DNA from: Schmidtea polychroa
Lineage: Eukaryota
Length of the DNA stretch: 64,000 bases
Direction of reading: 5' to 3'
Assembly: GCA_044892525.1 (NCBI GenBank)
Contig: CM097886.1
Span: 40,052,001-40,116,000 of the forward strand
Below the pieces are notes generated by a model, which was given only the letters and a program-made list of their open reading frames with translations, had not been told where the DNA came from and did no database searches. Positions within the stretch are counted from its first letter, which is position 1. The number at the start of each line of letters is the position of its first letter. The position numbers and the translations under genes were made by a program. Of this stretch, positions 1 through 64,000 are shown piece after piece.

Positions 1-2989
1 TAAAATAATAATTTATAATACTACTAGCTACAAACGCGCCAGGGATCCTGAAAACTCACAACAGTGATAAAAATAGCAACTGTCGATTGTACTTTTAAAA
101 ATAGAAAGTTGATTATGGAAAACAAATATTGTTGTCACTTAAAGTCAAGAGCAACAAAATTTATTATATAAGCAGAGAGAATTCTCGGTGAAATCGCCAA
201 AATAATTCTTAGATCAAGAAGAATTTCATAGTTGATATCGATTATTGAAAGAATAAAATAGAGCAGACAGTATATCCAGCTCAGAAAAAGCTTTCGATAA
301 ATACAGTACTAGGCACGCAATACATCTATACACATTACAATAAATAAAACTAATGGAGGTTGAGGTAATTTTTATCACTTAATTACTTTGTAATTGTAAA
401 ATCAGAATAAAACTTACTAACCATTGTTGACTTGTTTATTTATATAAGATACCAAGAGGAGGTTCCAAAAAAGTCAACACTTATATATATATATATATAA
501 ATTTTGAAAGCATAGCATTTAATGAAAATAATTTGTTTTTATAATATCTATTAATATTATTAACATTTGACCCATGATAAATAAAATTTAATAGTTTTAA
601 TTGTAAAAACAATTTCACAATTTGAAGAATATCCCCAAAAATTGCATCAAGTGTAATTCTTATTTTCACTTAATATTGTTTTTTCACTATATTATATAAT
701 ATTCCTACTAGAATTCTATTTTATATTTTATTTAACTTAAGTTATAGACTGTTTGGCAGTAAAAATATTATTTATTAAAAGTTTTTAATTTTGAATCCAA
801 TTTAATAAAAGTAAAACAAAACTCAAAAATAATAATAATAGTAATATGTATTATTTGATACGTTTTGATTTCAAATGCACGGAATAAATGAAATATTGCT
901 GTCTTCTTAAGTAGCAGGAAACTTGAAAGTTCTATTAATTGCGACTTCTTGTTTTGGAAATTGCTTAATGGATATACTTAATTCCAATTCAAATGGGAAC
1001 CTCCATGTGTTCCATTAATTGTGCCAAAATTATTAATGTGCCAGATTGAAAATAAATACAAAATCGATTTACACTAATAAACAAATAATTTTTAAATGAC
1101 TTTCATTAAAACAAAATTTTTGTTGAAGAAAAAAAAGTATAACACAATTGCAAATGTATATTATTAGTGTATTAGTATATTATTAGTATATTATTATCTT
1201 TTTATAAATTTTTGTTTATCTGAAGTAAGAATAAATGAGTTCTATATTTTGTTATTAGATTTTTTTTTCATTTTTTCATTATATTTTGAAAAAAGTTGCA
1301 AGCGTATTTGGTTTATATTTGAGGGAAATTATGAGCAATTAAAAGAAATCAAAATCTGAGCCAATTTATAGATTGAAAATAATTTGATATTTGCTATGGT
1401 GCTAACTTAATTTTAATTCCTCTAATAATTTTACCCGAGGCTCTTTGATAATATTAATTCTTGAAGCGGACCAAAATGAACTGTTGACACCTGATTTATT
1501 GCAATTTCGGTAAGCAACAGTTTAAAATATTAAAGTATATCGGTAACCGTGATATAAGAAATTTATATTTTAAAATACCGAAATGCAATACAATAATGAC
1601 CCGTTAATATAGAAAATAATTCTTTACGAATATGTTTGCATAATCTTTGAAAAAAATATATTTTTAACAGAAAATGTAACAAGAAAGCCATTGTAATATT
1701 TTGACTATNNNNNNNNNNNNNNNNNNNNNNNNNNNNNNNNNNNNNNNNNNNNNNNNNNNNNNNNNNNNNNNNNNNNNNNNNNNNNNNNNNNNNNNNNNNN
1801 NNNNNNNNNNNNNNNNNNNNNNNNNNNNNNNNNNNNNNNNNNNNNNNNNNNNNNNNNNNNNNNNNNNNNNNNNNNNNNNNNNNNTCTTTACCTATCATAT
1901 AGAAGCATAATAATATTCTCCTTTAAATAATAACTATGTATTATAATCTTTAGATATTATTAAATTATTACTTATACTTTTGTGTGAATCATATGTCATG
2001 TTAATTATATTTATTATTATGATATTTGAAAATTTACAATATTCATATTGTTTAATAATTTTAATCAAAATAATTTTTTATATTAAAATTTATAATATTA
2101 ATGTTGAAAAAATGATGGAACATTTTGACTAAATAAGTGAAAATACCAAATAATAGGTGATCCTCATATGATATGATTCTTTTGTGTCTTGATTCTTTTA
2201 TGGCAAATCATATTATTTCGTCTTTTTTACGCTTTTTGTTGACATATTTTTTTCTACGTTTATATAGGAGACCTTTTGTTCTCCTAGACACAATTTTGTA
2301 CTCTATTTTGTGTTTATTTCTTCATTACTCTTGATGCTTTTTTTGTTTTTTTGTTTGATTGAAACTTTAACAAAGTATCCTCAGTTGCATCTCGTACAAC
2401 AGATACGTTTATTTATTTTAAATCTCTTTTACTATGACAATCCGATTAAACATTCTGTCAAATGCCCTGTTATTATCATTCACTATTATTCTATCACCAA
2501 TTCGTACTTCTGAATCTCACCTATTTCTATCATATATTTTCTTTTCTTACTGTTTCTTTTTGGTTTTTCGGTATTGGCTTTTCGATTAATATTCTTCATA
2601 TCCTCTTCCATTTGCTTAAAGTAATCCATATCATTTATTACTGTTAGGTTCACACTTGTTCTTAATGTTAAAGGTAGCCTATGTTTCGGACCACATATTA
2701 ACTCAAATGGTGCAAATTATGTGGATGGACTATTTTCATCACTATATGTATAATTCAAATACAGGTAGTAAGGCACTGTATTCGTTTGATTTATACCTTT
2801 GATTTATATTTACTGTTTTACTCATATTTAGGCAGTAATATTTTTGTCTGAGTTTTATTCACAATATATTCTTTACTACTACCTAATATTTATTTTATAA
2901 TCTTTTCATTCTCACATTGTTGACCAATTCTAAGTTAGCAAATATTGAATTAGTTACAAACAATTGATGGCAATATCTACCCTCTTGTA

Positions 2990-3480
2990 CTACAATCTAC
3001 AATTGGATTAGCCAGCTCAAACATGGTCGCCAGTCAGCATTGGATGATGAGAACATAGGTTGTCATTGTCAAAAAAGAGTGAAATGTCTGCAAGTTGCGA
3101 AATAAGAATACTATCACTATCAAGAGTATCTCAGTAGTTGAATGTGAGTACCGAAGGTGTGCATACCATCCTGGATAAATCTGGAATAAGAAAATTGCCA
3201 TTTTGTTTCGTTAAACGCTTTCTTTCCTCTGAAATTTATAAAAACTTGAAGGAATATTGCCTGGAAAACCTTCTGATTTTTGATGAAAATAGTGACCAAT
3301 TCATCAGAAATATCATTAATATGGATGAAACCCTTTTATCCCTGTAAATTCCTGAGACAAAACATGAGTCCATCGAACAGAAATTCTCCTGAAAACAAGT
3401 TCCAAGGAAGACAAGATCTGGAACATGTCATTGAAAATCATTGATGTTCAGAATTTTTTGAGGCCAAGGTGGCATAATCT
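2990..3480 (+). mobile_element. Degenerate mariner (DD34D-type) transposase remnant
   Basis: ORF 3138-3347 reads GVHTILDKSGIRKLPFCFVKRFLS...FIRNIINMDET, matching the mariner HTH / WVPRxL / ITGDETW region. It is followed by PETKHES (PETKxQS-like). Stops and frameshifts are present. Confidence 0.7.
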
Positions 3481-6400
3481 GTACGGATTTCTTTGATATT
3501 TTTTTCGGTAAATGTTACTTTTAATAAAACTTTTTTTAACATTTCTCCTTCACGGGTTTAACTTTTTTGTATTATTTTTCCTTTCAATAATAAACCGCTC
3601 GTTATTTTTCTTGTAAGAACTGATCTATTCTTGAGACTTGACCGTTTTAGTTATAGAAGACTACTTTAGATTTTCGACGTTGAATATTGATGACCATTTT
3701 AACTTTTTTTGTGTACCAATGGGTGGTTTTAGATTTTTTATTAAAACTACAATTCTAAACTTTCTAAATGAAAGTAAATCATTTTAGTTCTTTAGCAATA
3801 TAAAAGACTTAAATGATAATCAAGATAATAAGTATGAGATAATTATTTTAAGTTATTTATGCGAGATCTGCTTTAGAACTTTAAGAGTGCTTTAAACAAT
3901 ACCGATTCTCTTGGACATTTGGCTTGGAGTACAACTATGGCAATATTAAAAGAGGAAAGAAAAGGTGCACTATGAAATAATTCAGAAAAACAAATCATTA
4001 CACTGATCTTTACGGAACTAGATATACAATATCACGTCATTTAAACAAAAAATATTGAAATATTTACACTATCATTTAAAATACTGGGTATAACGTCCAT
4101 TTAAAATAAAAAATAATCGAGTTTAATCCAGCTTACTCTCATATATACATATCAAACATGGAAAATAGTTTCTAACCGAAAATCATAAAGGGAAATTAAA
4201 CTAAATGAGTCATTTAAAACAAATCTAGTAAGTGGAATTGGGAAACATGATAATAAATCAACAATGAAAGAGATTGAAAGCTCATTTTATCAGTCAGTGA
4301 TAGAATAATCAATGTTTCAATATCTTTCACACTTCAATTGATGGAGAGTGCCAGGCAAGCTTTGCTCACAAATCAGGTCCCCTTTCTTCATTGTCACTTT
4401 TCTAATTAAAATTATCAAGAGAGTGGGAACAGATCATGCCTAAATTTGCAATTAATTATCAATTTTTTTAATTCCATTTTTCTCAATTGACGAACCGATC
4501 GGAAAATAATCTAACTTTGATTGGGAACTAATTTTTACTAGAATGACATTAACAAAAATTGCATTATTCATTAGATTGGTGGATAATTGCCGAAATCATT
4601 TACTAATTAACCATTTCTTCTCATCAGTATCACAAGTAGACTGTAAATAATTTATATTTCTTTCGTTTTAATCTTTCTTAGATTTACGTTTGAGAAAACT
4701 GCAGAATCTTTCTAGTGGTTGGGAAAAAAAAATTTTTTTCTGTCATATAAAACGAAAAAAAAGAAGCGGCTTATACCGAAGAAATCAAATGCATTTTTAT
4801 TAGATTGGATTATAAATAATGAATTTTCTTTATTTAGTGAAATTAATTAATTTATTGAAATAAGAGAATTTTTAATTCTCTTCTACAATAAATTAACCAA
4901 AATTATTCACTCAATATTTTTTTCTATTTTATATGAACACTTTATAAATAGATGATTTATAGAACAATTAGATTTATTTTTGGTTGCTACAATTAAAACA
5001 AAACAAAATGTAATTTTCAGTAAGTTTTATACAAATATTTTATAATAATTTTAATCGTTAAATTAAATTTCCTTTCTTTAATTTAGAAAATTTTATAACT
5101 TATAATTCAAAAATAGTTTTTTAAAAAAACAAAAAATTATAAAAAACATAAAACATAAAATAATAAGCCTTATGTGATGTTATTATATTATAAGAATCAT
5201 AGAAACTACCTGTGTGTTGAAAATTCATTATAGCAGTTACACCTACCAATTTACTGTTTCAAAATTTTGTAGAAAAAATTACTGAAACATACAAACACAG
5301 CACGCGTAATTCCTATACCAAAATAAACATGCAAACAAGCGATAAAATGCACCTGTTGTAAAAGATACACAATTTTTAAGAAAATATTATTTTATATGAA
5401 ATTGGAAACTATTTCTAAAGGATAATACTTCAAGCATACTTTCATTTGGGGGAAAACAAAGAAGGAATTCTGAGTTTTAATTGTTTATTATTAATAATTG
5501 TTGTTAAATTATTGTTAAAAAATTATTCTAATCATATAAAAAATTTCTTTCCAAAATCTTTGCAAAAACAAAATTATGGTGGAATCGCAATTTATTTAAT
5601 AATTCAATAAATTTAACAATTAAAATATTTTCCATTAAAATTCTCAAGGATAATTAGAGAATAATTTAAAATAATACATTTCCAGAATTAGATAAAATAA
5701 TTGTACAATTATTACTATTAATTGTCAAAATAATACGAAGTTCTTGATTTGAAACTCATTTAAAATTAAATAATTAAATATATAATTAGTTACTGTAGCT
5801 TTTCTTTTGTTTTAACCATCTAATTGTCATTATTAAATTACGAATAAAAAAAAATAATTTCGAACGACTAAATATATTAAATTTTAAATAGTTTTTTTAA
5901 TGAATTTATTTATTAATGTGTTCGTGATATTTTGCTCTTTCTCACATCTGATGTTTATTTACGTTTTAACACAGGAGCTTGTTATGGCTAGGTGGCATAC
6001 TTCTTATGCAAGTATTGGTTTTCCATGTTATTCATTTTAAACATTTTCATGGTTACATCTGTTCTCGATCCATAAACGCCAAATGATGTTAAACATCGAG
6101 GTTACACCCAATTTGGTAATGCAAAACGTGGTTGAGAACTAACGGACAAATGAGTTTTGCTGTCAAAGTTATTCTTCGTTAATTCTCCAAGTCAGATTTT
6201 ATAATACTACTTGCATAACGTATCATTTCCAGTTCCACTCTTAGGGGTTTTTATTGATTTTACATAATTTTCCCTTTTTAACTGAAACTTTTATATCTTG
6301 ATTCGTTTGGCATTGTTCATATTCTGACAGCTGCCGACAATCTGCTTATTCAAAACAATATTGAACAGCGTTTTACTATGTTTTAAGGATTCTTTTTACT

Positions 6401-7937
6401 AGCAGTTTAGGAACTTTTCACAATAAAAACTGCTCCACATTTTACAATTACTTCACTCTTGAATGCAAACTATTCTATGGAAGGAATTAGTAAAAACTCA
6501 TTACTTTGTCTAATCTAAATAACTAAGTGTTTCGGATGCCTGTTTTCTTTTCATCTCCATCTGAAATATAGCTAATGAAAGGGTATTTTGAAGTCTTAAT
6601 CTGAAGGAGTTACAGGAATAGGATAGTTAAAATGCCAGTTACATTTCACAAGTATTTCTCAAACTCGAAGTCAGAGATTGTCAGCTGATCTTATCCCAAT
6701 TCATTCACATCAATCTTGAGCATTTGAGCATATCTTTTATGAAATGATAAAATAGAAGGAAAATACTCTGTTGTTAACTTGAGAAAGTGTATTCTTACAA
6801 CCCGACTGCTACAGGTAAATATAAACAAACTGAAAATGGAAGTTGATTACTGTTTAGTGCTCGATTACGTGATTTTCCTGAAATCGAATTATACGCTTGC
6901 GTTAATGATATGTCGGAGAGAAATTCTGAAGAATTATGTTTTTAAAATTTGAGGGGTTCGCATCAAAAGAATGTAATATAAATAAATCAGGAATTAAAAT
7001 GATACATAAAGTTATGAATTAATTGAATTACAGGCTAAAAATTGCTATATTTGAGACCTGAAAAGTATAATTATATCAAATATTTTCAATTTAAAAATGG
7101 ATCCCTAGGATGGGTGAATGTAAAAATATAAACTAATAAATTAATTTAAAAATTTATAGATCTATCAATCATCATTTGAACGAAAAACAAACTTCAGTTT
7201 TGACAATTGTAGGATCAAAATGTGACACTCAAATCTAAATGAAGAAAACCCGCGATGATAATTGATTGGGAACTGTCATATATAAACTAGTTAATTTAGA
7301 TTGGAAATTGTCTTTTTGATTGAGGAGTTATCTGGGGAATTTATAGATTTTTAATCAAATTTATTTCTTGATCGTCTGAACTTTTTGATAGGTTTGTATA
7401 AAGATTATATGGAATAAAACTGCAATTGGTTGGGTCTTGTTTATTTAAATTATGACCGGAAATATCTCGAATAATCTACAATTTTTTGAAATTTATTTAA
7501 AAGTGTAATTATTGACGCCTTTGGCCTTCACTAGATTGCAAATTCAGACGGACGTGTAAATATGTAAAAAAAATTAAGTCTCAGAAATCGATACAGACAT
7601 TCAACACTGGTTACATTCAAAACCATGTAGTATCTTCTCAAATGGTATTCAAAAATTACCAGGATGTCGGAGAAATAGATGTGTTAGTTTTTTTAAATTA
7701 ATTTACTTTGATTTTAAAAATTGGATTTTTCGGAAATTATTATTATTATATTCGGAAATTATTATGATTCTTGTTGTTTAAATTTGTGATTTATGGAAAT
7801 TTAAAGTTGTGTAGAATTTTAAAAATATAGAATTTAGTTGGTGATATTTGTTGTTTTTGAATTTGCTTGTGGAACTGAGTGTATTTTACTATACATATAT
7901 GTAAAATAATTTACTAGAAAATATTTTCCTACTCTGA

Positions 7938-8460
7938 ATGAATTTTGTAATGATAGTTACCACAATTGAAGATTTCCATCAATATTCTTTTTCAAATCAA
8001 TTTATTAAATTTACTAATTGCCTTCTCTGTTTGAACTCCAAAATTATTGTGGATGATTTATGGATCAAAGATGGCGTTATTCAAGATTCAGAGCCGTTTT
8101 ATGTCGACAAATGTGCTCCTGATGTAATTATAGATTGTCAGAGTGCAATTATATCTCCAGGATTCATCGATATTCAAATTAATGGTGGATAGAGATATGA
8201 CTTTTCCGATTTAACACAGGAGCTTGAAACTAGTTTAAAAGTAGTTAGTAAAAACCTCGTTAAATTCACGTGACATGTTTCTGTCCAACACTTGTTGTGT
8301 CATAAGATGAAGTTTATGATGAAATATTTTTGAAGACCTATAAAATATCAAGTGAGAACTCACTGAATCTAGGATTTCACATAGAAGGCCCGTTTCTATC
8401 GGGTTTAAAGAGTGGAATGCATGATCAAAATTCATTAATAGAATTTGGTCCCAATCCGGT
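7938..8460 (+). pseudogene. AMDHD2: N-acetylglucosamine-6-phosphate deacetylase pseudogene, 5' half
   Basis: FTNC...DDLWIKDGVI...IISPGFIDIQINGG is followed by an in-frame TAG, then RYDFSD. After a frameshift come VTCFCPTLVVS* and LGFHIEGPFLS...GMHD. No introns across this stretch; 3' part missing. Confidence 0.85.
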
Positions 8461-9398
8461 TGAGACTAAACACGAAACAGGATGAATGAATTGAAGCTCA
8501 TTTTATGTTATTCTAGGAATGGCACAATAAAACTTTCAACCCAATTCTATATTATAAATATATTGAATACGATTCTATTGCATCTTACATCGTAACCACC
8601 CCTTATAAAATTAATACACAACAGATTCAAGATATGGCATTAAGAAGTTTAAAGATTGTCAAAGATTTTTCGAAATGGCAAAGATAATAGTTATAGGTCA
8701 AAGCAACAATAAAGATGATGGGGAATGTAAACAAAACAAAATGTAATTAAATACTAATGTTGAGGTTATAAAATAATCAACATTAAAATTAAATAATATT
8801 TATAATGAAAAAAGGAGAGATGTGAAAGTTAGGTCAGGGAGAGGATTGATAGTTCAAAGAAATAAAAAGAGAGCAAAGAGTTAACTTGAAGAAATGTAAC
8901 TTGAAGAAAACATGCAACGCTATGAATTCTATATACAAATGCGGTCAAATAGAATTGTTTAACTATAGAATTCAGAAGGTGAATCCCGATGGAGACATTT
9001 TTTACATGAACCTCATAACAGAATAAAAAGATGAACCAAAAAGGGAATGTATACTTATGCTTATTGTGAAATATCTAAAGCAATAGCTGAAAACACTTGG
9101 CAAATCTGAAAATTTTGACGGAACACTGAGTGTTTCGACCAGTCAGAGGGGAAATGACTTCTCCCTCTGACTGGCTGTATGAATCCGGCCTCACGTCTGT
9201 GTGCGATTGTGGTGGCTATTGTGTCAAGCACACAGACGCGGACAATGTTCTGAACCGAATTTGTATAATTTCAAATTGATTTTGGAATTATTTTATGAAA
9301 TTGCTGGAATTGATTTCGAATAATGTATTAGAATTTTCTAGAGTTTCGTTATGAATGGTTTTTGTTTAAAAACATATATTTTGGAGTGAGATTTGAAT

Positions 9399-9790
9399 AT
9401 GGAAGAAAAAGTATATGTACTGCGAACTTATCACATCGAATTGTGGAAACTTTATTTGTCTCACCTAAAAGAAAAAGATAACAAAATTCCTAGTTTCAAA
9501 GAAATTATTCAGTAGATAAAATGGGTTTGGATTTAAAGAGTTTTCCCATTTTAAAATCAACTCAAGCCAAAGGTCAATATACTGAAAGCCAAAAGATAAT
9601 TACCGCACGTCGAATCTATCATCGGGCTATTGTTACCCCATTGCATCATATTGAGACAATTTGGAGATTGTGATGCTCTAGAAACTTCTATTATTAACGT
9701 CATCGTTAGGAGAATTATCGAAGAACTTGTAGTTTGGATTTCAAAAGATGGTCAAACTCAAGAACATGTTTTCTTGACTTATGAACTTGG
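9399..9790 (+). mobile_element. Probable internally deleted Tc1/mariner-like remnant
   Basis: MEEKVYVLRTYH...PSFKEII.*IKWV resembles an N-terminal transposase HTH, and LETSIINVIVRRIIEEL...GQTQEHVF resembles the C-terminus. Heavily decayed. Confidence 0.4.
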
Positions 9791-10508
9791 AGTCAAGCAA
9801 ATGATTATTGATCAAAATAAAAACTGGCTTGTTATAATTCTTTTTCACTCAATACACTTAGCTTATTTTTTAGGTTGTGTAATTCATAATAGTATAAATA
9901 AAAATTAAAAATGTTATTATAGAAATATCAGCGAATCAGGTAAAAACAATCCCATCTACCACATCTTTTTCATGCGCACAGGATGAGAGATAGTTTTTCT
10001 CCCTCATTAAAAAATATTGCTACTTGTTAAAGACTTTTATTGCTGTACCCAACTTCTAGGTACTAAATATCTTCGCCTGCTCTTGACGTCATAAAACTCA
10101 ATGAAGTTTAACCGTCACTCATCTTTTATTATGAAGTAGAATATGTTCAATTTTTTAAAGTTACTCCAAATTTTTGCGAAATATCGATTTAGGCTCCGCG
10201 GAAGGTAGTTTGGGAAACCTTGCCCTAGAGAAATAAATTAACCTTGTTTGACTTATCCAAAAATGTGGATCCATTTGATTGGCGAGTATATATTGAATTC
10301 AGTCGTTGTAATTTGTTGATTTTTAAAAATTTTTAATTTATATTGATTTTAAAGTGCATTTATTGAATTTTTAGTGCAAAATTTTTAAAATAGAATTTAT
10401 GTATTAATATTTGTTTGTGAAAATAAAATTTCTAATCCTACCGAAACCTTTAGAAACCCAAAATATAAAGAATTCTATAAATTAAAATAACAAAAATAAA
10501 CCGAAATT

Positions 10509-13500
10509 TTATTTTCTACAAACCTTCTTAAAATCTTCATTTTTAATCAAAAACGTATTTTGATCGCATTGCAAAGATTCGAATGAATGATATTCATTGG
10601 ATGCCAGCAAATGATTGGCAATTATATCTCCATTGAAATATTTTAAATCTCTCAATTGCAGCGCAAAGTCCGCTGTAAAGCAACCCTGACGAATCCTTCG
10701 ACATTTTGTGAGGACGGTTGCGGTTTTGAGCCTGTTACCGATGTCTTTGATAAAATCAATAATGAAATCAAAATCCTCATTGATGATGGTCATCTCTGTA
10801 ATATTGTTGAGGAAATGAATCTATTGTGATTTATTGAGTGATTCATTTTGTACCTATTGTGAAAAAGGGCGGCTCGAATTCAACACAATTCAACCCGTAA
10901 ACAATGGGAGACTGTTTCCGGACTGGATCGCAATTGTCGCGATCTTCACTGGATATCAGCTTTGGCCGTATCAATCCGCCACTGTTGGCAATCGCATCAT
11001 ATGCGCTCTGGCTGTTGGGAGATATTCCTGCTGCCAGGTAGGAGAACGTCAGAAAATGCTGCAATCGATTCTGTAATATATACTCAAGCGTGTTTCTCCT
11101 GGCTCCTTCTAATTATCGCAATATTTATCATTTTATAAAATGGTGAAATAAACTATATGCATTTCATTTCATTTTTTATTTTGGCTTAGTTAGAATATCA
11201 CAGCAATCGGCACCATTATGAAATATGAGTTATCGCCATGTTTCACAGAGGCCACCGATCGCATCACAGGGAATTAGGCAGGCTCTTACTACGGACAATA
11301 AAATAATCCATTTTCTCNNNNNNNNNNNNNNNNNNNNNNNNNNNNNNNNNNNNNNNNNNNNNNNNNNNNNNNNNNNNNNNNNNNNNNNNNNNNNNNNNNN
11401 NNNNNNNNNNNNNNNNNNNNNNNNNNNNNNNNNNNNNNNNNNNNNNNNNNNNNNNNNNNNNNNNNNNNNNNNNNNNNNNNNNNNNNNNNNNNNNNNNNNN
11501 NNNNNNNNNNNNNNNNNNNNNNNNNNNNNNNNNNNNNNNNNNNNNNNNNNNNNNNNNNNNNNNNNNNNNNNNNNNNNNNNAATATTAAAATAAAATATCT
11601 TAAAAAATAGAATATTAAAATGGAAATAAAAATGAATTAATTATTAATTATAATTATTATTTTTATTGATTTGTTATTATTATTTATTTANNNNNNNNNN
11701 NNNNNNNNNNNNNNNNNNNNNNNNNNNNNNNNNNNNNNNNNNNNNNNNNNNNNNNNNNNNNNNNNNNNNNNNNNNNNNNNNNNNNNNNNNNNNNNNNNNN
11801 NNNNNNNNNNNNNNNNNNNNNNNNNNNNNNNNNNNNNNNNNNNNNNNNNNNTAAAATAAAATATCTTAAATATAGAATATTATAATGGAAATAAAAATGA
11901 ATTAATTATTAATTATAATTATTATTTTTATTGATTTGTTATTATTATTTATTTANNNNNNNNNNNNNNNNNNNNNNNNNNNNNNNNNNNNNNNNNNNNN
12001 NNNNNNNNNNNNNNNNNNNNNNNNNNNNNNNNNNNNNNNNNNNNNNNNNNNNNNNNNNNNNNNNNNNNNNNNNNNNNNNNNNNNNNNNNNNNNNNNNNNN
12101 NNNNNNNNNNNNNNNNNNNNNNNNNNNNNNNNNNNNNNAATATTAAAATAAAATATCTTAAAAAATAGAATATTAAAATGGAAATAAAAATGAATTAATT
12201 ATTAATTATAATTATTATTTTTATTGATTTGTTATTATTNNNNNNNNNNNNNNNNNNNNNNNNNNNNNNNNNNNNNNNNNNNNNNNNNNNNNNNNNNNNN
12301 NNNNNNNNNNNNNNNNNNNNNNNNNNNNNNNNNNNNNNNNNNNNNNNNNNNNNNNNNNNNNNNNNNNNNNNNNNNNNNNNNNNNNNNNNNNNNNNNNNNN
12401 NNNNNNNNNNNNNNNNNNNNNNNNNNNNNNNNNNNNNNNNNNNNNNNNNNNNNNNNNNNNNNNNNNNNNNNNNNNNNNNNNNNNNNNNNNNNNNNNNCCT
12501 TTTGCTGCGAATTATATATTTAATAAAAATAAAAAAAATTTTCAACTTTAAAATAGTCCTTTGTTATAACAGTAAATTTTAATAAAAACAAATATTAAAA
12601 AATATATCTTAGAGCAAGGGTGTCAACTCAAAAGACCCGTAAAAGTATTTTAAGTACGCCGTGGTCCACATCAAAAAACTTAAGAAGCACTGTAACATTT
12701 TTTATTATATTTAAATAATTTACATACTTACTACACCGCATACATTAACCTATTGCCTCATAACGCTAAATATTATAATTCTGATAGAAATTTTGAAGGA
12801 TGGGATGAAAAAAAAAATAAAAATCTAATTATTACAAATGCAATTATTTTTTCCCTGAGGTTTTATATCTCTTTTTTCTTAAATTCGGCTTAAATGTACT
12901 TGTCGTTCCCACCTTCATCAAGGATGTCAAATATACTTTTAGAGATCATTAGGAATAAAAATCAAAATAAATTATTTTGTTAAAATTAAAAATTATTTTG
13001 TTAGTTTTGTTTTGAATTTTAGTGGATATTTAATAAAAAAATTAAAAAAATTTTTAAATTTCTTCAAAAAAAGTTAATTTTTAACCAATGAAAAATTAAG
13101 TTATATATATATATATATATATTAAAAATAGAATATTAAAATGAAAATAAAAAATCTATATTAATTATCAAATTTAAAATTATGTAAAAATTATTTACTC
13201 CATCCGGTTCTGTAAACTGTACAACTTTCTGGAGTTCCTGTGTAAGTTGATCTACCCATCATGCATGTAATTCGATAAACATTTACATAGCAATTCTCTT
13301 CAAAAAGCTTTCCTGACAATGCCAGTCCAACAGGACCAATACCAAAAACTAGAGTATGTTTAAATTAAAACTATAAAATTTGTATACCCTGAACTCCTGA
13401 GGAAAACGTTGATAGTGGATTAGGAGCGTAGACTTCAAAATCGGTTGGATGAAAGTGTGGACCAGTTACTAATAGACAAAGACAATTAATTAATTACGTA

Positions 13501-13810
13501 AGTATTATACCTTTGGGTGAACTTAATAAATCAGGTACTATTACAACTTTAGTTTCATTTGATTCTCTAACAACTTTAGTAATTATTCTTTCATTCTTAG
13601 TTTCCAAACTATTAAAACCTACAAAAAGAATAAGAATATAAATAAAAAATATAAATATTGTATATAATTTTTGAATAAAAATGTATAAATACCTGATGAT
13701 AAGAAATATTGAACATTAGTTGTGAATTTCGTCATCGTACAATTTGGTGGCTTATAAACAACGAGTAAGCCATTTAGAATTTTATAAAGCTCTCGAGAGG
13801 TCCAAGACAT
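10509..13810 (-). CDS. TRUB2: Mitochondrial pseudouridine synthase TRUB2, 6 exons, 332 aa
   Basis: Exons 13810-13693, 13618-13511, 13468-13388, 13348-13199, 11108-10854, 10795-10509, all with GT-AG introns and consistent phase (999 nt). Motifs LNGLLVVYKPP, GPHFHPTDF, SSGVQVFGIG, GLIRP...SPIVYGLNCVEFEPPFFTIE and IGNRLKTATVLTKCRRIRQGCF match the TruB2 family. Confidence 0.92.
11581..12239. repeat. About 110-bp AT-rich unit seen three times between N gaps, in TRUB2 intron 4
   Basis: aatattaaaataaaatatcttaaa...gatttgttattatt recurs at 11581-11690, 11852-11955 and 12139-12239, each flanked by Ns. Either an unresolved tandem repeat or a scaffolding artefact. Confidence 0.75.
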
Positions 13811-14589
13811 CTAATTATTAAATTAATTAATTCAATATTTTAAAACATTGGAATTGCTTATTAATTTTTGAAAGATAATGGTCAATGAATTAATTTATAT
13901 GACATAGATTATTAAATATTATTAAAACATTTGAAACTCAAGGTCATACTGCTAAACTAATTATACTAAATAAATGTTTTAATATTTTTCAACTTATTTA
14001 TTTATGCATTACTTTTTATGCGTGTAAATTGATGTTATAAGTGATATCGAACTTAACTTAAAACTTAATAAATTTAATAATAACATGAATTTATCAGAGA
14101 AATTGTAGAAATAGTAAAATAACAATTATGAGAAGTAGTTGGGTATTTGAATAATGAGCTCTAGTACTAATTCATCAACATACATCAACATACATAATTA
14201 TCCAGGGCTGGTTAAACTACTAGGCAAATACACATGACGCCGTGACTGTGGTACTAAAAGCATTTCTTTCCTTTACAGACGATAAATAATAAATTTATAT
14301 GGCTCAATTTAAATTTCACTGTTTCACAGAGGAAGCCGGTAAAGTAATGACTAATCAAGTTACTCTTGGAATTCAATTCATTTGACCTGCATGACCGTCT
14401 CCTGTTTATTTATAAATCCAAATTTGGTGTGGTGTATACGAATTCTGGTACGCCGTGTGTATATACATCTGTTTGTACTAAATAAATTTTTCTATAATAC
14501 AAGTAAGTTTGACAATCTCTAGATGACTCATGTTTTGTCATCAAGTATTTTCATTCAAATTATATATTTATTTTTTTAAATTTTTTATA

Positions 14590-15230
14590 ATTTTACGTTT
14601 AGTGGATATTGCGGGATCTTTCTGAGACCCAGTGCACTTATTTTTTACATAAAACTTATAATAAAATTAATTTACAAACAATTTTCAATGACTTTTGTCA
14701 CACAAACATGCTCTTTTTTCCACAATAAACTCTAAGCTTGTAGACTTTAGAAAGACATTGCTTTTATAAATTTAGCTTTTAAGGACTCCGCTCTAAAATC
14801 ATATTACATAACACTAAAGCAAACAAACAAATTTATTTATTATAAAACATGAATACGACAACTTTTTGGATAAGTATAAGGAAACACAACACGATGCTTT
14901 TTTTAACTTTTAGCAATACTGGCACTTAATTCATTTTTCGGTTACTTGGTGAACATCACAAACATTGCATTGACATGTGGTACACAGCTTTCTGGCTCGA
15001 TCTTGAAACCATTGTTCCAGGCGCGGAACTTGTTCCAGCGCCCCTCCCGCTACAAAATTGTCTGTTGTTGCATAGACTCTGCTTGTGTTTGATCGTTTCT
15101 CCATTTGAGCTGAGACGCCCAATAGTGACTTGCAGAAAATGTGCCGGTTTCTGCATCATTGTTTCCTTGATGCTGATTCTCCTGTTTTGGCATATTCTAA
15201 GCAGATCAACGTAAAATTCTAGCTCTCTTT
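14590..15230 (-). mobile_element. piggyBac-like transposase C-terminal cysteine-rich remnant
   Basis: Frameshifted C-terminus ...RQFCS / WFQDRARKLCTTCQCNVCDVH matches the piggyBac CRD pattern Cx2C...Cx2Cx3VCxxH. Confidence 0.55.
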
Positions 15231-15478
15231 ATACATTTAAGATAGATGTTTACTAGCGTGGACACCAGTATCGGAATTCAAGAACCGGGAGAGTACTGAC
15301 GCTAAATTTTGGAACCGGATATTCCCGGGGAAAATGGACTAAATTAAAAATTTAAATATATTGTACTGGAAGTTAAAATTATTTGGTATCTTAAATAAAC
15401 TGTATATATTATATATACTATATGAATATATTAAGGCTTAAAATTAAATACATTTAACACAATGACAAAATTTATTTT

Positions 15479-15778
15479 TTAATATTTACCACAATTTGCT
15501 AAATAAGATTTAAGAAAACCTTGGGCATTTAACAAATCATCTGAAAGTTGAGACCAAATTTTTGAGAGAAACAGATCAGCAAGCGAAAGTGACCGTTCTA
15601 ATTGAACTTTTGTCGGTTTTATGGTTAAAAGTGTCAAACACAAACGATCGAGTTTTTCAGTCCTGGTTCCAGTTCCTTGAAATAATTTGAATTCTTTTTC
15701 ACTATCAAGTATATTTTCTGTGTTGTTTTGTGGAATCTCTCTGCCATACTCTCTGCCTGTATTTATAACCATCTGCAA
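15479..15778 (-). mobile_element. hAT transposase dimerisation-domain remnant
   Basis: LLTIKPTKVQLERSLSLADLFLSKIWSQLSDDLLNAQGFLKSYL fits hAT C-terminal PTSVxxERxFS...RSRLSD. Confidence 0.65.
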
Positions 15779-17532
15779 CTACTTCGAGTCATTCAATTAT
15801 ACAAAATATCTAGATTCAATTTCAATTCTAGTCTTTCACATGTTTCCATATGATTTTTCTATATTACGATTCGAAAATAAAACTCACACCTATTTCTAAG
15901 TTGAAAGAAATGATTCTATTTAATTCTACTTCGCTAAATCAACAAAATTTGTGTGAGCAATTGACCAAGTAGATTCTGATGAGCACTGCCCTGAATCTAT
16001 CTGACGGATGACTGATCCACTAATGACTGATCATCTAATCCATTGGGAAAGAGAACATGTAGCATCCTTTACCCTTGACTAGCGTAACCATCATTTCATC
16101 AGTATCCATTAAAATTACTCAATACAAATTAAAATATAAACGGAAAACCAATAATAAAAAAATTAAATTGAACATTAAAATTTATTAAATTAAAAATTAC
16201 TTCATGATTAAAAATTATTTCATTCAAAACAAATTTACCACAAGTGCATAAAATTCATAAAAACCAAAAACTGAGAGCAAGTTAATAAGAAGTTTTTTAT
16301 GTGTCTCTTTTTTATCAAATGAATTTTCAGTCGGTATTTATACTGATTTAAGTTATCCGCCAACACATTTTCTGCCACTCTATTCACTTGGAATGCGTGT
16401 AATTATGATTTACTAACACGCATACACGTGTGCATGCATTTCACATTTGATTTATTGATTTAAACAGTCGAATTATTTTATAATTTTTTCTTTCATTTCA
16501 TTTTATTGTCTCTATCAATTTTAATGAAAATTTTTATTTTTATTTATTTATTATTATTTTTAAATAAAATTTTCCTGTTCTTTTTCTTAAATTCTGCACT
16601 CTTTACCATAGCTCATCTGTATGTAAATATGAGCCATAACATGCCTAATTAATTTGATTATGGTCCTTCGTTTGTAAATACGACCAATAATCATTCCTAA
16701 TCATTTATATTATTAATTATTTATTTTATTTATTGTTCTTTTATTTTCGAGTTGGCAGATTTTTAAATGCGTTATTTCTCTCTTAAATCATACGTGTTTT
16801 ATTTATTCTTAATGTGGTGTGTATTTTACTTAGTATTATTTGGTGCATAATTATAGATTTTAATTCAACTTTGTGCGGTTTTTTTGCTATGTATTTCTGA
16901 CTCATTAAAACAAGCTCTAAATTTTTGGCTTTATCCCAACACTAAATGCCGGAGGTTCTCAAACTTTTGACTACCGAAACTCATTTTAAATAGTGGAAAC
17001 TTTTTGCGAATCACTCGACTAGTAACGTGGATTCAATTAAAAATATCGACTTATCTTCTTATGTTTTATATTTAATATAGAATTGCTAAACTATCAGAAC
17101 AAATTCAAAGTAACCGAGTAAAAAATATTCACGAATGTACAAAATCCCCATTGCTCATTTTTTGGTGTATACATTTTTAAAATTTTTCGTGATCTACCTT
17201 TTGAGAATCTCTGATATATATATTTAACAAAAATTTATTCTAATAAACAAGTAATTCTTTATCCTATAAATAAAATTTTATAAGTTTAATACGCCTATAT
17301 TTGTTTAAATTAATCATTTTTATAAATTTATCAAAACTTTATAATAACATAAAATATCAACTTTCACAATTTAATTTATACTTGATTTTTTGTTTATAAA
17401 TCTATTTTACATTATTTATTTATTAAACTGCTATTTCATTTATAAATCTTTTTTATATTGTTATTCAATTTAATAATTATTTTATAAAAGATAATTTTCT
17501 AATTTTGATTCACTTTTAGGTTTGTCACTTAA

Positions 17533-20500
17533 ATGGCTGAGCACAATTTACAATTAGCTTTATATTTTCTCGAAATGTTGTATAGTAAAGGACCATTGCC
17601 TTTAAATCTGATAGCAGAAGTTTATCAAAGTAAAATATTTCCTCAGCAAATGCTAACATATGATAATTTAATAAACGAAACGGTGTTGTTTTTAAAGCAG
17701 TATCCATCATTATTCCAAACTGATGCTGACTTTGTCTTCCCTGCATCAAGTGATAATTCATGTCACAGTGAACCTTTACCAACTAACAATATTCATTCAT
17801 CTCGTTTTATAAATAATAGACGATTATCCGTAGATGATTATGATATAGCATTAGAATCTGAAGCTGTTAAATATTTTCAAAATCATTTGTTAAAAAAGGA
17901 AGATAAATGGATACCCATCAAAAGTTTAGCAGGTCACTTGTCACAAGCGTCTGATAACATTCGCCTTGTTATTGGTAATCAGTCGCTTTTTACAGCATTT
18001 TTAATGCGACATTCTCATGTTTTTGAAATACAAGGTGAATTGGTTGGTCTAAAGGATAATTTTTTGTCTAATAAATCATTTTCAAATTCTGTTAATGGAA
18101 GAAGAAAGACTAAAGGTAATCAAAATACAGATTCTAGAAGTGTTAAAAGTGACGAAACTAATAATTCTGATAGTAATAAAAGTAACAGTGGAAATGGTAA
18201 AAAAAAATATTCTAGAGAAAATAATAAAAATTCTGAAGTCATTTCAAATTTCATACTTGCTAATGCGTCGAAAATTTTGAAAGGTGAAAATAATAATCAG
18301 AATTCGGTTACTATTGCTCTTTCAGCAATTGATTACAAGACAATAATGTATTTGCATAACACAATAAAATCTATCGAAGAAACTGCTCGAGAATGTAATT
18401 TAGCTAATTTGATGATGAACATAGTTCGAAATTCATCAAATAATATTACTAGCATTGTTGGATTTACTCAGGTATGCTATTTTTAGAAAAAATTACAAAA
18501 TTTTATTGTAGCAAATAGTAAAATAAATTTATAAAGCCAATTAACTCTTGTTTAAATTCACATGCTTTAAATTATGTGTGCTTTGTAGATTTATGATTTA
18601 TTGCTGCTATTTTTTCTTTCAGTATGCAATCAATATTAAATATTGATTTTATTATTAATTTAAATAATGTAAATAGTTTTAACATATTTTATTAAATTTA
18701 GATTGAACTGGAAGAGTATTTAAATAAGCATGCATTATTTTTCGATATTTTGGATGGGGCAATAGTTAGAGTCAGTGATATTTCGAATGTTAATATAATT
18801 ATAAGTGAAAACTGCAATTTGGAATCACTGAGTAATGAAATAGAAAATATTTCACTGTCAAATCGAAAAGGAATAGTATATCATGTTGCAAAACTGTGGG
18901 GAATCATTGATTTGGGCCAGCATGAACATGTATTTTTTGATAAATCAATTTTTAAAAATATAGAAAATTTAGAAAAATACTTTCAGGTAATATTTAATTT
19001 ATTTTTATTTATTTATTGAAAATAAGAATATAATTAAATAATTATTTTAAAATATTTATTATTTTTAAATGTATTTTAAATATATGAATATTTAAATTTT
19101 TAATAAATTATATTATCATTAAGGTGTATAACAGGGATGTCCAAACTTTTTCGAAGGCTGGTCATATTTTTATTAATTTTATTATACCTTGCGGACCAAG
19201 TGTTGAATATATTTAATGAAAATATGAATTAACATCACACATTTTAATTGAATAAATATTGCTATATAGATATACTAAAGCCGTGGTCGCCAAACTTTTA
19301 GTACCGAAGAACACATTCCAAATTATCGATGGTGTAATGGGCACCATTTATTTTTTCAAGATAAATTTATAGTGACTTTCAAATTAACACTTTAAAGGCT
19401 GGCATTTCGAAAATCCATACAAAAATGACGCGAATTCGAGTCATCGACCATTAAAGTGTTAATAACGCAAATAATGTACAAAACAACATATTTAATTTAA
19501 CCGTTAAATTTTAACGTATATTACCTTTATTCAATATACAATACCAAACAACTTTTATTAAGTCAATGTGATTTTTGGCACTGAGTATTAGTGGTCAATG
19601 TCTCATAATTAGGGATATAAGCTGATATTCCTGTTCACAGACAATCATCAAGATGCTCGTCGGTAATTCGAGATCTGTCTTTGGATTTTATTATATTCAT
19701 TGTTGAAAACGACTATTAGCATAAATATGTGGAACCGAAGAACGATTTTATTTTATATGCCGCAATTTTTAACAATGGAAACTTTTTTTTGTCAACTAAG
19801 TTCCAAAATTGTTCATCTGTTACATACGATTTCAGCACAATATCATTTTTAAGATCCAAAATCTCAAGTTCCAGATGCTCTGCTCTTTTTTCAATAAGTA
19901 TTCCAATTGATGTCGCTAATGCTGTTACATTTTCCTGGCTAGAGAGAAAGAATGACTATAAGAAAGATGACTATTGGTTCTATAATAGTAAACTGCTCAA
20001 ATCTATAGGGTACTGCTGTTTTTGACCCCACCAATTTTTAAATAAATATTATTGAAGAAAATTTTAAGAAAATAAATATAAAATAATTTTATATTTAATA
20101 AATAAATAAAAAAATTAACGTAATAATTTAGTAATTGTAATATTATTGCAGATCAACCAACTTAAAAACAAATTATTTTTAAACATTTCCCTAAAACAAT
20201 AATCGTCTAAATGCGACTGTAATAAATTCAATGTTGTACCTCTTGTTGTAGCCACTTGGAGGCCCAGGTTTGACAAATGCGGCCTCTATATAATGAAAAA
20301 TATAACAACGGTATACTTTTTACTGATTAAAAATTTATTATTTCAAAACTTAAAAATACCTAATTCGAAATCTAATACCTAATAAATAAATTTAAAAATG
20401 AGCTTTTCGAGCTGCAAACGAATTTGTTAATTCGAAATAGTCCACAATTCTTGCAATATTGCAATTAATATTTAGCATCGCTAAACCATCTACACGATGC

Positions 20501-23500
20501 TAGAGTATGGTTGATCCTAAATAATTGATTATGTGTTTGAGTACGTTAAAACTCCTCTCTGCGAACTGGCAAGGTTAAAAATATTCTGAGCGCACTTTTT
20601 GATTGTTTGGTGTAGTATCAAAATAGTGTTGTTTGGGGGCCCATAAATTAAGACCCCCTTGTCAAAAGACCCTCCTGACCCTCTCTTCTGGGGCCTATAT
20701 ATATATATATATATATAGTTATTATTAATTTAAAAAATTTCTTCAATAATATTTATTTAAAAATTGGTGCCAAAAATAGCAGTACCATACTAAACATATA
20801 CAAAAAATGTAATGCAATATACATGTAAACAATATTTTGTAAATAAAAAAATTGACAAAGAAATAATAAGTTGTATTCAATATAGCACAGGGTGCCCACT
20901 AATTTTTCTAGGAGAGCTACATTCACATCCAAAATGTGTATGCGATCTACTTTTTTAACATTACATAATATTTACCTACAATGCAATAAATTCATCACAA
21001 TAAAACAAATATATGTCAAAATATGGAAAATTAAAGTATATAACTATTTATTATAAAAAAATGTAACTTAGGAAATCAAATTTAATGAAAATTATTTTTA
21101 TATAGAACTTTTCGATGTTGATGCTCTACATTGGGTTGAATCCACTAGATTTTTGTAGTTTGGGATATAAGTGCTAAGACAACTTCTTAGGCTGGATTCC
21201 AAATGGTCATCTGTTAATGTTGCTCGGTACTTTGACTTTATAATTTTCATATGTGAAAATGCAGACTCACATAAATAAGTTGAACCAAAAAATGATACTA
21301 AATTTTCGAAGCATTTTTTCAAGTTTGAATATTTATCCTCTGATAGATATCTCCATACATTTGGTTCGGAAGATCTTGATTTAATGAAGATATCATTTTG
21401 AAGTGTGATTATTTCCATTTCAAGTATAGGGATATCCATTTTAAACAAAGTTGAAATTGAATCTGCAACAATTTCTGGTTTTATTTTTGGATTAAACGGA
21501 AAGGCTATAAATGCAGCCACAATTTCAAGTTTCTTGAAGTCTTGAAAACGTCTCTCGAACACTTAAACCAAAATTTTGATCTGTTCCGCATATTTAGTAA
21601 TATTAAAGTTGACATTTTCAGATTCTTTTAATTGTGACAACATATTTGGAAAATAACTTAAATTTTTGTCTTCTATTTTGGTAATAAGTAAATGAAGCTT
21701 TTGTATAAATGCATTGATTGAACTTATCATATCGAATATCAATTTATCCTTACCTTGTAAGTCGAGATTTAATTCATTCAGAATTGCAGTAATATCTACT
21801 AAAAATGCCAAATCCAAGAGTCAAACATCATCTTCCAATTGCTTGAACTCATCACCTCTTGCGGCAAGGAACAACTTAATCTCATAAAGCAAATCTCTAA
21901 ATCTTTGTAAGAATTTTCCTCTACTTAGCCACCTTACATCTGTATGCATCAGTAATTCAGCAGGACCTTCGCTATTACTTTCTTCAATTTGTAATTTGAA
22001 AAGTCGTCTCTGAAGACTTCTTGCACGAATCGAGTTAGCAATTATGAATGTTATTTCCATAATATCTCTCATATTCAGAATTTTAGCACACAAGGCTTGT
22101 AGATGAATAATACAGTGGTAGGAAAGAAAATCTGGGAATTCACAATCATTCCTACAATATGCTATAAATCCGTTGTGACGCCCTGTCATAGCTGGTGCGC
22201 CATCTGTTGTTATTGATACAAGCTTACAAATTTGGAGCTGAATGCTGTTGGCATAAGCTTTAAAATTCTGAAATATATCCTCACCTCGAGTTTTACTTTT
22301 GAGTGGTATAATTGTTAATAATTCTTCCTTCGTAGAAAAATCTTTAAAGACCATTCGAATAAAAATTATAAGCTGCGAAATATCAGCCGCATCAGTTGAT
22401 TCGTCTGCTTGCAATGAAAATGCGGTACAATTTCCTATGTCTAACATTAACTGATTTTTTAAATTGGTACTTATTTCTTGGTTTCTCCGTGTAACTGTAT
22501 TACGGGACAATTGCATATCAGTAATAGCAGAAATTATATCTGATTTATTTTTAAAATCACAAAATAATGATTCTGCCGCTTCTAAAAATGCTTCTTTTAC
22601 AATTACTCCATCACTAAAAGATTTCTTATTTTTTGCCAGAATGTAGCTTACTCGGAAAGATGCAGCTGTAGCTGACTTTGATTTGGATGTTAGCTTCGTA
22701 AAAAATGACTGTTGAAAAGAAATGCATGTTTTCAGTTCCATGATTTTAGACTTGCGTAGTTCACTGTCAAGTGGATAATCAACTGCAAAATTCTTATGAA
22801 TTGTCTTGAAATGCCTTTCCAAATTCCCTCTTTTTGGTAATGAAATAGTAGCTTTACAAATTAAGCAACAACATTTATCTTTAATCATTAGAAAAAAGTA
22901 CTCCTTCTCCATTTCTTCGCTATAATGATAAGTCTTGGCTTTTTTATTTAGCATTTTTAAACAAAATTAATTTAACAAAAAAGCTTAAGAAAATTTTTCA
23001 CTTTGTTACACAAAAATTTAAGCATAAAACAGAAATTTTATATAAAATCTAAATTTATATAAAAAAATATTTTTTTTATGAAGATCTACTAAAAAATCCT
23101 TCGCGATCTACCGGTAGATCGCGATCGACCTTATGGGCACCCCTGCTATAGCACAACAGTTTCAAATGAAATGAGATCCTAAATTTGTAAAAACCTAAAT
23201 AATCCAATCGAATTGTAAACTGAAACAAAAAAATCTTTGATATTAGAATAAATACAATAAACAAATAATTGAATAAATAACCAAGAAATATTCAAACTAA
23301 AACTATAAATATAAATATACAAAAAGTATAAATATTAAGCCATTTTTATATTGGATTACATTTACAAATAGCAATATCAATTATTAAAAAAATAATTAAA
23401 AGCGTGAAATTTCATGTTATATCTAAAATTATATCTAATTGTAAAAATATATTCATTAAAAAATCTTGATGACGTGCCGGGCCGTAGTTAGGGCATGCTT

Positions 23501-26500
23501 GGTGTATAATATGTAATTAGGGTATTTTGAAATTTAATATTAATAATCATATCCAATGGAGTTATTTTAAATTGTCATTATGTTCTATATTTTAACGAGT
23601 GTGGAGAAATAGTTTCATTTTTGGCTAATTTTGAATAAGTAAGTTCGGTTAAAAGATATTTTCCAAACTTGGAAACGAAAAACCTATATTGATGAAGGAA
23701 TATATGAAGAATATTGTCGCAAAGTTTAAAGAAAATCGTAGTGTTTGTGAGCTTAGGAAGATTTTATTCAAGCTGAAGCAGTTAAAATATCAACAGAAAT
23801 GTGGGGAAATGTCATGAATTCTTTTCATCATCGATTGCACATGTGCATTAATGTTAATGAGTGTTCTGATGAAAAAATATTAAATTTCAAATGCGATAGT
23901 TACTTTTTACATGTTATGCATATTAAAAATTACCGGGAGACTTGTGTGCTTCATATGTCATACCTGGAGTAAAATTTAATCTTTTACAAACTGAAATTTT
24001 TTTTTATATTTTTTACAAACAGCACAAATATTTGAGGCGTATTGTCATTGCAAAGACCGATTTGACAAAATTTTCGTCTAGAATTTTCAGTTGTTCTTTC
24101 AGGGATTTTGGTTTGCATAAGTTTTTATAACCAACAGAAAACTCTATGTTGAGAATATTTAAACGCAATTGTAAAGGTCCTCTCCGAGATCCCGGCATAA
24201 TACTATATTTTTTAGCTGTTTCGTTCGCACCAAATTCTCTGTGGTTTTAAAATAAGATATTTTGGGTTATTATTTTTCAAGTCGGTTTTCTCTGACTCCT
24301 CGTGTTCTTATTTAAACAAATGAATCGAAACCCAAAACAGAATAAGTTTATTAAACTTCAATCAAAATTACAATTCGTCACTAAATTTGCACCTTTTTCT
24401 CTGAATAAATATCTCTTGCTAACGTAGATAACCCATGAGGCAATCACCTTTTCTGGTACAAGAATTAAACTTTTCGTTTAATCACTGGATTTCGTCCTCG
24501 TATCGCTGATTGCCTTATTCGTCAAAATTCTCTCTTGTTTCTTCGACCAGCTGGCAGCTTGTCTATTTTTGAGCTCTTTTTTATACTTTTTCTGAAAGGG
24601 CAATTATTTACAGAATTAAGATTATTGCAAACAATTATCTCTCGGGAATCTTATGTAAACATTTGAAGGTTTTCAAATTATTTTAATTTGTTTGTCCCAG
24701 ATCGGCGTTTGGGTGAATTCCCTTCTTTATCTAATCGATCGGGTCTCACTGCGCTCCAGGCTTCTCATTACGGATTAATTAATTTTAATTTATTTATTTT
24801 TTCGTTATAACTTTCCCTGTGAACACCTCATTAAATTGTCTTTCAATTTGGCGTTCTAGCATACCCGTTTCCCCCGTTCAATAATAATTTTTTTAGATTT
24901 AGAAATTAAACTTTGAAATTGATGCATATAATCGTTTTTCTGTTTCGCAAAACTAATAGTACCAACGAAAGTCATGTTCTTTTCTAACAGTTTTGTAGCC
25001 AGTGATTTTCTGGTAAAGATTCGTCATTGTGATATTTTTACCGCAACCAGCAAATGGGTCAATTAGTTTTAGTAGGGTGTATTCATTTACAGATATCAAT
25101 GGTGGTCTATTTTCATTTTTGTCTAAGTATAATACAATTTTAGATTTTTAGCTTCATATATTATGTGTTTAGTTTTTCTCTTGATAAGACCAATTTTTCA
25201 CAAGAACTTAAGAAGCCTCAAATTCTGAACATTTTCTGGTATAGTTTGTTGATTATTTTATTGATTATCAAAAAAAGAAGCGATGATAACGTTACCTTCG
25301 ATTATTTTGCTTTTCGTATATACTGTAGGATCAATAAATTCTTTGAAATGGTATTTCGCTGGGGTCTTTCTTGAGGTGATCCATGTTTCATTTGTTCCCA
25401 GATAGAAAATGATGGCAACCTAATTTTTTTTTCTCCAATTTTGTATATTTAAAATGTCTTTTTACTCTCGATATCTGAGAACGAAGATAAAAACAAATAT
25501 ACATAGTGTTTAATTTTCATCAAATAATCTGTCTTATTTCTCCCAGTCAAATACATTCTGCGAATCGTACGAGGTCATACATAACTTTTCATAAATTGGC
25601 ATAATCTATGGTACACTATCTTCGAAATCTAGAATGACACCCACTGTACAAACTTAACAAAGAAAGAACTTCTTGAATTGCAACAGAAAGAGCTTGAACA
25701 TTGAATGTTTTATACATAATTTGAGTCATTTTTTCTTGTGGCTCAATTTGAAATTCATTGTAAAATGTATAATGCCAGATCTTTCTCATATCATCCCAGT
25801 TTGAAACATTGCCGTGTTCAATTGGATAATTCAAATTTAAAATACCTCTCTTAGACTGAGCCTCATCACCTCAAAGAGAGAAAAAATCCAACTTTGCACA
25901 TTTCCAATCCATTATCAATAACCAAAACTACAATGTCTTTTTCAATTTGAATTTTTCACAATTCCCTTCAAACTAAACAAAAACTCCGAAAAAACAATAA
26001 TTTCAGAAACCGTACTAATAATCAAAAAATTAATAAATTTAAAAATCAATTACAACTTAAACATTAGGTAAAACTTGTGTTCGTACAAAGACGCGAGTAG
26101 TCAGGATTTCATAATATTTACTAATGATTTATTCATAATTATTCATAATTACTTTTCGTAAAATTAAATACAGTTCGTTATACTTTTCCATTACTCATAG
26201 TAAAATTAATTGCTAATGAAAGGTTTAAAAATAGTGTAAAGTGTGCCTATATTAATTTTAAAGAGTGTTCGTAAATTATGTAACGCTTTAATGGCGAAGG
26301 AGTCTGTGAATTTGTTACGGAATGTTACAAGTAGATGGATGGACTACAAATTTTGTTAGGTAACGCCAAAATTTGTTTTTGAAATATGAATGACTTCACA
26401 GAAAAGTATAAACAAAAACAAATCATTCAACTTTTAAACTGATGAAATTTATCTGAACTTCTTTTTAAAATGTAAAATATTTATTTGGGTTGAATATAAT

Positions 26501-27991
26501 GTGCATGATGTTAAATGGAAAGAAAACAAAATTCAATTCGAATGAATAAGAGATTTCTAAATTTTAAATTTAAGAATAATTTTCACCTTATGCGATTGAC
26601 ATGGTTTTTGTTTTCATGAACATTTTGCATCATTCATAATGCTCAATAATCATCGCAAAGTTCTTTTGAAAGAAAAATGTCAAAAACAGGAATCCTTCGA
26701 AAGTGAGAGAATAAAATCATGGTTATCGCCTGCTTATATGCAGTATTAGAGACTTGTGAATGGATTGATGGAAATTATTTGAACTTAAGTAATGCATCAA
26801 TTTCTGAAGAAAAAGAAAAAAAATATATTCCTATCGTAAATTTGAATAAGAATTTTCAGTGTTTATGTGAAAATGAATAATTATGTTAAATAAAATATTT
26901 TAAATACATACATATACTTATTGAAACATTATGAAAGTTCCAGGGAAATTTTATTACGTGACGTTAAGTGATAAGTTTTTGTTTAAATTAAGTTTTATAA
27001 GAACTTTTTTTCAATTTTCACGATTGATTTCTTTTCAATTGACATTGTATTTATTAAAAAGCTTGTCTATGAATCAGTAAATATATCGATGTTTTTTTGA
27101 TATTCACAAATTTTCGGCACTGCCTTTTCAAGTGATTATTTTGTTTAAATGAAGTGATTTTTTAATTTTTGTTTAAATGAAGTGTTATAAGAACATTTTT
27201 CAATTTTCACCGCAGATTTCTTTTCAATTGACATTGTATTTATTAAAAAGCTTGTCTATGAATCAGTAAATATATCGATGTTTTTTTGATATTCACAAAT
27301 TTTCGGTACTGCCTTTTCAAGTGATTATTTTGTTTAAATGAAGTGATTTTTTAGTTTTTGTTTAAATGAAGTGATTTTTTTGTTTAAATGAAATGATTTT
27401 TTTTAATTTGTTGCGTAATTGATTAACACGCTCCATAAAAATGATAAAAACTCTGCAATAAATTTTATTTTTCATTTGAAAAATTTCAATTTTTGACTAG
27501 ATTAGAAAATAAAATTTTGGATTTAGATCGGAGAAAAGATTTACTTTAATGCCGTATTGGCATCGAAAGATTCCCGTGCAAAGTGGCGAGCTACTCGAGT
27601 TTGGAAAGAAGCTGATAATCCGATTCTTCAAGATAATCTCTTGAAACATCCCACAGATAGTGGCAATTTCTCCAATGTCGGATTGTTATTGCCCGAGGAA
27701 ATCGATTTCTCTGATGATGATTTTGAAATCGATTTAATCAAGCAAAATCTCTCCAAGAATATCGTGAATGGGTTCGATAAGATGCACTGTGATTCAGAAG
27801 ATGAAAACACCATGAAAAGTATTCAAAGCATCGGCATAGAAGAGGATTTGATTGTGAAATGTTATTCGGAGAAAAATAATAATTTCTCCTTGGATAGGTC
27901 ATTATTGATTAATTGCAACATTGGGACTCAGACCTTATCGACTGGGGAAATCATGGCATTGCATTTCTACCATGACCATTCTGATTCCTAA
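17533..27991 (+). CDS. LIN-66/Egalitarian-like RNA-binding protein (winged-helix/LOTUS-like repeats plus cold-shock OB-fold), 3 coding exons, about 562 aa
   Basis: Exons 17533-18471, 18702-18986, 27527-27991 with phase-0 GT-AG junctions. [31 protein letters not shown]...[10 protein letters not shown] is the winged helix. The OB-fold [28 protein letters not shown]...EKYFQ|[26 protein letters not shown] reads continuously across the 8540-nt intron. Family name assigned from recall only. Confidence 0.78.
19563..19935 (-). mobile_element. hAT/Buster transposase C-terminal remnant
   Basis: Translation gives [15 protein letters not shown]...[14 protein letters not shown]...[29 protein letters not shown], with in-frame stops. 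Confidence 0.8.
20010..20785. mobile_element. Non-coding MITE-like segment bounded by about 55-bp imperfect inverted repeats
   Basis: gtactgctgtttttgacccca-ccaattttaaataaatattattgaagaaaatttt (20010-20065) is mirrored at 20734-20785. Confidence 0.5.
20888..23145 (-). mobile_element. Near full-length hAT Buster/SPIN-family DNA transposon (2258 bp)
   Basis: TIRs CAGGG(G)TGCCCA at 20888 and TGGGCACCCCTG ending at 23145. The 8-bp TSD is ATATAGCA / CTATAGCA (7 of 8, central TA typical of Buster). Contains transposase 22954-21098. Confidence 0.93.
21098..22954 (-). pseudogene. Buster/SPIN (GTF2IRD2/ZBED5-like) transposase, single reading frame with two nonsense codons
   Basis: BED finger CLIC...[10 protein letters not shown]; catalytic [40 protein letters not shown]. 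In-frame stops at 21821-21823 (TGA in place of the W of [12 protein letters not shown]) and 21563-21565. Confidence 0.9.
25520..25945 (-). pseudogene. Actin pseudogene fragment with internal deletions, antisense inside the large intron
   Basis: [15 protein letters not shown]...[39 protein letters not shown]...[13 protein letters not shown]. Several conserved actin segments are deleted and stops are present. Confidence 0.88.
26976..27380. repeat. Tandem duplication, about 190-bp unit x2
   Basis: aagaac...gacattgtatttattaaaaagcttgtctatgaatcag...ctgccttttcaagtg occurs at about 26999 and about 27189. Confidence 0.85.
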
Positions 27992-29519
27992 TGTGTGAGT
28001 GTCTCACACACATACAGACACACACACACACTCGCATACACACATGCATATCATCTAGTCATGCAGCAGTATCAAATTTTTTAATGAAGAAATCTCAATT
28101 ATTTAATGGAACTTTTAAATATCGATTTTATCTATTTTTTCCATATCCTGAAGGCTGTGAGGTTTAATCAGAATATTTTATAAACTTATTATGGTTTTGG
28201 GCTTTTATTATTTATCTACTTTTGCATTTCTGTTATTTAGCTTTATTGTATGAATAAATTTTGTAAATCTTTTATAATAATCTTTAATTATTATCTTTTA
28301 TATATATCAACCGGCAATTGATTATTATCGAATGGACAGTGATTTGGCTTTTTATAATATAAATATTAACTTACCTATAATAAATGTGTGTGTGTGTGTG
28401 TCGTAGCCAGGTGTGACATTGAATTAGCTTGGTCACATTAAATTGGCAATTACACTAGAAACATAGAAAAAAATCGCTGTTTGATGAAAAATAAATAAAT
28501 ACACAAACACTGTTCCCAAATTTTCTATAATAAAAATTACAGACAATTGGATATTGATTTAGCTTACGGACATTTAATAAGCTAAAAATTTTAAATTTTA
28601 AAACAATTAATTATAAAAAATGTATGATGTCAGAATCGACTATTCCATTTTAAAGATAAATGTTCTTTCAATACATGGACGAACAAGAGATTCAGTAGGC
28701 AATCGAGGTCCCAATATTTCTCTAGTTTTGGCAATATCCAAAGATGAGCCAATCCATTCACAAATTTTTATTGGCTCTTTTAAAAAGGAATCATATAAGT
28801 CATTTATGACCGAATTGACTATGAAACGATGGCTCTGGATTTATTTTGATCCACGATAATGCATCCATCCACAATAGTATATCTTCATTGAGTAATCAAA
28901 TTGAAAAGTTGCCTCCACATAATCCTATTTGAACCCCATCGAAAGTGTTCAGCAAAATTAAAAATGGGGTAAGGACTAAAGTTTCTTCGGCTGATGGATT
29001 TAGCAGACAGATTTACCTTCAATGACAAATTTACTGCAATAACGAGGAACTTCGAAAACCAGATTATAGTAATTTGAAAAATCATATAATCATTTGAATA
29101 ATCCTATTAAAAGATTCTCCCATAAATACTTGAAGAAACTGGATATTTTACGTGAACTATGAAAGATTTAATGTATATTTAAATAAATAAACAAATATCT
29201 TTTATCCTTATTTTAACATATAAACTTAAAATTTTAACTAAAACCGAAACAAAGCTCAATTGACATTTCTAAATCAATGTCTCATTATNNNNNNNNNNNN
29301 NNNNNNNNNNNNNNNNNNNNNNNNNNNNNNNNNNNNNNNNNNNNNNNNNNNNNNNNNNNNNNNNNNNNNNNNNNNNNNNNNNNNNNNNNNNNNNNNNNNN
29401 NNNNNNNNNNNNNNNNNNNNNNNNNGTCAGTCTGCCATTATAATTGCTATTTATAGAAACAGTATTGCATAATTATAATTTAATGAGTTAATTAGATAAT
29501 CTCAATAAGTTCGTTGTTG

Positions 29520-29680
29520 GTTGGGTGTTACTTGTTTTCTGATTTAAAATTCCGTGTTTGAAGATTACTGGAAACCTCTCCAATGTATGATGCATTGAAC
29601 CCATTACATACAAACTGATTTTGGAGTTGTAAATTTATTCCTGGACATATCTCATGATTTTATGACGGATACTTGATATT
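29520..29680 (-). mobile_element. Penelope-like GIY-YIG endonuclease remnant
   Basis: QFVCNGFNASYIGEVSSNLQTR resembles the Penelope motif YxxxCxxCxAxYIGETxRxLxTR. Surrounding sequence has stops. Confidence 0.5.
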
Positions 29681-30519
29681 TTTTTAATCTTCTGAATATG
29701 GAATAACTAAAACATGAAATTTTATACGTTTTCCATCGGTAAATAGAATGTAATGGCAGAGAGTGTGTGAGAACTTTTAGTTATATACTCACCGTGATAT
29801 GTATGATTGGGATTTCCCCTTAAGTTGATTAGATATATTGGTGTTTGTATGTTATGAAATAAGATTACGAGGAATTCTGGACACTATGATTATATCGTTG
29901 ATGTTTTTTTTTCTAGAAAGGCATCTTATCTCCTGCGAAAACGTCATAGGATTTATAGCTCCTTCCATCATCCTCTACCTCTTGTTCAATTTTTCATGTT
30001 TTACACGTCTGTAAAATAGCATTTACAGTATTCTATACTATGAATTAAAATAGTTGGTGCTCTCAATACTCTCACTGATCTCATCAAAACAAAGGAAAAT
30101 ATAGAAAGTTCTTATCTAAAAACTTTACTATTTATTCAGGATATAGAACTACTGCCGTCTTAATCAACTTCAAAAAAAGTAAACTGTAGCCAGTCAATTA
30201 AGTTGTGAACGATTGGCCGACCATCAGCAACGCTTTCATGTATGGAAGTGGAAGCAATTGACAGAATATCATTATTAGATTCGGGCTCCAAAGTTTCAAC
30301 GTTTCGAAAGTATTTAATGCTTCTTGTCTGTGAATATTGGCATGATTGTGCTTCCAACCTGATGTAAAGTACAGGCCACATTGATTATAAACACGTTCTC
30401 ACTCTCAACAAGTAACCAAGTTCCAAAATTTTGTTTAACTGGGTGACTATTGACTAAATATTTACTAAACATTTTATAGGTTAGTTAATTTGTGTGTAAT
30501 AATAATTGTAAGCAAATAT

Positions 30520-30930
30520 TGTTGGGCTAAAACTGATTTTAAGCCCAAGTAGCAGGAACGTGACTGAAAGGCGTCGAGAAATAGCATGCAGGCACAGCAT
30601 CAAGTCGTGTCATACTCAAAACACTTCAAAACATCGAATAAACAATTAAACAAAATCTAATCATCACCAAAATGATAAACACAAAAGTAAAATAAAGGGA
30701 AACAAAAGAAGTATTACCCGAAAAGAACTGAAACATAACATAGGTCCAAAATCGAAGTAAACAAATTTGAATTAATTGCGATGAGAGAAAGTAGGGATGG
30801 AAATTAGAAAGATTTCCACAAAATGTCATCAGAAAATGAATTAAGAATAACATTATAATAGAAATAAATTGAAAGCTAGAAAATTCTATGAAAATGGCGA
30901 AATCCTTCATGGCCACCAAGTAGTTAGCAT
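30520..30930 (+). mobile_element. 5' end of an LTR related to the LTR at 51689
   Basis: Starts TGTTGGGCTAAAACTGATTT versus TGTTGGGCTAGAACTGATTT at 51689, followed by GTGACTGAAA in both and A-rich U3-like sequence. Confidence 0.55.
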
Positions 30931-30972
30931 AGATGAACTGAATGATAAAATCTGGATCTAGAAGATTTTGGT

Positions 30973-31305
30973 TTGGAATACGGAGAAATTATGAACATGG
31001 AAGAGGTGGAAAGTTTTCGAAAAAGGCTATTGAGAGAAATTGTCCAACAACTTTCTCAGTCAAAGTACGAGTTGGTCGCAGTTGATCTTTCTCGCATTCT
31101 CGTAACAAAGCCTCATAGTGCAGATGTTGAGCGCTTGATAGGCAACTGCAATAATCTGAAAAGTCCATGTAAGTTATGTATGCATCTTGACACTGACAAC
31201 CTTAACCTGTTTGTACGTTACAACTTGCCAATTCTGTCTGAGTGGAGTTCAAACCCCTCACAGTGTGTAGATCGACAAAAGGGAATGATTGTGACTGACT
31301 GTTGA
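30973..31305 (+). mobile_element. hAT transposase C-terminal (dimerisation) fragment
   Basis: LSRILVTKPHSADVERLIGNCNNLKS...LFVRYNLPILSEW matches the hAT C-terminal SAxxERxFS region. Confidence 0.7.
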
Positions 31306-31719
31306 GAGAGTGTACAGATGTTATGGACTGTACATGTAAATCCGCTTATATATTCATTCAATGTGTGATAATACGGGTGTTTACTATCAAGAATATTAAC
31401 TTCTGTTAAAATGTGGTAAAATTCAGAACTGCACAAAACATTTTTTTACAACTGCACATTAGGAAAACCCTTGTGGAAGCTTTATATGCAAATGAAAAGT
31501 GTTACCTGGTAAAAAGTATAATAGGACTTAAGTGATTGGATAAGTTTAAAATTCAACCTTACACTACGAAATACGTATTGTTTTATGGATAAAGTGCTAA
31601 TTACGCACAATAACTAATCCGAAATCTATATTTATGGGAGTTTAATTTCAAATCATAATCATATTTAATAAAAATGAGACTAAAAATATTTATTTATTGC
31701 ATAGACAATTTTGTTCAAT

Positions 31720-32848
31720 TCAAATCAAGGGATAAACTGGTACTGCCGCTATTTTGCAGGCATTTATATTCCTAGGTAGTCGGAAATATCCTTCTTCACC
31801 CCAAAATGAGCTCCAACTATTTTTAATTATCCAATATGGTGTCCCGGTGGTTTCTTCGGTCCCGTATCCGACTATCAACACAGCGTGATTAATTTTTAGT
31901 CTATCGCATTCTTTGTCGAGGAAAATGCCTTTTGTATATTTTACAAGCGATTTAGGGGCAGATAATAATGCAGAAATAGGCCCAATTGTAACTAATGCTT
32001 CTTTCATTTTTTCTTCATCATTTTCTGGAATTTGAACAAATCCAGTATCGATTGCTACTACTTTGTTCTTGACGAAATTACATTTAGGATTCATCTCTGC
32101 GGTTTTGCCGGAAACGTAAGGATAACTTTCCTCATTTTCAATTCCTCCATTTGACTTAATATATGACAATGCGTCTTGGACAAATCCACCATCGCAATTG
32201 TCATCATTTGTATCGCAATCAACAATTTGTTGTTCTGATAAGCTGATCAATTTTCCAGTCTTCCTCCAGATCTGGCCTTCCAGAGTACCAGTAATAGCAA
32301 ATGCGTAGCATGATCCACATAGTCCTTGATCTTTTACTTCAGTAACAGCACCTTTCTCTCGCCAGTCGAATGAAGCTGGAAGGTCAATATTCACACTGGA
32401 TGGTAGATATGATGAGCCTGTGATATTTGATATTTTTAATTTAGTCATTTGAGTTAGTTCTTCACTACTCTTAAAACGAAATTTGTTTTAATTTTATATT
32501 GATAATTAAACAAAATGTTACCCAATCACTCAAATGATTGATTCCAATCTCGTATGATTTTTGACCGTTTTCATAAAGATGATTGTGACGATTAATCTCG
32601 AGTAAAGACGAGATGAAATTTAAAAATCTGAAGTTCTCTTCACGCTGGGAACTATAAGATTTATTATAACGCTGTTTAAAGGTTTGAAATTCTCCATCAT
32701 AACGAGACAAGAGAAATACCGTATTTTCTAGCTCCAAAGTGCTAGGAATGCCATCATTATGAACTGATTTTTTATAGTTATAAGTAGTTCTGGCTTCCGT
32801 TATCACTATAAATAGTGCAAAGGATACGATAGGACATTTCCAAACCAT
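31720..32848 (-). CDS. CTSL: Cathepsin L-like papain (C1A) cysteine protease, 2 exons, 358 aa
   Basis: Exons 32848-32522 and 32469-31720 (52-nt GT-AG intron). Signal peptide, I29 propeptide with ERFNIN-like and GINHLSD motifs, and LPASFDWREKG. Catalytic Q..CGSCYAF, NHAVLIVGYG and IIKNSW are intact. Confidence 0.95.
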
Positions 32849-34369
32849 TGTATAAATAAATATGTTGAAAATCAAATATCCTATTTATATATTTGATATT
32901 CAGCGCGTGATTATTACGACGTAATCCTTATCAAAGTAGAATTTCCATTGTTTTCAATGATGCTGCATAACATGCGATGAAATTTCGTTTACAGTTAGAT
33001 AAGCATTAGATAACCTTGTAATTCTTTTTTGTAATCTGAAATTATTTGGAAATGCTTAAATGATCACCTATCAATGCCTCCTTTACAAATATCAGCAAAA
33101 CCCGGTTGGAAATTGAGCGCATACATTTTTTTTTATTATCGAATTCTTTACACTTATTTGTGGAAAGTTTTCGAAAAAGACCACTTGCAGAAATTATTCA
33201 GAATTGCTGAGAGAAGGCGGTTAAACAAAAAAAGGAAGAGGGGAAAATAGCTTGACAGCCATCAGAAATAAAAATGGACCAGTCGGGGAAAGCAGGAGAA
33301 AGAAAGTGGAAAAACAGTTGATTATCTTGAGTGCCACAATATAAGCAAACTATATGAAGAGAAACTGACAGAGACAAAATTAGAGAAAAAGAGTGACGCG
33401 AAATTGAGACGAAATTTAAGAGACAATTTGAGAAACAATGTGAGAGACAATTTGTGCGATAAAATTATTGGAGAAAAATTTGACAACGTTGGACGAAACG
33501 TTGTTGGAGAAATAATAGTGAAAAATAATTGTAAAGAAAACGATTGTGGAGAATAATTATTGGAGAAGAGTTGAAGAAAAGAATTAGTGAGAAATAAAAC
33601 GAAAAGAAGTTACTTGAGTACTTGAAATAATTTGTGAAGAATGTCAGAGAAAACAACCAGCTCAAAGTCCCAGTTGATACACCAATCAGTAATTTGTGAT
33701 ATTTTAATCCGGTGTTATATTCAAGTGCTATTCCTCACTGAGTGTTGTAATAAGCATTGTATAGTCACCAAGCAGAGTGTTGAATTTATTGTCAGTGTAA
33801 AGTGAAAGTTATTTGTGATTATCAATAAAAATTTCTGTTGTCCAGTGTTTTTTGTGGATCGTTTAAAGACACGTTTGGAGTCAGAGTAACATTTAAATTT
33901 ATCACCAACTCAATAACCCAACAATATTAATAGCATTATTAACGACAATAAGAATCTTTTTAAAATGACTAATAATAATAATAAGAATATTAAGAATAAT
34001 AATAAATATCCAAATAATAATTATTAATCCTACTAATCTTGTTCNNNNNNNNNNNNNNNNNNNNNNNNNNNNNNNNNNNNNNNNNNNNNNNNNNNNNNNN
34101 NNNNNNNNNNNNNNNNNNNNNNNNNNNNNNNNNNNNNNNNNNNNNNNNNNNNNNNNNNNNNNNNNNNNNNNNNNNNNNNNNNNNNNNNNNNNNCATAAAG
34201 TAGCATTGAATATTCTAGAAAATGGCCATATTCATCATGATAGTGAAATTAAATAAAATATAAAATTTAGAACATATAATAAATCATAATTATAAAAAAT
34301 GCCATCAAAATTGATAAAAAATTAAATTCAAAATGAATCAGAATTAAAATAATTCAAATTAATTTTACT

Positions 34370-36240
34370 GAATCAGTACAAGCATACATACTCGGACACC
34401 AAAATCAGACTATATATACCGACGCATTTCGGTCACAATTTAATCTGAAATTTTTGGCAGACCAAATCTTTTGTTTGAAATACATATTTGAATACTGAAA
34501 GTAAGGTAATTTTTATTGTACGTATGTTATACTTTAATTATATATGATATAATCACACAGTGGATTTTGTTTTTTTGTTGTTTCATTTTCTTAAAACGAA
34601 ATCACTTTTGATGGCTAAAACTCATACCTTTTTTGGCCCACAGCCACTATCATAAACTAATAGTTATGGTGTAAAGTTTTCAACTCACTAAAACATAATA
34701 ATAATTTATTACCATTTAGAGTTAATAATCAAAATAAGATTTACTATTCCGTCAGCATCATTCAGTGCCTCAAAACTTTGAGCAATTTTTGAAAATTCGA
34801 GTTTCAGACCATACACCATTTTGGGCATTTGGGATGTTTTGTTGTATTGTAAACATGCTTTAAGATCTTGATTTTGAAATTATTTATGAATTCTTTGTTT
34901 TTAATTTTAGGTGGGGTGGCTAGCTCTTGCCGTGTCCCGTGGTTCTATCTAATCCCCGGAATCTACCCGCTTGGCCCGGTTATATTTCCACACCAGCAGC
35001 AATTCTTAAATACAAGACGTTATTAACAAATTTTGTGCAACGAATAATCTATTACTCTAGTTCTATGAAAACTATAAATTCTTGATTACCTGTAACCCAC
35101 GCCTAGAGTCCAGTGGGACCTGTGAAGCGAGCAACTTTTTGTTTCTGTAATTGTAATGAACCTATAGTTCATGTTGACGACATTCTTAAATGACTTTTAA
35201 AATGAATTTTATTATGACTTTTGTTTTAGTATAGGACACTAAGCACTCGTCACACTAATGTCCAGTGGACTATGTGGGGTGAGTATCCAAATTGAATTTG
35301 ACTTAAAGTGATAATATTAACCATAGATCAATGACGAAGGTTTCATTAATCATATGATAAACTTTAACTGAATACTTTAAAACTTGAAAATAAGGGCAAA
35401 TCCATACTCAAAAATTATAAGGGTTAACTTGAACATCGATAATAAGGAAAAAGAGAAATGAACATAAGGGCTCAAAATTTTGAAAGTTAATTCTAACTAT
35501 TAAAATAACTGAATGGATAAAAGAAAATAAGGTCAAATCCCTGCACAAAATTTATTTTAACTTCTCGTAAAGAGAAGTAGATGAGTAAAAAATAAGTGCA
35601 AAATTTTGAAAGAGATTGTTTTAAATAGGGATTATATGAAGAGGAAGTAGACAAAAGTAAGGGCAGATCCTTACGCATACTTTAAGAGTTAACTTTGAGA
35701 CTTAGAACTACAATTATCAAACTTAAGAATAAAGGCGGTTCCTTGCCCAAAATTTTGGATAGAGCAGTTCAAATAATGGTAATTTAGGGTAAATCAAATC
35801 GAACTGAACAATGAGAGTGAATTTTGGGAAACATCTACATAACGACCTAGAATATTTTTAAATAAAACTTGAAAATAAGGACAGAACCCTGCACAAACTT
35901 TGGGGAAGATAGTTAACATGCAGATGACTATAAGAATGAGGCCTAATACAAACTAAATCAGGTGGGGTGCCTAGGGAGTTCCAACTCAAGAGTCCAAGCT
36001 TTAAAACTTAGAGATTAGGGTGAATCCATGCTTAAAAGTTTAAAGGTAACCATAGACCTTAGAACTGAACTTTCAAACGTAAAATTAAGGGGTGATCGTC
36101 ACCAAAGGTTTCAATGGATACTGTCATCGTAAGGCAGGTCGAACTTCTCATTAACTTCCTGGGAATAAAAATAAAATTTGTGTCCATTAATCGAATTACA
36201 ATTACGATAGTAATAAATCTGACGATCACTTTTTGCAACT
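34370..36240 (+). mobile_element. LTR-derived remnant (promoter plus short internal repeats)
   Basis: TATATATACCGACGCATTT at 34411 is identical to 52348, and TGAAA|GTAAGG donor at 34501 matches 52436. Repeats AACTTGAAAATAAGGG..ATCC (35370-36100) are the reverse complement of repeats at 43650-43920. Confidence 0.55.
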
Positions 36241-39238
36241 AGGAATATATTTATAGATTTCAAAATCGAAGTCGTAAAATCAATTGTATTAAAAAATCAT
36301 TAAAAATACAAGAAAAGTCATTATTGACAAATTGAATAATTTTCATAAGATGCATTTAGAAGTAAACTGCAGGCTAAATCATATCTAAATAATAAATTAA
36401 ATTCTCAGTAATACCTTTTTTTAAATTTAATTTTAAATTTTTAATTCCGTTATATATTCCATTTATTAAAATTGAAGATTGAATCATCAAATAAATTATT
36501 ATAGAAATAAAACATATGCAGAATAATAATTGGAATATGTTGAAAAGTAATTTTCCTTTCTTTTTGGGTCTTCTAAAAATAATTTTATCACTCCTTTCTA
36601 AATATTGATATTACATGTAATTATTTTTCCAATGAGTGCGTCGATTTACTACTGTGTCTTGTAAACTACTGCTACATTCTAATAAAAGCTCATGATCATC
36701 TGAATAAATAAAGTCATAAAATTTATTAGAGAACATGAAAGTAATATTGAATTTGTAAAAGGAATGTTTTTTAAATCAATTTAATTTTGAAGTAGAAATT
36801 ATAAAAAAAATCAGTTAATTGATTATATATTCATTTTAAATTATAAATTATTACCTTCGAAATTCATAGTAACATTAAAAATATTTCATGAACTTAAACA
36901 ACTATTCAAATAAATATTTGGAACTAAATTAGTATTACATTTTTAGAAAGAAATTAGAGTACTAACCCTTTACAATTCATTGAAAAAGTATTTTCCAGAT
37001 CATTATCAATTTTGTGTTCATTGGTTAAAATTTTCAAAGCTTCAAGGTATTTTGGACAAAAAATAGGATATAGGCCCACGTATCAGTAACATGATCGGAA
37101 TGCGTCCGAAAATTGCGTGCAGACACAGCACTAGGTAAAGGTTAAATAAAAAATCAAATATTATTTGTTGTTTGTTGCAGGAAGTCTATGAATTTTCTAA
37201 TAATCCTTTCGGCGCCAAAGTCATAAAATCTCTACTAGCAAGATGATTTTTATGAACTATTAGTTGATGCACGATTTGCGACTTTTAGGCTACATGGTAA
37301 CAGACACAATACGAGAAAATAGAACTAAGGCATGCCACTTAGCGCTGCGAACGGTATAATTTAAGCAGAGTACGACTATCGATTTGACACAAAAAAATGA
37401 AATCACAATATTACACTGAAAAGGCATTGATGTTGTTACATTCAGTTTCAAGTTTGAGAATATAGATCTTCAGAGAAAAGTGAATATGTTGTACAAAGCT
37501 CGAAAGAAAAATGTGACGTGTCCTAAGATTGTTTATAAATTACAACAGAGGAATGGGTGGCGTTGACTAAATGGATAAGTCTATCAGTCTTTACCAAGTG
37601 TCCATAAGAGAAAAAATATGACAATTTAAATACTTGTCCATAGTATGTTTTACTTAGTAAAACTGAACAGATGACCACCATGGATGTAACGAGAGATTGC
37701 ATGAGGGTATGCATGTTGAATGATAAAGGTAGGTCCATCACCACATTTGGCCTAAATAAATATCACAGAACGGTCCCAAAAAAATATCGAATTAACATAA
37801 ATGCCAAAGAACGCCAATAAACAGAATAGGAATTCCCCAAGTCAACGACGATTCAATGACCCAGTCGACCAATTATCTATTGTAAATTGATTTTTAAATA
37901 ATTATTAGTAATGACTCTTTATAACATTTATTTGGGATTTTATTATTTGTAGTGATGTACAATCTATTTATTGTTTGATTCCTTTATTTTTACATGAAAC
38001 CTTGGAGATAAATTAATTGGAGATAAATTAATTAAATAAATAAATTAATTAAATATAAATAAAAAAAAATTTATAAAATCAATCATAATTAACATTTTGT
38101 TAAAAGTAATAATTAAATAAGGATAGTTAAAAATATTCTTGAAATAAAATAATATAATTCTTTTCTTATAATAACAGCTGTACAAAATTTGTATAAATAG
38201 TAACACAAAATAAGTATTGTTCGCCCAAAAATCTTTACTTTGATTCATGAGTCTTACAGAGTTAATCTTCACGAGCCTTTAATTATTTAAAAGATAGACA
38301 GAAATCTTATACGTACTTTTTACATGCAAACATAAAGCAATGATAACATAACAGCAATTTACATTGCACGTACAATCGCTGAAAATTTTGAATTTGAAAA
38401 GATAAATAGAAAGAATTTTTAAAATTATTTACAGGTGTCAATTTTTTATTATTAAATATTTCTTAACAGACTTATTTTGTATCTATATAGAAATCAACAA
38501 TGAAAGTTGTATTTTCAAATAAAATTGAGACCTCAACGTCATCAGCAATATTTGCGCTGGATGGGAAAACAAGCATCACAACAAGAAGCAAATAGAAAAA
38601 AAATACAATGTATTATTTGTATAAACCTAGGTCAGTGTCTGAAAACGTTGTGTTGAACGACTTTGCTCTGGGCAGTTTCACTAATGCTATATATATTAAT
38701 TTAATATTGAAGTTATTGAAGAGTTTATTTTTATTAAACCTTTTAATTTGTTAGATGTCATAAAAATTTGATGTTCATAATGTTGTCATCATTTACTTTT
38801 CGGGCAGAACATGGTTAATCCTCAATTTGTATGTTTCTGCAAGATTCTTAGCTTCATTCAATAATACCCATGTTTTATAATTCTATTTATTATGCCAAGT
38901 TTCCCATTAAAATTTCACTGTTATATGACAATAAAAATTTTAGAAAACTTTACGTTATTAATTACAAAACTATTTGATGTTTCATTTTAAATTCATTTAT
39001 TGATCTTAAGTCATTTTGCTACCCCATCACATTTGGTGCTTCAAAAGTTAAGTTTTACCTGGTACCACAAAATGTTATTCGCTACTATTTAATCCATTCA
39101 AAAATTGTTCAAAAAAAATCAATATATATATTTTTAATTTTATGCATATCACGTTATCAATTAAAACCAATTTTTTCTTAAGCCAAAAAAATGGATTCAT
39201 AAAACAATTTTAAAAATCGATAAATTTTATATTTTAAT

Positions 39239-40474
39239 TTATTTTCTCATTCTCTTCTTCTGTGGACCAAAATTTCTGTCATTTCTCTGAAAATTAAAAA
39301 TAAATATTTAAGAAAAATAAATATTGAAATCTTACTTTTCGCTTTTGCCCCTGTTCGGTTAAAATAATGCTCCAGTAATTTTTCTCATCAGCATCGGCTA
39401 AAACTGCACCAGTAAATGCATAATTCTGATATTTGAAAAGATCATTTCCTTCAGATTCATAAAGCTTTTTCAAGGCAGATTCAGCGGAATTCTCCTTGCC
39501 CATCCTTATAATAATCTTTCCAGTTATTGGCATATATTCAACCCACGCAACTGGGGCAACTTCTTCCAAATTCGAAGTTAACCAACTTTTTAAATTCTTG
39601 GTTGCCGATCGACTATCTCTTCCATCTGAAAATTCTCCATTGTCATTTTCATCACCCTCTTTTTTTACAAAAGAAAGCTCAATAAGTGCGCCTCTAGTCA
39701 TTTTAGATTGTAATAAAGCCTCTTTCGCAGCTACTGCCTCCTTTTGGCGAATATCTTTTTCTTTAAGTCTTTCTTCATGTTCACTTTTCTTTGATTCCAA
39801 ATAATCCTTTCTATAAATGAATAAAATTATATTAATAAATAAATTATTAACTTACTGCCACATTCTAATAATATCATTATTTTTATATTTTGCAGCTTCA
39901 TCACAAGAAATAAATTTTTCAGCATCTTCTCGATTTTTGAAGACAGCAAAAACACTTCCTTTGAAAGTTTTATCTTTTGGCAAACGCCTCAAGTGAATAT
40001 TCATTGTTGGACCACCATGAAGTTCCAAAAATTCCATGATTGTATCTATTGTTTCTTGATTAGAAAACCCTTTGACGTATACACTTCTATCAAGATTCTT
40101 CTCAGTAATTTCTTGCAAGTTAGATGGCAAGACAAGGGAGGAATTTCTACGAATTCCTTCGTCATTTGCTTCAACTATTTCGGATTTAGAATTTTGAACA
40201 GCCAGTTTAATCAAATCTTTATCATCCGATATACTTTTCAATCTTGGAAATTTCAATAATTCATCATATGAAACCCCTAATGATATTTGTAAAAGAATAA
40301 ATTAGGAAAATAAAAAGTTTACATCCTTCGATTGAGTTATCAATTAAATTCTTTAAATGTTTATCTTTAACAAGATTGATATCACTGAAGTAATACTAGA
40401 GAAATTAAAAGTATTTAAAGAAAATATTAAAATACTTCAATTTGTTTAACCAATTTTGTTTCAACTTCTACCAT
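39239..40474 (-). CDS. SSB: La autoantigen (La motif, RRM1, xRRM), 5 exons, 351 aa
   Basis: Exons 40474-40436, 40395-40323, 40276-39856, 39810-39336, 39286-39239, with 40-49 nt GT-AG introns, total 1056 nt. KQIEYYFSDINLVKDKHL, EGWVSYDELLKFPRLK, RSVYVKGF, FKGSVFAVF; basic C-terminal NLS-like KKRMRK. Confidence 0.95.
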
Positions 40475-42654
40475 TTTATAAAAAAACGTTTTTCGAATTC
40501 TAAAAGTGAAACCATACACGATATTTAAACAATCATATTTTTTATTTTTAAATATTATTTCTTAATATCCAAAATACAAATGTTGTCATGAATTATTTGA
40601 TTATTTTTTTGCAATATGCAAATAAATTTTATACTTTTAAAACTTTGTTTGAAGAATAAATTTATTTAATTAAATAAAACATGATAAATTATTATTTATT
40701 ATAAGCAATCGTATTAATAATTATTTCTAACTATTTAGATTCTGCATCCAATGACAATCATAAAGGTTAATCAATGCACTGAATAAAGTGTTGCTTGGAA
40801 CTGATCAAACCTGATATTATATATTTCCATAATCTATATGGGCGAAAAACATTGCATATGTTTAATGACTTATTTGTAATTGGTATTAGAGAAATTGGTC
40901 TCTCCCGTCTTCACCACTAACTTTATCACACAAACAAGTGGTTTATTCCACAGATAATCGCATTATTTAAGAAATCCATATTTTCCAACTTTTATTTTGG
41001 TTGTATTTTTATTACTCGTCTCGGCTTAGGAACCTTAATATCACGACCTATAACTCATTCTTTAAAGTCTTTCCTAAATAACACAACACTCACATATTTG
41101 TACTGACGATTTTGTAGGTACTTGATTCTATCCGGCACACACTTTTCCATTTTAATGTATATACTTCATTATTTCGTTTACTGAAATCTTATGTCGTGCG
41201 AGAACAGTTTCTTTTAATTCTCCGAATCGATTAAATGACTGGGTTCACGATTTCAAAGTCAATTTTGAAAAAGTCTTTCTATCTATTTTTGTCGAGGGCA
41301 GGGCCGTGAAAAGCTTGGACGGGCCACGGTAAAATGATTATTATAATAATTTTTTAAATCAAAATTTTTATATGTTTTGTTTGTATGCAAGCATACTTTT
41401 GGTTGAACGGACAATTGGTTTTTTTGAAATGAAATATATTTGAAAATATTGAACATCAAATGTAAATTTGCAGCCCTTTATATGCGCCTCTTGGTTCGGG
41501 AATCAATCACTCGATCCCACAGCTCAATTGTCACAGGTAGTAGAATAGATCCAGCGCCAATGACAATTGAGCATTAGTATGCTTGCATACAAACAAAACA
41601 AGAAACAAATTATCGGACATAGATTCAAAAAGAAATTTAATTGTAATGCCGACCACCACATCACAATAGGGCCTACTGTACCGAATTCAATGTTGCCGGG
41701 AAAGTAGGTAAATTTTAATTAATTTGACTTTTTAGTAAAGTATATACCTAACTTGACATTTAAAGTATCTAAATTACATAACCCTAGGAGCTTAAATGGG
41801 GAGTATCCCTAGACTCAATTTATCACATTAAAATTTCAAAAAAATGTAGCCGATTAATTTCTAATGAATTATGTAATTGTCTAAATTCATGTTTGCTAAA
41901 AAAACAAGGAAATCCCTACTCAAAATTTTCAAAGCGAATTAGAATTTGTGAACTACCCACTTATTGGTTGACCGAGCTTCATAATCAAGTATTCATTCAC
42001 ACTTAATACTTCATTTTCTTATGTTTCACAACTGTGCGAAATTGTACACTCTTTCCTTATACTTCGATAAAGACAGTCAACTATATCTCTCTAACTATTA
42101 AAAACGATCTTATAGTTATTAGTATATGGTGTATGGAAAACGGGTCTTATAAATTGTAACTTTCGTCTTGGTGGAAAATTTTTCCTATTAATATCCCAGT
42201 TATATGATGATGGTAAACCACCTCGAAACTCTAAATACAAATTAGATTTATATTACATGTTGGAAAAAGCATAATTTACATTTTTATCTATACCCCAAAG
42301 TTACATAATGATAATAAATTATATTAAACTTATTAATGTAAATTCAATATATATTCTAATCATTGATGAAAATCATAACTTTAAAATTAATAAATTCCAC
42401 TTTTCTATCTATACCCGCCCCACCGAGTTATATAATGATAATAAATTATATTGACCTTTTTAATATAAATTTGAAATATATTTCAATTGTTTGGAAAAAT
42501 CATAACTTTAGAAAGCATAAATTCCATTTTTATCAAATACTCTCCAGGTTCATGAGTGTCCGCAAGGGGGGGGGCAAGAGGGGGCACTTGCTTACTTGTA
42601 TTTCCCAAACCATTCTAGTTTTCGATTATTTTAAACACATTTTAATAGATGCGT

Positions 42655-43180
42655 TCAAACAATGTTGGAAAAACCCAAGATAAAGAAAATGAATAAAAAA
42701 TGAATGTAGTTACCATTGGAAATTTGTTTGTTCCACAAGTTCAGCTTGATTTTGAATGATTTGATGTGATCAAATATTTGAGTTATGATCAAATCTTTTC
42801 CTTGCAGTTTTGTATTCGGATCATTCAAGTGATCTGTAATATCATTTAGAAAATCAAGATTGCTGATGAAATTTGAGTCTGTGAGTTCTGGTACTTCTTT
42901 GTTTTTTATTTTCATGAATGAGTCTATCTTATTCCAAAAGATCAAAAAATCTTCTAAAAACCTTTCCACAACTGAAACACCTTAACTCAGTGTGATATAA
43001 AAGTTCACCATGTTGCTTTTCTTTGGTAAGAAGGAAAGAAGAAAATTGTCGGTGGAACTTTTGATCTAATAAAATTAACTATTTTTACCACAATTTCCAT
43101 TACTTCTTTCATTTTAATATTTTTTTCCACAGAGAGCTTCTTGATGCAAAATGCATTGAATGCTAGTAGAGGGAAGTGTG
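42655..43180 (-). mobile_element. hAT/Buster transposase internal remnant
   Basis: MKEVMEIVVKIVNFIRSK and LDFLNDITDHLNDPNTKLQGKD...KSFKIKLNLW are homologous to the transposase at 21098-22954. Confidence 0.8.
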
Positions 43181-43330
43181 CTCCATGACTCATCATACCC
43201 CCCTCCGATAACTCTTTTTTTTCGATTTTTTTTTGATTTTTTTTTCGATTTTTTTTTTTCGATTTTTTTTTTCGATTTTTTTTTCTGATTTTTCCCCCAT
43301 GACTCATCCATAGTTTTGGTTACTTAGGGG

Positions 43331-44959
43331 TGTGTCATTTTAAATTTTTAAATGCATTAGGGGTAATCATATATATTCACTCGACACTTTCCTAAGCACC
43401 TCCATGACTATTGTACTTTAACCATTTGTATACCCATGGCGACGACCATGTTGGTACTGTACACAAAGGCGAAAAAAACAATGAGCAGGTGAGCTCTATT
43501 GCTAAAACTACTTCCCATTGTATTTTCTCTTCGGGTCCTAGACGGCCGATAGAAGGTCTTACGTCATTGATCATTTTCTATTTCTACTTTTCTATCTCAT
43601 TCGGTTATGGTCCTCATTTCCAGATGTTTTCTATTGTTTCGTTTCAAAATTTTGTGCAGGGATGTGCCCTTATTTTTCTATTAATAAATGTGGCTAGGTA
43701 TGTTCCTTGATATTTATGAATATTTAACCTATCTCAAAAAAAATTTGAGCAGGGATCGGCCCTTATTTTCCAGCTAATAGTTATTGTTCTACACTTCCTA
43801 CAACATCTAAATTATCCTTTGAAAAATTTGAGCAGGGATTGGCCCTTATTTCCAAGTTAATCCGCGCTTCCCATAATATTTAAATTGTACTTCAAAAAAT
43901 TTGAGCAGGGATCTGCCTGTATTCTCAGTCCTAACCTATGTTTGACCAAAGTACTTCCAGCGATAGGACCCGTGAGGAAGCCCCCACATTTCGGCCCAAT
44001 CCAGCTGCGTGATTGAAGAACCTCATGTCCACCGGCTGAGCTCCCGAAGGCACCTCATACCATGACATGAAGTTCCTCAACTCCACGTTACTATCGTTCA
44101 CAATCAACAAATAATATAATTGAACTCAATAAAAACTATTATTTAAAACTTGAAACTAAATGAAATTAAACAATTAAAAAGGACAATAAAAGGAAATTTA
44201 ACTGAGACATTAATTGCATATAAAATTTATTAATTAAGACACTTCGTAAAAATTACAAGAATAATAACAAATAAATTACCACATCCACATCGAAAACTGA
44301 GAGCTTTACTGTCTGCAAATTACATTGTGGTGCTGAAAAAAAAGGTTTTTCAAATGAATTTGTGATCAGTATTTATACTGATTTTGAATGCGCATTCATG
44401 CATTTGCTGCCACTCTATCCAATCAGAGTGCGAGAAATTTTGAATTAGTTTTGCATACATGCATGAGTGTGTGCAATTGTTTATTTGTTTTTAATTTCAT
44501 TAATTTAATTAATTACTTATTTAATTTTTATTAATTTTAATTTTATAAATTTTATAATTTAAATAATTTGAGTTATATTAATTTTTATTAATTTAAACAT
44601 TTTTATTCTTTAAATTTAGTAAGTTACATAAACATTTAATTCTATAAACTTTACAATTTACATAATGCTAACTAATTTTATTATTTTGACGATTTAAACT
44701 TTATATTGTTTAAATAATTTTCAACAAATTCTATTTTATATTTTATTATTTTTTTTATCGAAGATTTTTAAGTGTTGAATTTTTCTGTTAAATTTATTTA
44801 TCTCTTTATTCTATTATATGGGGTTTATCGATTCTTAATGTGTGATGTAATTTATTTTAAATTAAACCTTGGTCACAAATTTTTCCAACTTTGCGGTTTT
44901 TGTGTTAGGTATTTTCGATCGTTTAAGACAAACTCTCAGTTCTCGCTTTCAGCCCAACA
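43331..44959 (-). mobile_element. Probable solo LTR (about 1.6 kb), same broad family as the 51689 LTR
   Basis: On the minus strand it begins TGTTGGGCTGAAA at 44959 and has a CCAAT box (44419) and TATAAATA (44378-44371). Its distal end shares GGACCC.A.GAG, CAGTACCAAC and GAGTGAA blocks with 57300-57490. Left boundary is approximate and no TSD was found. Confidence 0.55.
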
Positions 44960-46112
44960 ATAGCAACCATGTCAAGGTCATATGACTCGTCCATAGCAAC
45001 GGCTGTAACTAGGTCAAGGTCATTCTATTTTAAGTAACAAGGTCGTATGACTCATCATTTTTGGAACAAAGCCAATGACTCATTATTAAAGGACATATGA
45101 CTCATCACATTTTAAACAAAGACATGTAAACAAATATTTAAATAAATACATTTAAACAAATATTTAAATAAATACATTTAAACAAATATTTAAATAAATA
45201 CATTTACAACAAAGACATTTAAACAAAGACATATAGACAAAGACTCATCGATGACTTTTTTGAACAAAGACCAATCATTTATTTTTAAGACAAAGACTAT
45301 CACACACGATTAGAACGATGACTCAGGACTCCACTAGAACAAAGTTGTTATTATCAAAATTATTATTATTATTATTTATTATTATCAATATTATTATTAT
45401 CATTATTTATTATTATTATTATTATTATTATCATTATTAATATTACCTATTATTATATATTATTATTAATATTACTTATTATTATATATTATTATTAATA
45501 TTACTTATTATTATCAATAGTATTATTATTTTCAATGTAATATTATTATTTTATTATAATTATTATTACTATTATTATTATCAAATTAATATTATTTCAA
45601 AATATTATTTCAAAGTAATTACAAAGTAATAAAAAACATTACCATTTCTGATATAATTTTCTCCATAAAAACATATTCTTCATAAAAAATTCATAATAAA
45701 ATTTCATAAAAAATTCATAAATTGATTTCATAATTTCTAAAAAACATTATAATTAAAAACATAATAATTAAAATTTACTTTTTCATCCACGAGCATTTTG
45801 AAAAAAGCATAGAGTATATGTAACGTCTATCCAATCAGAATAACGATAGGATAGAGAAATATACGCACACATACTCTATGCTTTGTTCTAAAATGATGAG
45901 TCATCAATGACTCACATAGTAACAAATAATGTCTTTGTTACTCATTGTCTTTGTTTAATTTACACGTGACATGAGTTCAACATGTCTTTATAATAATAAT
46001 ATTTTTGTGAATAATAATAAAATTAATAATAAAATTAATTAATTAATAATAATTATAATAAAATAATAATAAAAAATAGTATTACTTTGAAAAATAATAA
46101 TATTACTTTGAA

Positions 46113-46176
<64 letters not shown>

Positions 46177-46229
46177 AATAATTTAAATGCAAATCAATAT
46201 TATAAACTGGTGGGTTACTTAAAAAATCT

Positions 46230-47190
46230 TTTCAAACCTTATCATTCGAAAGGTATTTCAGAGGTATATCTAATGGTCATATCTTCGAATGGTATAACCT
46301 TCAAAGGGTCAAAAACCTTCGAATTTTTTCAAACTTTATAATATATATCATTCGAAAGGTATTTAAGAGGTCTATCTAATGGTCATATCTTCGAAGGTGT
46401 ATGGTTGGTCAATAACCTTTAAAGGGTCAAAAACCTTCAATTTTTTTAAAATCTCATAATATATATATATCAAACAAAAGGAAATTCAAAGATGAGTATG
46501 ATGGTCCAAGTTTAAAGGTCAAAGGGTCCAAGGTTCAAATTTTTCAAACCTTATAATATACATATCAAACAAAAGGTACTACAAAGGTAGTCATCGCTGA
46601 CTTTTAATAACAAAGACAATGACTCATCACTTTTTAAAACAAAGACAATGACTCATCACTTTTTAAAACAAAGACATCTGTTTTCAGAATGACGCACCCA
46701 TGGGATTTATTATTATTAATATCAAAATTATTATTATTATCAATATTATTTNNNNNNNNNNNNNNNNNNNNNNNNNNNNNNNNNNNNNNNNNNNNNNNNN
46801 NNNNNNNNNNNNNNNNNNNNNNNNNNNNNNNNNNNNNNNNNNNNNNNNNNNNNNNNNNNNNNNNNNNNNNNNNNNNNNNNNNNNNNNNNNNNNNNNNNNN
46901 NNNNNTGTCTTTGTTAATTATGCAAGTGTATTGCAAATTTATTAGTCATACCTTAATATTAATTTTACACACATACTCAATCCATTATTATTATTGCAAG
47001 TATTAGAGAAAAACCTAAAATATTTACACAGACACAAGTCTATTCGAAAGTATACATGCTAGTATTACACACCTTAAGGGTAGAAAAATATTTCTGAGTG
47101 TTTGTGTGTGCAATAGCCAAAAATAATAAATTTTATTAAATGCATGTAAATTTTTTTAAAAAATCTATGTGTGTGTTATTGGTAGAGTGT
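46230..47190 (+). repeat. Left arm of long inverted repeat (contains N gap 46752-46905)
   Basis: ATGACGCACCCATGGGATTT at 46689 is the reverse complement of AAATCCCATGGGTGCGTCAT at about 51380. The ORF track shows the same peptide on opposite strands. Confidence 0.85.
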
Positions 47191-48275
47191 GAGTGTGTAA
47201 AATATGAAATTTTATCAAATACATGTATAAATTTAGGTAAATTTTATGAAAAATCTGTTTTTTTTTGTGTGTGTGTGTTACGGTTATAGTATGTGTGCGC
47301 GTAAATATATGAAATTTTATCAAATACATGTAAATTTAGTTAAATTTTATGAAAAATCTATGTGTGTGTGTGTTACGGGTATTGTATGCGTGTGTAAAAA
47401 TATGAAATTTTATCAAAACATGTAAATTTAGTTAAATTTTATGAAAAATCTATGTTTTCTATGTGTGTGTGTTATGGGTAGAGTATGTGTGTGTAAAATT
47501 ATGAAATTTTATCAAATACATGTAAATTTCTTTAAAAAATCTATATATGTGTTTGTCCTATGGGGTAGAGAATTATTGTATATGTGTGTAAAAATTATAT
47601 CAAATTTCTTTCAAATTTATGAAAAATCTATATATGTGTGTGTTATGGGGTAGAGTATGTGTGTGTAAAAAACTTTTATCCAATACATGTAGATTTCTTT
47701 AAAAAATCTATGTGTGTGTGCTATAGTGTAAAAATATTAAATTTTATTAAATGCATGTAAATTTCTTTCAAAAATCTATGTTTTCTGTGTGTGCTATGGT
47801 TAGAGAATTATTATGGGTGTATGTGTGTACAAATAATAAATTTTATAAAAATCATGTAAATTTCTTTAAAAATCTATGTTTTCTGTGTGTGTGTGTGGTA
47901 TGGGTAATTATTATGGGTGTGTAAAATATGTAATTTTATCAAATACATGTAAATTTCTTTAAAAAATCTATGTGTGTGCTATGGTTAGAGAATTATTATA
48001 TGTGTATTTGTGTACAAATAATAAATTTTATAAAAATCATGTAAATTTCTGTAAAAAATCTATGTTTTCTGTGTGTGTGTGTGTGCTATAGGGTAGAGTA
48101 TGTGTGTGTAAAAAACTTTTATCAAATACATGTAAATTTCTTTCAAAAATCTATGTTTTCTGTGTGTGTATGTGTGTGTGCTATGGGGTAGAGAATTATT
48201 GTGTGTGTATGTGTGTAAAAATATGAAATTTTATCAAATTTCTTTAAAATTTATGAAAAATCTATGTTTTTGTGT
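47190..48275. repeat. Degenerate minisatellite, about 70-120 bp units
   Basis: Repeated gtgtgtgtaaaaatatgaaattttatcaaatacatgtaaatttctttaaaaaatctatg, about a dozen variable copies, with no unique spacers. Confidence 0.9.
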
Positions 48276-48422
48276 GAATTGTACATGTATTGCAAATGCT
48301 TATATTAACACGGGTATATATGCTTAATATGTGATTATACTTTGAGTTTATCCGACAAGATATTTTGTCCCCCTATGGGTAATGTTCACACTCAACATGT
48401 TGCAAGTGTACTGCTCACAAGG

Positions 48423-48505
<83 letters not shown>

Positions 48506-48832
48506 TTATTTTCAAAGTATTATTATAAATATTATTATTATATAAACTATTAGTTTATCCGACAACATATTTAGTCCCCGGATGGATAATGCTCATATAC
48601 AACATGTCTCAAAGGGCATATTATTAAATTCTGACTAATCAATGAAGGAGTAGAACAAAAATATATTACGTTGTGGTATGTTAAAATCTTATTTTCAAAA
48701 CATATTTTGACGCCATTTTCATTAGATGCAAGAACATTTTCATAATTATTTTCATAATTTTTGCATCGATTTCATGATTTTCAACATTTTCATCATTTGC
48801 ATGAATATATTATTTTCAAAGTTATTTTCAAT

Positions 48833-48879
<47 letters not shown>

Positions 48880-48974
48880 TCGATGAGTTTTATGTAGGGT
48901 ATCCGAATGTTGTAATAAGCAATATTTTCATTGTTTTTCATGATTATTTTCTTCAAAATTCTTATTTTATAAAG

Positions 48975-49060
48975 TATGACTCGTTCAAGGTCATATGACT
49001 CATCAAGGTCACGTGACTCATCGATTACATTTTGAGAATTCTAATTTGATTGGCTATATC
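48975..49060 (+). promoter_or_regulatory. Compact motif cluster upstream of the RING ORF
   Basis: TCAAGGTCA at 48985 and 49003, TGACTCA at 48996 and 49014, CACGTG at 49010, and reverse CCAAT (ATTGG) at about 49050. Confidence 0.55.
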
Positions 49061-49103
49061 TATTGTGATAAATGTAAAAACAAAAGTAATTTAGTTATTA
49101 CTG

Positions 49104-49755
49104 ATGATTTCTACAAGTAAAACTGTTGAATATGATTGTGTAAATCACAAAATGTATTTGGTAACTTTATTATTTTATCAATTTTTTATATATTTGTGAT
49201 TTATCTCAAGGAACTCGAAATAATGAAAAATTAAGTCCATCCTATTCTGAAGATAATCGCTCATTGAAATTTTTTAACAACACAGTTGAAGATTTTATAA
49301 ATAATCATGATGCTTACACTGATAAGAAAATCATAAATGTTTTAAAAATTTTCAAACATTCCTCTATTGAATATTTGATTGATTTATTTAATTATGATAA
49401 ATGTATTTTGAAGTTATCTAGTTATTTAATGTATTTTGAAAAAACTGTGGTAAACAACGATACACTGAATGAATACTTTTGGAGTTGCATGTATTTAAGA
49501 TTGAAACCGGGATATAGTAGATTGATTTATGAATGGATGGCGAAAGTCGATTTGATTGAAAATAAACTAACGGAAAAACTGAACGATGTTAAGAAAATGT
49601 ATTTAACTTGTTCAATTTGTAAAGAAAATCAAGTTTCGGTTTTGTTTTTACCGTGTGGTCATGTAATTGTTTGTTCTAAGTGTCACGAGAAGAATGTTCG
49701 CAATTGTCAAGCCTGTTCAACTTTGATTAATGAATATCATACTATATATATGTAA
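49104..49755 (+). CDS. BIR-less IAP/MDM2-type C3HC4 RING protein (putative E3 ligase)
   Basis: C-terminal CSICKENQVSVLFLPCGHVIVCSKCHEKNVRNCQACSTLINEYHTIYM. Frame is open from 49165 without an ATG. A plausible model is exon 49104-49116 (ATG ATT TCT ACA A), a GT-AG intron 49117-49210, then 49211-49755. The start is inferred. Confidence 0.8.
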
Positions 49756-50816
49756 TTTCTCAATACAAATTTCTAGTGTCTTTTTTAATCATGCACATTT
49801 ATTGCTCTTTTGTATATTTTTTAGTTAATTTATAAATATTATCTGACATTTTGATGTGTCAATGCAAATATATATATACAACAAATTAATCAATAAAGAT
49901 TGTAAGTTCTTTTATATACTCAGAGTTTATCCGACAAGATATTTTGTCCCCCTATGGGTATTTGTCGTAAAGGTACTGGTCGCAAGGGTAATTAGGGCAC
50001 ATGTATAGATATAAATTCTTAGGTAATTTAGTGAGAAATATTTGGGTAATATTTTAAATGTAACTTTATTCTTATTTCGAACGATTAATTTATTGATTAA
50101 CTTTGTCATTTAAAAGGTAATTTAGTAAAATATTTTCATAGGTAATTTATTCATCTAATGTTCATTACAATAGTTAACTTCGTGAGAAATACATGGTCAT
50201 TAATAACAACATTGATTCTTTGGAGTAAAAATCTTTGTTCGAGTCATAATAGAAATATGATCATCTGGTTAACCAATTAAGGTGTTTATTAGTTAGAATT
50301 CTAATTTATTATCATTGAGTGTAATATATCTTTGTGAGAATAAGTTAAGATTTTTGAGCAACATTTACCAAAACATGAATATTTTGTGCGAAGAATATTG
50401 GTTAAATATGTCATTTAAAATAATAGTTTCAGACAATAATTTATAAATTCATTGGTTAATTTATATCTTTGTGAGAAATACATGATCATTTATTGACAAT
50501 TCATTAATAAATTTGGTATAAATTCTTTATCATTTGGAGTAATTTTTGTCAAATTTCTATTTTTTATTATTATAGAAACATGATCGTTTGGTTAATTTAC
50601 ATGGAGTAATATGATGAATTTCAAGTGAAATAAAGTTTTCAGTTAATTAATATATCAAATTAATTTAAAACTGAGGATACACTAATGAAAATTCTAAACA
50701 AATATTTGCATCCACACATATATTTGAACATCACATAATAAAAACTCATTAATTTAAAATACTGCAACGTAAAATACTGCGTAATAAATGATACTGAATC
50801 GCTCTATAATAATAAT

Positions 50817-50865
<49 letters not shown>

Positions 50866-50888
50866 TTACTTTGAAAAATAATAATATG

Positions 50889-51232
50889 ACACTCTACCAA
50901 ATAACACACACATAGAATTTAAAAAAAAATTTACATGTATTGGATAAAATTTATTATTTTTGGCTATTGCACACACAATCACTCAGAAATATTTTTCTAC
51001 CCTTAAGGTGTGTAATACTAGCATGTATACTTTCGAATAGACTTGTGTGTGTAAATATTTTAGGTTTTTCTCTAATACTTGCAATAATAATAATGGATTG
51101 AGTATGTATGTAAAATTAATATCAAAGTATGACTAATAAATTTGCAATACACTTGCATAATTAACAAAGACTTTGCAATAAACGTGAATGATTAACAAAG
51201 ACATGAATATAATATTAATAATAATAATATTG

Positions 51233-51268
<36 letters not shown>

Positions 51269-51688
51269 GTAATAATAATAATAATAATAATAATATTAAT
51301 AATAATAAAAATGATAATAATACTATTGATAATAATAAATAATATTGATAATAATAATAATTTTGATATTAATAATAATAAATCCCATGGGTGCGTCATT
51401 CTGAAAACAGATGTCTTTGTTTTAAAAAGTGATGAGTCATTGTCTTTGTTATAAAAAGTCAGCGATGACTACCTTTGTAGTACCTTTTGTTTGATATGTA
51501 TATTATAAAGTTCGAAAGTTTTTGACCCTTTGAAGGTTATTGACCCACCATATACCTTCGACCCTTGGACCATCATACTCATCTTTGTATTACTTTTTGT
51601 TTGATATGTATATTATAAAGTTCGAAAGTTTTTGACCCTTTGAAGGTTATTGACCCACCATATACCTTCGACCCTTGGACCATCATAC
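50889..51688 (-). repeat. Right arm of long inverted repeat, cut at 51688 by LTR insertion
   Basis: Mirror of the left arm. Ends in a tandem subrepeat: the first copy reads ...GGACCATCATAC-TCATC, the second ...GGACCATCATAC-TGTTGGG. Confidence 0.85.
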
Positions 51689-52347
51689 TGTTGGGCTAGA
51701 ACTGATTTCTAGACCCAAAATACTAATTGTGACTGAAATGTGTAGGTACACAGCAAGTAAAAAAGCACCAAGTAGAGTTAAATATTAAAACCTACACCAA
51801 ATAAACAATATTAACTAAAGGAGAAAGCAACAAAAACATAAACAAAGAAATTAAATAAAATTATACAAAAGCAAGAAGTGATGCAAAAATCTAACTCAAA
51901 ATAACCAAATAACAACCGAGTTACAAAAAACAAACTCGAATAACTTAAAAGATAGTGAAAACAGTAAAAAAAAAAAATTCCAGAAAAACCCAGAACATTC
52001 CATAAAAATGGCAATAATCATCATAAAAGTTACCTTGAACAATAAAAGTTAGAAAAATAACTAAATTGGTAATAAAAATAAAAAATTCGTAAAAGAAATT
52101 CAGAAAAACGTCAATTAAATAAAAACGAAATTAAAAGTAATATGGAATGTTCTGGAACCGTTCCAAATCCATCATGGACGTAAAATTAATGAAAAATAAT
52201 TAAAAATTTAAACTTTAGAAATAAAAACAAAAATTATGGCACAAAAATTGCCATTAAAAATATCAAAATTGCGAAATAGAAAATTCTGGAATAAAAAGAA
52301 TTCGAGTTTGTTTTAATGCATCAATACATACACGTGTACAAAATAGG

Positions 52348-52441
52348 TATATATACCGACGCATTTTAGTCACAAGTTAATCTTTATGCCAAAAAATTTT
52401 TTTTGCTATTACCAGCACACTATTGAAATTTGAAAGTAAGG
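52348..52441 (+). promoter_or_regulatory. LTR TATA box and first splice donor
   Basis: TATATATACCGACGCATTT at 52348 and TGAAA|GTAAGG at 52436. Both are conserved in the diverged LTR copy at 34411 and 34501. Confidence 0.6.
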
Positions 52442-53846
52442 AATGTTTTTGTTATTTATGCATTGTATTTTATGTATTTATTAAACATTTTCTATATATG
52501 ATTTATTAAAGTATTTATTATGCGATAACCTTAATAGGACTCTATTAAATGAATCCCCTTTGAAATTTTTTGTTAATTTTTTTTGAGGGATCAACATCGA
52601 TCGAACTTATCATCGATTTTGATCCGTCTCACATACTAAATGGGTATCAATATTTACAACGTCATTGTGCACGCAGCCTTGACGTAAGCAGGCCACTGCC
52701 TGGCATGCACCTCAATATTATAGTGGTGGGATCGTCGGAGGTCGTACCGACTCAGTGGTATACGCCGCTGGGTTCGTCGATGAATCACCTCCGGACGGTG
52801 GAGTTCGCGGAACTCGTTATCGGTATTATAATACACGGTAGTATATTACCGCTTACATTCACAATAAGGGCTCGTCGTAGGGAGCACAGTGAGGCCCCGA
52901 AAGCAGGCAATATTTCTGTAAATTGACTTTTCACACGCATAATGTACATATAATCTATACATTAAAAATCAACAGCGATACACTACCCTAAGGATAATAA
53001 ATGGAGTAGAGCTCCGGACTCAAATTAACCACAATACACCAAATATGTAGTTGGCTAAACATTTTTCGAGTTAGATTTATGAATTACTACCGACCATAAG
53101 AGTATTGATTAGGAAAGTAAAAAATTCTGCCCTTAAATTAGTATCCCCGACTATCCACCTATTGATAAAAATATAAATCGTAATCTATAATTTGAAATAA
53201 ATTATAAAATTATGCTGAATTGATTTTTCATAAGATTGCACTTTCTAAAAGCTGATAATAGAGTATAAACCTATAATTTGATGTGAACTTATAAGTTATA
53301 TGAGTTATAAATTCGATATAGATTTTAAATTGTAAATCATAAATTGTAAATTATATATGAATTGTATAAATTACCAGTTATATACTTATGAATTATATAT
53401 AACAAAAAACCCTGCCATTAAATATATATATTATATAAATTGGAAATGATATACTTATGTATTATATAGTAAAGAACCCTACCATTGTATATATAAACGA
53501 TAAACTTACACTAACCGGTCTTTTAGAAAATATAAATTAATAAACATATGAAATTTTTTTTTTAAATTACGATCCTGTGTCGATCCCCAAAATTTAGTGC
53601 TAATTGTACTACTTATCTACATCAACTAATGGATATATTGAAATTATATACCTTATTTGCAAAACTTATGGATCTTCCCCGATTGCTACTAAGTATATTA
53701 CTATGTATATACTTCTTAATTATGATGCTCACCAATCGGTGCAATCATCCTACCTGTCATGTTTGAGAAACTTATTAACCATTAATGAATGCATTACTGT
53801 ATGTATTACTTGTAAAATACTATATTATTAATATATTACTAACATG

Positions 53847-54230
53847 TACTACTTATAAAATTACAAATCATAATAAAAATTTCGGATCGATACTACTCGA
53901 ATATGTTACTTATAAAAGTGCAAATTATAATTTATACTTCATATTGATATTATTATAATATACTACTTATAAAATTACGAAGCATAATAAAATTTTAGAT
54001 CAATACTACCCGAATATGTTACTTATAAAAGTGCAAATTATAATTTATGCTTTATATTAATATTATTATAATATACTACTTATAAAATTTCAAACCATAG
54101 TACAAATTTTGGGTCAATACTACTCGAATAGGTTACTTATAAGAGTACAAGTTATAATTTATACCTCATGCTACTTACAAACTTGCCGATCATAATTTAT
54201 GTCAATACTACTCGTATATATGACTGATGA
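53847..54230. repeat. About 114-bp tandem repeat (about 3.5 copies) inside the LTR
   Basis: tactacttataaaatt...caatactac.cgaata.gttacttataa starts at 53847, 53961 and 54074. Confidence 0.85.
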
Positions 54231-56042
54231 ACTTAAACTTATGATGTATACTTTATATTACTACTACTAATATATATTACTTACCCTCGGGAATTACTTG
54301 AATGTATTATCTATCAGTTATAGAACCTACTACTCATTAATAAGGATATTAATCATGTACACATTGTTTTTAAATTATATAGTTTATCTACGAAATCCAT
54401 CATCGTACATATAATTTTAACTTATGAATTGTAATGTTATAAATTACCCCTCCCTTATTATGATTTATATTCGATTAGTTAACATTACTTATGTCATAGA
54501 TACCCTCTAAATTAACCCTATAATGCCCCATACTTGAATGTTTGGATTAATCCTACTATAGCATAAAATTTATGAATATGCTACTCGTCTAAAAATTGTG
54601 TAACCCCTATAAGTTATTAATATACTATTTACACTCGTATTACATCATAAATATATTGTTTGCACATATACTACTTATAAATTGGAAAACCCCATAAATA
54701 GCAATTAAGAAATACTACCTGTAAATCAGGGATAATTGGATGCATAACCTACTCGATGCACATACTACTCCCTAGTAAATATATGGAAATCGTAAGAAAG
54801 AAATTTTACACCATAAAATTTATTAAAACTAAATAAAATTGTAATAAACGAACCTGGCTCAGTAATTGATAAATACACCAGAAAATTTATTGAAACTAAA
54901 TAACCCGATGTTATTTACATAATAGAGTCAGAATGCAAGGCCAATACTTTAATAAGTCGATCACTAATACCACAAAGACGCCACGATGATAATTATGCCA
55001 GACAGTTCTATTGCATACTCCAAAAGTCGCCGACTTTGAATTGTCTAACGTCTGGTTGTATGGTTCTTGCCCTGGCCGACTCATTGAATGTGATTCGCGA
55101 GAAGTTGTTGATAGCGGAACAACAGAAGAATTTGCCGACTAGATTTCTCGACACCCGAAAAGATGTGTCTACAGAGTGAACAACAGGACGTCAGTGAGCA
55201 AATTAGACATGAATATCGATTCACCATCGAAAAGCTGTTGACAGATTGTACTTCCCTTGAATTGCGAAACGTATATCTGCTTGTCTTGAGTCATGAATTG
55301 TTCCCACAACGTCGGGGCACGTTCAGTAGGTCCGAGCATGCTTCCAAAGATTTGAAGTTAAGATGATTTGCCAGGGGGGCGTTGCTGGTTTAGATCCATC
55401 GTGCTAGACTTGCCAGGAATGTAAAGCAGGGTGAATACTGGAATTGAAATAAAAATCACAGGCTATCAAACAATGAATAATAAAATCCATACCTAAGAAA
55501 TCGATCTCCACATTTGAAAATTCTTCATCACGATTGTGTAATTTAAAATGACTCCCTTCATCCCTCACCGACTTAAACAAGACTGCGTTGTCAAGGTCGG
55601 GAAAAATTTCGAAATTAATAATTAATTTTTGTGGTTATTTAAGATTACTTTTGGCAACGATAGAATTGGTGTAGTTAAATTGTCTAAACTTATAATTTTT
55701 TTTTGTTTCATATTTTTTTTTAAACTAAAGAATATTCTGAAAATGCTTTATTTGGTTTCAACGTCCTTTCCTCATTCAGCAAATTAGTAAATGTAATTCA
55801 AATGACGTTAACCCAACACAAATGGGATAAAAATTTTATCTTCTTAATATGGTTAATGATTTAAAAGTTATTTCCCTTTTATAGTGCATAGTTCTATTGT
55901 TCAATTGCAATTCCGTTAGGGTTTGCACTATAGGAAAATGACCCAGTAGGTTTAAGAGCTAAAGATTATTTAATGGACAAAAGGGCGTGGTTAAAAAGCC
56001 GATCACCGGAATTAGAAAGATAATTATCCATAACCATTTAGA

Positions 56043-56414
56043 ATGTCAAACTCCAGAGAATCAAGTGAAGTGGAACAATGTGAAACAACGGATGAGCGCC
56101 TCCTATCCAGGCACATCTGGCACCACATACACCGGTGGAGCCAGGGTCGAGATCTAGACTGCTCAAACCGAGTGATTCGAGCAGGCCCCGAGGCGGACGC
56201 ACCGGTATGGGTAAAGACCGAGCCGGACAATAATTGGCTCGTCGAGGCCAGAGATCGCACCATGGATGCCATCGCTCTAGCTCAACGCGAACTCCGCCTG
56301 ATCGAGGCTCGACTCCGTGCCGTCGAAACCGGTCAGCCGTTAGAAGAAGTGGACGTGGGGCCGACACCGGCGAGGAAACGGGGCCGACCCCGCAAGAATG
56401 CTTCCCGAAACTGA
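56043..56414 (+). CDS. LTR-encoded 123-aa protein with C-terminal AT-hook
   Basis: ATG-initiated and GC-rich relative to the flanks. RKRGRPRK at 56373-56396 follows a short amphipathic helix (LAQRELRLIEARLRAVE); AATAAA downstream at about 56486. Confidence 0.6.
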   Translation: MSNSRESSEVEQCETTDERLLSRHIWHHIHRWSQGRDLDCSNRVIRAGPEADAPVWVKTEPDNNWLVEARDRTMDAIALAQRELRLIEARLRAVETGQPLEEVDVGPTPARKRGRPRKNASRN

Positions 56415-56681
56415 GACTTCAGTGATCTTGGGGACGATCTCACATTTTATTTTGATTTTAGTGATTCGTCACAATCTTGGTTTAATAAACGTATTGTTTT
56501 TTTTCTTGATTCGATGTGTCGTTCTAAGCGTTGTTACTTTAATAAATTGCATTATATAATAATCGAGACGTTATCATCCTGACCATCCACCCGACGGAAA
56601 TTTATATACACATAGGGGCACCCGAGTTTCGATTATTAGAGACCGGCAATTTTGAGGAGATAAAATTACGGTAAAAATCGG

Positions 56682-57176
56682 TTGATTGTATATTTTACTT
56701 CAGTGTACAAACTGTTCGAGGGACTCCGGAAGGACAGGGAGCAGGCGCAGCAGCAAGTAGAGCGGCTGCAACTTAGCGTCAATCAGTTCAAAGAGCGCTG
56801 TCGGAGGATGGAACAGAGTTGGATCCGCCCTGAGGTGGCCCATAAGTACTTGAGGCAGATCGAACAACTACAGCTCCAGAGCACTCAAGACAAAACCGAG
56901 ATACGGGCCCTAAAGTTACAGATGCGGGCCATGGAGACAAAATTGAACCAACGGGCCATCGATGAGCACGTCACGGCAGCGATCCGGCCCATGGCTATAG
57001 AACTGGCCGAAATGCACCCACCCAAACCCAAGGCCAAGCGAAAACGGTTAGGCCGAGATGGTCGGGATCGACTCAAACGGCTACGGCTAGCCGAACAAAA
57101 ACTAGAAGAAGAGGCAAGGAAGTCAGCGCTACTTGACGGTTCATGTGCAGGACCGATGGATGTAAATAAAGTGTAA
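56682..57176 (+). CDS. LTR-encoded coiled-coil protein with basic NLS-like segment (probably a spliced exon)
   Basis: 164-codon GC-rich frame with heptad-like E/Q/L/R runs and PKPKAKRKRLGR. Acceptor TTTTACTTCAG at 56693-56703; first in-frame ATG at 56808; AATAAA overlaps the 3' end. Confidence 0.6.
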   Translation: MIVYFTSVYKLFEGLRKDREQAQQQVERLQLSVNQFKERCRRMEQSWIRPEVAHKYLRQIEQLQLQSTQDKTEIRALKLQMRAMETKLNQRAIDEHVTAAIRPMAIELAEMHPPKPKAKRKRLGRDGRDRLKRLRLAEQKLEEEARKSALLDGSCAGPMDVNKV

Positions 57177-57497
57177 ATAGTTGAAGTTGAATTTCTGTAT
57201 GCCGAATGATGAAGATGAGTGATATGTGCGTGGTGTTTTTGGGAAAACTATAGAGGTAGGGGACCAATGAAATCGGACACAAATCTTCTAACGATAGTCC
57301 GTGGACCCAAGGAGTGCTTGACAATTATAGTGCAAGTGGTGCACTCACTTTTTGCGAACACTCCCCCAGTTGACACAGTACCAACGGTGATCGTTCATCG
57401 GGTGTCAATTGGCAAAATCAAGCTTGTATTCTGGGTTACGCTGGAAACAGCACGAAAGAGTGAAATGTCTAACCACCTGTAACCCACCATACAAATT

Positions 57498-57515
57498 TGG
57501 GGGCTCAGCCGGGAT
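57498..57515 (+). other. Primer-binding site complementary to the tRNA-Pro 3' end
   Basis: TGGGGGCTCAGCCGGGAT is 16 of 18 identical to the classical tRNA-Pro PBS TGGGGGCTCGTCCGGGAT and lies just after a CA dinucleotide. Confidence 0.9.
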
Positions 57516-58162
57516 TGTTGAAAATCTTTTTGGTGAAAGAACCGTGAAAATATATTATTGGGAAGCACAAAAATTGATATAACAAGTGAGAAGTCTATTG
57601 TTTTCCCAAATACATAAATCTTATATATAGATATTAGTATGATGAAAATGAATGTTGAATTGTGGGTGATGAATGAAAGTTTTGTTGTAAATATAAGAAG
57701 ATAACGAAATTAAGTACTGGAGTATTGTATGAATAACTGAAATCGAAATAGCGATAAATAAAAAATAAAAACAAAAATACAAAAATTGCAAACATCAACG
57801 ATTGGAAAATGTAAATAAATGAAATAGTAAAATTTAAATAGGAAAAAAGGGGGGACAAGCACGCGAACAAATTGGAAATAAATGAACAAATGTAATCGAA
57901 CTTAATCGAGAAACGCGAGAAAAATGGGATAAACGGGATATGGATTATATATAATAAAATGAATATAATAAATAACTAAAATCATGGACAAGAGCTTCGC
58001 GCAGAAAGACAAATCAAGGGAAACAGGCGCGGATAAGGATGATATTTTCTGAATAGAATTCAAAAATAAATTACTTAAAACTGAAAGGGATAATAGGGGA
58101 ACTAATAAATGGGGAAAATAATGAGGGTTTTAACAAATTTTAAATTAACAAATTGTAATTAG

Positions 58163-58645
58163 ATGGAATTAACCGGCTACATTGTAAAGAAACTTGAGAA
58201 CTTCGTTAATCTGACAAACAATTCGCTACAACGATTAAATCGAAAAGCAGACCAGTTACTAAAAATCCACGACGAACTGAGCTTGAAACCAAGACCACAA
58301 GCTGAGGAAGTATGCGTAATGATGAGAATAGCAACACCCAACGCGGAACTGAGTACTAAAAGAGTTTATCAAATCCAAAATTTACGATTGGATAATGCCA
58401 AGTTTAACATCAAATGGCAGGAGATAATGATAAAAATGGAAACGATTGAAGAGGAAATTAGAGAAGCAATTGAACGCCAAGTTAAAGACTTCAGAAAATG
58501 CTTTATATGTAGAATCAACGAAATACGGGTAATGATGATACCCTGTGGTCATTTATGTTACTGCGAAGGGTGCGCAGAAAAAGTAAAACGATGTAATGCA
58601 TGTGATACAAACGTTAGAGAAAGAGTTGTAATATACCTCCCATAA
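58163..58645 (+). CDS. Retroelement-encoded coiled-coil plus IAP/MDM2-type C3HC4 RING protein (160 aa, no BIR)
   Basis: Intact ATG-to-TAA, intronless. CFICRINEIRVMMIPCGHLCYCEGCAEKVKRCNACDTNVRERVVIYLP; AATAAA at about 58704. Confidence 0.88.
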   Translation: MELTGYIVKKLENFVNLTNNSLQRLNRKADQLLKIHDELSLKPRPQAEEVCVMMRIATPNAELSTKRVYQIQNLRLDNAKFNIKWQEIMIKMETIEEEIREAIERQVKDFRKCFICRINEIRVMMIPCGHLCYCEGCAEKVKRCNACDTNVRERVVIYLP

Positions 58646-59389
58646 GGAGATGTGGTCGAATAAATGATAAAGAAGTGAATTGTAAATGAGTACGAATGAT
58701 AAAATAAATATTAAATTATATTAAAATCCATTATAGCAACCGAAAGGTATAAAACATACGATGAACATAGACATATAAAGGACACAAAAGACGTTAAATA
58801 AATAGACAAGCAACACAGCATTTAGAACAACAAAAATCAAAATTGGATGTGAGACGGATCATAGTCGTATAGATGGGCTGATCTATAAGATCAATACGAT
58901 TTCCATTTCCAAAATTTTTCCTTTTCTTCCTTGTTATTATTTTTGGCATAGAGATACGATAATGAGGGGATGACAAGTGAACCGTCCTTACGACACTTGC
59001 CCGGATGGGGAAATCCTGATCACTCCGATGAGAGAATGTAGTAGGATCCATCGCAAATGTTGGGGAGTTTCTGTCGAGTGACTGATCACCACTTGTGGGA
59101 GAGGAACCAACGCGATTATTATATTTTTTTGTCTGGGAGACGGGGATTGACTAAAAGGGTAAATAAAAATAGAAAAACAAAATAAAAATTGAAAAATGCG
59201 CGCTAAAACGTTAAAAATTTAATCCGAGAGCAGCTGCGGATTTGAAGAAACCGTTTTTGGACTTCAAATCGAATGAAGAGTATTGATTTTTCCCTAGCGA
59301 GTGATGAGGCACCCGAGTACAGCGGCTAACCACCGGACTGTAGTGTCCAGGAGATTATCAGCCAAGGGACTGATGATGCTGGATCACCC

Positions 59390-60410
59390 AATACAAAAAC
59401 CCGGATACCACACCGAGTATTGGGCGCACTTCTTTGAGATGCTAGCGGGACTTGATACAAAAACCCGGAATGGTAATGGGCGAGAGAGACCTAGTTACCC
59501 ACACCGAGTATTAAGGAGCCCAGTGAAACGGTTGTGAGATGCGAGTCAGCCGGTAAAGGACTCGTACTCAATAGGCAACCAAGATTGGACCAGTTGTGAG
59601 GCGGAGGACCAAAAGTCAACTGCATATCCAATTTCCTTTTATCTTCACTAGTCGGGAGATCTGGTCCATCACTTTTGAGAATCAAGATCAAGGCGATTAG
59701 GTATTTCCGTGTTTTTTAAATCCTCACAAATAGGATGTTTTTTCTTCGTGATTATTGCTAGCAGGGGTCGGTACAAAACCCGGATGCCCACACCGAGTAC
59801 CGATAGGCCCAGTGAAACGGCGATGAGACTAGAGTTACCGGTATTAGACTCTTTTCAATAAGCGGCCAAGAATTGAGCCAGTTGTGAGGCCTCAGCAGAT
59901 TAGGAATCTGAGTAGGAGGAGCCTTAAATTTTTAATTAGTCCGAAAGCCAACTGTCAACTCAATTTAATCGCGGTAGGGACGATAGTAGGTGTAAAAACC
60001 GAAGGCGTCGAGGGGTTGAAGAAACCTCATTTAGGGCATTTGAAACCGGTCAGGGACCGAAGACCGCGAATATGGCGTAATGGTGTAAAAGCCCAGGCGT
60101 CGAGGAGTCATAAAAGACTTCAGATTATGATTAAACCGGCCGGAAGCCGATGCCGACGTGGAGGTCTAACAAACCAAAGCGTTGATGGGTAATAATGGAT
60201 TATATGGCGTAACGGTGTAAAAGCCCAGGCGTCGAGGAGTTGTAAAAGACTTCATGAGATTAAAATGAGTTGATTAAACCGGCCAGGGAGCCGATGGTAA
60301 TTGAGTAAAATGATTTAAATGAAATAGGAGATTGAACCGGTCAGGGAGTCGATGGTAAATAAATGTAGATGCAGAGGTCACGCGAACCAAAGCATCGATG
60401 ATTAAATATG
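59390..60410 (+). repeat. Two families of GC-richer direct repeats in the retroelement leader
   Basis: Family A: CACACCGAGTA...GCCCAGTGAAACGG...CCAGTTGTGAGGC at about 59500-59630 and 59790-59960. Family B: GGTGTAAAAGCCCAGGCGTCGAGGAG...AAACCGGCCAGGGAGCCGATG, 3-4 copies at about 59985-60410. Confidence 0.8.
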
Positions 60411-61002
60411 AAATTGAATGAATCGAAATAGATTAAGTGCGTTAAATATATAATGAGTAAAGGAAAATTATGATAAAGCGCCGGCGCAAGTGAAAATGAA
60501 ACCAGTTTTTGGAGGGGAAAAGCGAACGAATAGATATTAGTTGAGTTACTGAATTTATTTATTAATGATATGTTTACTTTGATATTTTTATAATTGATAT
60601 TATATTTATTTGATGATTATAAAAGGGATAGATAATTGATGCGACTATATAGATAATTGATATGAGTTATAGATAATTTAAAATCGACTTAAAATCAAAT
60701 GGGATGAATGACGAGAAGTGTAGGAAAGCTAGAAAATTAGGAGCCAAGGAACAGTAAAATAAAGGGAAAATGGAAAGTAAATGAAGGGTTAATAAAGAGA
60801 ATTTATGATATGTACTAGAAGTGTTAATTATTTTAGAATAAAGAAAACAATTCAGAAAGAAATCAAAGAAATCAAGAAAACAATAGAAATCAAGCGAGAT
60901 AGAGAAAGCAATCAAAAGCGAAGAATCAAGGAAATCAATAAAACCAAATCCAAGAGGAATTAGAGAATTGTAAAGATTAAAGAAAAGTGAAATAATAATT
61001 AA

Positions 61003-64000
61003 AAACATCAGAGCTCGATCAACGAAGTAGAAAATTTATCAATATTGAAAAGAGGAAAAATTGAGAGTATAGCTAGCCGAACGAGACAAAAAAGTAAAGG
61101 AAACCTCAGTTTATTAGAAAAAGAGGAGATACAAAGAGCCAAGAAAAACAGAAAACTATACAAGAAACCGGAATCGGTGGAAACAGTATTTGAATCAGAA
61201 AGTTTAACTAACGAATTTGAGAACAGCGACGATCCTAAACGAACCGAATTAGATCCAATAAGCGACGTCGAATCAACTGACGAAGAGGAAAATATATCCG
61301 AGACAACAGAGATAACCGTACTGTGCCAAGAGATAATGTCGGACGGAAACCTAAATGAACCAGGGGTATTTAGAGATAAATTTCGAGGAGAGCCATTCGA
61401 TGGAAATATAAACCAGTTGGAAACGTTTATAAAAGAATTCGAAGTATATATTACGATATGCCGCTGGCCAGATCTGACCGTACGAGAACGAATACCCCTA
61501 TATCTAAAGGGAATCGCCCAAGATGTATATTTGGAGACGAAATGCGATGCAACAAAATTGAGAACGTGGAAAGAGATCAAAGAGTTTCTAATAAAAACAT
61601 TCGGTACCGAAAAGGAAGGAAATCGGAAAATGTTAGACTTTCTACATCGAAAGCAGAAATATAGTGAATCCAATGCACTGTACGCATGTGAATTGAGACG
61701 ACTAGCAAGAGAAGCCTTCGATTCAAATCAACCAGTTCCGGAAGACAAGATAATAGCCGTATTCATAGATGGTATGAAACGGGAGGATATACGAGCAACC
61801 TTGGGATGTCGAGCACCAGAGACGCTGGAAGAAGCACTAAAAATAGCTAACAAGTGTGAAACCTACTTAACACCAATACAAGTAGCAGCAATGACAGCAG
61901 CTCCAGCAGCTCCAGCAGCAACAGCAACAACCACAAACAATCAAATCAATAATGAAAATCCAGTAATGAATCAATTCATCCCAGGATCGCAACAGTTGTT
62001 CAAAGCTCCACAAACAAGAAACCAAGACAATGGAGGTAATGTTCAAAGTTTTACTAATAATTTCAGGAACAACGACATTAACAATCGAACGTGCAACATA
62101 TGCCAACGACCAGGGCATTGGAGCAATGAATGTTATAGAGCAAGGATGTGTCAAAAGTGTGGGAGAAGAGGCCACACGGAAAATGTCTGCAGAGGACCCA
62201 TGATGTCTATGGGCAGAGGAGGAAGCAGAACCTGCTACAATTGCAATCAACCTGGACACATGGCAAGAGAATGTACGATGAGAACCAAACCAAATCAACC
62301 AGGATCAAACAATCCAAGTCAGAACACACAAATTAACCTCATGCAGGAAATCGAACAATTAAAAGATATGATCCAGCGAATACCGACTAATAACCAACAA
62401 CAACGAATCAACATGATGCAGAGCAACGAGGAAATCCGGAAGCAACCAAGTAAGCAACAACAAGATCAACAACGGATCGAATGGCAAAGATTACAAAACG
62501 AGGAAGCCAGAGAAATTCAAGAAAGATGGAAACAACGGGAAGCGAATCCCGGAAGAATAAATATGATGAGATTAACAAATAAAGAGGAATCGCACACTGC
62601 GGAGCAGTGTGTTAACAACGACGGGAGTGAACCGATAATAAACAAGGAGATAAAAACGACAAAAGAAAATGAGATTGATCCACAGACAGAATTGAGCAGT
62701 GAAGAGAAAATACAATTGATTAAAGAATTTACCAAAGAGGAGAAAGAAAGGAGACAAAAGAGAGATGAGAGTAAAGACGAACCAAAAAGCAATGAGATAG
62801 TTACAAAAAATCGAATTCAGAGGGTACTACTACAAAAAATCGAAGACAGAATCAAAAACGAAAACCCTACATTAACTAAGGAACAAATTAAAGAAAAAGT
62901 GAAAGAGCATTGGTTCAGGAAAAATGAGTGGTTCGAAAAGAAAGAACCACATACCAAAGCTAAAATAAACATGTTGAGACAAATGCGGAGTGATCAGACG
63001 GATCAAGAAGATGAGAAAAGTGAGGTGAGTAGCCTGGGAGGCGAATTATTTCAGTCAAGCGAGGAAAATAACGAACCAAAGACACCTCCAAACAGTGAAA
63101 CACCTCAAAGTAGTGATGAGAGTGAAAATGATGACATGAAATCAATGATAGAAAAAGATGATGAGGAGATATTTGAGAAAATTTTCGACACAGTAACAGA
63201 AATAGAGCGGAATGAGAGCTACATCAACGAGCTAACATATAGAAAATGCGTAAAACTTATAACTCAAGTATACCAGTGTGAAGGAGGTATAATAACGGCA
63301 GCATGGAAAGATTTAGCAACAAAATATAAAGAGAAACTAAAGGAAGCAGGCCCAGATCAATATCAGGTAAGTATTCAACACCCCGAGATTCAGATACAGA
63401 CTATTGAATTAAAAGGAACAAATACCGATGAACTGTACAACTGGGTACAGGAAAAAATGGGAACGAGCCATAAAAATAAACAATTATATGTCGATGGTTA
63501 CAAAGTTAAAATGGGCATACATTTGGTAGATGCGATGATATGGCCAAACGAAACTAACATCTTAACCTTAGAGAAAACCGGAGATGACGAATCGGTAGCA
63601 GAAATGTTCAAGAAAATTCAACAAGTATTTAACAATGAAGTGGAACCGGAATTGGAAAAGATCGAACGAAAAATAATGAAAGAAAATCAAATAATCTTAG
63701 TCAAGCAAGCTATCGATCAGGCAAGGAAATACATTAATAGACTGAGAGAAAGATGGCCACAACTAATGAAACAATTTGTCAAAGACGTACGAGACACGGA
63801 AATTATGAGATTCGAAGATGAACGAGCGACAGAATTGATATCCAAATACGGAGAATACGAGAGAACCAAACGCGAACAAGAAACGATAAAAATAAAGGTG
63901 AAGTTGCCAAATGAAGAGAAACAAATAATAGAAGTTAATCCCGATTGCCAAGTTGACGAGTTAGTGCAAATCATAGATCAAGAAATCATCCAAAAAGCTC
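61003..64000 (+). CDS. gag: Gag polyprotein, open to the window end (about 999 codons): Ty3/Gypsy capsid, 3 CCHC zinc knuckles, long acidic/coiled extension, two ubiquitin-like domains
   Basis: Absent from the ORF track because it has no stop in the window. I translated frame 61003 onward without stops; first ATG at 61336. Capsid FDGNINQLETFIKEFE...LYLKGIAQDVY...TWKEIKEFLIKTF...PETLEEALKIA. Knuckles CNICQRPGHWSNEC, CQKCGRRGHTENVC, CYNCNQPGHMAREC (62092-62274). Confidence 0.9.

Follow-up and report, generated by a model that had tools for sequence, protein, structure and literature searches.

Evidence for a young but broken giant Ty3/gypsy element of the Burro type, carrying an envelope gene, in the genome of a planarian

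Introduction

The closest described systems are the Burro elements. In the passages of a review that concern them (PMC6431247), Burro is >30 kb in total with an internal region of ~25 kb, and its polyprotein is given as 4,873 aa and as a range of about 4,900-5,100 aa. Burro RNA levels go up upon PIWI knock-down (PMC8532177). The same passages describe Ogre of dicot plants, which has very long LTRs (1.9-6.5 kb), extra ORFs and the Ty3/gypsy pol order, with a total of 16-25 kb and an internal region of 11-13 kb. Platyhelminthes errantiviruses with a GAG-ENV-POL order and an HSV/gB-type env have also been reported (PMC13524379). In the parts of that report consulted, the table gives no LTR coordinates and lists the tRNA as 'none' in all six S. 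mediterranea entries; the search reached just 3 kb beyond the ORFs, and LTR pairs separated by >14 kb were left out. A planarian TRAF/MATH expansion of 99 transcripts and 121 domains has been reported separately (PMC6109357).

In this study, we analysed a window of 64,000 nucleotides from Schmidtea polychroa (GCA_044892525.1, contig CM097886.1, positions 40,052,001 to 40,116,000, forward strand). The element that begins at window position 51689 is very probably a Burro-type giant Ty3/gypsy retroelement that carries an envelope gene, was inserted recently and is now defective. This kind of element is largely already known as Burro from the passages of PMC6431247, and the assignment compares its anatomy with that published description. 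The element resembles Ogre in its very long LTRs, extra ORFs and pol order; unlike Ogre, for which those passages describe no env or apoptosis-related cargo, it carries both and is larger. Unlike the PMC13524379 table entries, it has defined LTRs and a tRNA-Pro primer.

Results

Boundaries and target site

As shown in Table 1, the element has the paired TG...CA LTRs, TSD and tRNA PBS behind the 5' LTR of an LTR retrotransposon. A preliminary description of the window had placed the LTR start at the TG at 51689 and its length at about 5.8 kb, and comparison of the LTRs bore out both. Its LTR end, a CA at 57493, was rejected, since LTR position 5801 is the last base in paired copies, in solo LTRs and in the 3' LTR alike; the true end lies 4 bases earlier. 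The 3' LTR that it predicted was found downstream, near-identical to the 5' LTR, and so was the predicted junction: ATAC lies on both sides, and past the 3' LTR it is followed by TCATCTTTG and the remainder of the inverted arm of the host repeat. The few substitutions between the LTRs agree with the proposed young age. The copy itself is not intact: stop codons separate env from protease, the reading frame changes at RT/RNase H, and a hAT sits in the 3' LTR.

Table 1. Features of the element at 51689 and of its insertion site (window positions unless a contig is named)
Feature	Position	Strand	Evidence or remark
Foldback-like host repeat into which the element inserted, inverted left arm	44965..47190	.	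complementarity of 93-97% with 50889-51527 and with the flank past the 3' LTR
Right arm of the host repeat, first part; its end is a 110-bp tandem unit that the insertion splits	50889..51688	.	arm resumes past the 3' LTR
TSD ATAC	51685..51688	+	second copy at L004:760-763, directly after the 3' LTR
5' LTR, TGTTGGG...CCCACCA, 5,801 bp	51689..57489	+	99.7% identity to the 3' LTR, 15 substitutions
113-bp tandem array within the LTR	53826..54169	+	nested hAT occupies its 3' LTR counterpart
Putative LTR ORF A, 123 aa from ATG, ending in AT-hook-like RKRGRPRK	56043..56414	+	dN/dS 0.24-0.25
Putative LTR ORF B, 170 codons stop to stop, coiled-coil-like, basic tail	56664..57176	+	dN/dS 0.13-0.15
Spacer between LTR end and PBS, 8 bases	57490..57497	+	same length in 24/24 pattern matches and 13/13 family-1 loci
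PBS for tRNA-Pro(TGG), 18 nt	57498..57515	+	18/18 bases complementary to host tRNA-Pro(TGG) plus added CCA
RING-finger accessory ORF, 160 aa, in the leader	58163..58645	+	Pfam zf-C3HC4_3, E 2.9e-11
Polyprotein frame, first part; earliest ATG at 61336	61003..64000	+	open 4.6 kb past the window: MATH, Bcl-2-like stretch, env
Gag capsid domain	61393..61866	+	Pfam Ty3_capsid E 4.3e-07, Retrotrans_gag E 9e-07
Three CCHC zinc knuckles	62083..62277	+	Pfam zf-CCHC (2 stretches) and zf-CCHC_3; three CX2CX4HX4C motifs in the translation
3' LTR, split by a 3.1-kb hAT	G000:C2:40134772-40143759	.	partner of the 5' LTR, 31 kb further on

Size and copies in the genome

The element measures 36,884 bp without the nested hAT (25,282 bp internal) and 40,071 bp with it, in line with the earlier estimate of well over 20 kb. 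Full spans from six of ten paired loci were 36.3-37.7 kb in five cases and 29.1 kb in one, and a readable 4-bp TSD was present at five of the ten. Of the 28 junctions that could be paired among 33 examined, 18 gave an internal length of 24.7-25.8 kb. A class of 10-11 kb without env or pol is present alongside the full-length copies. Reversed-pattern controls gave 0 matches, against 24, 375, 1,058 and 530 for the real patterns.

Since relatives span 36-38 kb, giant size is a family trait and not a result of nesting. An artefact of nested insertions, which the preliminary description had itself raised as a possible refutation, would fit the hAT inside the 3' LTR, the position of the copy inside a foldback-like repeat and the interrupted LTRs of some copies. 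However, LTR positions 1-5801 were matched in one piece by six other genomic copies (95-98% identity), 6/9 candidate solo LTRs had their own 4-bp TSD, internal lengths cluster at ~25 kb, and the TRAF gene recurs in 90/90 scored matches. We count nesting as already refuted by the full-length solo LTRs with TSDs, which makes this explanation of the size extremely improbable. A composite LTR starting at 55057 was rejected because of the full-length LTR copies and the same solo LTRs.

Gene content

The element carries gag (three knuckles), MATH, an env of the fusion type that lies between gag and protease, PR-RT-RH-IN, ankyrins, TRAF and IAP. Pfam matches across the element were zf-CCHC, MATH, Monjiviricetes_fusion, protease, RVT_1, RNase H, integrase, ankyrin, TRAF, BIR and RING. 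The pol order of protease, RT, RNase H and integrase is that of Ty3/gypsy (Metaviridae), and the named matches of an RT similarity search were all Ty3/gypsy types or uninformative. The published description of Burro combines a total of >30 kb and an internal region of up to 25 kb with a retrotrans_gag motif, two or three CCHC knuckles, and MATH/TRAF, BIR, RING and ankyrin cargo; the size, gag and Pfam-detected cargo found here agree with it. The passages of PMC6431247 likewise give Burro a three-knuckle gag, MATH, an env that is in frame with gag before it and protease after it, PR-RT-RH-IN, ankyrin, BIR, RING and coiled coils. The polyprotein span at 51689 is ~4,770 codons, against 4,873 aa for Burro. 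Unlike Burro as described in those passages, BIR+RING and a full TRAF are separate ORFs downstream of the polyprotein here, and the copy at 51689 is broken.

The 3.5-kb region taken earlier for a leader does precede the long frame, but it holds the RING-finger ORF, a homologue of which lies behind 23 of 30 PBS loci. The long frame had been described as an A-rich, T-poor Gag frame of at least 999 codons. It is indeed open for 999 codons in the window (43.9% A, 17.9% T), but only the first ~430 residues are Gag; in all, the frame at 61003 encodes a 2,542-aa gag-cargo-env polyprotein. There are at least 90 intronless TRAF copies in the genome, and each full copy carries two MATH domains.

Other cargo gave fainter signals. 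All 21 PDB matches of the Bcl-2-like stretch before env were to Bcl-xL, but the best E value was 0.74; the stretch had no Pfam match, and its low-confidence single-sequence model (pLDDT 47.5) had no match in a fold search. Ubiquitin-like and dUTPase-like domains of Burro were detected in the literature by HHpred. Here, one of three candidate ubiquitin/SUMO-like segments had weak ubiquitin-fold matches (E 0.006-0.09), and a dUTPase-like domain gave no match at E up to 1. A protease-site motif matched 7 times, against a shuffle mean of 0.66 (max 5 in 1,000); this excess is weak because the pattern was written after seeing the sequence.

Envelope and breaks around pol

The polyprotein span of the copy at 51689 is in three pieces, with two breaks around pol. 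The env/PR junction is closed in this copy and was in-frame and open in 19/19 other copies, and the RT/RH stretch was open in 16/19. These counts led us to reject the idea that the family has a programmed stop or frameshift at env/PR or at RT/RH. Assembly errors might account for both breaks. Over a 5.7-kb stretch, which is part of the polyprotein length, 5/20 loci were open.

The env matched Monjiviricetes_fusion (PF24664, E 9.8e-70), has a C-terminal hydrophobic segment and, by eye, is about two-thirds identical to that of Smed_errantivirus_6, closer than to numbers 1-5 in the parts of PMC13524379 consulted; the GAG-ENV-POL order is also alike. The match to a viral fusion glycoprotein family, its frame shared with the protease in the other copies, and two further predicted membrane proteins encoded by the element would fit an infectious endogenous planarian virus that spreads between cells via its fusion protein, instead of a purely intracellular retrotransposon. 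A provirus hypothesis is raised in the passages of PMC6431247. However, the 10-11 kb class spreads without env or pol. We consider the viral reading possible, though somewhat less probable than a purely intracellular Burro-type retroelement.

Priming sites

The proposed tRNA-Pro PBS at 57498 held, with full pairing to the host tRNA, and its sequence has 1,058 exact matches in the genome. The gap between LTR and PBS is 7-8 bases in the two families compared. A polypurine tract before the 3' LTR was absent: the longest purine run in the last 30 nt was 3 in the copy at 51689, and no run >5 occurred in the 30 nt before the LTR at any of 30 loci (longest 3-5, two families). A conserved hairpin and GGGCCCC precede the 3' LTR in 30/30 loci of the two families, a count that says nothing on every copy because these loci were picked by the hairpin pattern itself. 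The second family has 71% PR-RT identity. An inverted repeat extending beyond TG...CA, suggested by family 1, was dropped because family 2 does not support it.

A polypurine tract before the 3' LTR is a usual feature of LTR retrotransposons and, to our knowledge, is regarded as near-universal. Yeast Ty1 is known to have short, pyrimidine-containing plus-strand primers and degenerate tracts, which may make the lack of a tract here less unusual than it seems. We found no literature report of gypsy elements without a polypurine tract, and the matches listed in a wider search of the plus-strand priming literature included nothing on Burro-type elements. The family transposes regardless of the missing tract. 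Plus-strand priming could be ordinary, with a short degenerate GAG/GGAG stretch as the polypurine tract and the hairpin serving packaging, dimerisation or another role. Such a run lies 5-7 bases before the LTR in both families, and the Ty1 tracts offer a precedent; against this, it has only 3-5 purines, pyrimidine-rich bases separate it from the LTR, and the long LTR-PBS spacer makes the other end atypical as well. We give ordinary priming an even chance.

Frames within the LTR

The LTRs appear to encode two small proteins, ORFs A and B, which the substitution pattern suggests are under purifying selection (dN/dS 0.25 and 0.13). Third positions held 24/36 differences in ORF A and 28/45 in ORF B. 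ORF A stays open, with 52-60% identity, in LTRs that cannot be aligned as DNA; its Pfam AT_hook match (E 0.012) fails the cut-off. Other subfamilies carry ORF B homologues at 37-52% identity, and the second Burro family has a distant one; ORF B was open in 11/11 family-1 PBS loci where found (13 examined). The other frames of at least 70 aa (13 of 15) were discarded, having no protein-level match in divergent LTRs or being antisense or overlapping shadows of A and B. Contigs of three presumed-RNA runs and one run of unspecified kind cover parts of the region. The 15 joints listed, of 52, are all in the latter, so no expression or splicing is inferred from them.

Conservation of A and B might instead reflect constrained RNA or DNA signals, or captured sequence carried passively. 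Homologues of ORF A numbered 0 among 1.84 billion representatives and those of ORF B 0 among 311 candidates (lengths 86-275 only), Atlas look-ups gave weak or unnamed leads only, and neither ORF had a homologue outside the S. polychroa genome in these searches. The phrase 'ORF within the LTR' was not found among the literature matches listed. ORF B lacks an early ATG; by eye, an acceptor-like sequence ends at 56703 and a simple A-to-B splice is out of phase. The antisense mirror frame has a similarly low dN/dS (0.19), but it contains stops; among the low-ratio LTR frames only the sense frame has none. The third-position excess, the frames that stay open where synonymous sites are saturated and DNA no longer aligns, and the open ORF B loci also argue for proteins. 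We therefore consider non-genic conservation unlikely and favour two LTR-encoded proteins.

Discussion

By standard LTR biology, transcription from the 5' LTR would give an RNA of ~31 kb. The element's own protease would cut a single large polyprotein (gag, cargo, env, PR, RT, RH, IN, ankyrin tail), tRNA-Pro would prime the minus strand, and integrase would insert the DNA with a 4-bp duplication. Judging from the cargo, the TRAF, IAP, RING, MATH and Bcl-2-like modules may blunt host death and innate signalling during replication. The selection on A and B suggests that the LTR encodes two small basic proteins, which most likely act in the nucleus to regulate expression of the element itself. 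The least certain steps are that the plus strand would be primed, without a polypurine tract, at the conserved hairpin/GGGCCCC just before the 3' LTR, and that unintegrated DNA would carry 7-8 extra bases past the terminal CA, to be trimmed.

The LTR frames, absent polypurine tract, 7-8 base spacer and pol-less class are unmentioned in the passages of PMC6431247, its figure aside. Relative to that text, the LTR frames, priming anatomy, TRAF copies and pol-less class are new, and some may already be in print. Taken jointly, it is a tentative and rather doubtful proposal that Burro replicates in this non-standard way (hairpin/GGGCCCC priming, trimmed extensions), that LTR-borne regulator genes let hundreds of solo LTRs seed small nuclear proteins, and that element TRAF/MATH genes make up much of the planarian TRAF expansion.

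As a giant element, the copy at 51689 is only one more member of a described group, and the added anatomy matters more. Because each full copy has two MATH domains and the genome so many intronless TRAF copies, Burro-type elements may, judging from copy counts, inflate the TRAF/MATH expansion reported in PMC6109357. A young, abundant family without a polypurine tract offers a direct test of how plus-strand priming can work in elements near the largest size that reverse transcription can handle. Genes under selection inside the LTR, if true, would make each solo LTR a potential coding unit.

Ends, insertion site and primer of the element

A genome search with 51689-57500 as the query identified a 3' LTR partner at C2:40134772-40143759, in two pieces with 99.7% identity. 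In the same search, LTR positions 1-5801 were matched without a break in at least six further copies (95-98% identity); copy counts are lower bounds, being based on 40 scored candidates out of 6,262. The partner LTR terminated in CCCACCA, followed by ATAC and TCATCTTTG. These results indicate that the LTR occupies 51689-57489 and that the target-site duplication (TSD) is 4 bp. The LTR length of about 5.8 kb given in the preliminary description was therefore retained, and its end was moved from 57493 to 57489. The ATAC predicted to follow a 3' LTR was observed, and the interrupted host repeat resumed beyond it as a mirror of 44965-46586. Among nine solo-LTR candidates, six had their own 4-bp TSD, one was the 3' LTR of an element, and two were truncated.

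The tRNA-Pro primer-binding site (PBS) proposed at 57498 was also found, since 57498-57515 is complementary to the last 15 bases of a host tRNA-Pro(TGG) gene plus CCA. The earlier observation was confirmed, and its interpretation was supported. On G000:C1, a very large array of tandem tRNA-Pro(TGG) genes with a 475-bp period starts at ~130.90 Mb (L007-L009), and the 3' half of this tRNA, the element's primer, has 2,164 exact genomic matches. The host repeat is foldback-like, ~8.4 kb, with long inverted arms (window 44965-51688 and L004:764-2403); it carries a RING ORF (49165-49755) with 42% identity over the RING to that in the element's leader.

Size and copy number

From end to end the element measures 40,071 bp; subtracting a 3.1-kb hAT transposon in the 3' LTR leaves 36,884 bp. 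The nested hAT (L003:4036-7141) has an open 886-aa transposase and one recognisable end only; its other junction repeats ~84 bp of a 113-bp LTR array. Ten paired loci were fetched. Six gave full spans (36.3, 36.3, 36.5, 36.6, 37.7, and 29.1 kb) with LTRs of 5.3-6.4 kb, and the remaining four were interrupted, truncated, a segmental duplicate or unpaired. Of 33 3'-LTR junctions located in the first 76 Mb of C1, 28 were paired with a PBS, at 24.7-25.8 kb (18 pairs), 9.6-11.3 kb (eight) or intermediate lengths (two). Genome-wide, the 3' junction had 375 exact matches and the PBS 1,058, other families included in the latter. The tRNA-Pro-primed LTR ends were of at least four kinds (L071-L100), and the RING homologue was absent behind the PBS at 7 of these 30 loci. 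At G000:C2:109143634-109167964, four LTR-end/PBS junctions lie ~6-12 kb apart with the same strand orientation and may mark pieces of the element arranged in tandem.

A 10-11 kb class makes up eight of the 28 paired elements. Three of its copies (C1 19.49, 43.93, and 72.12 Mb; L101-L106) carry the RING ORF and gag, which runs on into the ankyrin/membrane tail, without env or pol, and long open frames were present in two of them. They look like a non-autonomous family mobilised by full copies.

Coding content and relationship to Burro

Features of the element (window G000:C2:40052001-40116000; positions >64000 are window equivalents, contig position minus 40,052,000)
Feature	Position	Strand
RING ORF	58163-58645	+
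Polyprotein frame, 2,542 aa; first part with capsid, three CCHC knuckles, low-complexity and weakly ubiquitin-like segments	61003-68631	+
MATH domain of this frame	residues 1176-1320	+
After MATH in this frame: Bcl-2-like stretch, fusion glycoprotein (matches PF24664), membrane segment		
Protease and RT ORF	68884-70638	+
RNase H, integrase, ankyrins, acidic linker, membrane segment	70350-75320	+
152-aa ORF	after 75320	+
487-aa ORF, TRAF zinc fingers and MATH	after 152-aa ORF	+
392-aa ORF, BIR and RING, IAP-like	after 487-aa ORF	+
533-aa and 269-aa ORFs, coiled-coil-like	after 392-aa ORF	+
341-aa ORF, hydrophobic start and membrane segment	last listed	+

Burro is described as having a total length of >30 kb, an internal region of up to 25 kb, and an ORF1 of 4,873 aa with gag, three knuckles, MATH, Ubi/SUMO-like and BCL2-like domains, env between gag and pol, dUTPase-like, PR-RT-RH-IN, ankyrin, and BIR (PMC6431247). 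The testable major features are present here, and the element is a new Burro-type copy of an already described group; from this kind of element, the host was taken as a planarian. For three further domains the searches gave weak matches or none: the Bcl-2-like stretch matched Bcl-xL at a best E of 0.74, one of three candidate segments had ubiquitin-fold hits at E 0.006-0.09, and dUTPase gave no hit at E up to 1. Six S. mediterranea GAG-ENV-POL elements with a gB-type env, listed without LTR or tRNA annotation, include one (number 6) that is nearest to our element as judged by eye (PMC13524379). A metagenome protein, P0019, combines env, protease and RT in a single polypeptide, and its RT is 64% identical to that of the element.

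All 90 scored matches to the TRAF gene were intronless and full length, and 80 had no internal stop. The polyprotein tail (L005:5917-7030) and the last ORF (L006:6390-7415) each encode a predicted membrane protein that belongs to no known family; the two could be partners of env. The window also holds unrelated ORFs: an Egalitarian winged-helix domain (17533-18486), a hAT-like DUF4371 fragment (21821-22966), and a papain-family cysteine protease (31720-32487).

State and age of the copy

Env continued in frame into protease in all 19 other copies, and the RT/RNase H stretch was open in 16 of them; tested as a whole, the 5.7 kb were open in 5 of 20 loci. In the window copy, stops separate env from protease and the frame changes at RT/RNase H, so that this copy cannot make the full polyprotein. 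Its LTR pair differs at 15 sites (K 0.0026), which corresponds to ~130,000 generations if the S. mediterranea rate given in PMC13309565 (1e-8 per site per generation) is carried over to this host. LTR pairs of six other elements gave K 0.0004-0.0016. The family is young, and the window copy is the oldest of the seven dated. The young age proposed previously was borne out; the element itself is not intact.

Putative genes within the LTR

Despite 94-97% identity in pol, subfamilies (L042-L061) have wholly different LTR interiors, and their LTR DNA is alike only in 700 bases at the start and 230 at the end. This suggests exchange of LTR modules. Two putative ORFs inside the LTR, A (56043-56414) and B (56664-57176), were kept as protein across subfamilies, with 52-60% and 37-51% identity, respectively, and mostly no stops. 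Against the nearer subfamily, A had a dN/dS of 0.25 and B one of 0.13; synonymous sites were saturated against the far ones. Third positions accounted for 24 of 36 differences in A and 28 of 45 in B, and in a six-frame test a low ratio and no stop coincided only in the sense frame. B was present and open in 11 of 13 PBS loci of this family (family 1); the other two were short-class copies.

A second Burro family in this genome (family 2) has 71% identical PR-RT, a 4.2-kb LTR, a span of 30.6-30.8 kb, and a 4-bp TSD. Its LTR holds a 253-aa frame that aligned to five of five B variants with scores of 26.6-35.4 bits. The highest score among 200 shuffles was lower each time (19-26 bits), in a test weakened by coiled-coil composition. 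The AT-hook-like motif at the end of A and the basic tail of B suggest that the putative products may be nuclear regulators.

Priming signals

The usual LTR-PBS spacer is 0-3 bases. It was 8 bases in 24 of 24 family 1 cases. In family 2, with the LTR end set from matches to 3' and solo LTRs, it measured 7 bases. A purine tract before the 3' LTR was absent in the window copy, 12 of 12 further family 1 loci, and both family 2 elements examined. Its place is taken in both families by a predicted hairpin (7-bp stem, variable 3-base loop) and GGGCCCC directly after it. This pattern had 530 genomic matches against none for the control, and the LTR started 9 or 11 bases after it in 30 of 30 loci. Because the search pattern fixed the stem, compensatory changes could not be observed, and the hairpin is predicted rather than proven. 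A degenerate short purine tract could equally well serve as the plus-strand primer.

The putative LTR genes, priming signals and TRAF cargo were not found in the literature consulted, and the original Burro description may show some of them. It is on these three features that the interest of the element centres.

Follow-up and report, generated by a model that had tools for sequence, protein, structure and literature searches.

Burro/GYPSM1 elements are giant gypsy-like LTR retrotransposons of planarians (Arkhipova and Yushenova 2019, PMC6431247), which the available portion of that text describes as exceeding 30 kb, with multi-kb LTRs, a Gag with three CCHC knuckles, MATH and accessory ORFs, an env-like fusion domain between gag and PR, followed by PR-RT-RH-IN, ankyrins and BIR. 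The same portion names no stand-alone BIR-less RING between the PBS and gag; its 'AIR1 ... RING Zn-finger' is the name of a motif, given without a position, and the upstream accessory ORF that it describes for a D. tigrina Burro is a MATH_TRAF protein. B-IAP, a BIR+RING protein of Burro1, reportedly protects the stem cells of planarians (PMC13465017, available in part). B-IAP is thus an IAP-class RING encoded by a retrotransposon, and the element analysed here has a counterpart of it, a 392-aa ORF. The subject of the present work is a different gene of that element, a 160-aa leader ORF ending in a RING, which differs from B-IAP in lacking a BIR, the loop-2 Pro and the Arg linchpin, and in being present also in families without B-IAP.

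More distant comparisons are informative in other respects. ORF0 of the plant elements Retrosat2/RIRE3 (PMC3485330) and the extra ORFs of Ogre (PMC6431247) similarly lie upstream of gag-pol in long-LTR Ty3/Gypsy elements and evolve faster than pol; by contrast with the leader ORF, in the accessible parts of these texts they have no assigned function and are not described as RING ligases. The word 'RING' is absent, by term search, from the bdelloid extra-ORF paper (PMC5408684). Iridovirus 413R and the BIR-less RINGs of giant viruses are, like the leader protein, small helix-plus-RING proteins of one Pfam family, but matches to these RINGs of large DNA viruses are confined to the RING, and full-length homology or transfer is not indicated. 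Cellular C-terminal dimerising RING E3s, i.e. cIAP1/2, XIAP, BIRC7, IDOL/MYLIP and MDM2-MDMX, share with the leader RING its fold, a pre-RING helix, a 13-residue tail and an aromatic residue at tail position 11, whereas the leader RING has a degenerate loop-2 and linchpin, is retroelement-encoded, and gives no match to BIR, UBA, CARD or FERM.

It was already known that Burro elements carry ubiquitin- and apoptosis-related cargo, including the RING-bearing B-IAP; what is added here, and is quite possibly already annotated, is the stand-alone leader RING. No description of it was found in the texts available or among the papers listed in searches on Burro, retroelement RING ORFs and related RING biochemistry, and the primary work on Burro1 B-IAP may already annotate the ORF.

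The host element and proposed expression of the leader ORF

The window, i.e. the whole 64,000-nt stretch of Schmidtea polychroa DNA analysed (contig CM097886.1, positions 40,052,001 to 40,116,000), contains the 5' part of a Ty3/Gypsy retrotransposon (Table 1), which spans 51689 to position 91759 of the extended sequence and measures ~37 kb after a hAT insertion is left out. The LTRs are ~99.7% identical and the TSD is 4 bp. The hAT, which has an 883-aa transposase ORF (G000:C2:40137036-40140144, L033, where G000 is the genome), was inserted in the 3' LTR post-integration. The polyprotein, interrupted in the present copy by in-frame stops and one frame change, has the Pfam order Gag (zinc knuckles), MATH, viral-fusion-like domain, PR, RT, RH, IN and ankyrins, and is followed 3' by separate ORFs of 151 aa, 474 aa (TRAF), 392 aa (BIR+RING), 532, 255 and 328 aa. 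With a length >30 kb, multi-kb LTRs, the order Gag-MATH-env-like-PR-RT-RH-IN-ankyrin and a BIR gene, the element fits the Burro description to which the original prediction had referred, the assignment to Burro-type elements being one of architecture. Its TRAF protein is full-length, with zf-TRAF, MATH and a RING-like N terminus in which Cys replaces His, and is found in families A, D and E. The PBS, which was matched against the same genome's own tRNA-Pro(TGG), has 1058 exact 18-mer matches in the genome; the genes for this primer tRNA form a large tandem array with a 475-bp unit (G000:C1:130.9 Mb, L212).

Table 1. Features of the element; coordinates are window positions unless a contig of the genome (G000) is given
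Feature	Coordinates	Strand	Remark
5' LTR, 5.8 kb (TGTT...ACCA)	51689..57489	+	TSD ATAC directly before
TATA-like box (52346) and GTAAG donor-like site (52436)	52346..52440	+	putative short common first exon, inferred
LTR-internal ORF1, 123 aa	56043..56414	+	AT-hook-like end RGRPRK; homologous ORFs in other A-C LTRs
LTR-internal ORF2, 122 aa	56808..57176	+	basic C terminus; 34-50% identical across other haplogroups
PBS TGGGGGCTCAGCCGGGAT	57498..57515	+	exact complement of tRNA-Pro(TGG) 3' end plus CCA
Putative 3' splice acceptor, TTAAC/TTAAT ... TTAG	58138..58162	+	conserved in 7/7 aligned A-C copies; inferred
Leader RING ORF (P0001), 160 aa	58163..58645	+	open frame ending VIYLP*
Gag polyprotein frame, start	61003..64000	+	first ATG 61336; runs on past window end
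TRAF ORF	G000:C2:40128014-40129438 (L032:2014-3435)		beyond window; separate ORF
BIR+RING ORF (B-IAP counterpart), 392 aa	G000:C2:40129579-40130757		beyond window; 19.4 kb 3' of leader ORF
3' LTR	G000:C2:40134772-40143759		beyond window; contains 3.1-kb hAT insertion

The coordinates of the PBS and of the first ATG in the gag frame place the leader ORF between them, 647 nt 3' of the PBS and 3.2 kb 5' of the gag start; coordinates and translation agree with the intact frame ending VIYLP that had been predicted there. The sole domain match above the Pfam cut-off is zf-C3HC4_3, over residues 111-153 (E 2.9e-11), with zinc ligands C113, C116, C128, H130, C134, C137, C144 and C147; the C3HC4 core (113-147) is followed by a 13-residue tail that includes Y158. 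Pfam gave no BIR in this protein or any of 21 family members, domain searches gave no UBA, CARD or FERM match, and neither domain nor database searches found a domain family for the N-terminal part. The RING class assigned by the original prediction, one without a BIR, is thus borne out by the profile match and the eight ligands.

With respect to expression, an unspliced transcript starting in the LTR head would carry 119 ATGs ahead of the leader ORF, so that the ORF would probably be made from a spliced mRNA of its own. The LTR head is conserved over ~700 nt and closes with a TATA-like box and GTAAG; this donor, to which the original prediction had drawn attention, lies 78-93 nt past the TATA in 10/10 family A-C LTR heads. 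In families D and E all 11/11 homologues have a YAG, often preceded by a T-rich tract, whose end is 2 nt upstream of the RING start codon. Across the element, a TAG ends 0-3 nt before the ATG of 7/10 ORFs, compared with 35/766 other ATGs (p ~9e-8) and 23/407 first-ATG-after-stop controls (p 5e-7), and AATAAA occurs near or after 8/10 ORF stops. This arrangement fits a scheme in which one short first exon would be spliced to alternative last exons, each with a single ORF. An 804-nt Logan contig, from a run presumed to be RNA, spans 58150-58954; among the first 15 of 67 joints from Logan contigs of four runs none links the 52436 donor to an acceptor, a set that is uninformative on expression or splicing.

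Several other features of the leader and LTR may be recorded. TGTAnATA, possibly a cleavage-factor or Pumilio site, lies near 7/10 ORF stops (20 occurrences in the whole element), often with AATAAA, e.g. at 57165-57180. A conserved ATG in the putative first exon was considered as a shared gag start and rejected, since in the window, as in L131, L132 and L134, its frame was seen by eye to run into a stop ahead of the donor. The ~110 codons before the gag ATG (61003-61335) are open and without an ATG, with dN/dS of 0.11-0.20 in the deepest pairs and as high as 0.6 between close ones, which may reflect initiation at a codon other than AUG or an upstream exon. ORF1 and ORF2 within the LTR have no Pfam match, and the frames of both stay open, at ~35-50% identity for ORF2, in LTRs that can no longer be aligned as DNA.

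Copies, selection and distant families

A 19-mer from the leader ORF has 202 exact matches in the genome, so there are at least 202 copies. The best 150 scored matches all have E<1e-89 at 84-100% identity, and 140 of these 150 are without an internal stop (10 have a premature one), a fraction biased upward since the list favours the best copies. The PBS is 0.65-0.79 kb upstream in 38/40 loci and gag 2.9-3.7 kb downstream in 34/40; in this constant slot the ORF is evidently copied with the element, as the original prediction supposed. After duplicates were collapsed there were 32 distinct intact ORFs in six haplogroups (15 of loci L001-L030 were left out, one for a stop). All 15 pairs of haplogroup representatives have dN/dS of 0.056-0.15, in the N-terminal part and the RING alike, and for the deepest pairs the Fisher p value is ~1e-20. 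Shifted frames give 0.9-2.2, except for the antisense frame sharing third positions (0.21), and the pairwise ratios give no sign of positive selection. The match scores, together with dN/dS far below 1, argue that this is not a chance frame.

The 5' cassette is a mosaic. Elements whose B-IAPs are at dS ≤0.05 from one another can have RING haplotypes as much as dS 0.85 apart, and L067 and L046 have a RING dS of 0.78 with a capsid dS of 0.05, near-identical gag starts lying beneath different RINGs. Tandem leader RING copies ~6.2 kb apart occur at L054 (G000:C1:265372487-265382486) and at C2:109142479-109167255, a spacing that suggests tandem LTR-leader duplications.

Twenty PBS loci, drawn from the first 100 matches listed and chosen for absence of the 19-mer, were read individually. 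At 11 of them a homologue of 159 or 161 aa begins 320-470 nt after the PBS; these define families D and E, are 26-31% identical to the leader ORF and can be aligned with it end to end. One locus has a degenerate copy of the A-C type, and at the remaining eight the PBS is followed by no RING and no capsid, save for a single piece of capsid at 8.3 kb; non-autonomous derivatives have thus lost the leader RING along with gag. These eight loci (L139, L146, L147, L151, L152, L154, L156 and L158) belong to an abundant non-autonomous family with a tRNA-Pro PBS and a D/E-type LTR end. Compared with family A, D and E have 48% identity in the capsid and ~91% in RT, and the N-terminal 105 aa of the leader protein are by themselves homologous between families (E 1e-4 to 1e-17, 23-36% identity). 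dN/dS is 0.08-0.10 in 6/6 family E pairs, and in family D is 0.14-0.20 in the 10 pairs with dS >0.39 and 0.09-0.55 in close pairs with few changes. Together, the comparisons indicate that the leader ORF is a selected, family-wide coding gene; the outcomes that would have counted against the original prediction, a single neutrally decaying copy or a later insertion, are contradicted by hundreds of copies at the low ratios given above and by the same slot in distant families.

The leader RING is distinct from the IAP-derived ORF reported in Burro1, with which the original prediction had raised a possible connection, a separate BIR+RING gene being present in the same element downstream (Table 1). 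The two proteins can be aligned over the RING region only (35% over 69 aa). Five D/E elements were read further, one of them disrupted; all four that are full-length have the leader RING and TRAF and are without a BIR-RING gene, and a BIR query gave only weak matches in D/E elements (E 0.03-0.4), within the TRAF ORF or an ORF downstream. The leader RING thus has a wider distribution than B-IAP. The simplest reading is that it predates B-IAP capture, the alternative, with trees that are not rooted, being that B-IAP was lost in D and E.

A database gene model, P0005, has an N terminus 34% identical to the leader protein followed by a Burro gag 60% identical to that of family A. As nothing above 36% identity to P0005 is found among 150 scored matches in the genome, it is likely from another species. 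A RING-to-gag fusion was considered and rejected; it is seen in P0005 only, with the RING cut short, and is likely a prediction artefact.

Fold, ancestry and E2-facing residues of the RING

AF2, with a 76-row alignment that did not include families D and E, predicts helices at 2-40, 49-57 and 61-110, then the RING (pLDDT 82.9, pTM 0.44; the single-sequence pLDDT was 45). The coiled coil plus RING of the original prediction therefore stands as to the RING, and the long N-terminal helices are compatible with a coiled coil, their packing not being settled at this pTM. The best Foldseek matches are the RINGs of cIAP2, IDOL, cIAP1 and XIAP (rmsd 0.7-1.3 A), with MDM2/MDMX lower; over 60-65 columns the predicted RING superimposes on those of cIAP2, cIAP1 and IDOL at 0.7-1.0 A. 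The likeness of the aromatic tail to an IAP C terminus was correctly anticipated, in that Y158 aligns with the tail Phe of cIAP2. The eight zinc ligands and Y158 do not vary across 32/32 distinct A-C copies or across 21/21 rows spanning the families, and every family has a tail 13-14 residues long with Tyr where cIAP has Phe. In cIAP1, BIRC7, RNF4 and MDM2-MDMX dimers the tail Phe/Tyr acts in trans (PMC6349121, available in part).

Ancestry is less clear than fold. cIAP2, XIAP and IDOL/MYLIP match the leader RING about equally, and the best longer database matches to the leader profile are BIR proteins in 9/9 cases (E ~1e-9, 26-36% identity). In a tree of 39 rows and 61 columns (18/36 branches open) the B-IAP RING groups with three host IAP-like RINGs (99/96), two of these with a BIR-like exon lying 10-18 kb upstream in the same orientation, whereas the leader RINGs do not join them but form a weak clade (72/71) without a supported sister. 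AU p values were 0.127 for a clade of leader and B-IAP RINGs, and 0.477 for leader RINGs with a RING group found in palindromes (see below), so that neither grouping is rejected. Neither this tree nor a quick tree of 133 rows (84/128 branches open) allows a donor to be named. Thus the term 'IAP-type' that was originally applied holds for the structural class, i.e. fold and tail, and may or may not extend to descent, the leader RING being without a supported tie to host IAPs.

The E2-facing contacts compared were a loop-1 Ile (hydrophobic), a loop-2 Pro and a basic linchpin. Families A-C (32/32 distinct copies) keep the Ile and have Asn, Asp or Phe instead of the Pro and an Asp linchpin (N145 and D148 in the window copy); family D (7/7) has Ile, Ser and Thr/Val, and family E (4/4) Ala, Thr and Lys/Arg. 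Each family therefore keeps one of the three usual E2~Ub contacts and none has the canonical set. By contrast, the B-IAP RING of the element retains the Pro and the Arg, as do three host IAP-like RINGs. Among 115 database RINGs, selected by pattern from 150 matches listed, a set skewed toward the query, the full set of contacts is kept in 49, two in 45, one in 17 and none in 4, i.e. at least two in 94/115.

Possible roles of the leader RING

With two of three usual contacts missing in every family, the plain active E3 of the original prediction is doubtful. Its other suggestion, heterodimers with host IAP RINGs, is plausible. We tentatively prefer a conserved Burro accessory gene encoding a weak, dimerising RING that would modulate host IAP-class ligases rather than act as a strong ligase itself. 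A short LTR exon ending at 52436 would be joined to the acceptor before the RING ATG, giving a dedicated spliced mRNA; the protein would then dimerise through its pre-RING helix and tail, as do cIAP, IDOL and MDM2/MDMX RINGs, and in a heterodimer it would lend its tail to, or tie up, a host RING of that class, host IAPs being prime candidates. The long N-terminal helices would set the partner or target, and as a result element-expressing cells might survive better or element proteins escape ubiquitination. There are precedents for RING heterodimers with an inactive scaffold, and in RNF38 trace activity remains with a Glu linchpin and binding is weaker with Asp, the activity assays covering other mutants (PMC12326332, available in part). 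The eight PBS loci lacking both RING and capsid may be counted in favour of action in trans. Against a weak RING, active ligases with a non-Arg linchpin exist and 21/115 of the database RINGs keep one contact or none; nor does the RING tree link the gene to host IAPs.

It is also a real possibility that the protein is an active, if atypical, homodimeric E3, the main hypothesis of the original prediction. Its N-terminal helices would bring in a host factor of restriction or silencing, and its RING would work with a non-standard E2. The invariance across families of the zinc ligands and tail Tyr, and the close superposition on the cIAP2 and IDOL RINGs, would be accounted for; so would the N-terminal 105 aa, conserved within families and diverged between them to an extent (23-36%, against RT at ~91%) expected of a host-facing adaptor. 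The linchpin identity can alter E2 choice, and XIAP works with a Tyr linchpin, according to the accessible part of PMC12326332. Family E, with Lys or Arg, has a basic linchpin, so that loss of activity is not uniform across the families. However, such an enzyme would have to work without two of the three usual contacts, and in A-C with an acidic linchpin; there is no recognisable substrate-binding domain, and the pairwise ratios lack the mark of positive selection.

Less probable is that the protein is a non-catalytic scaffold for the life cycle of the element, e.g. an adaptor associated with Gag, TRAF or the particle, unlinked to host ubiquitin ligases. Such a role would suit the presence of the RING alongside gag and TRAF in each of the three families, its loss with gag at 8/20 PBS loci, and the viral-fusion-like domain that the element encodes, but it would leave the retention of a dimer-type tail Tyr and tail length unexplained; moreover, the free recombination of RING haplotypes relative to gag, exemplified by L067 and L046, argues against tight co-adaptation with Gag. 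It is less likely still, indeed very improbable, that the leader RING is dedicated to forming heterodimers with the B-IAP RING of its own element. In 77 of 150 listed B-IAP matches a listed leader RING lies 10-45 kb upstream on the same strand, mostly at 20.1-20.4 kb (a lower bound from listed matches; the opposite-strand control was 3), and the B-IAP tail has 16 residues against the usual 13. Yet B-IAPs no further apart than dS 0.05 accompany RING haplotypes as much as dS 0.85 apart, and the four full-length D/E elements have the leader RING alone; B-IAP as a general or obligate partner was dropped for this latter reason. A neutral passenger or later insertion, for which the premature stops in 10/150 best matches and the one degenerate copy could be adduced, is hardly credible and is refuted by selection (dN/dS ~0.1, p down to 1e-20) and by distant families, in which homologues of 26-31% identity share its position and length.

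Returning to the modulation of host ligases, a broader and rather unlikely version would have Burro as a retrovirus-like genome that splices single-gene accessory mRNAs from one LTR exon, with the leader RING as its most widely kept ubiquitin-pathway gene, an MDMX-like pseudo-ligase rewiring host IAP-class ligases in stem cells and predating B-IAP capture. If correct, a transposon-encoded pseudo-ligase would be an unusual tool for host manipulation; if the protein is simply a weak accessory E3 that is already annotated, it adds modestly to what is known of the element. Burro-type elements thus have, besides B-IAP, another RING gene of wider distribution, which is retained where B-IAP is absent. 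It is a candidate explanation for the persistence of the other Burro families, and could confound knock-downs that target sequence shared among elements. Being small, intronless and under selection, the gene lends itself to direct tests of activity, dimer partner and RNAi phenotype.

A second BIR-less RING ORF is present in the window outside the Burro LTR (49429-49755, + strand; 108 aa from its ATG in a frame open for 165-196 aa). It has at least 150 copies at 94-100% identity in the genome (e.g. L093-L098), often as convergent pairs ~3.6 kb apart in near-perfect palindromes of ~15 kb with arms up to 99.5% identical, in which no transposase-like ORF was seen. The palindrome RING and the leader RING share an 'RL' motif and the loss of Pro and linchpin, and the Burro copy in the window is inserted into such a palindrome element. 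Other ORFs in the window, host-like or of TE origin, are an Egalitarian winged-helix exon (17533-18486), a SPIN/hAT-like transposase (21098-22954), an intron-poor papain-family protease over two ORFs (31720-32848) and an RRM_3 exon (39294-39701).
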